This document shows positions 1 to 49,325 of a stretch of 49,325 nt of DNA, one piece after another. The translations under genes were made by a program, and so were the position numbers. This stretch comes from Trichomonas gallinae (Eukaryota). Below the pieces are notes generated by a model. It saw only the letters and a list, made by a program, of their open reading frames with translations, was not told the origin of the DNA and did no database searches. The stretch is taken from contig MRSU01000049.1 in NCBI GenBank assembly GCA_008369845.1, positions 1 through 49,325 on the forward strand. Direction: 5' to 3'. The number at the start of each line of letters is the position of its first letter. Positions within the stretch are counted from its first letter, which is position 1.

Positions 1-2
1 CA

Positions 3-116
3 GGGAATGAATCAGCATCAGGTAAAGAGAAAATCCGTCGCTCAGTTAAGCAAGAAAAGGACTGGAGATGGAGTTGCTCGCGAAGCGATTCTTCAAGTCC
101 GAAAATTGAATACTGA
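3..116 (+). CDS. Possible 3' end of a gene entering from the left edge (frame uncertain)
   Basis: Bases 1-120 are more GC-rich than intergenic DNA here. Frame 3 is open from the edge (GNESASGKEKIRRSVKQEKDWRW...PKIEY*) to TGA 114-116. Frame 1 is also open to 198, so the frame is ambiguous. Confidence 0.3.
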   Translation, partial: GNESASGKEKIRRSVKQEKDWRWSCSRSDSSSPKIEY

Positions 117-122
117 CATTTT

Positions 123-611
123 TCAGCCATTCTCGGGCAGTAAGCTAAAGTCAATATTAAAGAGATCCGCATCAAGTATATTGATGAATTTATCCTGATT
201 TTCATGTATTTCAGGTGGTTTTTGGATATATTCGTTTTGTTCCGCTAAAGAATCAGAACTTTGCCGGCTAAGATTGCCTCTAGCCTTTTGGATTAGTTGG
301 AATTGCTTCCTAACACCATTTGGAGATCTATTCTTGAAGTATGTGGATATCTTTGTCCATCTAGATCCGTATTTATTATGCAATTTTTCAAGCAATGCTT
401 CTTCTTCTTCAGTCCATGGTACGGAGGACAATGATGGAGAAAGGTAGTTCAACCATCTATCCTTGCATTGTCGAGAGGTTCTGTTTTTCATCTCTAGGGA
501 AATCGCTTCCCAGTCTCCTGTACCTAGTAGTTCAATCAACCTTATTAGTTTGTTGTCCTCCTGCTGTGTGAACTTAGCACGGTGGTAGCGTGGTCCATTT
601 ACTGTTTCCAT
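123..611 (-). CDS. R2R3 Myb-like DNA-binding protein
   Basis: Two Myb repeats: KFTQQEDNKL...W..I...MKNRTSRQCKDRWLNYL and PWTEEEEALL...GSRWTKISTYFKNRS. Initiator TCATT on the minus strand at 620-624. Confidence 0.93.
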   Translation of the reverse strand: METVNGPRYHRAKFTQQEDNKLIRLIELLGTGDWEAISLEMKNRTSRQCKDRWLNYLSPSLSSVPWTEEEEALLEKLHNKYGSRWTKISTYFKNRSPNGVRKQFQLIQKARGNLSRQSSDSLAEQNEYIQKPPEIHENQDKFINILDADLFNIDFSLLPENG

Positions 612-2366
612 TAGTTGAAAATGAGCAGAAAAAATTCAAAGTTGAAAAAATTTATTTTGTGAAGTATTCAAAAAATACGAAAATATGAAATATAGATTTA
701 CACGTTAAAAACAGCGAACATCATGACGGAATAAAAAAATTTTGAATGGGCATTGTCAAATTCCGATTATTTTCCCTTCAAAACTTTTCGACCGTATCTG
801 AAAAATTTAAATCGTTGAGAACCGTCTTATTAGTCAGCAAAATGCTTTATAATTCATATAATGCCAATTGCAAAACTTTCTGTGCTACTAATAATTTTGA
901 ATAAAGACAATTTTGTCAAAAAGATTTAGCCAATGTTTATTTATCCATAAAATTTAGGCCATTATAAGCGATATTATTACACACCCGTTAAACGTAAACA
1001 TTCAAAAATTTTTATTCTTTGGTTTGACTTTTGAGAAAACCACGCAAAATTTGTTTGTGAATGTTGTTGTACAGAGTGTTCTCATCCAATTGCAAACGAT
1101 CATCAACATATTTTTTTCTTCACTTGATTTTAAATTTTTTCATATCCAACAATCACTATATTTCTATATCATGCAAAATTCACTAAAAAAAAATTTTTTT
1201 TTCATGATTTTAGCACGTTATCAGTTATTTAATAAACATTAATGTGGATGTTAATAGGTCTCAATGAATGTAGAATCTTCAGTTTTGTCTGGAAATTCTC
1301 AGACATTTGTGAATCTCTGTTTTTAGTTTATTTTTTGATATATGCTAGTTTGCAACTGTCAAATGTCGTATTTTTAGGAGGCCACGAATACAACAATATT
1401 GATAGGCGCCATTAATGGAAAATTAAAAATTGAAATTCAGATGAACATTTTACCGGTAAAAATAAGGTACTTAATGAAATAATAGACAAAATATTTATGC
1501 GAATAATATGATTAATTTGATAATTATCAATTACTGGTAATGAATTTTACGAATTTGAGCGAAATAGATTATCACAGACTGCTTTATGATATCATATGAT
1601 ATTTGACCAGCCAGCTGTCGAACAATGTCATAAGATAGCCATGAAAATTTTGATTATTTCTGATACGTTATTTATTCAGAAATCAAAATAACGAATATTT
1701 TCATTTTCTTTTGACAGCAGCATCTTGAGAAGAAAATGAACGACATCATAGCGATTTCAGTAATTGTTTGAGAGAAACTTTTTCAGAAAATATTTTGGCG
1801 AATTTTCCTGCTCATTGTACTTATAAGCATATATTATACAAGATATCTTCAACAAGTATTCAAAAAATTGCAAAATTTTCATAAAATCGTAATAATAACC
1901 TTTATCGACCACTTATTTGCAGCCTCTTGGTACACATTTGTTTTCTTCTCATTATAACGATATAATCAATGTTCATTAAGAGAATAAAAATGAATTCACA
2001 TTCATTTTTGATGATCAACAAATAGAATATTAAGAGAACAATCAGATTTGAAATATCTGCAAAAATTATATGATATATAAGAGACTGTTAAACTGTGGCG
2101 CCAATATTTATAATTTGATTTATTATTTCCACCTTAACACATACTGTGTTTTGGATATCACAATATTGAATACAAATACATTGCAATACTAAGATTTTAC
2201 GTTAATACTCATTATTTAACAATCAAACTTAATATCATTATCAATGCATTTTAAATATAAAAATGAGTTATTTATTATATCAGTATGCAATTCTATATTG
2301 TTTAAAAGATAGTTAATAAAATACAAAACAATTTATAAAATACATAACAAAATATAACAAAAATAA

Positions 2367-5300
2367 TTATTGTGGAGCTTTTGCTCTTGATTTTTGGGTA
2401 AACTTGAGAGTGAATTTCTCATTGACAGTGTCAACTATCAACATGTTTTTCTCATGATGTGGCGAAATATTCAAAACATCGCTGTTCAATTTGAACGAGT
2501 CTCTTGTATTAATTATTAAGGTCTTCATGTCTAGATCGAATGCATGCAAGCGGCAGTTCTCGCAAACGGCGACAGCGACAAACATTTGTCCGTAATTATA
2601 ACCATGAACAGACAAAATTCTTCCTAATGTATAATCGAATTTCGTTGACGTAACTAAAATTGCATTCATCGTGAAAATTCTTATTTTCGTTTGCGTGAAG
2701 ACCCATAGCAAACACAACTCTTCGTCATAAGTGATATCAACAATCTTTTCATCAATAGGAATCTCTCTGTGAAAACTGCCTCTGACTGCGTCCCACAGAA
2801 TTATCGAGTTTTTCGCCACTGACGCAACAATCATTGATCTGCTGCAGGGAAGAGATTTAACTGGCTCTTTGAAAGACATTGTTGACAGCTTGGATATTTG
2901 GGAGAGTTTCCACTGCTTCCCGAATTTAAGTGTATAACAGTTGGAGAAACAAGCATTGAAATCAATAACAATCAAAGCAGAATCGAGAGAAACTTGATAA
3001 GAAGAAACATTGTTAAGCAGTGAATTTTTGTAGACAAATGATCCATAAGTCAATATGCAGTTCTTTGTATTTATCATGATTTGTTTATTTTGGAGATCAT
3101 TTGGAGCTTTTTCTAATTCCAATGAAAGTTTTTGCCCATTAAATACTCTTTCTTGATGATTTTTCTTGAATAGCTGTATAGGACATTGTCCCCAGTGTTC
3201 CAATCTCAATGACATTGTCGTCAGCAAGTCTTCTTCGCCATTTTCTTCAACGTAAGTATGATAACTTTCTGGGAGGAAAATGTTTTTAATTGCAAAAGCT
3301 GCTTGTCCTGTTTGACTTGATCCGAATATCATATCTATCCATTGGCCGATGTTGGATTCATTTAACTCATCTCTGTTAACTAGTATAAAGTGAATTGCAT
3401 TTTTAGCCCATGGTGGTAGTTCGACTTCTTTCAGATTCATCTTTGATGTGTTCATGAAAATTTCTGGAACAGCAAACATTTCAGGGATCAACTCTTTGAC
3501 ATCATTTGTGTTTAATTGGCTGGAACTTTGCCATGAATAGTTTAAGTCGAAGAAGATTCTGCTCATATTATCCCAGCCTGTGTGCAAATCCCAGTCATAG
3601 AAAGTGAAAGGAGGAGTTCTCAAGTTGAAAAAGTGGACACTTGCTCCCATCGAATAATGAGCGCCATAGAAGAAAGATCCATTATATGATTGGTCGAATT
3701 GAAGAGCTCTGTCATCTGATTGCTGGCCCATTGGTAGGTTAAGTTTCCTGTGTGAAGTGAATTTCGTTGCATTGTCAGATTCGTAGTCAGAAATAATCCA
3801 AGGAAAAACAGGATATTGCGAAATATCAGCGAAAGATCTACTTGCCAAAGAATTCAAAACAAGAAGATAATCAAATGTGCTTAGCATTCCTGACGACCAG
3901 TGATTGAAAGCATTCGATGTGTTATAGTTATATAGCTTCATGTTTCCGTAATATATTTCTTTGGAAATTGTAACATCTTTGATGAATTTTTCTGGGAGTT
4001 TTGAGAGCCCTTCTGGTATAATTATAAGTGATCCAGTATCAAAAGACTTTATTTCTAATGCTGTTGGTCTGTGCAAATGCATATGAGTTTTCGAGAAAAT
4101 TATTTTTGAGAACTTCCTTATTAATACGAAATGGCCGCAAAACATCGAATAATTTCCGTAGAAACCCAATAATATCTCAGCAGCAATTGATCTAAATGTT
4201 ATTGGTGTTTCTGTTTTTGTTAAATTCAATGTCATTTCACCTATATTTGCACATATTAAAATCAAAAATTCTTCTTGGAAAACGAAAATCACTGATTCCA
4301 TAGGTTCTGGCATTCTTCTCAATTTGCAGTTGAAGCAATATTGTAATTGCCCGAATTTCTCTGAGTAAACCTTGACAAAACTATCATATAAATGTGAAGG
4401 ATTCAGGGAATAAGCAAACCTGAAAACTAACGGTGATGCTAATTCGAAATCATTTATAAATTCAATGAATTCGCAGTCGTTGTTTTCTTCGTATTTCGTT
4501 AATAAATCTGTTGTAGATAAATGAGGGATTTTGTAGGTTTCTAAATCATTGTCACCATTAGGAATATGCATCTCACACGGCGCTAAAACATGCGGAACAT
4601 CAATCGGCCACGTAGTAGGAGAAATCGTGAAATAATTTGGCTTAATTGGTGATGATCTAGCAATAGATTGGAATTTTTGGAATAGTTGTGAAATAGTAAA
4701 TTCCATTTTTCTTATTATAATAGTTGACGAAGACAACCCAATGCATTGACCTAGATAATGTTTTGCGAATGCAGAATATTTCGCTTTGTAGATCATTGTT
4801 TTTGATAAACTGAAACTTAAATCAGTATGATGTATATCTAAAGCAATTTCTGATGGAATAAATGGTTCTAAAGTTGTTGTATATAATGCCAAGAAAGATA
4901 AACCTTCAGTGAACTGTTTCGTTATTTTTCCTTTTAAGTGTGCTTTGATGCCAGTAATAAATTGATCTAGTGAATGCTCAGTTTTTGATGCCCATGTATT
5001 TTTAAAGTCGTCATTTATCAAAAACTTTAAGGCTTGATCTGTAGCTTGTTTCACATTTTGATCTTTAACGAGTGGATGCTGAATCAATTTAAAAATGAAA
5101 TTGCAGGCAAAATCAAAATCGAATAAACCTGATTCCTGGAATAAGAAGACACTTATTGAGTTAACAATAGCAAATAGTTGTGGAACATCATCTAAACTAA
5201 CATCAAAAATATGCATCAAAATCGATCTTAGATATAATTTGACTTCTTCGTTTGTACTTAGTTCTGTTAATTGCGGCGATTGATATAAAGCACTTAAAAC

Positions 5301-8300
5301 AGGCAACAATGAGCTAAAAAGAAAGGCCATATCAGATAAATACCCCTGATAAACAGCTATGCATAGGAATCTAAATAAATCAATGAATATTTGTAGAGGA
5401 GCTGCAAAAATCTCTGGCCTTGTGAAAATTATTACAATTACGTTCAACGCTAAGTCACCAATCAATATTTCATGCCTGGAACAATACTGTCCTAAGAGAG
5501 ACAATAAACTGATCCTAAAAGATTCTGCATCTAAAATGAAAGAAATTAAAAGTTGAGAATAAAATTCTGTCAAACATGAAGATTTGGAAAAAATCGACAT
5601 TGAGTCTTCATCTTCTCTGTCGTGGAAAGCGACAGCGTGTATATCATGTTCTTCGAGGAATTTAAGTATAAATTCAGGATAACTCACGCTTAATGATATT
5701 GCAATTTTATCTGTTATTGTTAATTGATTAATACTGATGCCCCAGCTTTCAGCAAAGTCTTTTAATACAGAATTATCGTCTATATTAGGAATTACTGAAT
5801 GTTTTAAGATGGATTTTGGATTAAATACAAAAGGACCGAAAAATGCTATTATATCTCTTACCCTTAAGTCACTGAGGCAGTCAAACTCTGATTTTGGTAT
5901 CTTCACGAAGTTTTTTATGAAATTAAACGTTTCATTTTCTAATTTTTCGAGAGTTTTTGGAGGAGCTGAGATTAAAATAGTCAAAGCTTGGAATACTAGC
6001 GAAACTGCTGTTATTGCGTATTCAGGTCTTGCTATTTTAGTTAGTTTATGATCTTTTGTAAAATAAGATCCCGAAATTAAACACTCCATGACGTTAAAAG
6101 TGTTACTAGTGTATGTCTTCATGAATGCAAAAGCCAATATTTCTGTGTATTGGTAATAATTCGGGAATTTTGCTGATAATTCTATCAACAAAGTCATAAA
6201 TCTATCATTTAAGTAGTCTGGGCCTTGCAGCATCTCAGAAGCGATGAAATAAGGTGTGAAGACCTTAGATAGCTCTTCTGTTATCTCCAAAATGCTCAAA
6301 ATCCTGACTTTCGAAGATTCATCGCAAATTCGGAAAAATGATGAAATAACTTTGTAGATTTCTACACTTTTCGATTTTCTCGCGATTTCGCAGCAGTCCT
6401 CGATTATGTAGTTATTATTATACAATCTCAAAGACAAAGCAACTGGATCAATTTTAATTTGCTCTGTTATCATTTTTGAAAGCTCTCTGAAGAATAAAAT
6501 GTCATATTTCTTCATCAATTCTATGTCATTGAGGAAGAAATTGAATTTAAACGAATTTATTGAATTTTTAATAATTAATTCCATGAGATTGTCATCAATA
6601 GAGTACTTCTTCAGAGGCTGTATGAACATTTCGAATGAAATATTTTGGTTAATTTTGATCATTTTGAGTAATGTTCTTAAATGCATTTCAGGAGTTGATT
6701 CAGACTTCATCATCATGTTATAGAATGTGTAAAGGTTATGTGGAAAGCTGAGGTGCCAAGCAAAACCTGTGCTTTTAATAGGAATCACGCCATTAAAATC
6801 AAATTCGCCGTCATAAGGAGAAATAGAGATTAATTGGTTAGGATCTGTATTTGTATTGGTGTTTGAGTTAAATGGGATGCCTTCTTCGTATAATAGATTC
6901 ATATCAAATGAAGATTTGTGAATTAAAATGTTATCTGCAATATACCAAAGATTTGTCTGCTTTGGAGCACCAAAAGTGACATCTGGAAAGTTAACATAAT
7001 CTTTCTTGTAGTGAATTGTCTCTGAATTGTTGTTGATTTGCAGAATTAAATTTTTGTTTTCGGGATCCAGTTGAACAGCAACGAAAAACCAGTCATTTTC
7101 GTCGACAACAAAGTTGTAGTCTTCTGCTCCAAATGTGAAAACGAAGCTATTCGATACAAAAATGCCTCGAATGAAATCACTGCTGAAAATCTCTGTTAAA
7201 AACTTTGTATCAGCGACTCTCATCCAAAAGGAGAAGCCTCTGCATGATGTTTTGATCTTGAAATGCGAATTTCCGCCTAATCCAAATTCGAACATTGGAT
7301 ATGAATCAAATCGATCGACAAGTTGGTCCAAATGTTTGTGGTTCTCTAGTATTGAGCTAAAATAGGTGAATGGCAGCTTCAAAGCAAGCATTTTGTCTAA
7401 AACTGGAGAATCGAAATTATTACAGCGAATAAAAGCAGGAATTCCTTCATCTGTTGCGAAATAAGCCATGCCAATTGTCACATTATTTTTGATATCAGCA
7501 AAAGGCAAAAGCGAAGGAACTCGTATTCGATGTTCAGAATAACAAATTTTTGTTAAAAAATTCTTATCTAAAGTAAAGAATCTGTGACTTAAGCTAATGC
7601 TTGATATCCATTTCGTCACATAGAGCTCTGTATGATCATTAATCGAAGATTCTAAAAATTCTTTATATTGATCAATTGTAATATCAGGAAACACATCCAG
7701 CCATGTCAGTCCTCCGAATTTCCAAAATATTTTTGCGCATTCTTGGTTAATTGCAAAAGCATATGTTAACATTCCAAGTTTGTTGACATATTTCTGTTGT
7801 ATCTTCTGTATTATATCCTGTATGACAGCAAAATTCGAGTTTTGAGCAAAAGTGATGCCAATTAACTCATTTTTCGCATTTTGTTCGAATAAAATCCGAA
7901 TATAGCGAGATTGAGCAATTCTGTCGTTAATTGTACTATAAATTAGTGGTATTACTTTGTTAAATGAAGGTAATTTTGATAGTTTCTCGAATTTTTTAGT
8001 TTGTGATAAAAAATTTGTGAAATCTGGTTGCAAAATCGACAAATTATTGTATTCGAACTGACTGGAAAGCAAATTAAAGAACAATGTTTGTGATTCAAAG
8101 GTCACAAAGTCTTTATCTATGAATCTTAAAACGCATGCAGCGTAAAAAATTGCTTTTTCGTATTTTCTATATGAAATCCATACAATGGAATCAATCAAAA
8201 CAGCAGATAAATCTGCAGTTGTGACTTCTATTGTGAAAATTTCGATTATTGGACAAATTGAATCTAATTCAACAATTGGGAAGTCTTCATTCGAGAAAAG

Positions 8301-9233
8301 AGATCTAAAAGCTTGTGCATAAACCATCCTATCGTTATCTTCTAAATATCCCGCTTTCATTATTTTCAAAATTTGATTATTTTCGAAATTAGACATGCAG
8401 GCCAATTCGGCGAGATTTTTTGGCAGTTCATAAGGATCAGAGTACTTCTGAACTAACACTAATCCTTGATTTTCGAGAAAATATTTAATTGGATCAGGAT
8501 CTTTAAATAATTTCGAGAAAGCAACATAAAAAGCGATCGAATATCTGAAATTACTTGGCAAAATTTCTTGCTGATTGATGCTGGATATGTATGCTAAGGT
8601 GATTGCTTGTAATTCTTCAGATTGAAAGCTAATGTTACGCGTATGTATGGAGAACTGCTGGATAAACCATCTAATACCCGATGTGTAATCAGAATTTGTG
8701 AATAAAGTCACCACAACAAATCCGAAAAAGTCAACTGTTGCTAAATTCTTAATAAAATCACGAGATCTTAGATGCAATATGAGTATATTGTTAATTATAT
8801 CTGATAATGTCGGTTTTGTTGAGTATAATATAACCAAAATGCAGATTGCATTCGAAACATTAAAAATTTTAGGGGGAACTTCAAAAATTGTTGATATAAT
8901 GTAGATACATGCAAGTGTAGCTTGTAATTCCGTTTGTTTATTAAAGATTAACTGCAGATATTCGAATAATGGATTAATTAAGTCAACGAGAATCTGTGTT
9001 TCTTTATCTATTTTTAGTTTTATTTCTTTTGGTTTATTAGAGTAGATTTGATTAATTCGATTTATCAGTTGCGAAATTACTTTAATATTAACAGTATTCG
9101 GGTTATTAGGGATATAGGACTCTAAAACGTCTGTTATTCCTTGCATTATGTATTTATCTCTGTATATCACTTGTTCGTGAGTATCATCATGGTCTTCATT
9201 GCCCCCAAAAATGTTCGAAAACCATGATAACAT
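2367..9233 (-). CDS. Beige/BEACH domain protein (ConA-like, PH-BEACH, C-terminal WD40-like region)
   Basis: BEACH motifs STFDYLLVLNSLASRSFADISQYPVFPWII, FFYGAHYS, DVKELIPEMF, LPPWA, WIDMIFG, WGQCPIQLF. LamG/ConA-like FSFWMRV...WFFVAV. Initiator TCACT at 9239-9243. Confidence 0.92.
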   Translation of the reverse strand: MLSWFSNIFGGNEDHDDTHEQVIYRDKYIMQGITDVLESYIPNNPNTVNIKVISQLINRINQIYSNKPKEIKLKIDKETQILVDLINPLFEYLQLIFNKQTELQATLACIYIISTIFEVPPKIFNVSNAICILVILYSTKPTLSDIINNILILHLRSRDFIKNLATVDFFGFVVVTLFTNSDYTSGIRWFIQQFSIHTRNISFQSEELQAITLAYISSINQQEILPSNFRYSIAFYVAFSKLFKDPDPIKYFLENQGLVLVQKYSDPYELPKNLAELACMSNFENNQILKIMKAGYLEDNDRMVYAQAFRSLFSNEDFPIVELDSICPIIEIFTIEVTTADLSAVLIDSIVWISYRKYEKAIFYAACVLRFIDKDFVTFESQTLFFNLLSSQFEYNNLSILQPDFTNFLSQTKKFEKLSKLPSFNKVIPLIYSTINDRIAQSRYIRILFEQNAKNELIGITFAQNSNFAVIQDIIQKIQQKYVNKLGMLTYAFAINQECAKIFWKFGGLTWLDVFPDITIDQYKEFLESSINDHTELYVTKWISSISLSHRFFTLDKNFLTKICYSEHRIRVPSLLPFADIKNNVTIGMAYFATDEGIPAFIRCNNFDSPVLDKMLALKLPFTYFSSILENHKHLDQLVDRFDSYPMFEFGLGGNSHFKIKTSCRGFSFWMRVADTKFLTEIFSSDFIRGIFVSNSFVFTFGAEDYNFVVDENDWFFVAVQLDPENKNLILQINNNSETIHYKKDYVNFPDVTFGAPKQTNLWYIADNILIHKSSFDMNLLYEEGIPFNSNTNTNTDPNQLISISPYDGEFDFNGVIPIKSTGFAWHLSFPHNLYTFYNMMMKSESTPEMHLRTLLKMIKINQNISFEMFIQPLKKYSIDDNLMELIIKNSINSFKFNFFLNDIELMKKYDILFFRELSKMITEQIKIDPVALSLRLYNNNYIIEDCCEIARKSKSVEIYKVISSFFRICDESSKVRILSILEITEELSKVFTPYFIASEMLQGPDYLNDRFMTLLIELSAKFPNYYQYTEILAFAFMKTYTSNTFNVMECLISGSYFTKDHKLTKIARPEYAITAVSLVFQALTILISAPPKTLEKLENETFNFIKNFVKIPKSEFDCLSDLRVRDIIAFFGPFVFNPKSILKHSVIPNIDDNSVLKDFAESWGISINQLTITDKIAISLSVSYPEFILKFLEEHDIHAVAFHDREDEDSMSIFSKSSCLTEFYSQLLISFILDAESFRISLLSLLGQYCSRHEILIGDLALNVIVIIFTRPEIFAAPLQIFIDLFRFLCIAVYQGYLSDMAFLFSSLLPVLSALYQSPQLTELSTNEEVKLYLRSILMHIFDVSLDDVPQLFAIVNSISVFLFQESGLFDFDFACNFIFKLIQHPLVKDQNVKQATDQALKFLINDDFKNTWASKTEHSLDQFITGIKAHLKGKITKQFTEGLSFLALYTTTLEPFIPSEIALDIHHTDLSFSLSKTMIYKAKYSAFAKHYLGQCIGLSSSTIIIRKMEFTISQLFQKFQSIARSSPIKPNYFTISPTTWPIDVPHVLAPCEMHIPNGDNDLETYKIPHLSTTDLLTKYEENNDCEFIEFINDFELASPLVFRFAYSLNPSHLYDSFVKVYSEKFGQLQYCFNCKLRRMPEPMESVIFVFQEEFLILICANIGEMTLNLTKTETPITFRSIAAEILLGFYGNYSMFCGHFVLIRKFSKIIFSKTHMHLHRPTALEIKSFDTGSLIIIPEGLSKLPEKFIKDVTISKEIYYGNMKLYNYNTSNAFNHWSSGMLSTFDYLLVLNSLASRSFADISQYPVFPWIISDYESDNATKFTSHRKLNLPMGQQSDDRALQFDQSYNGSFFYGAHYSMGASVHFFNLRTPPFTFYDWDLHTGWDNMSRIFFDLNYSWQSSSQLNTNDVKELIPEMFAVPEIFMNTSKMNLKEVELPPWAKNAIHFILVNRDELNESNIGQWIDMIFGSSQTGQAAFAIKNIFLPESYHTYVEENGEEDLLTTMSLRLEHWGQCPIQLFKKNHQERVFNGQKLSLELEKAPNDLQNKQIMINTKNCILTYGSFVYKNSLLNNVSSYQVSLDSALIVIDFNACFSNCYTLKFGKQWKLSQISKLSTMSFKEPVKSLPCSRSMIVASVAKNSIILWDAVRGSFHREIPIDEKIVDITYDEELCLLWVFTQTKIRIFTMNAILVTSTKFDYTLGRILSVHGYNYGQMFVAVAVCENCRLHAFDLDMKTLIINTRDSFKLNSDVLNISPHHEKNMLIVDTVNEKFTLKFTQKSRAKAPQ

Positions 9234-9779
9234 TAAAAAGTGACAAAATTTTTTGAAACTAATTTTTATTGTTTACTATGAAATAATAAATCAATTTGAT
9301 CAATTTTGGAAAAAGTGAACTGAAATTTGCCAACCGTCGAAGTTTTAATATTATACTACTTACATATAACACAGCAAATTTCGGAATCTGACAGTTGAAT
9401 GTTATCGTTTAAGGTTCCCATTTTACTACAGCTCTTTTTATCGCTCGCCTTTCCCTGTTTTCACTAGAAATATTATCACTATCATGTACGTTTTAATTTT
9501 GCAATAACAATGACATGTGGAAATCAAAATAAAATTTAAGTTTTTTCATGAAATTAATATTAGAAGCTGTCATTTCATCTACACATCATGTGCATCATTG
9601 GTAGTCTAACCATCATCTATAGAAAATATATTAGAACTTCATATTTTAGCATAACAATATTTTGCATTATTTCATTGATCATATGATATATATTATAATA
9701 TACTTGCAAATAAAAAATCCTTAATATGTATTGTCGTTGAGCTCATCAAGCATGTGAGTATTCATTCTTAATTTGTAGC

Positions 9780-9824
9780 TATATTTGATCTATATAAGTG
9801 TAATATATTTGATCTATATAGTGT
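9780..9824. repeat. Short tandem direct repeat TATATTTGATCTATATA(A)GTGT x2
   Basis: Two near-identical copies starting at 9780 and 9804. Confidence 0.75.
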
Positions 9825-10084
9825 TTTTAATCTAATCAAATGATAATCAAAAAAACAAAAAATAAATTAGCTAAAATTAGATAATATTAACTATACAATA
9901 CAATATTATGTATTTTTAAGCAGTTTGTTGAGATACAAACTGATCAAATAAGTGAAATATTAGTCTGAGAATATTAAAACATAAAAAGTCACACCATAAA
10001 CTTGACAGTTCAATGATTATTGAAGTGAAAATGCACTTTATCATATAGATAAGTCAGAACTCATTGACATCTAATTTAAAAAAT

Positions 10085-10282
10085 ATTTTTCCATCAAAAC
10101 TATAAAGTTCATTAGTAAAAAGTGAAATATATTATTTAAAAATACGATGTCTGATTAAAAACAAAAATCATTTTCATTTTCTCATCAAAAGTCAATAATT
10201 TATTAGCAAAAAGTGAAATATATCAGACAAAGATGTGATATTTGCTAAAAGATAAAAAATTGTTTCACTTTTTGCATCAAAA
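10085..10282 (+). repeat. Degenerate ~91-bp tandem duplication in the Hydin upstream region
   Basis: ATTAG(T/C)AAAAAGTGAAATATAT at 10111 and 10202. TTTT..CATCAAAA at about 10087, 10177 and 10270. Confidence 0.6.
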
Positions 10283-10295
10283 TACGTTATCAAAG

Positions 10296-13200
10296 ATGAA
10301 TGAAATCAGGATTGAGCCTTCCTGCATTACATTCCCCAACACGTACATATCAGCGGTCTCCCAGTACACTCTGACGATATATAATGATGGAAACGAGACT
10401 TTAAACCTTCTCTGGAGAAGATATTCTTCGAAAGAAGAAGAAAAAATCGCGTTGGACAAAATAGATCAAACAGATTCGACAGAAAGACAGGAAAAAGTCG
10501 AAGAATTGCAATATATCAGCGAAATTTTTAGAGTTGATTTATCCCCAATCGAGATTTGGCCACATTCTTCAAAGCAAGTCCTAGTTAAATATCAGCCTGA
10601 GCTTGCCCAGCCTTACTGCGAAACAGCCTACTTGTATTCGGAGAAATTCGAAGAGAGAATTCCTGTTCAATTCAATGGACTGGGTTTGCCACCAGATGCG
10701 ATCTTCAATGTCAGTGCAGTGAACATAGGACACGTAGTACTTGACAGCATCCTCGATTACAAGATCGTATTGCAAAACGTTGGCCAAGTTGATGTTGACT
10801 TTAACTATTCTAGCGATGTTCCAAAGACATTCACGTTTAGTCCGTCATCAGGACACATTCCAATTGGTGGATCAATGGAAATTATTGCGACTTTCACTGC
10901 AAATTTCGTCGGATCATTTAATGAAGAGTTTGAGTTCAAAATTAAAGGCGCTATTAAGAATTTTCCACGTGTAAACTTCTATGGAAGAGTTGTGGGACCT
11001 TCCTATACCATCAATACTAAGGCAATCGCGTTCGGAGATGTTTCATTTGGATTCATTCACACAAAAACGTTCGAAATCGAAAATAAATCAGATATTCCGT
11101 TCGATTACACATTCGTGCTCGAGTATAACGGCGAATTCAGCGGCAGAGAGTTCGCAATCACGCCAATTTCAGAGACAATCGGTAAATATGGAAAACAAAC
11201 TGTTAAAATCGAATTCATTCCAACTAAAATCCAAAAATACAACCTGAAGATGCACATGAACATCGCCAGGTTCGGACAAGGCTTGGTTTCGATCCCAATT
11301 TCAGCAAATTGCATTTGTCCGGAAATTTCTTTGTCCCATCCAGTTGTGGACCTCGGAAACGTTTTTATAGGGTACCAGTATACAGGCTCAGTAACACTGG
11401 TCGATAATACCGAGTTTCCAGCGAAATTCGAATACGTTGACATCAACGACGCGTCAAAGCTCCAAGCTGATATAGAAATCGTGAAGCACAACGGCCAAAT
11501 AGACCAACGCTCGAAAACTGATTTTGTTTTTAAATTTACTCCAAGACAACTTGGTCCTTTGAACATTATTCAGTATATCAACATTTTAGGCAGTGTTGAG
11601 AAGCCGCTGACTTTCTGCATCAAAGCTGTAGGTATTGGACCAGCGATTTCTCTAAATCAGCAACAAATTAACTGGGGATCAATTCCCGTGCTTAAAAAGT
11701 CTACACAGAAGCTAATTCTATCGAATAATGGCAAGATTGTCGCTAATTTTAAGGCGATGATCGAATGCGATCAAAATGTCTTCACTTTGGCGACTCCTAA
11801 GGGTATAATACTGCCAAATGAGTCCTTCACAGCTGAAATCAACGCTTATTTAGACGATAATACTGAATTTAAAGGAAAATTAATTTTTGAATTCGAAAAT
11901 TTGTCGCCAATCACTGTTCCTTTGCGTGCTAAGGGTGTTGGAACAGCTGTTAGTGCTGATATTCCTATGGATACAATTGATTTCGGTTATATTTATGCAA
12001 ATCAACAAATAACTAAAACAATAACGTTCACTAACAAAGGAAGAAAGCCGCAAGAGATCAGATTTACATTAACAAAGCCAAGGCTCGACACAGATGACAA
12101 AAATTGCTTCTCTTTCAAAGTGATTCCCGATTCAGAAGTAATAGAGAAGAATGAGAGCGCTGAATTCACAATAGTCATGAACTGCACACGTCCAATAAAC
12201 TTTTCCATGAACATGCAAGTCAATTCATCTCAAGGAAGACAAAGAGAAGAATTATTTTCACCATTAGTTAAAGGAACATTCGTTAAACCAATTGTAAACT
12301 TCTCCTCTCAGATGCTCGAATTCAAACATCTGCATGATATCCAAAAAGAAAAGGAATATTTAGAAAATACAAATCAAAAAACGCCTTCTCCTGCATTATT
12401 GACTGATGAAGAGAAGACATTAGTAATAACAAACAACTCCAAACTTCCTTTGACATTGAATCTTGACTGTCCGGAGCCTTTTTCGTGCTCATTGAATCAT
12501 TTTACTCTTCAGCCGAAAGAATCCAAAGATTGCGTTGTTACTTTTTCAACAGCATTCAAGACAGATTTCTCCTGCGAAACAATAAGCAAGAAATTATCAA
12601 TAACATTAGATAATTTACCACAAAAGTTTAATGTGAACTTAAAAGGCATAATTGTTTTTCCCAATATAGAATTCAATCCATCAGGAACAGTTTTATTTGG
12701 CTCAATGCTCAAAAACACAGAACAAACCAAAGATATTATTCTCAAAAACCCAACAGAGCTTCCAGCAACGTTCGAATGGGAACTGATGCCTGCCTCCAAC
12801 GACCAGAGTGTTGATATGTCCAAGATTTTTGATATCTACCCAATAAGATCAACAATTCCCGCCGGTGGAACAGATACAATGCATTTCTCATTTTTCGCGA
12901 TGAATGATCAAGGCGCAAACATTAACTACGAAGCCAGAGCCATTTGCAAAGTAGAAGGAGGCCCTGAATATTCCATTCCTTTATACGGTGGATCAGCGGA
13001 CATAACTTATACAATAGAACCACTGCAGATGAATTTCGGCAAAAAATCATATTTGACGCCGATTACTTCTTCAATAAATTTCTCGAATACATGCGAAGTT
13101 CCTCTAAAATTCGCTGTGAGAGTTCCCAAAGCGTGCAAATTCAACCAGATATCATTCACTCCGTGCGAAGGCACATTAGATCCACACCAAACAATTCAGC

Positions 13201-16200
13201 TAGGGATTAATATAATTACAGGAATGCCAATTTCTTATAACGAACAATTTTTCATTCAAATCGGTCATTTCGAAGAAGTAAGAATCGACTGTGAAGTGCA
13301 ATGCTTCATTCCTCAATTAAAATTCACTCTACCGAGGAGCTGCGATGATCCAACCATGGCAACAGTCAACACGAAGAAAATCTCTAAAAAGCCGAGCGGG
13401 CAAATTCCGCCGATTCAAGATCTGGCTGTTGTAGAAAACGAATTAGTTTACCAGCAATTGCAAAGCACTCCATTGGTAGGCTCTGTTAGACGCAAACGCA
13501 AAGAAGAGCACAAGAAGGATTATGATGGCTTTATTCTCTCCAAGTATGATATGGATCTCGGCAAAATTGTTTTCGGGCAAAAACGCGAATTCCATTTGAA
13601 AGCGAAAGCAATTTCACCTTTCCCTATAACCTTTTCACTAAACACATCATCATTATCTGGAACAGGATTCACAATTGAAACAACTTCATTCAACAATGTC
13701 CCACCAGATACAGACATTGACATTCCTGTTGTCTTTAACATCCAGAAGAGAACAAACAACTGTTTAGGTGAAGTTGAGTTTCCAATTCCTTTCGTTATGT
13801 CAACAGATTTCGCATTAATCGTTTACATCAAAGCCAATCTCGTCATGCCAACTATCAACTTATCACAGCAACACTTCGACTTCGGAAATGTTGTCGTTGG
13901 ACAAACATTGATTTTAAGTCTGCAGCTGCAAAACATGAATGAAGTTCCATGCGAATATAAATTCGGAGAAGCAGAATATACAAATGTTTTACAGAGAAAC
14001 ATGTCACAAGGTAGTATATCTCCTTACACAGCGAATCCATCAAGCGGCATTTTACCGCCTTCTTCTTTTATAAATGTTGAAATCGCTTTCGCGCCTAAAC
14101 AAGAGAAAAACTTTTCGATGCAATTTCCTATCGAAATCAAACACAACACTAAGCCATTATATGTCACACTCAAAGGCAACGGAATTCAGCTGAAGATTAT
14201 CTTCGATCCTCCATCAATTAAGATGCCGCCAATGATTCCGTTCAGTGAGCCAGCGACTACTACAGTAAAACTGAAAAATCCAACACAGTATCCAATAGAA
14301 GTCATGGCGAACCAATTCGACTTGCAATTGTTGATAGATCAATTAGAAGCTAAACAGATGCAAGAAGAGAAAGAGAAGAGCAAGAAACTCGACGAAAGCA
14401 TCAAAATGACTCCTAGCCAGGAAAACTTTAATCCACTAAATAATGAAGAAATAATGTTCACTAACCAGACAATTTCGAGATTCTCTATTTGCGTCATTGT
14501 AAACGGAATTTCGGGCAGCGGCAGAACAACTGTTTCCAAAGCAATTGCTAGTTATCTCGACGTCCCAGTCTTAAGTCTGAAAGAGCTGTGGGCAAACTTG
14601 GTTGCTAGCGACAACAAGAACGCCACGGACTACATCAACATAATCAAAGACAAAATAAGTCAGCAAGAATTTTACGACGGTTTTGTCGTTGACGGTTTAG
14701 ATGGACTTCCAGAGGCAAGCGAGACAGACTCGTTTTTACAGCATTGCTTGAAACAGAAGAACGCGTGGGAAGAAGTCTTCAACAACCCGCTCCAAGTTTA
14801 TAATCATAATAATCTGACAGCGTCAGAACTTGCTTTAAGTTATTTACTTGGGGCTCTTGAAGGCCACTACGTATTCCAAGTTGCTCTGAAGGCCACAAAC
14901 GAGCAGATGAACGAAAGAAAAGAAAGACAGGCAATAGAGGACGCAAAGAGACAAGAAGAAGAAGCAATAAAAGAGAAAGAAATGTTGTTCCAAATCACAG
15001 AAGAAGATTACGCGAAATTATCGCCTGAAGAACAGGCAGAAGTCGACAAGAAGAGATCTGAGCACAGAAGAAGACTGTTAAGAGGCATTTTGGCAACAAT
15101 CAAAGACCAAGAAGGCGAAGGTGGCGAAGGAAAGAAGAAATCGAAGCACAAACACCGCTCGAAGAAAGAAGACGGCGAAAAATCTGACGCAAAAGATTCG
15201 TCAAGATCTAGATCATCAAAGCATCACAGATCGAAGAAAGAGAAGGAAGATAAAGAAGAGCCACCGCCACCACCTCCTGTAGCCGAAGAGAAGCCAAAAG
15301 AAACAAAGAGAAAGAAAGGTTTGCAGCTGGATCCACTAGATTATTCGATTGCAAACTTTATGTTCACTTTGGGCTCAATTTCAGCGAAAATCAGAGACAC
15401 ACCAAATATAACAGTTATAGATCCTTTAGCTGTAATAGGAATGGAGTCGAAAGACATTTTGCCCAAAGTTGTTGAAGAAATTCCTCAACCACAGACAACT
15501 TCACAAGAAACATTAACAAAAGACAAAACACAATCGAGGGAATTGTTAAAACAAGAGGAAGAAGAAAAGAAAGAAGAACAAGAAGAGGAAGAAAAGAAGG
15601 AAGAAGAAATCATTTTCGCTCCACATATTACACAAGTCAACACAATTGTTATCGACATCAACAACGACAATCCAGAGAACATCAACGAAGAAGCAAGAAG
15701 ATTCATTCCACAACCAAATGGACTCAAGAACAGAATTTTCGCTTCTCAAATTCCAGAGCAGAGACTTATCATGCCTGACCAGCAGAACTACAAGCGCGCA
15801 ACATTATTCCAGATGCCAGAGCACGTTTTCATTCAGCTGGAGCAAACAGACAACGAGAAAATGATACAATGGTTGGATTCAAGGCCATCAACAGTTGCTT
15901 CAAATACAGGAGGAAGAAAGAGCAGAGCGAACAAGAACAAACGCGAACCAAGTGTAATAGACGATCTAGATACATCCAAAAACACTCCAAGATGGATAAT
16001 TGGACCAAATGCTGAGAAAGAATTGACTTTAATCTTCGAGCCAATGTTTGTCGGAACTTACAACGATAACATTATTTTCTCTTTGACAAACGGCATGGCA
16101 GACAACTTTAAATTACATATTTCAGGAGAATGCTACAACCCAGAGTTCGACAGGAATCCGAAGACGATGTTTTCCAAAGTCATGCAGAGATTGGACAAAG

Positions 16201-19200
16201 GAACTGATGGTACTTTCTTGCTGGAAACAAGCGAATACAATTTCGGTCCACTTCTTGTGTCTAAAGGTGATAAAGGAAATTCAAAATCTAATCCAAACGC
16301 TCCTTCTCCTTACAGAGGCATCGCAAACATCGTGAATACTTCTCAGTTCCCAATAGAATTCACTGCTTTTGTCACAGATTTAGTCGGACATAATGGATTT
16401 AGTCTCGAAAATAATAATTTCATTGTCGAAAAAGGACAAACATATCAGTTCCCGTTCAAATTCAATGCCGCGAATGCTGAAGTCTTCAAGTCACAAATCA
16501 AACTGTTCGCGCAAGACAATCCTGAGCCATTTGCTTTCAACGTATCAGCAGAAGGCTGCCTTCCTTGCATCGAGCCATCAACGACAAACTTAGACTTCGA
16601 GAAATTATTGTTGAATCAAACGAGGACTCTCAAAGTCGAATTAAAGAACACAGGTCTTATTCCTGCCGCTTGGTCTTTCAAGAACATTCAGTCATTAGAC
16701 AAGAACTTCACATTAAATGCTACGGAAGGAATAATTAACCCAAAGTCAACATTCGTTATGACAGCAATGTTCACATCAACAAAGGCCACTGTTATCAAGA
16801 AATCATTGATTTTGGAGGTTTCTAACAAAGAGAAAACAAAAGCATTCTCTTCTTATAATATTAATTTCCAGGCAGAAGCTTTTGAAATTAACGTGGACTT
16901 CCAGTTCCCTAAGGGCATGGATTGCTTAGATTTCGGCGCTTTGAAGGTTTCTCAGCCAAAGACATTGAGCTGCCAATTAACGAACAAAGGCAAATACCAA
17001 GGAAACTTCAAAGTCCAGTTCACTAATCCTAAGATACAGCCACACTTCCAGATCACGCCAATGGAAGGCCCAATTCCTCCAGGAAAGACACCATCGAATA
17101 TTTCGTTCACTTTCATGTGCAGCAAAGTCCAGAAATTCGCGAACATGAAAGGAATCCAAATTTTGCTGAGCGATGCCACAACAGGCTCCAAGACAGACAC
17201 GCTGCCTATTTCATTCAACGCAGCAACAATGTACAGCCAGTTCAAGATCGAGCCACAGAAGAAAATCGATTTTGGTCCTGTTACTGTTTTGAACACAGAG
17301 ACAAAGCAAATTACACTGACGAATACTGGCGTTTTCCCATTCGATTTCGATATAACTCCTAAAGCAGAGAAACCACCTGAAAACGAAACAGAGAAATCAT
17401 CATCTAAAATGGGTAAAAACGCAAAGGCAGCGAAAGCTCCTCCACCTAAGAACAAAGGAAAGAAGCCGAACGAAAAAGCTTTATCCTTTGGCCAATTTTC
17501 TGTTTCTCCATCAAATGGATCTGTTGCTCCAGGTGCTTCTGTAACCATCGAAGTAGAGTTCAGTCCGCAGATTCCTGGCAATTTCACATCTGTCGCCGTT
17601 TTCAATATAACTGACGCTCCACAAAACGCTGGAAAAGTCAACTTCACTTTAACTGGCTCCAGTCACATTCCTGGCATCGAGTGCTCGCATTTCGAGAAAA
17701 TTCTTCCTGGCCTTGCTCTTGCTTTGTCATTCGACAGACCTAAAATCACAAGCACGACATTTATAGAAGACGAACAAACTTTGGTTTTCAATCCAATCGT
17801 TGTCGGAATGAAATCAAAAGTCACTGCAAAAATCATCAACACTCAGCCAATTCCTTGCACAGTTGATTTAGGCGTTAAACCAAAAGCTAAAGTATCTGGC
17901 CAGTTCCCATTCGACATCAGCGAAAAATGCATTAATCTCAGTGGAAACTCTGAGGCTTCATTCGAAATAACTTTCTCTCCGAATGGAGTAGATAAGTTTT
18001 TGGGATTATTTGAGGCAGCTGTCAAGAATGGAACAGATCCAGCAACCAAAGCTCTGAAGTTCTCAGTAGAAGGCGTAGGCTCATTGCCACAAATTTCTCC
18101 TGTCGGACTCGAAAAAACAGGAAAGAATTCAAGCCTTTACACACTAAATATGGGCAAAACACTTGTTGGATTTTCTCGACAAAAGTCGATTGTCGTCAAA
18201 AACGATGGCGTCATCACAACCAAGCTCCAGATTTCTGCCAAGCCATCACCAGACTTCGAGTTGGTTGGCATTGACGCTGGAACTACTTATTCCATTGATC
18301 CAAACAGAATCATTGATCTTCCTATTTTATTCTCTCCATCTAAGACGAGAAAATGCCAGTTCGAAGTCACTGTTAACTTGGTTGACAATCCTAAAGGCTC
18401 TTTGAACTTCGTCGTCAACGCTGAAGGCTTCAGCGAAGACATAGTTTTGGAAGGAGTTAGAGGCGAAGACGAACTGGTTATGCCTGACACTGTCGTTGGC
18501 AGACAGAACTCAATTGTTTTCACAATGAAGAATGTTTCGCCGGCGGACATACGATTCCAGTGGCAGTCTCATCCTGATTTCACATTTGCTCCTTCTGTTG
18601 GTCATCTAAGACTCGGCAAATCCAAGGATATAACGATTTCTTACTTCTCAGATAAACCAGTCAAACATGTTGGCACTAAAATCAATTGCACGTGGAACAG
18701 AATCACGATGACAAACGCAAACTCTCCTGACTGGGATGATACAATGAAAGTCGTCAAATACATCACTAAAGCACAACTCGAAGCAATGAATCCTCCTCAG
18801 GAAGAAGAGCCTCCTAAAGATGCGAAACTCAAGAACTCGAAGCGTCAATCCAATTCAAGAGGATCAGTCAGAAACTCACACGTTGACATCAAAGCTGCAA
18901 CAGCTCCTAAAGAGCCACCGAAAGAATCAAAACTCATTGATGATGGTGACACTTTCGTAAGAGTTGTCGAAGTTAAACCAGAGCCAGAACACACAATACA
19001 AACAAATATCAAGACTAATTCGATGGCTGTCAGAGTCTTCGCTATTTCAGACTCAATCAAATACACAATAGACACAACTGAAGTCAACTTCAGCCCAACA
19101 ATGATGTTCGAGACGAGATCATCGGAAGTCAAGATTACAAATCCAACAACAATCAGATTCGATTACTCATGGAGAATCGCTGAGTTTAAGTCTTTGAGAA

Positions 19201-19784
19201 GCGAATATGTTTCATCTCATGGATATCCACTCAAAGTTACTCCACACACTGGCTTCATTGAGCCAGGAGGATCTACTGTTTTCTCGATCACTTTCGCTCC
19301 AATGGAAGTCGACGATTTCACTGCGAACTTAGTTTGCGACATTCCATTCATACAGACTCCACCACCATCAGTGAGAGTCACTGGTTTGTCAAGGAGGCCT
19401 CTCTGCCACTTCAATGTACAGCTTTCAGATTATCTCACAAGAAGACATCCTGACTATACATACAAACTTCCTAATGATGTAAAAGTCATTGAAATATTTG
19501 CAAAGAAAGTTGGCGCTAAAGCTATGTACAGATTCGAAGTAATCAACCCAACTTCATCACCATACGAAGTTACTTTCTCAAGAGTTGACAACGGAGAACC
19601 TCTCTCATCCAAAGTCAACTGCGAAACACCGAACGCATTATTATCGAGTGGAAAGCGATTTTCAGCTGCTTTCTCATTCGTCCCAGATTCCCACAAGACG
19701 ATCGAGAGTCTCTGGGAATTCAAGATAGGCGGACATGATGGCGTCGTTACAATTCTAGTCGTCGGGCGCATCATGCCACAATAA
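10296..19784 (+). CDS. HYDIN: Hydin-like axonemal central-pair protein (tandem ASH/PapD-like Ig domains plus adenylate-kinase-like insert)
   Basis: Many repeats of the type '(F/L)DFG.V......L.N.G..P..F....P..G.I.P'. Central IVNGISGSGRTT P-loop-like segment, K/E-rich coiled coil, and Hydin-like C-terminal RPLCHF...SDY...INPT...LWEF. First ATG is 10296 (the ORF track starts at TTG 10242); initiator TCACT at 10265. Confidence 0.82.
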   Translation: MNEIRIEPSCITFPNTYISAVSQYTLTIYNDGNETLNLLWRRYSSKEEEKIALDKIDQTDSTERQEKVEELQYISEIFRVDLSPIEIWPHSSKQVLVKYQPELAQPYCETAYLYSEKFEERIPVQFNGLGLPPDAIFNVSAVNIGHVVLDSILDYKIVLQNVGQVDVDFNYSSDVPKTFTFSPSSGHIPIGGSMEIIATFTANFVGSFNEEFEFKIKGAIKNFPRVNFYGRVVGPSYTINTKAIAFGDVSFGFIHTKTFEIENKSDIPFDYTFVLEYNGEFSGREFAITPISETIGKYGKQTVKIEFIPTKIQKYNLKMHMNIARFGQGLVSIPISANCICPEISLSHPVVDLGNVFIGYQYTGSVTLVDNTEFPAKFEYVDINDASKLQADIEIVKHNGQIDQRSKTDFVFKFTPRQLGPLNIIQYINILGSVEKPLTFCIKAVGIGPAISLNQQQINWGSIPVLKKSTQKLILSNNGKIVANFKAMIECDQNVFTLATPKGIILPNESFTAEINAYLDDNTEFKGKLIFEFENLSPITVPLRAKGVGTAVSADIPMDTIDFGYIYANQQITKTITFTNKGRKPQEIRFTLTKPRLDTDDKNCFSFKVIPDSEVIEKNESAEFTIVMNCTRPINFSMNMQVNSSQGRQREELFSPLVKGTFVKPIVNFSSQMLEFKHLHDIQKEKEYLENTNQKTPSPALLTDEEKTLVITNNSKLPLTLNLDCPEPFSCSLNHFTLQPKESKDCVVTFSTAFKTDFSCETISKKLSITLDNLPQKFNVNLKGIIVFPNIEFNPSGTVLFGSMLKNTEQTKDIILKNPTELPATFEWELMPASNDQSVDMSKIFDIYPIRSTIPAGGTDTMHFSFFAMNDQGANINYEARAICKVEGGPEYSIPLYGGSADITYTIEPLQMNFGKKSYLTPITSSINFSNTCEVPLKFAVRVPKACKFNQISFTPCEGTLDPHQTIQLGINIITGMPISYNEQFFIQIGHFEEVRIDCEVQCFIPQLKFTLPRSCDDPTMATVNTKKISKKPSGQIPPIQDLAVVENELVYQQLQSTPLVGSVRRKRKEEHKKDYDGFILSKYDMDLGKIVFGQKREFHLKAKAISPFPITFSLNTSSLSGTGFTIETTSFNNVPPDTDIDIPVVFNIQKRTNNCLGEVEFPIPFVMSTDFALIVYIKANLVMPTINLSQQHFDFGNVVVGQTLILSLQLQNMNEVPCEYKFGEAEYTNVLQRNMSQGSISPYTANPSSGILPPSSFINVEIAFAPKQEKNFSMQFPIEIKHNTKPLYVTLKGNGIQLKIIFDPPSIKMPPMIPFSEPATTTVKLKNPTQYPIEVMANQFDLQLLIDQLEAKQMQEEKEKSKKLDESIKMTPSQENFNPLNNEEIMFTNQTISRFSICVIVNGISGSGRTTVSKAIASYLDVPVLSLKELWANLVASDNKNATDYINIIKDKISQQEFYDGFVVDGLDGLPEASETDSFLQHCLKQKNAWEEVFNNPLQVYNHNNLTASELALSYLLGALEGHYVFQVALKATNEQMNERKERQAIEDAKRQEEEAIKEKEMLFQITEEDYAKLSPEEQAEVDKKRSEHRRRLLRGILATIKDQEGEGGEGKKKSKHKHRSKKEDGEKSDAKDSSRSRSSKHHRSKKEKEDKEEPPPPPPVAEEKPKETKRKKGLQLDPLDYSIANFMFTLGSISAKIRDTPNITVIDPLAVIGMESKDILPKVVEEIPQPQTTSQETLTKDKTQSRELLKQEEEEKKEEQEEEEKKEEEIIFAPHITQVNTIVIDINNDNPENINEEARRFIPQPNGLKNRIFASQIPEQRLIMPDQQNYKRATLFQMPEHVFIQLEQTDNEKMIQWLDSRPSTVASNTGGRKSRANKNKREPSVIDDLDTSKNTPRWIIGPNAEKELTLIFEPMFVGTYNDNIIFSLTNGMADNFKLHISGECYNPEFDRNPKTMFSKVMQRLDKGTDGTFLLETSEYNFGPLLVSKGDKGNSKSNPNAPSPYRGIANIVNTSQFPIEFTAFVTDLVGHNGFSLENNNFIVEKGQTYQFPFKFNAANAEVFKSQIKLFAQDNPEPFAFNVSAEGCLPCIEPSTTNLDFEKLLLNQTRTLKVELKNTGLIPAAWSFKNIQSLDKNFTLNATEGIINPKSTFVMTAMFTSTKATVIKKSLILEVSNKEKTKAFSSYNINFQAEAFEINVDFQFPKGMDCLDFGALKVSQPKTLSCQLTNKGKYQGNFKVQFTNPKIQPHFQITPMEGPIPPGKTPSNISFTFMCSKVQKFANMKGIQILLSDATTGSKTDTLPISFNAATMYSQFKIEPQKKIDFGPVTVLNTETKQITLTNTGVFPFDFDITPKAEKPPENETEKSSSKMGKNAKAAKAPPPKNKGKKPNEKALSFGQFSVSPSNGSVAPGASVTIEVEFSPQIPGNFTSVAVFNITDAPQNAGKVNFTLTGSSHIPGIECSHFEKILPGLALALSFDRPKITSTTFIEDEQTLVFNPIVVGMKSKVTAKIINTQPIPCTVDLGVKPKAKVSGQFPFDISEKCINLSGNSEASFEITFSPNGVDKFLGLFEAAVKNGTDPATKALKFSVEGVGSLPQISPVGLEKTGKNSSLYTLNMGKTLVGFSRQKSIVVKNDGVITTKLQISAKPSPDFELVGIDAGTTYSIDPNRIIDLPILFSPSKTRKCQFEVTVNLVDNPKGSLNFVVNAEGFSEDIVLEGVRGEDELVMPDTVVGRQNSIVFTMKNVSPADIRFQWQSHPDFTFAPSVGHLRLGKSKDITISYFSDKPVKHVGTKINCTWNRITMTNANSPDWDDTMKVVKYITKAQLEAMNPPQEEEPPKDAKLKNSKRQSNSRGSVRNSHVDIKAATAPKEPPKESKLIDDGDTFVRVVEVKPEPEHTIQTNIKTNSMAVRVFAISDSIKYTIDTTEVNFSPTMMFETRSSEVKITNPTTIRFDYSWRIAEFKSLRSEYVSSHGYPLKVTPHTGFIEPGGSTVFSITFAPMEVDDFTANLVCDIPFIQTPPPSVRVTGLSRRPLCHFNVQLSDYLTRRHPDYTYKLPNDVKVIEIFAKKVGAKAMYRFEVINPTSSPYEVTFSRVDNGEPLSSKVNCETPNALLSSGKRFSAAFSFVPDSHKTIESLWEFKIGGHDGVVTILVVGRIMPQ

Positions 19785-20398
19785 TTTATTTATATTTTTT
19801 TGTTTATAAATCATTAATTTTCAAATTATCATGATAATATGTTTAGCTATATCGTTTTCAAATGTAAACAAGAGAATATTCAAGTCATGCATCTAATGTT
19901 TCAATGAATAAAACAATAGATGGAAATTATCGAAAAAAAAAGTTCATTTTGGATTCTTTTTCTAGCGTCAATTTTAAAACTGACGATGCACATCATTTAT
20001 TTATCATCACCAGCTTAAATTAAAATGATATATTTATATGATTTCGAATAAGTTGATAGCTGTCAAAAATTAAGATTCAATAAAACACAAAATTGATTAA
20101 AAAAAATCATGGATATAATATAAATAAGAATGGAATATGGTGTTCTCCTAATTAAATATGGATTATCTATGAGTATTTTACGAAATTTGGTTAAAATTTA
20201 AAAATAATATCATTTTTGAAGCTTGTTCACAGTGGAAATAGTTTTTAGTAGATGTCAATAGAAAAATATCAATAAACCATATGGTGTTGTGCCTTACAAA
20301 ATTTCAAGATCATTTATGAATAAGTTTCAAAAAATGAGTAGATTAAATAACAACAAGTAGATACAGACAATTTATATAAAACAAGACAAATACTACAT

Positions 20399-20917
20399 CT
20401 AATACATAGAATCGTTGGATGAGGGATTTCTGTTTCTAAGTACCGAATACCAACGATTCTTGACGGCGCACGATGTGCGTCCGGGGAGTTTAGTAGCAAT
20501 AAGAGTCCAATGGTTTCCATGTTTCAGTCTTTCAGTAATAATCAATTCGTCTTCCCACTTTTCGAAGCGTGTCTTCTTAACTTCTGGGTGTAATCTGTAG
20601 AGCCAGCGCTCCTTGCATTGAATTGCTGTCCTTCCTGGGACTTGCTCAGCAACAACATCCCATAAAATAGGAGATTGTGATTGAACAGCTTTCTTTAACA
20701 ATGCATCTTCTTCCTGTGACCAAGATCCTTTTATGTATACTTTATGTGGATGTGTTTCCTCTGTCTTTGGCGCCATTTCATCGTCCGAAGTCTGAACAGG
20801 AGATGGACATTGTAAGAACAATTCCGGAATTGGCTGATATATTGGGAAAGGTAATGTGTGAATACTCGGTAATGTTAAGTGCTTCATGCTAAGAGGTGGG
20901 TGTACACAAATAGCCAT
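20399..20917 (-). CDS. R2R3 Myb-like DNA-binding protein
   Basis: KGSWSQEEDALL...WDVVAEQVPGRTAIQCKERWLYRLHP and FEKWEDELI...GNHWTLIATKLPGRTSCAVKNRWYS. Pro-rich N-terminus. Initiator TCATT at 20933-20937. Confidence 0.94.
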   Translation of the reverse strand: MAICVHPPLSMKHLTLPSIHTLPFPIYQPIPELFLQCPSPVQTSDDEMAPKTEETHPHKVYIKGSWSQEEDALLKKAVQSQSPILWDVVAEQVPGRTAIQCKERWLYRLHPEVKKTRFEKWEDELIITERLKHGNHWTLIATKLPGRTSCAVKNRWYSVLRNRNPSSNDSMY

Positions 20918-21632
20918 CTTTTCTTTTAAAAAAATGATTTACAAAAAATAAAAAACAATTTGAATCAATTTTGCGGTTTGACGATAAAAATTCTATCAAA
21001 TTGAATTTTTTTTTCCTCACACAAATGATTTAAAAAATATATATTAAAATATTCTATATATTGTTCTCATTTTAAAAATAACATAATGATTTACAGCGTT
21101 AAATATTTTTTTTTTATTTTTTGTTTTTATCGGCAGTTTCTCTCAATTGGTATGTTTTTGTTATGTAATAAGAATGCCCTATTTTTATACTTCGAAATGG
21201 ACCTAAAATTGGATTTGTAGCTCGACCCCAAAGAAAATGAATAAATTCTGGGACTTCCACGAAAAATCATTATTGCATTTTTGCGATCAGTGTTTTGTGC
21301 AAAACCATAATATCCTAAAATCAGATTTCTAACATCAATTTTTCAAATTGTTGGGAAATAAATATCATTCGATGTTAGAAATATCGTTATATCTAAAATG
21401 TATACATTATTAGGTTTATGAATTTCACATTTTTGGCATATATTACACCTTGCAATAAAATTTTGCAAAATCAAATTTTGTTTAATTGGATCATATTTTT
21501 ATGTAATTACTTGTATAATCTATAATATGACCTAACAGCCGTAGAAACTTTGGTGTTACGCTTGGAACATTATCAAACAAAAAAAAATTCAAACATGATT
21601 GATGTATTATAAGATGATTAAATAAAAATGCA

Positions 21633-22120
21633 TTGATAGCGCATTCCCATGATACCTATAATCAAATAAAAAATTGAATATGAAGAAATTTGGTTATATC
21701 AATCAGAATTCTTTCTTGATTCAAGCTGATGATAAAGTATGCTCATTAGGTCAAACAATTGAATAGTATTACAATATTCAAATGGTCTAAATTTTATCCT
21801 TTGTGAGAATTCACAAAGATTACTTATCAACTATTCAAAAGTTTCGAGTTGATTGTTGTTCTTTGTCATGTATATCATATGTTATTGCCGATGAAATGGT
21901 TGGAAACACTTTGAATAGTTGGCTTTGAATTTTGTTTTTCTGATGGCATCGTCAATTTTGATATACATGCTGTATATGGATTCATAATTTGATTTCATTC
22001 ATGAATATATCAAAATTGTATTCAAAATTGCAGAATCTAAGTTTTATGGTGATAAACACGGAAAATAATTGATCGTATGAGTACCATTTGAATGTGAAGT
22101 AAAATATATCTTAATATAGG
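21633..22120 (+). pseudogene. Decayed coding remnant, possibly containing a ubiquitin-like domain
   Basis: Joining frames across stops and frameshifts gives LIAHSHDTYNQIKN*I/MKKFGYINQNSFLIQADDKVCSLGQTIE*YYNIQ, which resembles the ubiquitin fold (EPSDTIENVKAKIQDKEG...GRTLSDYNIQ). More protein-like fragments follow. Confidence 0.3.
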
Positions 22121-23146
22121 CAATAATTATCGAATTTTTCATTTGCAAGAAATTATATCGAACAGTTATGACTTCTCGTTCATTCATATATTACTTGCTA
22201 TCTGATGCATATCATATTGGAACATAAGAAATCAGTCTAATTTATGAATTCCTATTAACTGATAATATTTTATTTGATTTCGATCGATCTAAAGATGTAA
22301 TCAATCGATAATTATTGAAAATAAGATGAATGATCTTGTTTAAAGAGTTGAAATCAGTTTCAAATATTTTCAAATTTTTCAACTTTCGAAATTGGTGTGA
22401 AATATTTGCGAATATATGATCTATAATAGATATGTAGTGTAATGATCGCAATTTCTTACTAAATTCTATGGATTTGAGATTTTTCGAATAATTATTGAAT
22501 GTTCATGGTATTTTCTGTTTCATGTGAGATGCACTACAAAAGAAATGATAACTGATTGAATATGAATGAAATAAAACTTGCCTTGGTTTGGAAAATATTT
22601 TAAATATGAGTAAATTTTTGAATTTGATATGATTTCTAGCAGACTGTAACCTGTTATGATGGATTACATCAAGATTTGTCGCATGTATCAACTACATTAA
22701 TTAAATCGATCGAGCTTTCCTAGTTTAATGCGATGAAAATTAAATGTTAATTGAATAATGGTATCAAATGTTGATAATTTGTTCGATATTTTGAATAAAG
22801 GTCCAAAAATCGTCGTCGTTTGTGTAATTCGAATTTGATTTTGTTGATAAATGAATAATTAACTAAATCTGAAACTATAAACATCATATGATACTTATAA
22901 CTAATAACTTAGTCATCAAAAACTTGATCAAATATTTGTTTTCAAACATTTAAAAAATTAAAGGTCCACAGACGAAGCTAATGAGGAGAGTAACACCAAT
23001 GCATGCATATAATTGACTTGGTAGATACTGAAATATTTCAATCTCTGTCGGTTGAACCTTGAAAAAAAAAATTAAAAAAAATATTGACACTTTTTTGATT
23101 TTGTATTTTTGACACTTTACATTTTTTTAATTTTTCGGAAAAAAAT

Positions 23147-24019
23147 ATGATTGATAAAGAATTATTTGACTTACACGAAAATTTAGAGCCTGATGATATA
23201 ACAGATGATAGTGTGCCTACAAGAAAGCGATGGTATCAAAGATGGTGGTTTAAGTTTATTATTGGAGTCGTAATCTTTTTATTGATACTAACAATCATCA
23301 TTGTCTTATTAGCTGTTTATCTCGATTACGGTCAGTGTGGTAGAACGTGCAGGATCAAATTCTGTGATCCACTTGATTCGAAATGTTTAATCAGCAACAT
23401 GATTAAAGGATGGAGAACAAGAGCTTCCAATCGAAAGAAATGCACATGCTACGCACCAAAAATCTTTAATGGAACGAGAATAATAAATCGATATGTTGAA
23501 CCCACTGATACTTGGTCGTTGGACAACAGGACAATCACATATTGTGCAGTTCCTCCTGATAATAACTATACAGGTGACGCAATAACATATCCAACGAGAA
23601 AAGAAGCTGAAAATGCAAATGCTTTTCTATTACATCAAGGACCCTGTGGGCAGTGCTCAACTATATCAGATAAGAAAGCTTATGAGAAAACTAGACTGAA
23701 TCTAACAAAAATCTCAACGAAAGCGACTTTCTTCGGTTTATTGTCAAGAAAATTTGCTGTTAAATTTATGAAGAGGACTGAACTGAGCAATGACTGCGTT
23801 GAATGCTGGGTAGAAAACATGAGACACACAGTCATTCATTGCTTCACGCGCTGCATGTTCGGAGACAGATCGGGATGCAATAAAAATGGCGAATTAACTG
23901 ATTGTTTACTATGCGATGAAGTTCATTCTGGAGTTTTCTTCAGGCAATGTGCTGGAATGACGAGAAGAAGAGCTGGAATCCAAACTGATATTTGCAGGAA
24001 GCCTGGTGAAATCAAATAA
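23147..24019 (+). CDS. Type II membrane protein with an uncharacterised Cys-rich extracellular domain
   Basis: Acidic N-terminus, basic RKRWYQRWW, one long hydrophobic helix, then HQGPCGQCS...CVECW..N...T..HC...C...CN..G.L..CL.CDE..SG..F...AG.TRRRAGI. Confidence 0.85.
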   Translation: MIDKELFDLHENLEPDDITDDSVPTRKRWYQRWWFKFIIGVVIFLLILTIIIVLLAVYLDYGQCGRTCRIKFCDPLDSKCLISNMIKGWRTRASNRKKCTCYAPKIFNGTRIINRYVEPTDTWSLDNRTITYCAVPPDNNYTGDAITYPTRKEAENANAFLLHQGPCGQCSTISDKKAYEKTRLNLTKISTKATFFGLLSRKFAVKFMKRTELSNDCVECWVENMRHTVIHCFTRCMFGDRSGCNKNGELTDCLLCDEVHSGVFFRQCAGMTRRRAGIQTDICRKPGEIK

Positions 24020-24606
24020 CTATGTAACGCTCGGCAAATGACCTTCTGACGATAGTTTCAGATGTGTTATTAAGATTTCATTACAGAAATCAAATTATTA
24101 TAATTAATTTTCTTATATGTTTGTAATTACGTAAATGCTACTGCGTACTTCTATTTTTGGTGTTAACTAATGATGTTTTCGTATTTAGCATGAATGGTTT
24201 CTTGATGGAAACCGGAGAAAAATGAAAAATAATGATTTGGATTCGTCAAATGAACGCTATATATGTGACTTTATTAGATATATGGCAGTGCTTATGACAT
24301 CAGTAATGACTGAGACAGCATCTCATGAAACGAAAGAAGGATATTCTCAAGGCATCAGATTTGGGCGAGAAATTCCTGCTGAAAATTCATGAATTACGTC
24401 ATTTTCTGGCCTAAATATAATCTTGAAGTCAATGATCATAAATGCAATTGATTGATTCCATGCTAATACATTGTTTTATGCGAGAATTTTTTGATTCTTA
24501 TGTAAATAAGTTATATTTAATGAATTTCGCTGTAACTTGTGTCTCTTTCATGCACCGGAAACCATCAATCAAGGTTTGATGTTTTTGGTACTAATATGTT
24601 TAAAAG

Positions 24607-24613
24607 AAAAAAA
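24607..24613 (-). terminator. Pol III oligo-T terminator of tRNA-Glu
   Basis: Run of 7 T on the minus strand 3 nt after the discriminator base. Confidence 0.75.
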
Positions 24614-24616
24614 GTT

Positions 24617-24688
24617 TTCCGACACGGGGAGTCGAACCCCGCTCCAGCGGATGAGAACCGCTTATCCTAACCGATGAACGATGTCGGA
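24617..24688 (-). tRNA. tRNA-Glu (anticodon CTC), intronless
   Basis: Reverse complement TCCGACATCGTTCATCGGTTAGGATAAGCGGTTCTCATCCGCTGGAGCGGGGTTCGACTCCCCGTGTCGGAA. Acceptor stem TCCGACA/TGTCGGA, anticodon arm AGCGG-TTCTCAT-CCGCT, T arm with GTTCGA; 72 nt. Confidence 0.97.
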
Positions 24689-24967
24689 TTCACGCATTTA
24701 ATTTTATTATTAATTAATAAACAAATATATTTTACATCTTTAATTTCAAAAAAAATTTGTCATGTAAATTATCATCTTTGACTGAGAATAACACAAAGTT
24801 GCGGAATCCTTCCAAATTATAAGTGTATACATTACAGTAGGGCCATAAGAATTACATTTTAGATAATCTCAAAAAAGTTTTTCAATCTTCTATTAAATTT
24901 AAATAAACTAGCTTTTGTCACGGTTTTTTACAAAAATTCCTCGTTTAATTTGTTTTTTCAAATATAT

Positions 24968-25067
24968 ACACCTTACTTATTGATCTTAATTTAATTATCA
25001 GATTATAAATAATTCGAATTTAATAGATGATAGAAAGAGATTTAATATAAACACCTTACTTATTGAT
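24968..25067. repeat. 17-bp exact direct repeat ACACCTTACTTATTGAT x2 (83-bp spacing)
   Basis: Copies at 24968-24984 and 25051-25067, downstream of the HAD gene. Confidence 0.75.
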
Positions 25068-25117
25068 GAAAATTTTCAATTAATTGGTTATTGGAAGGAA
25101 ATATATTAATAAGAAAA

Positions 25118-25810
25118 TTATTTTGCGTTTTGCCAATCAAATTCATTGAAATCGAAGTCTTTGAGCGATTTGAGAATGACTGTTGGATGTGCATCAACTT
25201 CTTTTAATGCAATTTGAACTGGTAATTCGTAATCAGGGACCATGACGACTGCCATTCCTGCATTGTTGGCTGCTTTGACTCCACTTGGAGCATCTTCGAA
25301 TACAAGAATGTTTTCAGGGTTTAAGAAGCCTAATTGTTTCATTGATGTTAAAAATATTTCTGGATCTGGTTTTCCTTTGGAAACCTCATTTCCACATGTA
25401 ATTTTGTTGAATTGTGAGAAGAATTCTTTGTGATTTGCGATTTTCGATTCAAAGTTTGTTCTACTGCTGCTTGTTGCAACAGATATTGGTATTTTCCGTG
25501 CAATTAGCTCTTGTACTAACTCTTTAGCTCCAGTAAAAAGTTCTGCTGTTGGAAACACTTTTACCAAAATTTCATCGCGCATTTTAGAGAATTCTTCCCA
25601 TGTATATGGAAGATTAAACTTCTCAACGATTAGTTTGCAAGCATCTGGTGCTGTTAATCCCATTAATTTTCTTCGAAAATCAATTTCAAAGTGATGACCA
25701 GTTAATTGCTCATGCACCTTGGCACCTATAGGCTCTGTATCTAGCAATAATCCATCATTATCAAAAATAACTGCATGAATTGGATGAGGCCATACTTTAG
25801 ATGCAGACAT
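25118..25810 (-). CDS. HAD-superfamily hydrolase (GS1/HDHD1 pseudouridine-5'-phosphatase-like)
   Basis: Motif I VIFDNDGLLLDTE, motif II VATSS, motif III GKPDPEIF, motif IV VFEDAPSGVKAA. Confidence 0.92.
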   Translation of the reverse strand: MSASKVWPHPIHAVIFDNDGLLLDTEPIGAKVHEQLTGHHFEIDFRRKLMGLTAPDACKLIVEKFNLPYTWEEFSKMRDEILVKVFPTAELFTGAKELVQELIARKIPISVATSSSRTNFESKIANHKEFFSQFNKITCGNEVSKGKPDPEIFLTSMKQLGFLNPENILVFEDAPSGVKAANNAGMAVVMVPDYELPVQIALKEVDAHPTVILKSLKDFDFNEFDWQNAK

Positions 25811-26296
25811 TAAAGAAAACTAACATGCAAAAACAAAAGGCATGACACAACAATATTATATGGCACAATAATAAGAAATAATAATTCTGACTTTTTGAGC
25901 TAATTTTTACATGTCAAATGTCAAAAAAAACTTAATTATAAAGTTTGATTGTTGACATAAAGAAAATGACTGTATTGTTAAATTGTCTGACATATAATCA
26001 TCAAAATAGTCATGCAATGAAAATATATGGTCATAACATTTTGATATTCGTGTATAAATGCATTTTTCTCAATGATAATGAAATAGATTTACGTGTCAAA
26101 TGTCAAAAACACATTGATGATTTTATTTTTCGTAACTTGAATCATTATGTGAGTTGGCTCATATGATATTTTATGTCCTATGAAAGTCATAAAATTTATT
26201 TACAGCCATAAATTAGTATGTTGCTACTGATATTATCCATTTTCCAAAAGAAAAATTGTCTTAATTTTACCACCAAAATTTAGATAAAATTGACAG

Positions 26297-26992
26297 ATGG
26301 GGAATTACATAGGAGTTCCTCATCTTTCTTTTTTTGGAGGAGGTGAGCCAAGGGAAGTTTCTGAAGTTTTGGATGAAGAAATTGCCAGCCACTTGAAAGA
26401 AATCGGAGTTAGCACTGTAATTCCAATCCGCAATGAACAACAAAAGGAAATTCACAGCCCTGTAGGCTTGGATCCTCTTCCTTTCCCTTCAATTAAAGTA
26501 GATATTCTTACAATAGCGTTTTCTGCTTCAGAAGAAGGTGAAATGGAAATTTATAACGATAAATACTCGCATACGCATCTATTTGATATCGGAAATAATC
26601 AATTTTACACATTTGACAGACCACCAGGTGAAAATTTCACAGTTAAATTCACATTCCCGAAGAATGAAAATAAATTTTCGAGAATATTCTCATTTACAAT
26701 AAAAAGGAACTGGCAGCCAGTATTAATATCCGATACTATCTACATGAACGATGATGTCATTGAAGTAAACAAAGTTTTCTGTCAAGAAGAATGTAGTTAC
26801 GGCCAACCGGATCCCAATGAGCAGAACATGTGTCTCATTTGTTTCTCAGAGCCAGCAACTGTTATATCATTACCATGCAGACATTGTTCGATGTGCAACG
26901 CTTGTAGCATGAAATTTGCTGCAATGTCAACAAACTGTCCGGTTTGCCGCCAGCCTGTATCAGAACTAATCAATGTGGTCAAAAATACATAA
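26297..26992 (+). CDS. RING-HC (C3HC4) E3 ubiquitin ligase, MGRN1/LOG2-like architecture
   Basis: C-terminal CLICFSEPATVISLPCRHCSMCNACS...CPVCRQPV. N-terminal MG is a possible myristoylation site. Confidence 0.88.
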   Translation: MGNYIGVPHLSFFGGGEPREVSEVLDEEIASHLKEIGVSTVIPIRNEQQKEIHSPVGLDPLPFPSIKVDILTIAFSASEEGEMEIYNDKYSHTHLFDIGNNQFYTFDRPPGENFTVKFTFPKNENKFSRIFSFTIKRNWQPVLISDTIYMNDDVIEVNKVFCQEECSYGQPDPNEQNMCLICFSEPATVISLPCRHCSMCNACSMKFAAMSTNCPVCRQPVSELINVVKNT

Positions 26993-27292
26993 ATTATGAA
27001 TAAAATTGTTTGAATTCTAAAACTACCCAAAATATCAACTGTTTTTCAAAAATATTTCACAGATCTAATCAAGATCTTCAAGAAATTTTGATATTTACCA
27101 TCAAAAATTTTTAGATATTTTGAATTCATTATAAATCAAAGCATGGAATGTATATTTAGCGTATAATTTTTCTAATATTTATATTATTTTAATATTTGTG
27201 TTCAATTTCAAACTTTTAATAATTGAAAAATATTTTCATTAAAGTCATATATATTTACAAAAATAATAACAAAAGGTCGAATAAATAATATA

Positions 27293-29746
27293 TTAATGGA
27301 AAAGGTCGAATAAAGAAGCTGCTGTATGTAATTTTATAACTGATTCAACAGCATCCATTGAAGCTTCGTATGTTTCGTTCTTCATTTCAGGAAGTATAGC
27401 AGATGATATTTGATTCATCAGTCTCTTGCAGTTATCTTCTTCATCAGAATCTTCTGGAATTGGACATGAAACAGACGCTAACTCATTAATGATTGTTGAC
27501 AAGCACTGCATTTCATCTTCCCAGTCTATTTTAGTTGCGATGTTATATAGGAAGAGTGGCATCGCTGAATACGATGGTGTGAAGTTTGGAACTAATATAG
27601 GCATCGAGTAAACTTTGCCTTTTTCGATCGAAATCGAAAAATAATCCATCAACATCGCAGCATTGTTTTCAAGGATTTGCGTGCATTCATCGCCATCTTT
27701 GCCAATGAGTCCAACAGCTACTGCAATATCAACTGGTTTGTCAAGTCTGAATTGCGCGAAATTCTGGAATTTTTCCAAAATTTTTCTTACAAAGAAATCT
27801 TTCAAAATGCCAAACGTGTTACATATATAAAGTCCATCGCCAAATGATATAAGAAAATTCTGAAGGCCAGCGAATCCCAAGAATGTATGTTTTTGAAGAA
27901 TGTTTGTCAATGTTGATGATTGATTCTCAGAGAAATTCTGTCGCATTTGTAGAATAGTTTGAAGCTCAACATTTCTGAATGGTTTGGATATAACTGTTGG
28001 AGGAGTGAACAGTTGCTCAAGCGTCTGCATTCCTATTTCTGCCGCTGATAAAATTTTTGGTTTGTATTTTAGCTCAGAGAATAAACTCGTTCTTTTATCT
28101 GATATTGATGTTTTCTTCGGTTTTTCGATATTTAATGATTGTTTCTTCATAGACTTCGGAATCTTAGGCAGTTCAAAGTTCTCAGGAACTGGTACATCAT
28201 CATCTGAATCAGCATTAGAAGGAATTTCTGGCTTGGGAAGCGAGAAATTCTGTAATGGAATTGGTTCTCTCAAATCAATTGGCTCTGGTAAAACAGCTTG
28301 CTTTTGAACTGGTTCAGGTTCATCTGATGTTGTATTATTATTCGATGATGTTAATTTGATTTTTATTGGAGATTCTTCTTTATTATTGTTAGGTATATCA
28401 ATTTCCGTTTGTTTTGGTGGCTCTTCATCACTGTCAGACAAAAAGCTCGGCGCATTTGTTTCTGGATTATAACTTGGCGGTTTATTAATTTTTTCCTCAT
28501 CATTAATTTTAATTTCTGATGATTTTTCTGGTTTTTGTGATTGCTGTTGGCTTGGGAGATCGATTAATGGGAGCCCTAATAATTGTCTTGCCTTATCTCT
28601 TTGCGATAATTCTTGTGTTTGTTCTTGTTTTTGTGATTCATTCATTTTCGCGATGAATTTATCTATTTGTGGGCTTTGCGTTCCTTTCTGTGTTGATTTT
28701 GGTGTGTGAGTCCTCTCTTTCATTGGTAATACTGGCCTTGATCCACGACGAAGTTCCAGTGACTCTTTGATCTTCTTGTGGATCTCTTCGCCGATTTCTA
28801 TTTCACCGATGAATTTAACTGTTTTCTTTGATGGATGAACATTGACTTCCACGCATTCGACTGGCATGACAATAATCAAGAAGTAAAAAGGATTGATTCC
28901 TGAGCCAATGGATTCTGTGTATGCTGTGTCTATTTGCCTCTTGATTGTCTGGCATTGTACTAATCTTCCATTTATAAAAATCGCGTTCATCTTCTTTTTG
29001 GATGAGAAAGAAGGGGAAGACAAGAACATTGTCGCTGTTACATTCGGATATGGTGAAAAACTGAGTGTGAAAATGGATTTCGTGTCTTCGATATCGAATA
29101 ATAGCTTAAGAACATCTTCTGTTTTCGAGCTTCCGTAAGTTCTGAGTAATTCTTTTCCGTTTGACTCCAAAATAAAACTAATGTTAGGATATGTAACTGA
29201 GTATTGTGAAACAACCTCCAAAATCTTCTTTGTGTCTGATGTTGCTTTTGGTCGCGCATTAAGTCTTAATCGATTATTATAGAAAAGATCGCGTACTTCT
29301 ATATTGGTTCCTTCTGTGAATGCTATGCCTTTGAGCTCTGAAACCATTTTCCCATCCTGATATTCAGCTTGATATCCTAAAGATTCTTGATATGTTTTCG
29401 TAGTAATCGTAACATGTGCACAACAAGACATAGAAAACAATGCTTCGCCTCTAAATCCAAAAGTTCCGATTGTTCGTAAATCATTATATTTTTTGAGTTT
29501 AGATGTTGTATGTCGAGCACAAGCGAGTGACATATCGGATTTTCTGATACCTGTTCCATCATCACGTATCTGTATTAGCCCGTATCCTCCATTTTCTATC
29601 GTAATAGCGATTCGATCTGCGCAAGCGTCAATGGAATTTTCGAGTAATTCTTTTACAACGTTTGTTGGCTCAGTAATGATTTCACCAGCTGCTATCTTAT
29701 GAATAACAGAATCGTCTAATTTCACAATATAACCTGGTTCAGTCAT
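27293..29746 (-). CDS. MLH1: DNA mismatch repair protein MutL homologue MLH1
   Basis: GHKL ATPase motifs IAAGE, KELLENSIDA, DDGTGI, HTTSKL, GFRGEAL; EVNVHPSK; Mlh1-type C-terminal ML.DYFSI...P.F....AT.IDWEDE..C. First ATG at 29746. Confidence 0.93.
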   Translation of the reverse strand: MTEPGYIVKLDDSVIHKIAAGEIITEPTNVVKELLENSIDACADRIAITIENGGYGLIQIRDDGTGIRKSDMSLACARHTTSKLKKYNDLRTIGTFGFRGEALFSMSCCAHVTITTKTYQESLGYQAEYQDGKMVSELKGIAFTEGTNIEVRDLFYNNRLRLNARPKATSDTKKILEVVSQYSVTYPNISFILESNGKELLRTYGSSKTEDVLKLLFDIEDTKSIFTLSFSPYPNVTATMFLSSPSFSSKKKMNAIFINGRLVQCQTIKRQIDTAYTESIGSGINPFYFLIIVMPVECVEVNVHPSKKTVKFIGEIEIGEEIHKKIKESLELRRGSRPVLPMKERTHTPKSTQKGTQSPQIDKFIAKMNESQKQEQTQELSQRDKARQLLGLPLIDLPSQQQSQKPEKSSEIKINDEEKINKPPSYNPETNAPSFLSDSDEEPPKQTEIDIPNNNKEESPIKIKLTSSNNNTTSDEPEPVQKQAVLPEPIDLREPIPLQNFSLPKPEIPSNADSDDDVPVPENFELPKIPKSMKKQSLNIEKPKKTSISDKRTSLFSELKYKPKILSAAEIGMQTLEQLFTPPTVISKPFRNVELQTILQMRQNFSENQSSTLTNILQKHTFLGFAGLQNFLISFGDGLYICNTFGILKDFFVRKILEKFQNFAQFRLDKPVDIAVAVGLIGKDGDECTQILENNAAMLMDYFSISIEKGKVYSMPILVPNFTPSYSAMPLFLYNIATKIDWEDEMQCLSTIINELASVSCPIPEDSDEEDNCKRLMNQISSAILPEMKNETYEASMDAVESVIKLHTAASLFDLFH

Positions 29747-30257
29747 AGATTGGGGATAGCTTAACGTACAGTTCTTAATTACCAAAATTTTGTCATGTAA
29801 AATAATTTATTTGGCAGAAATCAAAAATCATTATGTTTGTTTCTGCTCAATTTACAATGAAAACTCATTGATTTATAGCTCAAATCTTCATATAATTTTA
29901 ATGCAAAACCTATACAATCAGCAAACAATACAATTCATTATGATTTTATTGATACTCTAAAATATATCAAAGCAATAATGTTTTTTATAAATGTTACTAA
30001 TAGTTTTATTGGTATTACGATCTTATTTTAACAGTAAATTGCCAAACTAGAAATTTGAAATATGAAATTTCAAACATCGCATTTTCTCGGATTTTATTAG
30101 GATTACACTAATACATAGCTCAAAATAAAATGATCCTAAACAATAAAATACCATATTTACAGTTATGATTTGATTCAAAAATATAATCAAGTTGCAATTC
30201 ATGAAAATAAAGCTTCAAGCGAATAGTGATTAAAGCAAAATAATAGTTTTAATCAAA

Positions 30258-31142
30258 TTAGTATCCATAGATGCGCTTTGATCTGTGATCGCCATACGAA
30301 ACGAATCCTGGAGCAGCTGGGTCATACTCAATGCCACCATTCTTGTTGCCTACAACGAAGTGCATGGATGTTCTTGAATTTCCGCATTCAAGAATTTCTT
30401 TCTCATTACCATTGCAACCAGCATAACGGCCGCCCCATCTATATGTCCTGGCACCAGCAATTGGCTTGATTGCATCCCAGCTGAGAATATAACAATCAGC
30501 TCTCATCCAACCATTGGCAATGGCCTGGTTATATCTGGCATTGCAACCATCGATAGAGTTGACGCCACCGCACCAGCAAAGACTCATGAAACCGCAGCCC
30601 CATCTTCTGATGTTGGAATTGAATCTTGAATCTCCTTGTCTGATGACTTGACCTGGCTGTGGATGTGGCTGTGGTTGTGGGGATGGACCTGATCCACCAG
30701 TCAAAGCAACATAATCGGCGCAGACCCAGCCCTGCGGGATTCTATACCAGTTTCCGTTGATGTTTTGGATAACAATCTTTGTTCCTTGCCAGAGCCCTCC
30801 AACTATGCCATAGTTTGTGCCTGGGCCAGAACGGATATATACACCATTGGTCGTTCCAGTGATGACCGCGTTAACACGCACAAACTCGGCAAAAGCATAA
30901 CCAGATCTTCCATTAACTATAACTGACCACCAATCCCCACTTCTTCCCGTGACAGTAAATTGTGTCCTATCAGGGATGGCAGTCACTATGCTAGCAGATG
31001 TTGAAGGCTGAGAACGAATGTTAATTCCGTTATTAGATGCAACATATCCTGTTCCCTGCGCATTTGACTCCACTGGATGTCTATAAGACGTTCTTCCACG
31101 GTAGTGCCTACAGCTTGAAGCTGCAAACAATAAGCTGAGCAT
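30258..31142 (-). CDS. Secreted protein with two bacterial SH3b domains and a C-terminal papain-fold (DUF261/C39-like) domain; putative cell-wall hydrolase, copy 1
   Basis: Short hydrophobic leader MLSLLFAASSC. SH3b motifs INIRSQPSTSASIV...GDWWSV..NGRSGY and YIRSGPGTNYGIV...NWY...GWV. P/Q linker, then RQGD...WGCGFMSL...HFVVG...YDP. First ATG at 31142. Confidence 0.85.
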   Translation of the reverse strand: MLSLLFAASSCRHYRGRTSYRHPVESNAQGTGYVASNNGINIRSQPSTSASIVTAIPDRTQFTVTGRSGDWWSVIVNGRSGYAFAEFVRVNAVITGTTNGVYIRSGPGTNYGIVGGLWQGTKIVIQNINGNWYRIPQGWVCADYVALTGGSGPSPQPQPHPQPGQVIRQGDSRFNSNIRRWGCGFMSLCWCGGVNSIDGCNARYNQAIANGWMRADCYILSWDAIKPIAGARTYRWGGRYAGCNGNEKEILECGNSRTSMHFVVGNKNGGIEYDPAAPGFVSYGDHRSKRIYGY

Positions 31143-31368
31143 TTTTATAAATTTGTCATGACAAAATTCCCTGAATTTGCGCAACATTCAATTTTCTTAA
31201 TCATCTTTTATCTATTATAGCAATTATAACAAAATGCAAAGTCCATTCATTTCTGATGTTTACATATGTGGCAACTTTTTATGCAAATGATTCTCTTTAT
31301 GGAATATATACGATAACTAGTAAATTGTCAAATTTGACACTTTTGAAATCGACGTTATTTCATTAATA

Positions 31369-31960
31369 ATGGAACCACAGGCATGCTATAGAAACAACAC
31401 TAAAAATAGGAATTCAAAATTTGTCGACCGAAACAAAAAATGAATAAGAAGAGTTTCAACTCGCTTTCTGGTATTGCTATAAGAAGTGAGATCTCTACCA
31501 TATAAAACAACGGTTCGCAAAAAAAATCGAATTATTTTGAAATCGCAAAGTACATCATGTTTAACATGAATATCAAGACATAAGATTAATTCCATCGCAT
31601 TTACAATAACCAGATATACATATGCTAAGTACTTATTTGGGAGCTGCATCACTTTTTTCATGTTTTGATATTCACTCTATGAATATATCAGTAAATTGAT
31701 AATTCCAGCTGAGCTGCATGCTAATTAAAATACTTAATCTCAGTCTACTCAATATCTAAGCAAATTTGGAATCAAATTCTATAGAAGTGTCTCAATTCTG
31801 TTTCTCTTGGATAACATAGATTACTTAATTGCATGGAAAAAGGGTTCAAATGTCATTGATCAAGAATTAATGTAAATATTGTAATTAATCGAGATGATTA
31901 ACAAATACATATTTTCATCATTGCAAAGATCTTCTCTCATTACATGCATTTCTCCATTAA
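31369..31960 (+). pseudogene. Probable decayed ankyrin-repeat gene
   Basis: Initiator TCATT (31360) then ATG 31369. Fragments in shifting frames interrupted by stops: CYKK*DLYHIK, NYFEIAKYI, NNQIYIC*VLI, LKYLISV, LIAWKKG. Confidence 0.35.
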
Positions 31961-32101
31961 TTATTGTAATGATGAAACAACGCTCTAATTCAAAAATTTA
32001 AATTCAATATAACTAGAATTTTATTAGATACCATTTTATCTAGTAATATATGTTTCTCCAGATAATAAGAATTTAATAAAAACTATTTAAATATGTTAAA
32101 T

Positions 32102-32971
32102 TTAGTATCCATAGATGCGCTTTGATCTGTGATCGCCATATGATACGAATCCATCGTAAGCTGGGTCATACTCGATGCCATTGTTCTTGTTACCAACAAC
32201 GAAGTGCATAGAAGTTCTTGCATTTCCGCATTCAAGAATTTCTTTCTCATTACCATTGCAACCAGCATAGCGACCACCGTATCTGTATGTCCTAGCGCCA
32301 GCAATTGGCTTGATTGCATCCCAGCTGAGAATGTAGCAGTCAGCTCTCATCCAACCATTGGCAATAGCCTGGTTATATCTGGCATTGCATCCATCGATAG
32401 AGTTGACACCACCGCACCAGCAAAGGCTCATGAAACCGCAGCCCCATGTTCTAATGTTGGAATTGAATCTTGAATCTCCTTGTCTGATAACTCCACCGGA
32501 TGGAGATGGTGATGGACTTGAACCACCAGATAAAGCAATGAACTGTGCACTTACCCAACCCTGTGCAATTTGATACCAATCGCCGTTAATGTTTTGAATA
32601 ACAACAGCTGTTCCATCACTGAGTCCTGTGACTCTGCCATAGTTTGTGCCTGGTCCAGAACGAACGTTTAAGCCAACTCCTGTGCCTGTAACGACACCAT
32701 TGACGCGCATATATTCAGCGAAACAGTAACCAGATCTTCCGTTAGCGTTGACGGCCCACCAGTTACCGCTTCTGCCTGTGACTGTAACCTGGGCTCTGTT
32801 TGGAAGGGAAGTAATGATGCTGGATGTTATTGATGGTCCAGAGCGAACATTAATACCAATATCTGAAGCTACGTAGCCTGTGCCCTGGGCGTTGGCTTCT
32901 GCGGAACGATACGAGTATCTGTGACCACGATAATGTCTACTTAAAGCAGAACAAACAAATAAGCTGAACAT
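32102..32971 (-). CDS. Secreted protein with two bacterial SH3b domains and a C-terminal papain-fold (DUF261/C39-like) domain; putative cell-wall hydrolase, copy 2
   Basis: Tandem paralogue of 30258-31142: INVRSGPSITSSII, LNVRSGPGTNYGRV, S/P linker, and a nearly identical C-terminal Cys/His/Asp domain. Confidence 0.85.
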   Translation of the reverse strand: MFSLFVCSALSRHYRGHRYSYRSAEANAQGTGYVASDIGINVRSGPSITSSIITSLPNRAQVTVTGRSGNWWAVNANGRSGYCFAEYMRVNGVVTGTGVGLNVRSGPGTNYGRVTGLSDGTAVVIQNINGDWYQIAQGWVSAQFIALSGGSSPSPSPSGGVIRQGDSRFNSNIRTWGCGFMSLCWCGGVNSIDGCNARYNQAIANGWMRADCYILSWDAIKPIAGARTYRYGGRYAGCNGNEKEILECGNARTSMHFVVGNKNNGIEYDPAYDGFVSYGDHRSKRIYGY

Positions 32972-33710
32972 TTTTATGAATTTGACAGCAGTTGCTGGCA
33001 GATTCTCTCAATTTTCGAAATACTCAAAAATTGTGAAGATCAGATTTCGCTTTTGTATCTGTAATATGCTTTTTTAATGGTAGTGGTCTTTAATTTTCGA
33101 ATTGATTTTCAAGCGATTTCACCAAATAAGAGAACCTCCTTTTTTTGGTTTAATGCACTACTGACTCTTTTCGAACTAGAATTGCTATTAAACTCTCAAA
33201 AACCTTATATAACTTTAGAAGAGTTTATCCAAATCTGTCATAATTTTATTTAATATGACATGTAAATATGAATTTGACAAGCAGTAACACTTTAAATAAA
33301 GGCACAACAAACTTCAATTTACTTGTAGTTATGAATTTGATATCACTGATAATTGCTATGCATTGAATATTGTTGAAAAATTTCTTAACGATATCTTCAT
33401 AACAATTCTAGAAATTGTCTGAAAAGTGTCTGTACTGTGCCTTTTTAAAAGATACAGCAGTTATTTTAATTTTGAAATATGTTTGTTGGATTGGCGAATC
33501 AATAGCACCATGAAACAAAATTAGACAATTTTTTGTTGATTAGTTTTTGATGCAAAAAATAAAGCTGTAAAATCGCTTGCATCTCATTTTTATATCTGAA
33601 TGCATTATCTTCATATAAAACTATCTAATGAATGGCATTAGAAACATTAGTGTGTATTGATTGAACATTTGTTGCGTAGTAATTCAGATTATATGAAAAA
33701 GTCAAAAAAA

Positions 33711-33770
33711 AAATTAAATATGACTTGTAAAATTTATTTATGACGTGTAAAAAATTAATATGACAGAAAA
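33711..33770 (+). promoter_or_regulatory. Three tandem ~20-bp units, each containing TATGAC, directly upstream of DIM1
   Basis: AAATTAAATATGACTTGTAA / AATTTATTTATGACGTGTAA / AAAATTAATATGACAGAAAA. Confidence 0.55.
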
Positions 33771-33782
33771 ATAAATTGTTAG

Positions 33783-34247
33783 ATGTCTTATCTTCTCACA
33801 CATCTTCCTAGTGGCTGGGATGTTGACCAAGCGATTGTATGGGAAAAGGAAAAGCTAGTTTGCATCCGTTTTGGACGAGATACTGATGCAATGTGCATGA
33901 AGATGGATCAAATGTTGGCTTCTTGCGCAGAAAGATTAAAGAATTTCGTTGTTATTTATGCAGTTGATATAGTTAAAGTTCCAGATTTTAATAAAATGTA
34001 TGAATTAGTTGATCCTTGCAGCGTGATGTTCTTTTTCAGAAATAGACATATAATGGTCGATTATGGTACGGGTGAAAACAACAAATTGAATTTCTTATTA
34101 AAAACAAAACAAGAATTTATTGATATATGTGAATTAGTCTATAGATCTTCGGTTAAAGGCCTCGGATATTCGAAGACTATCATCAACTACGCGAATGGCA
34201 GATATCGAGGCCTAGTTCAAGATAAAAGAGAAAAGAAAGATTATTGA
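33783..34247 (+). CDS. DIM1: U5 snRNP thioredoxin-like protein Dim1 (TXNL4A/Dib1)
   Basis: MSYLLTHLPSGWDVDQAI...LVCIRFG...CMKMD...VPDFNKMYEL.DPC.VMFFFRNRHIMVDYGTGENNK. Confidence 0.96.
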   Translation: MSYLLTHLPSGWDVDQAIVWEKEKLVCIRFGRDTDAMCMKMDQMLASCAERLKNFVVIYAVDIVKVPDFNKMYELVDPCSVMFFFRNRHIMVDYGTGENNKLNFLLKTKQEFIDICELVYRSSVKGLGYSKTIINYANGRYRGLVQDKREKKDY

Positions 34248-34327
34248 AAAGTCAAAAAATATTATGTTTGTTGATATATTATTGATTTATAAAAGGTTGT
34301 TTTTATCTAAAATAAAGAAATATTGGT

Positions 34328-34951
34328 TTAGTCCATTCTTGTCTTAATCTCCTTAATGATAACTTTGTCTTTTGTAATAATATAAACAATGCCACCCCAG
34401 CCAGAGATAGAGTCACGCTCGACAGCAGAAATAAGAGCTTTGGCTGTACACTGGAAAAGTTCATCTGGGTTCATATTTGGACGCCATATACTCTCGCAGA
34501 TACCATAAAGTGATTCCTCGCAAGTTCCTGCAACAGCAAAGTCCTTTGGAAAAGCGAAAGCGCCAATACTATCAGAAGTAGCTAAATATGGTTCATTTGT
34601 TTCTGGAAGAAGGCCAGCGATAACTGGTTGAATAAAGTATGGACCGAAACGTTTTTGGTATAATGTTGATTTGACGAGATTCATAAACTTCGGTGGATCG
34701 ATTGGTTTTTCTTCACGAAGTTGCAAAAGGTTTACGTCGAAACGAAGCTGTTCTCTAACTGTAGCAACATCTGTGGCTAAACCGCCAAGACCAATGAAGA
34801 TGCGATCATTCACTTGAAAAATTCTCTGAAAATCGTTAGAAACAGTTAACATTTGAACACCGAGACGGCGGTCAGATGCAATAGCAACGCAGTGGTCACC
34901 AGCCATTGCTAAGATGCATGAGCCGTTGATTGTTGATGGATCCTGCGACAT
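34328..34951 (-). CDS. PSMB3: 20S proteasome subunit beta type 3 (Pup3)
   Basis: NGSCILAMAGDHCVAIASDRRLG, GLATDV, LYQKRFGPYF, LYGICES, RDSISGWG, C-terminal RMD. Confidence 0.96.
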   Translation of the reverse strand: MSQDPSTINGSCILAMAGDHCVAIASDRRLGVQMLTVSNDFQRIFQVNDRIFIGLGGLATDVATVREQLRFDVNLLQLREEKPIDPPKFMNLVKSTLYQKRFGPYFIQPVIAGLLPETNEPYLATSDSIGAFAFPKDFAVAGTCEESLYGICESIWRPNMNPDELFQCTAKALISAVERDSISGWGGIVYIITKDKVIIKEIKTRMD

Positions 34952-35000
34952 TTGATTTAGATGAGGCGACCAATTTTCTATATCGTCGCGTCTCTATTTT

Positions 35001-35185
35001 TTATTGATAATGGTATTATATAGTATATTTATTCTATTTTAATTGTTATTTTTCCAAAATTTTAATATTTTTCAATTTTTTGATATTTTTGTTGATATGG
35101 ATATAATATACTATATTTATTCTATTTAACTTAATATTTTTCCAAAATTTTAAAAGTTTTCGAAATTTTTGAAATTTTATTGATA
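35001..35185. repeat. Degenerate ~87-bp AT-rich tandem duplication (two copies plus the start of a third)
   Basis: TTGATA...TATATTTATTCTATTT...TATTTTTCCAAAATTTTAA...TTTTTGA occurs twice in succession, upstream of PSMB3. Confidence 0.7.
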
Positions 35186-35327
35186 TCAATTTAGTATCAT
35201 GTGCTAATTCTAACTTTTCTATTATTTCATTAAAATTTTGTGTTTTTTAAAAATAATTTAATAAAAAGATCATTTTAATGTTGCTTTAGTTAAGCCACAG
35301 CCATTGTTGTTTGAATTCAATTAATAA

Positions 35328-35831
35328 TTATCTCATCATTGCATCAGGGTTAATTGTGTCACAATATTTTATTAGAATGTTTTTTATTGGTGTGCTAGAA
35401 AAAGGTGCTGATGTACAAGTTTTTTCAGCTCGAATTGCAGTTAGATAATCAACAACTTTAGTATGTTGGTTTTGAATTGCCAAATCTAATGGTGTTTGTT
35501 TTTTGCTGTTTCTTGCATTTTTGTCGTAATAAACAGACAATAAATTTTTAACAACAACATGATGGCCTTCAAGTGCCGCATAATACAATGGAGTGTTGCC
35601 GTCCGCGCTCCTAATTTCAGGATTTGCACCTTTTGAATAAAGGAACTTAACCATTTCAAGGTTTCCTTTGGATGAAGCGTATGAAATCAACATCATTACC
35701 CCAATTTTATCGAGCTGGTCGTATATCTTTTCACTACGTTCTGTTTGTTCTTGTGCATTATTGCGTAGTTGTTCAGCTTCTTGAGAAATTCGATAAATGT
35801 AATCATTAACAATTGCTTCATATTTTTGCAT
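35328..35831 (-). CDS. Ankyrin repeat protein (about 3 repeats)
   Basis: YASSKGNLEMVKFLYSKGAN, GNTPLYYAALEGHHVVVKNLL, QTPLDLAIQNQHTKVVDYL. Confidence 0.88.
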   Translation of the reverse strand: MQKYEAIVNDYIYRISQEAEQLRNNAQEQTERSEKIYDQLDKIGVMMLISYASSKGNLEMVKFLYSKGANPEIRSADGNTPLYYAALEGHHVVVKNLLSVYYDKNARNSKKQTPLDLAIQNQHTKVVDYLTAIRAEKTCTSAPFSSTPIKNILIKYCDTINPDAMMR

Positions 35832-36531
35832 TATCTTCTATGTCATATAGAAGTGATATACTATTGTATAAAATGTCATAATCGAATATATTATATTTTT
35901 CTTATATGTGATTAAGCGTGTAAATGGATGATCATTTTGAAAAAGAATATATTTTATATGTAGTTGTTGACTTGATGCTGTGTCTTTGTTGTTTTGTTTT
36001 TAATTGGTTTGATGTTGTATCAAATTTGATTTTAAAAATTGGCCGTCTAGGAATTAGAATATGACTTAACCATTGTTTTCCCAGTGTTTACACATCCTTA
36101 CACCATAACCTTAGCATTGTCAAGAAAAATGTTTTGGCAAAGAAAATAAAAATTCATCTAAAGACATGAAACCATTGAATCTATGCTTATAAAGCTGTAA
36201 CAATCATATTTATGAAGTTAACAGTCGTTTTGACTAGGTAAGGCAAATGTCGAAATAAAATCAATTTTTTCTTAATATTACTCGATGATTTAGATGTATT
36301 ATTTAATAAATAACAAGTCTTACTATTTGTTTTTCGAATTTGACGATATTTTGAAATGAGAAAAGCGATTTTTTAAAAAAATCATGATAATTTTTACTAA
36401 TGATTTATTTAATTTTTAGCAATTTAAAATAGGAATATAGCATTAATATGGGGTGAAAAAGCTAATTTTTAAATTTTTCGAAAAATCGCAAAAATTGACA
36501 GTTTTCTTCTATCGTCTATAAAACAAAAACT

Positions 36532-39500
36532 ATGTCTGACGACGAGTTTAGTGGATACTCAGACTCAGATGAGCCAAATGGCAACACTCGTCTCTCAGTA
36601 GACTTGACAGCCATCCCGCTCAACTTCACTGTTCTTGTAAATCCAAGCAAAATGAACCAAATTGGAGTCCAAAACAATTCCATCGTTTTACTGTCTAACG
36701 GTGGTAAAACCAAGGTACCAGCAATCGCATTAGCTGAACCAGGATGCGAAAGCGAAAGAATTGTTCTTCCATTTTCCATCCAACATGCATTAAATGTTGC
36801 ACAAGACAAGAAAATCTCTATTGAGTCAACATTCAACATCCCAGATGCATCAAGAGTTGAAATCGCTGTCCACACTGACCAAGTTGATCCTCAATTACAA
36901 AAAGTTTTAGGCGATTATTTCGGTTCACAGCTTTGTCCGGCCTCAGCCAAGTCTATTTTCAGACTCGATATCAACGGAAAGGGCATCTTCTGTGAAGTTA
37001 CACAAATTACGCCAGCTCCTTACGCGAAAATTACATCGAGAACACAAATCGAATGCTATCAGGCGCAGAAGACACAGTCAATCCCACGGCCATTCGATAG
37101 ACATCTCAGAGATCTCGATTTCCCAACACCAGTTACAAATCAGATCAACAAATTCATTTTGGCACCATTAGAGCGTCCAAATCTCCTCAAGAAGCTCGGC
37201 ATCGAGAAGTCTAACGGTGTTGTCGTTTTCGGAAAGAAAGGTGCAGGAAAATCTTCGGTTATCTCAGCAGTCTTACATGAATCAACAGTTCCAACATTCT
37301 ACATCAACACAGAGCTTTTGTTCACTATCGAGATTCCAAAGTCAATCGCATATCTTCAGCGCAAGTTTGCTGAAGCTATTCAAAATTCTCCTTCAGTTTT
37401 GGCTCTCGACAACGTTGAACTTCTTGCTCGCGATATCGCAACAGTCAAGAACGCACAAGAAAAGAAGCTTCTCGCTATTTTCAGGAATTGTTTCGAGAAT
37501 GCCTTAGAAAAGTCTTCTGTTTTGATTGTAGGAACAACAAGCGATCCAGCCAAATTCGATAAGGCATTACGTAAGTTAGGAGGCTTCGCATTTGCCATTG
37601 ATCTTAATTTGCCAGATGCAGAATTACGCGAGCAAATGTTCACAAGGTTCACAAGCGGTGCTAAGATCACAAAGAAGGCCCTAGGAACTGTTTCTGGAAC
37701 TCCATCTGACGGATTTACAGCTGCTCAAATCGAAAACGCCTGCAGACACGCTTTCTTCCAGCTTGCTCAGGCCAACGGATGGGCTACAGATCAAGACATG
37801 CTCAGAGCAGTCAAAGGTGGGAACTTACTCGTCAGGCATTTCCCATTCGGTCTTTCAGATCCACAGGAGGAGGAATCTCTCAATAAGCAGAAGATCCACA
37901 AGGTCAACGACGACGAGCAGTTCGCTAGAGCTCAACAGACACCACAAGACGCTCATTCAACTCATGGATTTACAGTTCAGGATACATTCTCACCAAAGAA
38001 GGAGGAAGACTTGGACAACGCATTCGGCATCAACGCTGGAGCAGATTATTCTGATCCATTCGCTGCCAAGAAGCCACAATCGACATTCACAGTCACAGTC
38101 AACCCACAAGAACCAAAGCAGCCATCAGCAGATCCATTCGGTGCTCCTCCAAAGCCATCCGGCGATGCATTCAGCTTAGAAGCAAGATTGGGTCTCTCAA
38201 ACGATCCATTTGGTGCTGCACCGGCTCCAAAGCAGCCATCAGCAGATCCATTTGGCGCACCACAAAAGCCAGCCAACGACCCATTCGGCGCTGCTCCAGC
38301 ACCAAAGCAACCATCAGCAGATCCATTCGGAGCTCCACAGCAGCCACCGGCAAACTCACAGCCATTCAACGACCCATTCGGCGCTCCACAGCAACAGATG
38401 CCTCCACAACAGCCTCCACAGCAGCAACAGCCACCGAAAGGACCGAATATGGATCAGTTCGATCCATTCGCACCAAAGACACCACAGCAGGCTCCACAGT
38501 CTCAGCCACAGCCAGTTGCAAACGATCCATTCGGCGCTCCACAACAACAGCAGCCTCCACAACAGCAACAGCCACCACAACAGCAGCCGAACCCATTTGG
38601 CCCACCACAGTCTGCCGCTGTTCCGATGTCTCAGCCACAGTCTGGACCATTCGGTCCACCACAGGCTGCACAGCAGCAGGCTACACAGAACAAGGACCCA
38701 TTCGCTCAGCAGCCACAGCCATTCCAGTCCGATCCATTTGGCGGAAAGCCAACACCGCCAGAGCCACAGCAACAGGCCCGCCAGCCAGGCTTCAACTCAG
38801 ATCCATTCGGCCAGTCGAATCAACAGCAGGAGCCATTCGGAGATCCTTTCCCACAGGGCCCATCATCACAGGCTCAGCAACAGCCACCAGCCCAGCCACA
38901 GCAGAACGATAACGACGACTACGACCCGAATGCTACTGGATTCGACATGTTCAGGAAGAAGAGCCAGATGGAAGTTTTCAAGCCAGCTAAGTCAGAGCAA
39001 CAGGATCCATTCGGTGCTCCAGCACAGCCACAAGCTGAGAAGCCACCATCCACAGAAATGTTCGCTGCCCCACCACAGCAACAACAGTCTCAGCCAGCTC
39101 CACAGCAGCCACCTCAACAACAACAGCAACCACAGCCATTCGACCAACAACCATTTGGTCAACAGGCTTTCGGCCAGCAGCAGCCACAACAACCACCACA
39201 ACAGCAGCCATTCGGTCAACAGGCTTTCGGCCAACAACAGCCACCTCAACAACAACAACCATTTGGACAACAAGCATTTGCCCAGCCACCACAGCAGCAA
39301 CAGCCACCTCAGCAACCACCTCAACAGCCACAACAACCACCACAGCAACAGCAGCCACAACAGAAGGCTCCATCAAAGGGTGGATTTGCAGAAGTGGACT
39401 TCGGCGATCCATTTGCTGGCGCCAAGTCATCACCAGCTCCAGCCCCAGCTCAACAGGCTGCTCCAGCACAGAAATCAGCTCCACAGCAAAAGCCACTCGT

Positions 39501-40866
39501 TGCTCCAAAGGGCGCTACAACCCAACAGAAGGATATGCTTGCTGGAGACAACAGTAATCCACAGAATCCATACATGGTGGCAGCCCAACTCATGCCAGTT
39601 GAACAGCCAAAGAAGGACAAGTTCGATCCATTCGGTGGACAGCCAAAGAAGGCAGACAACAATACATTTGCACCACAACAGCCAGCTCAGTCACCAAGTC
39701 CATTTGCTGCTCAATCAGCTGGCCCATTCGGCCAGAAATCTCAGACATCAGCTCCACAGCAGCAGGACGTCTTTGGACCGGCACCAACAGCCTCACCGCA
39801 ACCAGTCCAACAGACTCCAAGTACATTTGCCACACCTGGACAAAACGACATCTTCGGCGCTACACCAGCGGCACAGCCACAGCAACCACCACAACAGAAC
39901 TTCGCTCCTCAACAGCTACAGAACTTTGCTCCTCAGCAACAACAGCAGCCGCAGAACTTTGCTCCTCAACAGCCACAGCAACCACCACAGAACTTTGCTC
40001 CACAGCAACAACAGCAGCAGCCACCACAGAACTTTGCTCCACAGCAGCAGCAACAAGCGCCAGATCCATTCAGCGGACAAAATGTCATTCCACAACAAGC
40101 TCACAACGATGACCCATTCGGCGGCGCAGGAAGAAGTGCAGAGTACAACATGTTCCGCAGAGATGCACCAGCTGCACAGCCACAACAGGCACCGATGACA
40201 GCAAGTCCATTCGCCGCACCACCAGCTCAGCCAGCTGCCCAGCCACAGCCACAGAAGCCAGCTCCAGCCAAGCCAACATCAACAGGCGGCTATGCTGCAA
40301 TGGACTTCGGGGATCCATTCGGTGGCGCCAAGTCATCAACACCAAAACCAGCTCAACAGCCGCAGCAACAACCACAACAACAACAGCCACAGAACTTCAA
40401 CCAGGGTGGATTCAACCAGCCACAACAGAACAGCCCATTCGGCGGACCAAATCCAAACACACCACAAGGAATGTTCAACCAGCCTCAGGGCTACAACCAG
40501 GGCGGATTCAACCAGCCACAGCAACAATACGGATACAACCAAGGTTACAACCAAGGATATGGTGGTGGCTACAACCAGGGTTATGGAGGCTATCAACAGC
40601 CACAGCCAAGCGATCCATTCGCAGCAGCTGAACAAAACTACGGAAGACCACAGTATGGCGCTCAGCCAGGATATGGACAGGGTGGATACGGACAGCCGCA
40701 GGGTGGTTATGGTGGACATGCTCCATACGGTCAACAACAAGGTGGATATGGCGCTCCACCAGGTTATGGAGCTCCACAGCAGCTACCACAGCAACAACAG
40801 CAACAGAAGCAACCACAGCAGCCCGCAAAGAAGGATGTCTTCGCTGACTTCAACCCAATTAAGTAA
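36532..40866 (+). CDS. Cdc48/p97-derived protein: N domain, one degenerate AAA module and a long Q/P-rich DPF-repeat tail
   Basis: N-terminus aligns by eye to the p97 N domain (VLVNPSKMNQIG....IVLL...C....I). PLERPNLLKKLGI precedes Walker A GKKGAGKS; Walker B LALDN; DKALRKLGGF; LPDAELR. Low complexity after about residue 450. Confidence 0.85.
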   Translation: MSDDEFSGYSDSDEPNGNTRLSVDLTAIPLNFTVLVNPSKMNQIGVQNNSIVLLSNGGKTKVPAIALAEPGCESERIVLPFSIQHALNVAQDKKISIESTFNIPDASRVEIAVHTDQVDPQLQKVLGDYFGSQLCPASAKSIFRLDINGKGIFCEVTQITPAPYAKITSRTQIECYQAQKTQSIPRPFDRHLRDLDFPTPVTNQINKFILAPLERPNLLKKLGIEKSNGVVVFGKKGAGKSSVISAVLHESTVPTFYINTELLFTIEIPKSIAYLQRKFAEAIQNSPSVLALDNVELLARDIATVKNAQEKKLLAIFRNCFENALEKSSVLIVGTTSDPAKFDKALRKLGGFAFAIDLNLPDAELREQMFTRFTSGAKITKKALGTVSGTPSDGFTAAQIENACRHAFFQLAQANGWATDQDMLRAVKGGNLLVRHFPFGLSDPQEEESLNKQKIHKVNDDEQFARAQQTPQDAHSTHGFTVQDTFSPKKEEDLDNAFGINAGADYSDPFAAKKPQSTFTVTVNPQEPKQPSADPFGAPPKPSGDAFSLEARLGLSNDPFGAAPAPKQPSADPFGAPQKPANDPFGAAPAPKQPSADPFGAPQQPPANSQPFNDPFGAPQQQMPPQQPPQQQQPPKGPNMDQFDPFAPKTPQQAPQSQPQPVANDPFGAPQQQQPPQQQQPPQQQPNPFGPPQSAAVPMSQPQSGPFGPPQAAQQQATQNKDPFAQQPQPFQSDPFGGKPTPPEPQQQARQPGFNSDPFGQSNQQQEPFGDPFPQGPSSQAQQQPPAQPQQNDNDDYDPNATGFDMFRKKSQMEVFKPAKSEQQDPFGAPAQPQAEKPPSTEMFAAPPQQQQSQPAPQQPPQQQQQPQPFDQQPFGQQAFGQQQPQQPPQQQPFGQQAFGQQQPPQQQQPFGQQAFAQPPQQQQPPQQPPQQPQQPPQQQQPQQKAPSKGGFAEVDFGDPFAGAKSSPAPAPAQQAAPAQKSAPQQKPLVAPKGATTQQKDMLAGDNSNPQNPYMVAAQLMPVEQPKKDKFDPFGGQPKKADNNTFAPQQPAQSPSPFAAQSAGPFGQKSQTSAPQQQDVFGPAPTASPQPVQQTPSTFATPGQNDIFGATPAAQPQQPPQQNFAPQQLQNFAPQQQQQPQNFAPQQPQQPPQNFAPQQQQQQPPQNFAPQQQQQAPDPFSGQNVIPQQAHNDDPFGGAGRSAEYNMFRRDAPAAQPQQAPMTASPFAAPPAQPAAQPQPQKPAPAKPTSTGGYAAMDFGDPFGGAKSSTPKPAQQPQQQPQQQQPQNFNQGGFNQPQQNSPFGGPNPNTPQGMFNQPQGYNQGGFNQPQQQYGYNQGYNQGYGGGYNQGYGGYQQPQPSDPFAAAEQNYGRPQYGAQPGYGQGGYGQPQGGYGGHAPYGQQQGGYGAPPGYGAPQQLPQQQQQQKQPQQPAKKDVFADFNPIK
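38050..40850 (+). repeat. Coding low-complexity repeats (GATCCATTCGG = DPFG units, CAG/CAA/CCA tracts, QNFAPQ and GYNQ repeats)
   Basis: About 20 DPF-encoding units. A 75-bp-period duplication near 38200-38340. A near-identical block GGACTTCGG.GATCCATT...TGGCGCCAAGTCATCA at about 39396 and 40302. Confidence 0.9.
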
Positions 40867-41706
40867 ACAAAGCATAGCTTATCTTAACACAAATGATTCT
40901 ATTATTTTTTCATATATTCTGTCCGAGATAAATCTATAAATTGGACAGATTTTAGTGTGTTACATGTGTCAGATGGATTAGACAGTTGCTAAACCAATAA
41001 TTGTCGATATTACAGTATGGATAAAAACTTTCTCTAAATTTTAAGACTTTTATAATCTTTAATCCATACTTAATTTCTCGTAAACTATAGAAAAAGTTTA
41101 AAATTCGACTTTTGATACTAAGTTGCCAATGGTAACACTAGGTTTAGAATACAGCAAGATAATAGGAATGGATCTAGAGATGCGTTTTTTCTCTACAAAA
41201 TATTTCTTGACTGTAGATGATGCTATATTTTAAAGTTATTCATGATATAATGGCGTAAGATTGAAAATTATACGTGTTTTATAAGGAAATTTGGATATAA
41301 ACACTGTCGGAATTATAATTTAATAATGTTATTAGAAAGAATATTTCGCAATATTTGTATCAATTTATAGCGATCATTGTTGTCTGTTTGATGAAATTTT
41401 ACGATTATTTTGCATTCAATTTGATTATTTCCGGAAAACCTTGTAATTCTATTAAGTTATGAGTTGTGATAACTCCATGACCGTTGACGAATTGAGATGA
41501 ATAATTTATTGAATTATCGCAATAAAAAATATTACAGTACATAATATAATCTACAATTTTCATAATATTTCAAAATTTTATATAAAAAATTTTAAAATGA
41601 AAAATTACTAATAAATCATTTAAGTGAATAATTACTTTAAATTTCGAGTATAAAAAGTGACAATCGATCGTTGAAAACTTGACTAGGAAAAGTGCCAAAT
41701 AAAATC

Positions 41707-41910
41707 ATGAGTGATTTATCAGACCAGGAAATGTACAAAGAAATGGAATCGTCTACATCGTCCGATGAGCCTGTCAAGGAGCCGAGTGTTCATGAAGATC
41801 CAAAGATCGAAAAATCATTTGTGATGCCAACAACATCATATGACCAAGTTGCGGATCCTCTTGATGTTGAACCAGATATAATCCTGCAGCACTTCAAATT
41901 CTTTATGTAA
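41707..41910 (+). CDS. Small acidic hypothetical protein (67 aa)
   Basis: ATG 41707 to TAA, with higher GC than the flanks. Trichomonad M2-type promoter motif AAAGTGAC at 41654-41661. Confidence 0.6.
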   Translation: MSDLSDQEMYKEMESSTSSDEPVKEPSVHEDPKIEKSFVMPTTSYDQVADPLDVEPDIILQHFKFFM

Positions 41911-42254
41911 TTCTGATGTTTTAGTTGATAAAAATTTTATTTGAATTTGGTTTCTCCTCAAAAGAATTACACATCTATATATATCTTTCGATGTATAATT
42001 AATATCTGAAATTTGGTGTCTTTTGCCCGATATATCGATAAAAAAATATTTGCAATAATCGAAATAGCCTAAATTTCCATTAATTTTTCATACATTCTTG
42101 ATGTATAGATATCATATAAATCGTAATTTTTGAGTATTTTTGAAATTTTTTTTGACATGATATTTTTGTGAAATTAGATGAAATTGCTCGTAATATATAA
42201 TTTTTTTGGTGTAAATACTTCTAATTTTGAGAGCCAATCTCAATGCTCATGAAA

Positions 42255-42630
42255 AAATGAGTTCGAATCTTATTTACGGGGAACAAATACTGATTTTATC
42301 AAAAAATAAACGTAAACGCTCATGGAGTACTGCACACAAAACGATGTTTTCAGCTCTGAGTATTAATTTGACTTAAACTGGCATTAGTCCAGAAGCTCTT
42401 TTAGACTACCATTCAAATAAAAGAAGGAAATTTAGCTTGTATACAATGTCATGACCACATACATTTAATTGGAAAAGAAAAGCTTCAAACATGATCGAAA
42501 CAAAAGATTACTTGTGACCCCAGTGTAATAGAATGCACACATATAGATTTCACACATATATCTGTAGTAAACATTGAAGATTTCACTCGTATTGCATTTG
42601 CTTGAGTCAGTCAAATATTTAATCAGTTTC
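42255..42630 (+). pseudogene. Probable decayed ankyrin-repeat gene
   Basis: Stop-interrupted fragments, including IKEGNLACIQ (from 42417) and HLLESVKYLIS (from 42595), resemble the ankyrin consensus G(N/H)LEVVKYLIS. Confidence 0.33.
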
Positions 42631-43511
42631 TTTTTTATTTGAAAACTCGATCTATTGGTTTTATATGTTATAGACATGCTATATATAAAAGGAATAAGCG
42701 ATTTTAATGCCTTTTCCAAGTTAAATTCTATTTTTTATTAATTTTTGAAACATTCCAAAAAATCATTCTTTAAATGACTAGTACTGCATGTATGTTCGGC
42801 AAAACGATGAAAATATTTTCAATTGCATATTCAATTTTTCAATTTAATTTCTTAAAATTTCATAAAATGATGCTGCAATGAACAATTTATCGATTATCGT
42901 ATATAGCAATGGCAATGATTTTTGGAGCTATTTTTTAAGATAATAAACCGTCTTTTGTTTTTCTCTGAAAATAATCTTGCAGAAATCAACCAGCTCTTTT
43001 ATATTCTAAACATATGACTTGATAAAAAGTCAAAGCATATTGTTGTTATTTATAATTACCAATCTGCCTATGCATGAAGAATATCCATCAGTTTTACGCT
43101 AAATTTTTTTGATAAGTACTAACAATTATTTTTCTCTTAAAAGCCAGATGAAGCATTATTAATATATCCATAGAATGTTATATTATATATCCGAACACTC
43201 TGAAATTTAATTTTTTTTCCCCTTCACGATTTCGAATTTCACTGACACACAATGATATTATTTTGTAATTTTTGAAAAACTTTTAAATCTTCTCATCTAA
43301 ACTAATTTTTGCGCTATTCACATCTAAGCGTGTATGGAATGAGATCAGCAGTTGTTCCTTAATTAAAGTCACAACCATTCAATTAATTGAGATCCATTCA
43401 ACTTAGTTGCGTTTATAAATTCATTTTTTATCGATACTAACCTCTACATCTTCTAAATATTAAAAATATTAAAATTCATCATTTTTATTCAAAGTCAACA
43501 AACAACAAAAA

Positions 43512-46391
43512 ATGGTTTTACCTTCTTATTTTACCATCCCATTGATAGCCTCAGTCCCAAACATGTGGATAATTCTTGCTAAATATCTATTCGAGCCGAC
43601 GTCCAAAGTCATATACATGAACTTCTCTAATCTTATCGTAATATTATTAAAACTAATATGTGAGTACTCATTTATTGCTTGCACACACTACTGGCTCTTA
43701 AACTTCTTAGTTACGAAACCAAAGAACTCAAAAGGAAAGATTTTTATCGATCTTTTATTTTACGGAATATATATTGAGATTTTCGGATTTTCTCTTTATG
43801 ATTTCGAGTTCTCCAGGAATAACTTACAGATCGCACTACCTTCTCTTTATTACGCTTATTTGGGTAGGTATAGATCATCGAGTCGTAATACATTCTCTGA
43901 GCCAATCTACAGAATACCAAATCCAGTTGGTTCCATGAAGACATCCAATTCTATTATAACAGATACAATCAAAGACTCTCCAACATTTTGGATTATCACT
44001 ATTTCAATCATGGTAGGATGGATTCTGGCACAGTTGTATCTGTTGTACAGGTATAGAGATATCATATTCAGCCATCTAAATTTGTTTTCTTACGAGGCTA
44101 GAAAAAGAGTCTTAATTTCGGATAATATCCATTTTGATTTGCTTGACAAACAGTTTCATCAGAGAAAATACAAAGATATACTATTAACAGTCATTCACAT
44201 ATTAGCTCTTGTCCATTTAATTTTCACATTTGATTTATATTTTGTCCCATCGAACCTGAAAATGACCAGATACTTAACATTACCATATTTAGATGCCATG
44301 CTTGTATCATTGTACCATTTTGAATCCAAGTTGCCCAATAGAACAAGACATGAATTGTTAAGTTTAACGAGATCTTACTTACCACCAGGCAGAATGTGGC
44401 TAGATAACAGGAAAGATCCCGTATATCCTCAAGTTCATGCAGATCCAATCACATATTGCGCATATAACAAGCAAGATCCAAAATGTGAAGGAGTTAAACC
44501 GGTTCCTGGAGAAAAGATGGTCAAACAACTCCCTAATGTTGTCTTATTGGTATACGAGAGTTTCACCCCTTCTTATTACCAAATTAATCCTGATTATATT
44601 ATTGAGCACACACACGCTTCAAAAGACGATGCAAAGAGAATATTGACCAACACAAGCTATTACCATCCGGATATAGCCCCGAATTTGCACAAATATGCAA
44701 GTTCTGGAATAACATTCAGCGGAATGTCATCATTAGGCATTCCTACAGCGTCAGGATGGCACTCATTGATGACAGGACTCGGACCTTCGCAGTCATTTAC
44801 AAATATTGTTGAAGGAGCAAAAATTCATTCAGATGATTTCCCTTCTAACCTTAGACATCGCGGCTATAGGTCATTTTTCATCAGTTCCGGCCTATTTAGC
44901 TTCGATGGAGCCAATCATTTCGTAGACAGAAAACCTGCAATTGAAGAAGCAAAGAATATCCTTCGTTGCAAGGACGGATTCGGCGATTTATACGATGAGG
45001 AGTCAATGAGACAGATGTTCCCCAAAAATGTTTATCCAAAACTAAAAGATTGTTCTGCATCAGAAGTCGAAAAACTTGCACGCGAACTTAGAAAGCAAAA
45101 ACTTGATTTACCAAAACCGTTTGATTACGCATTCTCTTACAGACCATCAGATGACAATGCCAAGCACCTAGGGATCGATCCAAAGACACTGACTGTTAAG
45201 ACATACTGGCAGTCAGATAGGATTACGTCCGCCGAAGTCATTTATCACTGGAAGCAACAACGTAATTTCTTGAATAAGAAGAACATCACGAAGCCAATCC
45301 TTGGTATACATTTGAGCATAGAAGGACACATTCCTTACAGCGAGAGAGATGATCACGGACTCTATGAAGAGACAAACAAGTTCGATCATCTTTTCGAAGG
45401 ATTTTCAGCGAGAGAAAAAACAAGAGCAAGGAACTTTATAAAAGTATCTAGAGTAACGGACAAGTACCAGATAGGATCAGTTCTGGACTGGCTAAAGAAA
45501 AATGACAACAACACGATCTTCATCATAACAGGAGACCACGGAACAAGAGACATACCTTTGCACGACGTTGAATCTAAAGTTTACGAAGATGTTGTTTTCT
45601 CAGGCGACTGCGTTCACAAATCCAGTGGATCTGACTCTTTCTTCGTTACAAGTGGCGCAATAGGTTATCTCGGTGATGATCCAGTCATCAAGCAGATGAT
45701 GCACCTCGATGAACTTGCTGGAAAGACTCTGAAAATACCAGCAGACCACAACGACTTAATCTACACAGTCGAGGAGTTGATCAGTGAACTTAATGGAACA
45801 GTGATGCCTCCAACACACAGAAGATCGAGGAACCTGATCAAGCTCACTAAAGAAATATCAGATATGCTAAAGACATCGAAACCAAAGAGGGTTTATGATC
45901 ACATAAATGAGATGAACTGGAGATCATATTCCACTGTTTCTTATATTACAGAATTCAGAGAAGGAGCAAACTTATTGAGAACGAATCCATCTGATCCTAA
46001 AGAAGCCCATCTTTACAATAATGCTAGTTATCCACTCTGCATGAAAGTAAAGGGTGAAAAAGATCAAGTTTTGGGAACAGAAGAATCTCAACAGTATTTC
46101 AAGAAGATGAAAAAGTTTATGCAAGTTGAAACATATTTGAATTACCACAACAGAATATTCAACTACGCATTTAGAGATACTTCATGCGTCGAAAAAATGA
46201 ATTGTGAGTTCCCTAAGCCAGATGAACTCAGATTCAACTACATTTTCATTTATGCACTTGCAATTCCTCCTGTTTTGATTATGCTCGCAGGTTCTCTAAT
46301 TGGAATTCTGATATCTGCATTGATGGCTGTTATTGGAATGTTCCACATTGAAAAAAGATCAATCGATGAAAATGTATTATGTGATTTATGA
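43512..46391 (+). CDS. Multi-pass membrane protein with an alkaline-phosphatase/sulfatase-fold domain (LtaS/phosphoglycerol/phosphoethanolamine transferase-like)
   Basis: About 5 N-terminal hydrophobic segments. PNVVLLVYESF (metal Glu), GIPTASGWHSLMTG (Thr nucleophile position), LRHRGYRSFF, GHIPY, NTIFIITGDHG; C-terminal TM helix. Confidence 0.82.
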   Translation: MVLPSYFTIPLIASVPNMWIILAKYLFEPTSKVIYMNFSNLIVILLKLICEYSFIACTHYWLLNFLVTKPKNSKGKIFIDLLFYGIYIEIFGFSLYDFEFSRNNLQIALPSLYYAYLGRYRSSSRNTFSEPIYRIPNPVGSMKTSNSIITDTIKDSPTFWIITISIMVGWILAQLYLLYRYRDIIFSHLNLFSYEARKRVLISDNIHFDLLDKQFHQRKYKDILLTVIHILALVHLIFTFDLYFVPSNLKMTRYLTLPYLDAMLVSLYHFESKLPNRTRHELLSLTRSYLPPGRMWLDNRKDPVYPQVHADPITYCAYNKQDPKCEGVKPVPGEKMVKQLPNVVLLVYESFTPSYYQINPDYIIEHTHASKDDAKRILTNTSYYHPDIAPNLHKYASSGITFSGMSSLGIPTASGWHSLMTGLGPSQSFTNIVEGAKIHSDDFPSNLRHRGYRSFFISSGLFSFDGANHFVDRKPAIEEAKNILRCKDGFGDLYDEESMRQMFPKNVYPKLKDCSASEVEKLARELRKQKLDLPKPFDYAFSYRPSDDNAKHLGIDPKTLTVKTYWQSDRITSAEVIYHWKQQRNFLNKKNITKPILGIHLSIEGHIPYSERDDHGLYEETNKFDHLFEGFSAREKTRARNFIKVSRVTDKYQIGSVLDWLKKNDNNTIFIITGDHGTRDIPLHDVESKVYEDVVFSGDCVHKSSGSDSFFVTSGAIGYLGDDPVIKQMMHLDELAGKTLKIPADHNDLIYTVEELISELNGTVMPPTHRRSRNLIKLTKEISDMLKTSKPKRVYDHINEMNWRSYSTVSYITEFREGANLLRTNPSDPKEAHLYNNASYPLCMKVKGEKDQVLGTEESQQYFKKMKKFMQVETYLNYHNRIFNYAFRDTSCVEKMNCEFPKPDELRFNYIFIYALAIPPVLIMLAGSLIGILISALMAVIGMFHIEKRSIDENVLCDL

Positions 46392-46662
46392 TTAAAAATA
46401 GTGTTTTTTTATTGTTTTTTTTTTAATTTTAAAAGATCCCTATCACAGAAATCAAACAGATCAGAAATCACATGATTAAGTGTTGATAGGCAAAGAATGT
46501 TGACTTATTACATTTTGTTAAAATTCAATTTTGTTATGCCAAACATATCTATTGGCTCATTACTTTCATATATATGCTTTAATAATATCGTAATTACTGA
46601 TTACTGAATTGAAATTAATTACTGATTGTCAATTGTTATATGAGAAATAATAAATATTTTAA

Positions 46663-47319
46663 CTATATTCTTACATTGCCATTCTTAGATATGTGACCTA
46701 TAATGCTTACATCGTCATCATCTTCATGACTTGACAAAAAGTCTTCCACGAGTGAGCCATCATCGGCAATTACGTCGCCAAGCAGATCTATCTTGTTTAT
46801 TGCAATACATGGAGGCCAGCCAGGGCAATTTTCATTCTGAATAAGTCGAATATATTTTCCAGTGTATTCTTGGCTAAATTTGTATGTCTTTTCCTTGCAG
46901 TATCTCATTTCGTAATCTTTTTCAACTTTGTGGACGTCTGTCCATGTTTTATTATCATCCGAAATTTGGAGAGACCAACTAAACAAGCAATAGTCTACGC
47001 ATCCATATGTTTCATCATCACAACAACAGCTTTGATCATAGCAGCATCCAGCGCGAAGGAAATAACCATTAATACGGAATTTTCGATTCTTTAATGAGAA
47101 AATGATCCATGGATAATTATTATAGTCAGATGGACAGTTAGAACACCAATCATAATCCTTATTAAATGGATAAATTGCGTATTCCGGTTTTGTGAGCTGC
47201 AATGAGCCATTGATATGTTGTTTTGATGACCCACTGACATCAATAGCTACTATATTGTCGTTGAAATGCTTTTGAAATATTCCTTCACTATAACTTATTC
47301 TGAATAAAGCAAATAACAT
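46663..47319 (-). CDS. Secreted F5/8 type C (discoidin/galactose-binding-like) domain protein with a Cys-rich insert
   Basis: Leader MLFALFRISYS. DWCS...PWIIFSL...INGYFL...SWSLQISDDNKTWT...KYIRLIQ...IDLLG; acidic tail. First ATG at 47319. Confidence 0.75.
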   Translation of the reverse strand: MLFALFRISYSEGIFQKHFNDNIVAIDVSGSSKQHINGSLQLTKPEYAIYPFNKDYDWCSNCPSDYNNYPWIIFSLKNRKFRINGYFLRAGCCYDQSCCCDDETYGCVDYCLFSWSLQISDDNKTWTDVHKVEKDYEMRYCKEKTYKFSQEYTGKYIRLIQNENCPGWPPCIAINKIDLLGDVIADDGSLVEDFLSSHEDDDDVSIIGHISKNGNVRI

Positions 47320-47787
47320 TAAATAATTTGACACTTTACATGTCAAAAATTACAATTCAATGAAAAACAAATAACTAGGAATTTTAATATAATTATATGC
47401 TTATATAGCTTGTGTAAAATACAAATTAAGTTCAAAATATAATGATATACATTTAAAAAATTCGAATTTTGTAATTTCTCTAATAATGACTTCTGCAGAT
47501 ATTTAAGTTAAGATGCTGCATATATAAATAGTTTAATTTCTGATATTAATGTGTTAACAGGATTTTTGATGAAGATTGAATTAAACTTTATTTTCAACAG
47601 AAATTGGTTTATTGGAAAAGAGTAACTAAATAAAAACACAAATTTATTATCATTGCATATGATGAAATCATGATATTTCTAAATAATTTAATATTAGATT
47701 TTAAATCCTATCTTGGCGTTTTGATTACATTGTTAAACATCGGACTAGTTCTGTATACAACCATTTATATAATAATTACAAAATATT

Positions 47788-49008
47788 TTATACAAAATAT
47801 AACCAAGGTGACTCTAAGATCTTCTCTGCAGTTGGTCTATTTCTTGGAATGATTGATAGAAGTGGCTCGAGGAATTCGTTGAGCTCTGCTGCATCTTGTT
47901 CAGTTAAACCATACTTAATCAAGAGATTATAAAGGCATGGAAGCTGTTTCTTATATGTTGCAATGAGACCACCATGTCTATTATATAATTCTGGGTAGTA
48001 TTTTCCATTCTTCGCCCAGTCACGTGGAATTGATCCGAGAACAGACTCCATCATCGAAAGCTGGACAGCATCGAACAGATCTCTGTTCTTCGATGTCTCT
48101 TCTATGCTGGAATCCGGAAGAACAGGATCAAATAAGTGATGTCTTGTTGCAAGCTCGAATGTCATACAGCCCAGTGACCAAATATCAGCTGAATAGTCAT
48201 AAGGAAGACCGAGGAGGACCTCTGGCGATCTATATTGGCGTGTTTGGATCAAATCATTCATAATTTCATCGATGAAACAGGAATTGCCAAAATCACCAAG
48301 CTTAAAATTGATTGTTGACTCGTCATCTTCGAGACAATTGAATACTTCTCGTGTATCATCTTCGCTGAACGGACCATATGGGAAAATTGGGCGTTCAGCG
48401 AAAACATTTTCTGGTTTCAAGTCGGTGTGAATTGTTCCATGTTTATGCATGAAGTCAAGGCCTTTGAGGGTATCCAAAACAATCTTCTTTACGAGTTTGA
48501 GAGGAATCGGAACATAATTATCGTCGAAGTAGTTCAAAAATGTAAGAATATTTTGCGAAACAAGTTCAAAAACCAAGCAGCAATGATCTTCATGATAGAA
48601 GACATCGTAAAAAAGCGTAATATGCTTTGTTGGATCTTCGAAAGATGAAAGATACGAATTTAGGATAAGTTCATCCTCGAATTGTGAATCATCATTATCT
48701 TCATGTCTCTTTTTCAGTATTTTGATGGCCACATTCTCGCATCTTAGGTAATCATAAGCGAGCCAAACTAAACAAAATGTTCCACGTCCAATCATCGTCT
48801 TAATCTGATATCTGTGCGAGAGTATCATATTTTGGTGAAGAACAAGATGGCCTTCGTCGAAGTCGCTTCTATATAATTTATCGAGCTGATCGATTTTATC
48901 TCCAGAATAGGTTCTGCCTGGCTCTGTTCCAAAGTAGTATGTCGATGATTCATCTTCCTGCTCCTCGTGAAAATCCTCTTCTTCAACAAAATCAGAATTA
49001 GATGACAT
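47788..49008 (-). CDS. SRPK: CMGC kinase, SRPK family (SR-protein kinase)
   Basis: GRGTFCLVWLA, VAIK, CLVFE, IHTDLKPEN, LGDFGN, IQTRQYRSPEV, DIWSLGCMTFELAT..LFDP. First ATG at 49008. Confidence 0.9.
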   Translation of the reverse strand: MSSNSDFVEEEDFHEEQEDESSTYYFGTEPGRTYSGDKIDQLDKLYRSDFDEGHLVLHQNMILSHRYQIKTMIGRGTFCLVWLAYDYLRCENVAIKILKKRHEDNDDSQFEDELILNSYLSSFEDPTKHITLFYDVFYHEDHCCLVFELVSQNILTFLNYFDDNYVPIPLKLVKKIVLDTLKGLDFMHKHGTIHTDLKPENVFAERPIFPYGPFSEDDTREVFNCLEDDESTINFKLGDFGNSCFIDEIMNDLIQTRQYRSPEVLLGLPYDYSADIWSLGCMTFELATRHHLFDPVLPDSSIEETSKNRDLFDAVQLSMMESVLGSIPRDWAKNGKYYPELYNRHGGLIATYKKQLPCLYNLLIKYGLTEQDAAELNEFLEPLLSIIPRNRPTAEKILESPWLYFV

Positions 49009-49016
49009 AATAGATG

Positions 49017-49152
49017 TTTGACAACTGACATTTTTACATGTCAAAATATCAATATATTACTTTACATGACAAAAAAAACATAAAATAATTTACACGACAA
49101 AATTACAAATTACATATCAAAATGTCAAAAATATTTTCTTTACGTGACAAAA
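49017..49152. promoter_or_regulatory. Cluster of four TTTACRYGWCAAA elements plus extra TGACA/TGTCA half-sites upstream of SRPK
   Basis: TTTACATGTCAAA 49033, TTTACATGACAAA 49061, TTTACACGACAAA 49089, TTTACGTGACAAA 49139. Confidence 0.65.
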
Positions 49153-49325
49153 TGTTTTGGAAAAAAAAATGACGAAGTAAGAAGATTTTTTGGAAAATAA
49201 AAGTGAATTTTATTTAAGGAGGAGTAATAGTCAAAGAGGGATAATTGTATTTACTGTACGGTAAATCGGCTATCAGTATCCCTATTGACGAGCTAGCATA
49301 TGGCATACCTTTTGATGAATTTTTG

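Follow-up and report, generated by a model that had tools for sequence, protein, structure and literature searches.

What are two adjacent genes of the parasite Trichomonas gallinae, each joining bacterial-type wall-binding domains to a DUF261 domain, likely to do, and where did they come from? The question is raised by a stretch of 49,325 nucleotides (contig MRSU01000049.1), referred to here as the window. The answer that we consider probable is that a family of phage endolysins entered the parasite lineage in a single capture and was turned there into a peptidoglycan peptidase for export, the enzymatic activity being predicted.

Two paralogous genes on the minus strand

A sequence-only reading of the window had described two neighboring genes, each encoding a leader, two SH3b domains and a C-terminal domain, as a candidate new antibacterial system. 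Both open reading frames are present and intact on the minus strand (Table 1), and the motifs quoted there occur in the sequence, with Gln164, Cys178, His256 and Asp269 of the 289-aa protein as the proposed Gln, Cys, His and Asp. The label "system" is too strong, since genes A and B are paralogous members of one multigene family. The start of gene B was placed at the ATG that agrees with its homologues, in a frame that is open as far as 31187. Residues 11-27 of the gene A leader are disordered in the predicted model. The DUF261 domain is under purifying selection, with a dN/dS between genes A and B of 0.105 in this domain and 0.24 in SH3b domain 2.

Table 1. Coordinates of the two genes, their domains and the predicted catalytic codons of gene A.
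Feature	Position	Strand	Description
Gene A	32102..32971	-	289 aa; leader-SH3b-SH3b-linker-DUF261; pI 9.2-9.5
Gene A leader, aa 1-28	32888..32971	-	short hydrophobic signal-like start and basic Arg/His stretch
Gene A SH3b domain 1, ~aa 31-89	32705..32881	-	
Gene A SH3b domain 2, ~aa 92-147	32531..32698	-	
Gene A DUF261	32105..32491	-	predicted papain-like domain
Gene A Cys178	32438-32440	-	
Gene A His256	32204-32206	-	
Gene A Asp269	32165-32167	-	
Gene B	30258..31142	-	294 aa; architecture as gene A; 78% identical to gene A
Gene B leader, aa 1-28	31059..31142	-	
Gene B SH3b domain 1	30876..31052	-	
Gene B SH3b domain 2	30702..30869	-	
Gene B DUF261 domain	30261..30647	-	Cys183, His261, Asp274; 95% identical to gene A domain

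Family assignment

Two stretches per protein match the Pfam family SH3_3 (PF08239; 85.5 and 75.8 bits), and structural comparison with 2KT8 and 2KRS (rmsd 1.0-1.4) agrees with an SH3b fold. The Pfam check that had been proposed for the C-terminal domain places it in DUF261 (PF03196). Against a gathering cut-off of 26.1 bits, the two window proteins score 33.5 and 32.1 bits, a third membership score is 36.7 bits, and 30261-30647 taken alone reaches 35.1 bits; model positions 3-135 of 137 are covered.

The separation from NlpC/P60 that had been drawn from a missing DCSG motif is upheld: PF00877 is unmatched, a profile comparison with an NlpC/P60 alignment gives P=0.49, the motif reads WGCG/AF, and the third residue of the predicted catalytic set is Asp, as opposed to the Cys-His-His of NlpC/P60. 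The window proteins have no Pfam match to NLPC_P60, CHAP or Peptidase_C39_2 at E<=0.1 and no sequence match at E<=10 to 6BIM or 6BIQ, the T. vaginalis NlpC_A structures. Likewise, none of 20 family members matches the PF03412 or PF13529 profile at E<=1, and an hhalign comparison with Peptidase_C39_2 is weak (probability 2.3%, P=0.021, 41 columns, against a shallow 10-row alignment). Searching the PDB by sequence and by profile returns nothing beyond SH3b matches or noise, and PHROGs contains no family for the DUF261 domain. Viral DUF261 clusters are present in the Atlas, and so is a cluster with Peptidase_C39 in 20% of its members, at 0.96-0.97.

Predicted fold and catalytic residues

The model of the DUF261 domain (pLDDT 97.3) predicts a papain-like cysteine peptidase of clan CA topology, and the papain/C39-like fold supposed from residue spacing is also borne out by a wide structural search, in which all 50 best rows are papain-like. 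PeiR, a phage wall-cutting endoisopeptidase (Z 8.1, rmsd 3.0, 113 aligned), prostaphopain B (Z 8.0, rmsd 3.8, 114 aligned) and the C39 domain of PCAT1 (Z 7.8, rmsd 3.2, 109 aligned) are among the nearest; C39 domains, staphopain and PeiR are tied at Z 7.4-8.1, and the matches are mostly protein-cutting proteases. The 50 best rows include no NlpC/P60 or CHAP structure, though these folds may also match, and Foldseek finds no PDB match to the domain model at E<=0.001. In domain numbering, Cys18 starts a helix (H18-26), His96 starts a strand (E96-100) and Asp109 follows another (E106-108). From this topology, we infer that Cys and His are juxtaposed.

Cys, His and Asp are nearly invariant in an alignment of 92 homologues. 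Prokaryotic rows have Cys in 52/52, His in 52/52 (one being an alignment artefact) and Asp in 48/52, and eukaryote-like rows have them in 36/40, 39/40 and 40/40, with Cys to Ser in three rows and His to Asp in one among the exceptions. Both window proteins and 33 further eukaryote-like rows retain all three. The Gln column is conserved in just 27 of the 52 prokaryotic rows. As the viral loci were mostly found by His- or Cys-motif patterns, this selection itself accounts for part of their residue conservation. A C39-like protein with a Q-C-H set is reported as a glycosidase (PMC13642728).

Phage relatives in a lysis-type gene context

A small membrane gene lies directly downstream of DUF261 in 20 of 23 viral loci as against 6 of 37 control genes, and an overlapping out-of-frame pair with N-terminal membrane helices (spanin-like) is found in 11/23 as against 0/37; these viral loci are related to one another, so that statistics treating them as independent overstate the significance. 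The terms holin and spanin denote anatomy here (size, helices, overlap) and not family matches; PHROGs names neither in these loci at E<=1e-5. Genes upstream in two of the loci match the "hemolysin" PHROG 937, and one of these also matches XhlA, below the cut-off. Three CheckV-complete phage genomes (G405, G406 and G407; 276 ORFs) were scanned for Pfam lysin domains. G406 and G407 contain no second Pfam lysin and G405 one 128-aa tail-module NlpC/P60 gene, in a scan that is incomplete for ORFs <110 aa, for 32 overlapped ORFs and for long ORFs spanning two cut points per genome. Among cultured GenBank phages, tblastn with the window domain or a phage homologue gives no match.

Phage DUF261 genes occupy a lysis-cassette-like position, a context that is new in the present analysis and lends independent support to wall hydrolysis. 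With phage relatives situated among genes of the cell-lysis type, it is likely that the parasite adopted a phage wall-cutting enzyme.

Spirochaete relatives and BppB

The likeness to Borrelia DUF261 that had been pointed out is recovered by tblastn in 35 plasmid records, 34 of them from Borrelia/Borreliella. Among the 30 plasmid rows listed, 28 are annotated as DUF261, one as BppB and one as DUF261/hypothetical. Identity of the Borrelia proteins to the window domain is 26-34%, and the named bacterial carriers of DUF261 are all spirochaetes. Borrelia BppB belongs to the family. BppB-type loci lie near ssb and bppC (small membrane gene in 2/9, overlapping pair in 0/9); a placement of Borrelia DUF261 beside the blyAB holin was considered and is wrong. 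The surroundings of two Treponema copies are non-phage, and the Borrelia cp32 copies are not the nearest to the window genes in the tree.

One eukaryote-like family among eukaryotic genes

The flanking genes are eukaryotic (MLH1, DIM1, proteasome beta, Myb, BEACH and HYDIN-like), and a kinase of the window clusters with a T. vaginalis G3 kinase at 90%. An earlier argument against contamination combined intronless genes with integration among eukaryotic ones; the integration stands, and the lack of introns is uninformative, since each of the neighboring genes is a single ORF as well. At least five DUF261 members occur in T. vaginalis G3, and two named homologues there are 59% and 53% identical to the window proteins, in keeping with a window from a related Trichomonas and not from G3 itself.

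Ahead of DUF261, the 39 eukaryote-like proteins carry two SH3b domains (23), one SH3b (7) or LysM (6); two have no binding module and one is an ankyrin chimera. A hydrophobic N-terminal stretch is found in 33 of them. A profile search of proteins of 301-2000 aa gives five known eukaryote-like members only and no prokaryotic fusion, which is weak evidence, with 227-300 aa uncovered. No RNA holder of DUF261 is listed. In an unrooted tree, the 40 eukaryote-like rows form one branch (support 100/99), and its joining to the sister group carries a long-branch flag. The prokaryotic or phage origin that had been suggested is retained, and capture by lateral transfer probably happened once.

One T. vaginalis member, TVAG_060160, is detected as protein (5 peptides, 3/3 isolations) in the OptiPrep lysosome-enriched list of PMC8717582 (Table S3); two of the three lysosome preparations lack it, and this list is broad (2748 proteins) and gives no SignalP peptide for it. 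The main text of an L. jensenii secretome preprint contains neither "SH3" nor "DUF". The leaders may direct these proteins outside the cell or to the phagolysosome.

Proposed mechanism and alternatives

For a captured and refitted endolysin, the following course can be envisaged. In a single event, a parabasalid ancestor would have acquired the domain without binding modules from a phage or prophage whose host was probably a spirochaete; wall-binding modules would have joined it after capture. Following export by the leader to either destination, SH3b, or LysM in some relatives, would dock the protein onto the bacterial wall. Cys178, positioned where the core helix begins and with His256 and Asp269 activating it, would then attack an amide bond of the stem peptide or cross-bridge, Gln164 serving as the putative oxyanion hole. 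DUF261 enzymes would act beside the known NlpC/P60, GH19 and GH25 enzymes, with bacteria killed or digested; use of the captured enzyme against bacteria is likely. A more specific version, which we put forward as a speculation, is that DUF261 proteins are unrecognised spirochaete-phage endolysins tuned to ornithine-type peptidoglycan, with BppB as the cp32/phiBB-1 lysin, and that parabasalids domesticated the domain once and fused it to SH3b or LysM to control or eat spirochaetes and other bacteria.

An active cysteine protease that cuts something other than peptidoglycan, for example bacterial surface proteins or lipoprotein tethers, is an unlikely alternative, in which SH3b and LysM would serve only for targeting to the cell surface. 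PeiR is level with staphopain and the C39 leader peptidases in the structural search, and no lysis cassette surrounds BppB or the two Treponema copies; what speaks for the wall as substrate is the position of the phage copies between holin-like and spanin-like genes, in complete phage genomes without another lysin at that place. Less probable again is that the trichomonad proteins are chiefly wall binders, opsonin- or lectin-like in phagocytosis, with a weak or vestigial catalytic domain. The 4 of 40 eukaryote-like rows without Cys or His and the member in the lysosome-enriched fraction would fit such a role, whereas the intact Cys, His and Asp of both window proteins and 33 other rows, and a dN/dS lower in the domain than in SH3b 2, would not.

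The archaeal pseudomurein of methanogens, the target of PeiR, is a very improbable substrate: PeiR heads the structural rows by 0.1 Z, but these rows are tied, the named prokaryotic carriers are spirochaetes, and the SH3b domains resemble those of bacterial peptidoglycan hydrolases. Slighter still is the chance that these are further or already described NlpC/P60 genes. T. vaginalis A2FFA9 is named "NLP/P60 family protein, putative" in the database, and the full-length model matches 6BIQ and 6BIM at E ~1e-8 (TM 0.26-0.30, 10% identity); against this stand the failed PF00877, profile and 6BIM/6BIQ sequence matches, the Asp in place of His, and the supplements of two NlpC papers, which, as searched, contain none of four TVAG ids, DUF261 or XP_001309331. 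Bacterial or phage contamination of the assembly can practically be dismissed, for although GC (0.46-0.47) exceeds that of the neighbors (0.33-0.41), GC3 (0.39-0.40) is the same as in the HYDIN-like gene, eukaryotic genes lie on either side, homologues occur on T. vaginalis contigs of 26-40 Mb and on a second eukaryote-like contig (L006), and one bird metagenome run contains fragments resembling the two genes and their spacer.

Significance

Wall hydrolysis, if true, would provide a function for DUF261 and extend the known endolysins by one catalytic family. It would also explain the exit of spirochaete-type phages without a recognisable lysin, and makes BppB a candidate lytic enzyme of the Lyme-agent prophage. 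The Trichomonas antibacterial toolkit, for which the accessible part of PMC12612818 names five groups, DUF261 not among them, would gain a sixth, to which T. vaginalis contributes five members or more, and this would bear on how Trichomonas parasites alter the mucosal microbiota. A small single-domain lysin, perhaps preferring spirochaete walls, would be a useful antibacterial lead.

Comparison with known systems

Laterally acquired SH3b wall hydrolases in Trichomonas are an already described theme, which limits the surprise. A literature search finds no mention of DUF261/PF03196 or of the T. vaginalis members TVAG_145850, TVAG_060160, TVAG_034150, TVAG_052420, A2FFA9 and XP_001309331, genes that the supplement of PMC12612818 and a 2018 secretome paper may list.

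Peptidase_C39_2 (PF13529) fusions of Firmicutes-like bacteria likewise combine SH3b with a C39-like domain and have a similar motif around the Cys, but the window proteins lack a PF13529 match and the profile comparison is weak. The Borrelia cp32 prophage DUF261/BppB proteins and their lp54 paralogue share the Pfam family (PF03196), Cys, His and Asp with the window genes; BppB differs in being a single domain without a leader, in a separate tree clade and not beside blyAB. PeiR of the methanogen provirus phi-mru (PDB 8Z4H; PMC6189367) is a viral lytic enzyme with a papain/C39-like fold and wall-binding repeats ahead of a C-terminal peptidase, reminiscent of the window proteins. However, identity is 12%, PeiR binds and cuts pseudomurein via PMBR repeats, and its structural rank is tied with staphopain and PCAT1.

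Within Trichomonas, the GH19 class B muramidases (PMC12612818) have a signal peptide and, like the window proteins, two SH3b domains in tandem, here ahead of a wall enzyme gained by lateral transfer, and GH19 relatives in other metamonads use LysM as binder; GH19 class B proteins are glycoside hydrolases, while the window DUF261 domain is a predicted peptidase. The T. vaginalis NlpC/P60 class A enzymes NlpC_A1 and NlpC_A2 (MEROPS C40; PMC6299479) share with the window genes two SH3b domains ahead of a papain-like cysteine domain, a leader and membership of a gene family, and probably also a lateral origin. They are set apart by sequences that do not match, by PF00877 and Cys-His-His in contrast to DUF261 and Cys-His-Asp, and by their relatives, which are Firmicutes or Actinobacteria for NlpC/P60 class A and spirochaetes and phages for the window genes.

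The SH3b-DUF261 gene pair

The two genes lie 959 bp apart. Each encoded protein combines two SH3_3 domains with a C-terminal DUF261 domain (PF03196) that scores above the Pfam cut-off, the former preceded by a leader of 28 residues and the latter by a Gly/Ser/Pro linker. The layout and the domain identity proposed in the sequence-only reading both hold, and the SH3b-SH3b-DUF261 gene pair is a real feature. Between the two genes, DUF261 shares 95% identity (dS 0.34, dN/dS 0.105). At the DNA level the catalytic halves share 91% identity, versus 68% for the SH3b halves, where silent sites are saturated in SH3b 1 and dS is 1.12 in SH3b 2. Because the DUF261 halves are far more alike than the SH3b halves, the sequences suggest partial gene conversion of the former while the binding halves diverged.

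Features of the window and of homologous loci
Feature	Position	Strand	Description
Gene A	32102-32971	minus	289 aa, intact ORF
Gene B	30258-31142	minus	294 aa, intact ORF
Catalytic halves, genes B / A	30261-30647 / 32105-32491		
HYDIN/CFAP65-like protein	10296-19784	plus	3162 aa, Ig repeats
AAA-domain protein	36532-40866	plus	3′ third GC-rich (0.51-0.56), strongly skewed; probably a low-complexity repeat tail
AAA gene, alternative frames	38930-40198; 40292-40939		long and open
Sulfatase-domain protein	43512-46391	plus	959 aa; possibly another bacterial-type gene
Phage contig L018	3122-4408		reverse transcriptase gene (PHROG 1423)
Treponema locus L022	1448-4196		DUF261 outside phage context
Treponema locus L023	55-1979		DUF261 outside phage context
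Locus L053	1173-2594 (reverse-strand coordinates)		BppB-clade DUF261 gene

Predicted fold and substrate

The DUF261 model, built from a 52-row alignment, has a pLDDT of 97.3. A wide structural search brought 208 of 48,161 chains to Z 2; all 50 matches listed were papain-like, with PeiR (Z 8.1), prostaphopain B (8.0), PCAT1 (7.8) and other C39 domains tied at the top. Foldseek against the PDB returned nothing at E≤0.001, its top ranks still being papain-like. In the papain arrangement, Cys stands at a helix start, His at a strand start and Asp after the next strand. The core helix of the model begins at Cys18, a strand begins at His96 and Asp109 follows the next strand; as modelled, this order is that of papain, in agreement with the papain/C39-like fold and Cys/His/Asp set proposed earlier. 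Among 92 non-identical domains, eukaryote-like rows keep Cys in 36/40, His in 39/40 and Asp in 40/40, and prokaryotic rows in 52/52, 52/52 and 48/52, the prokaryotic count being partly circular since most phage rows were found by motif patterns (the His cell of prokaryotic row L059 is an alignment artefact). Four eukaryote-like members (P0027, P0030, P0042, P0009) have lost a residue, Cys to Ser in three and His to Asp in one, and are possible inactive binders.

The proteins probably act as leader-exported, SH3b-docked Cys-His-Asp enzymes of peptidoglycan. The leader would direct them to the secretory route or phagolysosome and the SH3b domains would dock these basic proteins (pI 9.2-9.5) onto the bacterial wall. 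The linker, considered flexible (full-length model pTM 0.49), would then give the catalytic domain room to cut a stem-peptide or cross-bridge bond. Borrelia peptidoglycan is described as containing ornithine with glycine (PMC12279116), and an ornithine preference of DUF261 is therefore a candidate hypothesis.

The predicted fold by itself leaves the DUF261 substrate undefined, and a protein could be cut instead of peptidoglycan; set beside the phage gene context, this is unlikely. Binding without catalysis, conceivable from the altered homologues, is improbable; both window proteins keep the three residues (Cys178, His256 and Asp269 in that of gene A). PeiR, from a provirus of a methanogen, has been described as a lytic enzyme of the C39 family (PMC6189367), so such a fold can act as a viral wall enzyme. 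Pseudomurein, which PeiR cuts, is nonetheless a very improbable target for a domain with spirochaetal relatives. That the pair are plain NlpC/P60 genes is scarcely credible: the Pfam profile search matched no NlpC/P60, CHAP or C39 family in either, and profile comparison against shallow alignments gave DUF261 no link to NlpC/P60 (P=0.49) and a faint one, around the Cys, to C39_2 (P=0.021). The initial separation from NlpC/P60 is thereby upheld.

DUF261 in phages and spirochaetes

Two overlapping viral scans (14 and 26 loci) left 23 loci to score once each contig was counted a single time and three near-duplicates were dropped; 37 genes of ≥200 aa from the same loci served as controls. A membrane gene of 45-170 aa directly follows DUF261 at 20/23 viral loci versus 6/37 controls (Fisher 7e-8), and two genes that overlap out of frame and have N-terminal helices lie downstream at 11/23 versus 0/37 (4e-6), p-values that are optimistic because the loci are related to each other. 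Most have tail genes upstream. No endolysin PHROG was matched among 138 flanking ORFs. Across 276 ORFs of three CheckV-complete genomes (ORFs ≥110 aa; shorter, 32 overlapped and cut-point-crossing long ORFs incompletely covered), the one Pfam lysin domain besides DUF261 was NlpC/P60, in a gene of 128 aa that directly follows the tape measure in phage genome G405, the usual place of tail-tip proteins. A metallophosphoesterase-like gene (260-330 aa) often follows the lysis-like cassette (L007, L008, L011, L015-L018, L020). The reverse transcriptase gene of L018 lies beside tail genes and is possibly part of a diversity-generating retroelement.

We infer that the phage hosts are spirochaetes. The resemblance to Borrelia cp32 DUF261 proposed in the sequence-only reading was recovered by tblastn with the domain: 34 of 35 plasmid records were Borrelia/Borreliella. 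Scanning 185,579 species genomes for the motif found three loci, all spirochaetal, and PF03196 matched in 20/401 Spirochaetota genomes (11 over cut-off) versus 0/14 control genomes. On cp32-type plasmids DUF261 is BppB, with a paralogue on lp54; the Borrelia genes lie close to ssb, bppC or dbpA and not next to blyAB. Downstream membrane genes and overlapping pairs occur at 2/9 and 0/9 BppB-type loci, versus 10/15 and 5/15 other spirochaete genome loci. Unlike typical bppB, the L053 gene has a holin-like membrane gene on one side and, on the other, two genes of membrane or lipoprotein-like type. In L022 and L023, a conserved 180-aa gene precedes DUF261 and a multi-pass membrane gene follows. 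Longer DUF261 proteins (233-234 aa) with an N-terminal extension are encoded upstream of a lipoprotein-like gene in L072 and L073, from small multi-plasmid spirochaete genomes.

The eukaryotic family and its origin

The 40 eukaryote-like rows comprise 37 hand-picked from the best 120 of 1201 matches (C-terminal domain covered), one fragment and the two window proteins. By eye, the 39 non-fragment rows carry two SH3b domains (23), one (7), LysM (6) or no binder (2); the remaining row shows a fusion to ankyrin and could be a chimera of the assembly. A hydrophobic N-terminal stretch, a putative signal read from sequence, is present in 33/39. A direct tie to eukaryotes exists for the window, contig L006 and five T. 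vaginalis G3 members (of at least five: A2FFA9, TVAG_145850, TVAG_060160, TVAG_034150, TVAG_052420), the remaining rows being assigned by clade and leader. A2FFA9 is named 'NLP/P60 family protein, putative', likely a misannotation, its listed domains being SH3b and DUF261. TVAG_060160 yielded five peptides in 3/3 OptiPrep isolations and is absent from the Percoll and bead lists of the same proteome study, whose table labels the architecture 'DUF261; Bacterial SH3' without comment in the part consulted (PMC8717582).

The window kinase clusters at 90% with a G3 kinase, which marks the organism as a Trichomonas relative, but gene A shares only 59% and 53% identity with two named homologues from G3. 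Contamination can practically be dismissed: MLH1, DIM1, proteasome beta subunit, Myb, BEACH and HYDIN-like genes surround the pair, as the claim of a eukaryotic setting had it, the neighbours of the LysM form on L006 look eukaryotic by eye, and pieces similar to gene A, gene B and the spacer are all present in one bird metagenome run.

In a tree built from 139 alignment columns of 91 domains, with L059 excluded, all 40 eukaryote-like rows share one branch (support 100/99), sister to three phage rows (97/91) in a join flagged as long-branch; Borrelia BppB forms its own clade apart from it. No prokaryotic fusion was found among proteins of 301-2000 aa, which is weak evidence. Because of this, and because phage forms are single-domain, the simplest history would be one capture of bare DUF261, later joined to LysM or SH3b, with direction and donor inferred.

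Comparison with known systems

Full-text searches for DUF261, PF03196 and family identifiers found no paper, most subscription journals lying outside their scope. The SH3b-DUF261 family is unmentioned in the examined passages of a T. tenax paper (PMC11288935) and the examined parts of a 2026 preprint, and the phiBB-1 paper text has no 'lysin', 'holin' or 'bpp' (PMC11008901). A 2025 toolkit paper lists NlpC/P60, GH19, GH25, GH3 and Lcn972, with 'DUF' absent from its main text as consulted (PMC12612818). What the present analysis adds is the case for DUF261 as an unrecognised phage endolysin. Nine NlpC/P60 genes (PF00877) are known from T. vaginalis (PMC6299479; PMC10461829), class A combining two SH3b domains with Cys-His-His (PMC6299479). 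The window proteins most likely work like these SH3b-NlpC/P60 enzymes, yet stand outside their family.

Follow-up and report, generated by a model that had tools for sequence, protein, structure and literature searches.

p97 (VCP/Cdc48) is among the most conserved proteins of eukaryotes. SPATA5/Afg2, NVL/Rix7, and archaeal VAT, which carry two AAA modules each, belong to the same classical AAA clade as P0001, the protein described here. In NSF/Sec18, the D2 module has a DD Walker B motif and has lost the sensor-1 Asn. This D2, which serves ATP-dependent oligomerization according to a reference title in PMC6160233, is a functional analog of the AAA+ module of P0001, although the latter is a lone module of p97 D1 descent whose chain supplies no active partner ring. 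A folded head followed by a long, disordered, DPF-rich tail is also found in Eps15/Eps15R and the CLASPs (AP180, Dab2, and epsin); Eps15 is reported to carry 14 DPFs (PMC12370899). The resemblance of P0001 to Eps15 lies in the motif only and is not homology, and p97 is what it matches best, whether compared by sequence, by profile, or by predicted fold.

Domain architecture of P0001

The P0001 gene lies on the forward strand of the window, a 49,325-nucleotide stretch of Trichomonas gallinae DNA, as a single-exon ORF (36532..40866) that reads through 1,444 amino acids without a stop, an intron being unnecessary for its translation. It encodes an N domain, a degenerate D1, and a low-complexity motif tail. 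PDB matches, a predicted model, and the cleft residues place the p97/Cdc48-type N domain at about aa 19–178 (36586..37065, +), and a Pfam AAA match (E 3.5e-13) places the single D1-type AAA+ module with its helical lid at about aa 195–437 (37114..37842, +). The remaining Q/P/A/G-rich tail of about 1,000 residues (37843..40863, +) was recognized by its composition, internal repeats, and length variants between strains. The N domain alone gave colinear matches to p97/Cdc48 N domains in the PDB (best E 3.4e-5), and the predicted model of N-D1 (pLDDT 91) matched the fold of p97 22–460, with p97 N-D1 accounting fully for the folded part. As in Cdc48/p97, a double-psi barrel + Nc N domain directly precedes D1, and the colinear N domain, the N-D1 linker, and the D1 with its lid are all shared with p97 (PDB 1E32, 4KO8, and 9M4N). 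In contrast to p97, P0001 lacks D2, the D1-D2 linker motif, and the PUB-binding C terminus, its AAA+ module stopping where p97 D1 stops; it is also only about 24% identical to the p97 reference, lacks the catalytic Glu, and has a remodeled cofactor cleft and a long motif tail.

No second AAA module was detected in six frames of the whole window, and a Pfam search of P0001 returned AAA families alone. Together with the PDB matches, these results bear out the first-pass annotation, which had described a p97-type N domain and one AAA module without a second. A split gene or a downstream D2 exon was rejected because the window contains no D2 and because, in a related strain, N-D1 and the tail share a contig (run X1), which spans 36544–40884 at about 96% identity with the flanks uncovered. 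Tail length varied between strains (X1, X2, and X4). Comparison of N-D1 with run X1, in which strain differences were covered up to 37477, indicated purifying selection (dN/dS about 0.3, p < 0.001); this value and the conservation of the family led us to reject a recent pseudogene.

Unlike Eps15, P0001 has an AAA+ module as its head, and no EH domain, coiled coil, UIM, ANTH, or ENTH was detected in the Pfam search; of the features of Eps15/Ede1, it has the DPF-rich tail, which its composition suggests to be disordered. Single-sequence AlphaFold of P0001 gave a pLDDT of 33, and an Atlas query with the whole protein returned generic AAA clusters only.

A family of single-module relatives

A full-library search revealed at least 14 relatives of P0001 at 22–28% identity among the best 150 of 10,015 matches, and the family counts given below refer to P0001 and 14 relatives (n = 15). 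Every member has one AAA domain and none has the D1-D2 linker motif, and Pfam CDC48_N was found in five of the 15 (E up to 0.01). The only named relative among the matches listed was a Histomonas meleagridis "AAA ATPase"; as far as names go, this agrees with the lineage restriction proposed earlier. The closest match among the best 150 of 10,015 was a 165-residue fragment, P0020 (51%). No close full-length ortholog, for instance a named protein of T. vaginalis, was among these 150 matches, an absence that weighs little because it is drawn from the best 150 of 10,015. Word-based homolog searches yielded 0 of 7,993 candidates (E cutoff 1e-20), 4 of 7,996, all of them two-module Cdc48 proteins at 23–25%, and 1 of 1,997 in a further search. 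Scans of metagenome contigs confirmed 0 of 130 and 0 of 150. The whole-family alignment was too divergent for use in scanning contigs. In the literature searched, we found no description of this divergent family.

The family profile scored highest with p97 (357 bits), followed by Cdc48 (328), VAT (286), and Afg2 (250), and of the p97 parts it scored 231.6 bits with N-D1 and 127.3 with D2. In a quick 254-domain FastTree, the family formed one clade with long branches on the eukaryotic p97 side (SH-aLRT 100), its D1 being nearest to eukaryotic p97 D1; the tree, in which no SPATA5, NVL, or PEX sequences were identified by label, did not settle the sister group of the family. Profile scores, quick tree, and predicted fold thus support the suggested origin from p97 N-D1, and an archaeal origin was rejected given the lower VAT score and the position in the tree.

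Tails enriched in [DN]PF were found in eight of the 15 members (the count was reached in at most 2 of 1,000 shuffles), in agreement with the expectation of a conserved architecture. These tails have Q/P-, N-, or S-rich backbones, so it is the motif and not the backbone that has been kept. NPF is favored in P0106 (10), P0124 (5), and P0019 (3). The other seven members, some of which may be truncated predictions, have zero or one [DN]PF, and in three of the seven the tail is Arg/His-rich. This suggests that the role of N-D1 does not always need the array.

Catalytic residues of the AAA+ module

From the p97 catalytic set (Walker A Lys, Walker B Asp-Glu, sensor-1 Asn, and two arginine fingers), P0001 retains the Walker A Lys and the Walker B Asp only. 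The intact Walker A lysine, the DN Walker B, and the ALRKLGGF loop of the first-pass annotation were all found, at 37231, 37408, and 37564. Lys240 of the Walker A motif GKKGAGKS (37231..37254, +) is present in 15/15 members. In the Walker B motif, D293-N294 (37408..37413, +), the Asp of the Mg site is kept and the catalytic Glu lost, and across the family the Asp occurs in 15/15 and the Glu in 0/15, being replaced by Asp (10), Asn (4), or Gly (1). The arginine-finger loop ALRKLGGF (37564..37587, +) carries Lys348 and Gly351 where p97 has its two arginines. This loss holds for P0001 but not as a family feature: the first Arg is kept in 11/15 members and the second in 13/15, and both are missing only in P0001 and its nearest relative, P0064 (n = 15). 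The sensor-1 position (37540..37542, +), a change absent from the earlier annotation, has Ser337 replacing the Asn, which is kept in 4/15 members. Loss of an aromatic pore loop was rejected as a feature, since the p97 D1 reference likewise has none.

Asp in place of the catalytic Glu need not abolish hydrolysis, as in DnaA-type modules. For human p97 N-D1, PMC10914628 reports that E305Q and R359K, the latter equal to the arginine-finger change of P0001, are poorly active and N348Q inactive, that single mutants except N348Q retain slow hydrolysis, and that all mutants tested are hexameric and, except for K251A, bind nucleotide. Activity of p97 N-D1 lacking the linker is given as 56-fold lower in PMC4730245. 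To judge from these residues, ATP hydrolysis by the N-D1 module is likely impaired, as was proposed for P0001 alone, and likely so throughout the family.

Arginine fingers act on the neighboring subunit, and heteromeric AAA rings exist, as in Pex1/Pex6 and SPATA5/SPATA5L1. With these rings as precedent, the frequent retention of the fingers despite the loss of the own-site Glu in all members, and the predicted fold match to the whole p97 N-D1, could point to a targeting subunit that enters a mixed ring with normal p97 or its own paralogs, or hydrolyzes slowly, and brings remodeling (e.g., uncoating) to coated vesicles. We consider this quite improbable, as identity to the p97 reference is 17–24% across the family, its stem branch is long, there is no D2 for a double ring, and P0001 itself has neither finger.

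The N domain and its cofactor cleft

The N domain bears a family signature, P-x-N-F (aa 29–32; 36616..36627, +), where the p97 reference has D-D-N-S; its Pro and Asn are conserved in 15/15 members and its Phe in 14/15, with Tyr in the remaining one. Phe52 and Arg53 of p97, which we take to be important positions of the cofactor cleft, are kept in 0/15 members, and the Ser/Thr37 position is Phe or Tyr in 15/15. Tyr110 and Tyr143, described as key for UBX binding (PMC5389986), are kept in 1/15 and 2/15, so that at the sequence level the family has no conserved UBX/VIM cleft. These findings bear on the original proposal that the protein joins ubiquitin/p97 cofactors (UBX, Ufd1-Npl4, and VIM proteins) to adaptor coats. 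The N domain has indeed been retained, is well folded in the model, and is under purifying selection, but the remodeled cleft argues against such a bridge; moreover, D2 and the PUB/PUL-binding p97 C terminus are absent and no SHP-like motif was found in the tail, making the proposed link very unlikely.

Motifs of the tail

The tail contains 20 DPF motifs (38053..40620, +; aa 508–1363), 18 of them followed by Gly or Ala and spaced by at least eight residues. This number, given as about 20 before, compares with a mean of 0.58 over 2,000 shuffles, none of which gave more than 4. The FxDxF motifs, also noted earlier, are present and enriched (4 versus 0.2 by shuffle), but all four are FxDPF overlapping a DPF and hence are not independent motifs. 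The single NPF, previously cited as evidence, is no more than chance would give: 0.58 are expected, and at least one appears in 879 of 2,000 shuffles. Both NPF and FxDxF were therefore rejected as independent evidence. Several DPFs fall inside internal repeats, and an 18-residue motif, GG-aromatic-A-x-x-DFGDPF-x-GAKSS, recurs in translation at 39379..39432 and 40285–40338 (both +; DNA repeat family D15). The earlier annotation did not contain the six [DE][VIM]F motifs, which are likewise enriched (0.13 expected by shuffle).

DPF gaps of four residues or fewer numbered 0 of 19 in P0001 and 0 of 67 across eight members, and an FCHO-type DPF triad, with its 2–3-residue spacing, was accordingly rejected. 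PMC4921775 states that the FCHO muHD requires this spacing and that AP-2 takes single DPFs by avidity. Patterns for the canonical clathrin box, the psi-G-[PDE]-psi gamma-ear motif, and SHP had no matches in the P0001 tail. DPF is a promiscuous ligand, also described as bound by EH domains and by the terminal domain of clathrin (PMC12370899 and PMC11246429).

This promiscuity, which extends to other Phe motifs for EH domains (PMC12370899), raises the alternative that phenylalanine stickers throughout the tail are read in a general way, mainly by EH-domain proteins, and that the tail condenses at trafficking sites in an Eps15/Ede1-like manner, with a minor role for AP ears. The tail has 33 xPF with Phe at a median spacing of 12 residues, sequence inserted in run X1 has NPF at the point where the window has DPF in its similar unit, three relatives prefer NPF, and windowed composition reveals a G/Y/Q-rich, prion-like segment near the end (about aa 1316–1420; 40477..40791, +). 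P0009 is also G/Q/Y-rich near its end. Against this alternative, which we regard as rather unlikely, DPF outnumbers NPF by 20 to 1, 27 of the 41 tail Asp residues stand two residues upstream of Phe, and a conserved terminal motif suggests a specific partner. That motif, DVFADFNPI (D-hydrophobic-F-x-x-[FYL]-[DN]-P-hydrophobic; 40834..40860, +), begins with the DVFADF noted previously at 40834 and is present in five of the 15 members, its first residue being one of the last 14 in each; elsewhere among 180 fetched proteins, it occurred only in cluster-mates of those five.

The FG dipeptide is also frequent (28 versus 5.8 expected by shuffle), and this, the strain-to-strain variation in tail length, and the three relatives with Arg-rich tails and no DPF would suit a non-endocytic tail, either an FG-like region serving transport or RNA granules or a low-complexity sequence drifting freely on a p97 duplicate in decay. 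There is little probability of this, however: most FG and FA dipeptides are preceded by D-P or some other x-P, three unrelated backbones carry DPF, the terminal motif is conserved despite N-D1 identities of 23–28%, and the ORF is intact with a dN/dS of about 0.3.

Discussion

We propose that P0001 is an ATP-binding, poorly hydrolyzing scaffold that clusters clathrin-adaptor (AP-2-type) ears by avidity through many widely spaced DPFs, a reading drawn from its sequence to which we assign a probability of roughly 55%. The N-D1 module would still bind nucleotide, and substrate threading would be impossible because the D2 motor is gone. Self-association in the manner of p97 N-D1 could display up to six tails with 120 DPFs, doing the job of the Eps15 coiled coil, although the lack of both arginine fingers in P0001 and P0064 weakens the ring argument and makes such self-association less likely for P0001. 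Single, widely spaced DPFs would bind alpha-ears, and by analogy with Eps15 and CLASPs the tail likely works through many weak contacts at once. The D-hydrophobic-F motifs may bind clathrin weakly, the terminal motif may have a single partner of its own, possibly an ear of the gamma type, and the remodeled N domain may bind a lineage-specific partner or membrane factor and not UBX/VIM cofactors. Counting against the scaffold are the promiscuity of DPF, the seven members with zero or one [DN]PF, the Asp for Glu in 10/15, and the slow hydrolysis by single p97 mutants.

Given the conservation of p97, a long-lived, diversified N-D1 family with uniform loss of the catalytic glutamate is unexpected, and it offers a natural test of the role of N-D1 without D2. 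More tentatively, and with somewhat less than even confidence, a parabasalid p97 duplicate may have given rise to an ancient coat-scaffold family, in which an AAA+ ring, binding ATP with hardly any hydrolysis and presenting about a hundred adaptor-binding motifs, replaces Eps15-type pioneers or docks real p97 on coats. We know of no other AAA+-based endocytic accessory protein, and if this is true, the family would be the first known to us. Since "AAA ATPase" is its sole database label among the matches listed, it would be missed by ortholog searches for known endocytic proteins. The endocytic machinery of trichomonads has been little studied, and P0001 is a named candidate component of it; trichomonad adaptor complexes are expanded, as reported for the AP complexes of T. 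vaginalis (PMC10952624). The conserved terminal motif and remodeled N-domain cleft provide two baits for lineage-specific coat partners.

Results

The folded part of the protein encoded at 36532-40866 (+ strand; single ORF, 1,444 residues) is p97 N-D1. Residues 15-412 were colinear with p97/Cdc48A (E 9e-45), the N domain by itself matched that of p97 (E 3.4e-5), and the similarity stopped at the end of p97 D1; a second AAA module was absent from all 758 six-frame segments of the window. An AlphaFold model built from a 61-row alignment had a pLDDT of 91, and both Foldseek and VIA-align ranked p97 N-D1 first (E 1e-35; Z 27), a kinship match that is not independent because the input alignment contained p97-family rows. 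About 400 residues aligned with p97 chain 22-460 at an rmsd of about 9, presumably reflecting a different N-domain position in the model.

When this query was searched against the full library, a single matched stretch was found in 16 of the best 150 of 10,015 hits. Two were left out before family counts: an ordinary p97 fragment (P0120), which served as reference, and a 51%-identical fragment of 165 residues (P0020). The family thus comprises the query and, from these best 150 of 10,015 hits, at least 14 relatives, whose identity was 22-28% with the query and 17-67% with one another. P0025 ("AAA ATPase", Histomonas meleagridis) was the sole named member of the 15 looked up; calling the family parabasalid rests on this single name and the window's own character. 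The 15 members formed a single clade among 254 AAA domains (FastTree, 1.0) and in a 45-row N-D1 tree (SH-aLRT 100), a quick tree with long branches in which they grouped with eukaryotic p97, not with prokaryote-type Cdc48. The family profile scored 357 bits against p97, 328 against yeast Cdc48, 286 against VAT and 250 against Afg2; of the p97 halves, N-D1 gave 231.6 bits versus 127.3 for D2. Profile and tree agree, bearing out the p97 origin proposed in the first-pass annotation. Without D2 and the catalytic set, the query lies outside Cdc48/p97 proper, and without EH domains it is not a member of the Eps15 group. A rank-2 Atlas cluster (67 actinobacterial members of about 390 residues, CDC48_N + AAA) suggests that an N domain with one AAA module occurs in bacteria as well, or is a fragment set.

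The Walker A Lys and Walker B Asp were kept in all 15 members, and the catalytic Glu in none (Asp in 10, Asn in 4, Gly in 1). Sensor-1 Asn was present in 4/15, the first arginine finger in 11/15 and the second in 13/15. Both fingers were lost only in the query, where Glu, Asn and both arginines were all gone, and its tree neighbor P0064; of the catalytic losses annotated earlier, that of Glu was family-wide and that of the fingers was not. The D1-D2 linker motif was found in 0/15. According to PMC10914628, human p97 N-D1 with E305Q or R359K is slow yet still hydrolyses, N348Q is dead, and all mutants are hexameric and, except K251A, bind nucleotide. We consider a slow remodeller or mixed ring distinctly improbable. 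Lack of the linker lowers N-D1 activity 56-fold (PMC4730245), and the pore residues Trp551 and Phe552 sit in D2 (PMC5389986), which the query lacks. Together, the lost residues and linker, the p97 mutant data and the missing D2 naturally suggest that N-D1 would bind nucleotide, turn over little and not thread, which need not mean zero activity.

Phe52 and Arg53 of the p97 N domain are important for the cofactor cleft, and no member retained either. Tyr110 and Tyr143, key to UBX binding (PMC5389986), were kept in 1/15 and 2/15, and position 37, also in the cleft, was Phe/Tyr in 15/15; P-x-N-F was the family's own invariant signature. Judged by these residues, the N-domain surface is conserved yet unlike that of p97, which argues against ordinary p97 cofactors as partners. 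The bridge to ubiquitin cofactors put forward in the first-pass annotation is highly unlikely, the p97 cleft residues being replaced in most or all of the 15 members.

The query tail held 20 DPFs, as roughly annotated, versus 0.58 expected (maximum 4; 2,000 composition-preserving shuffles), although part of the array is the product of internal duplication, so that the shuffles exaggerate the independence of the DPFs. G or A followed 18 of the 20, and [DE][VIM]F occurred 6 times versus 0.13 expected from shuffles. The annotated NPF was a single copy at chance level (matched in 879/2,000 shuffles), and the four FxDxF motifs, though present, were all FxDPF and add no independent evidence. Family comparison is a stronger test of DPF enrichment: 8/15 members carried 4-24 copies of [DN]PF (each count attained in at most 2/1,000 shuffles) on Q/P-rich, Asn-rich or Ser-rich backbones, 4/15 had one copy and 3/15 none. 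Short members may be truncated predictions, and P0016, P0034 and P0135 had Arg/His-rich tails instead. That the tail is non-endocytic or drifting seems very improbable to us. Shortly behind D1, a basic patch of Arg, His and Lys was seen in P0016, P0019, P0034, P0106, P0124 and P0135, mostly one branch, which either had NPF-biased tails or lacked such tails; these relatives are possibly a membrane-binding or nuclear subfamily.

A C-terminal pattern, D-[VILM]-F-x-x-[FYL]-[DN]-P-[ILF], was present in 5/15 members, the same five from which it was derived, always starting within 14 residues of the end; among 180 fetched proteins it recurred only in their cluster-mates. The Histomonas member had a shortened end, DFADFF. 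No DPF pairs were closer than 5 residues (0/67 gaps at 4 or fewer), unlike FCHO muHD ligands, which require triads at 2-3-residue spacing; AP-2 alpha ears take single DPFs through avidity (both from PMC4921775). EH domains, like the terminal domain of clathrin, also bind DPF and other Phe motifs (PMC12370899 and PMC11246429), so the partner is not readable from the motif alone. The same EH binding would favor an EH-driven condensate, a reading that we regard as rather unlikely.

All named motifs were read from the translation where annotated. Contigs from four public runs were aligned to 36000-41400; X1 was taken as RNA by guess, and X4, a bird metagenome, is RNA per its record. One X1 record spanned 36544-38397 with 79 differences and zero gaps and extended to 39099, linking N, D1 and the first DPFs; a second stopped at 40884, 18 bases beyond the stop codon. 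X4 covered pieces of both halves, and no run covered the gene's flanks within this region. The contigs fit one transcript, short of proof. X1 contigs with loose ends at 38287 and 39193 passed from Q/P/DPF-type sequence into unrelated letters, hinting at more DPF-tail proteins in the lineage. Selection was estimated from 39 of the 79 differences (36544-37477), a list assumed complete because the densities agree (4.2% vs 4.3%). Hand-sorting gave 19-20 synonymous and 19-20 nonsynonymous differences, and the codons of Walker A and Walker B were free of them; the dN/dS of 0.28-0.31 (p below 0.001) indicates that the gene is under selection.

The window's intronless genes (proteasome subunit, DIM1, MLH1, Myb proteins, BEACH protein) and A+T-rich spacers read as a trichomonad-like eukaryotic genome. 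[TA]CA[CT][TA], which we take to be an initiator-like motif, lay within 40 bases 5' of 9/17 tested start codons and was absent before the query's. TGACA/TGTCA, a possible core-promoter element, lay within 40 bases upstream of the starts at 36532, 26297, 23147, 47319 and 49008. In the MLH1 homologue (27293-29746, - strand, 817 residues; Pfam), a stretch of about 260 residues that matches no Pfam family separates the repair and C-terminal domains. Domain matches identified a 3,162-residue ORF with many HYDIN/CFAP65/ASH Ig-like domains (10296-19784, + strand), strongly A-skewed near 15-16 kb; a protein of 959 residues that has a sulfatase domain and a long N-terminal portion (43512-46391, + strand); and two tandem paralogues with two bacterial SH3_3 domains and DUF261 each (30258-31187 and 32102-32971, - strand), a bacterial-type architecture in a eukaryote that possibly reflects lateral transfer and perhaps binds cell wall.

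Discussion

We favor, at a probability of roughly 0.55, a duplicated p97 N-D1 serving as a nucleotide-binding scaffold whose tail contacts adaptor ears by multivalency. A p97 duplicate would have lost D2 and retained N-D1 as a nucleotide-binding assembly module, by analogy with NSF, which uses its own D2 in this way. That role of NSF D2 is taken from the title of a reference in PMC6160233. The tail would bind ears weakly and many-fold, and self-association of N-D1 would multiply this binding. Specific partners would dock on the N domain as well as on the terminal motif. No prior description of the family was found in the largely open-access literature searched, including PMC11267458, PMC10952624 and PMC4453063, and a proteome table may mention it. 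The p97-derived family is real and conserved, apparently undescribed, and likely acts like a clathrin accessory scaffold.
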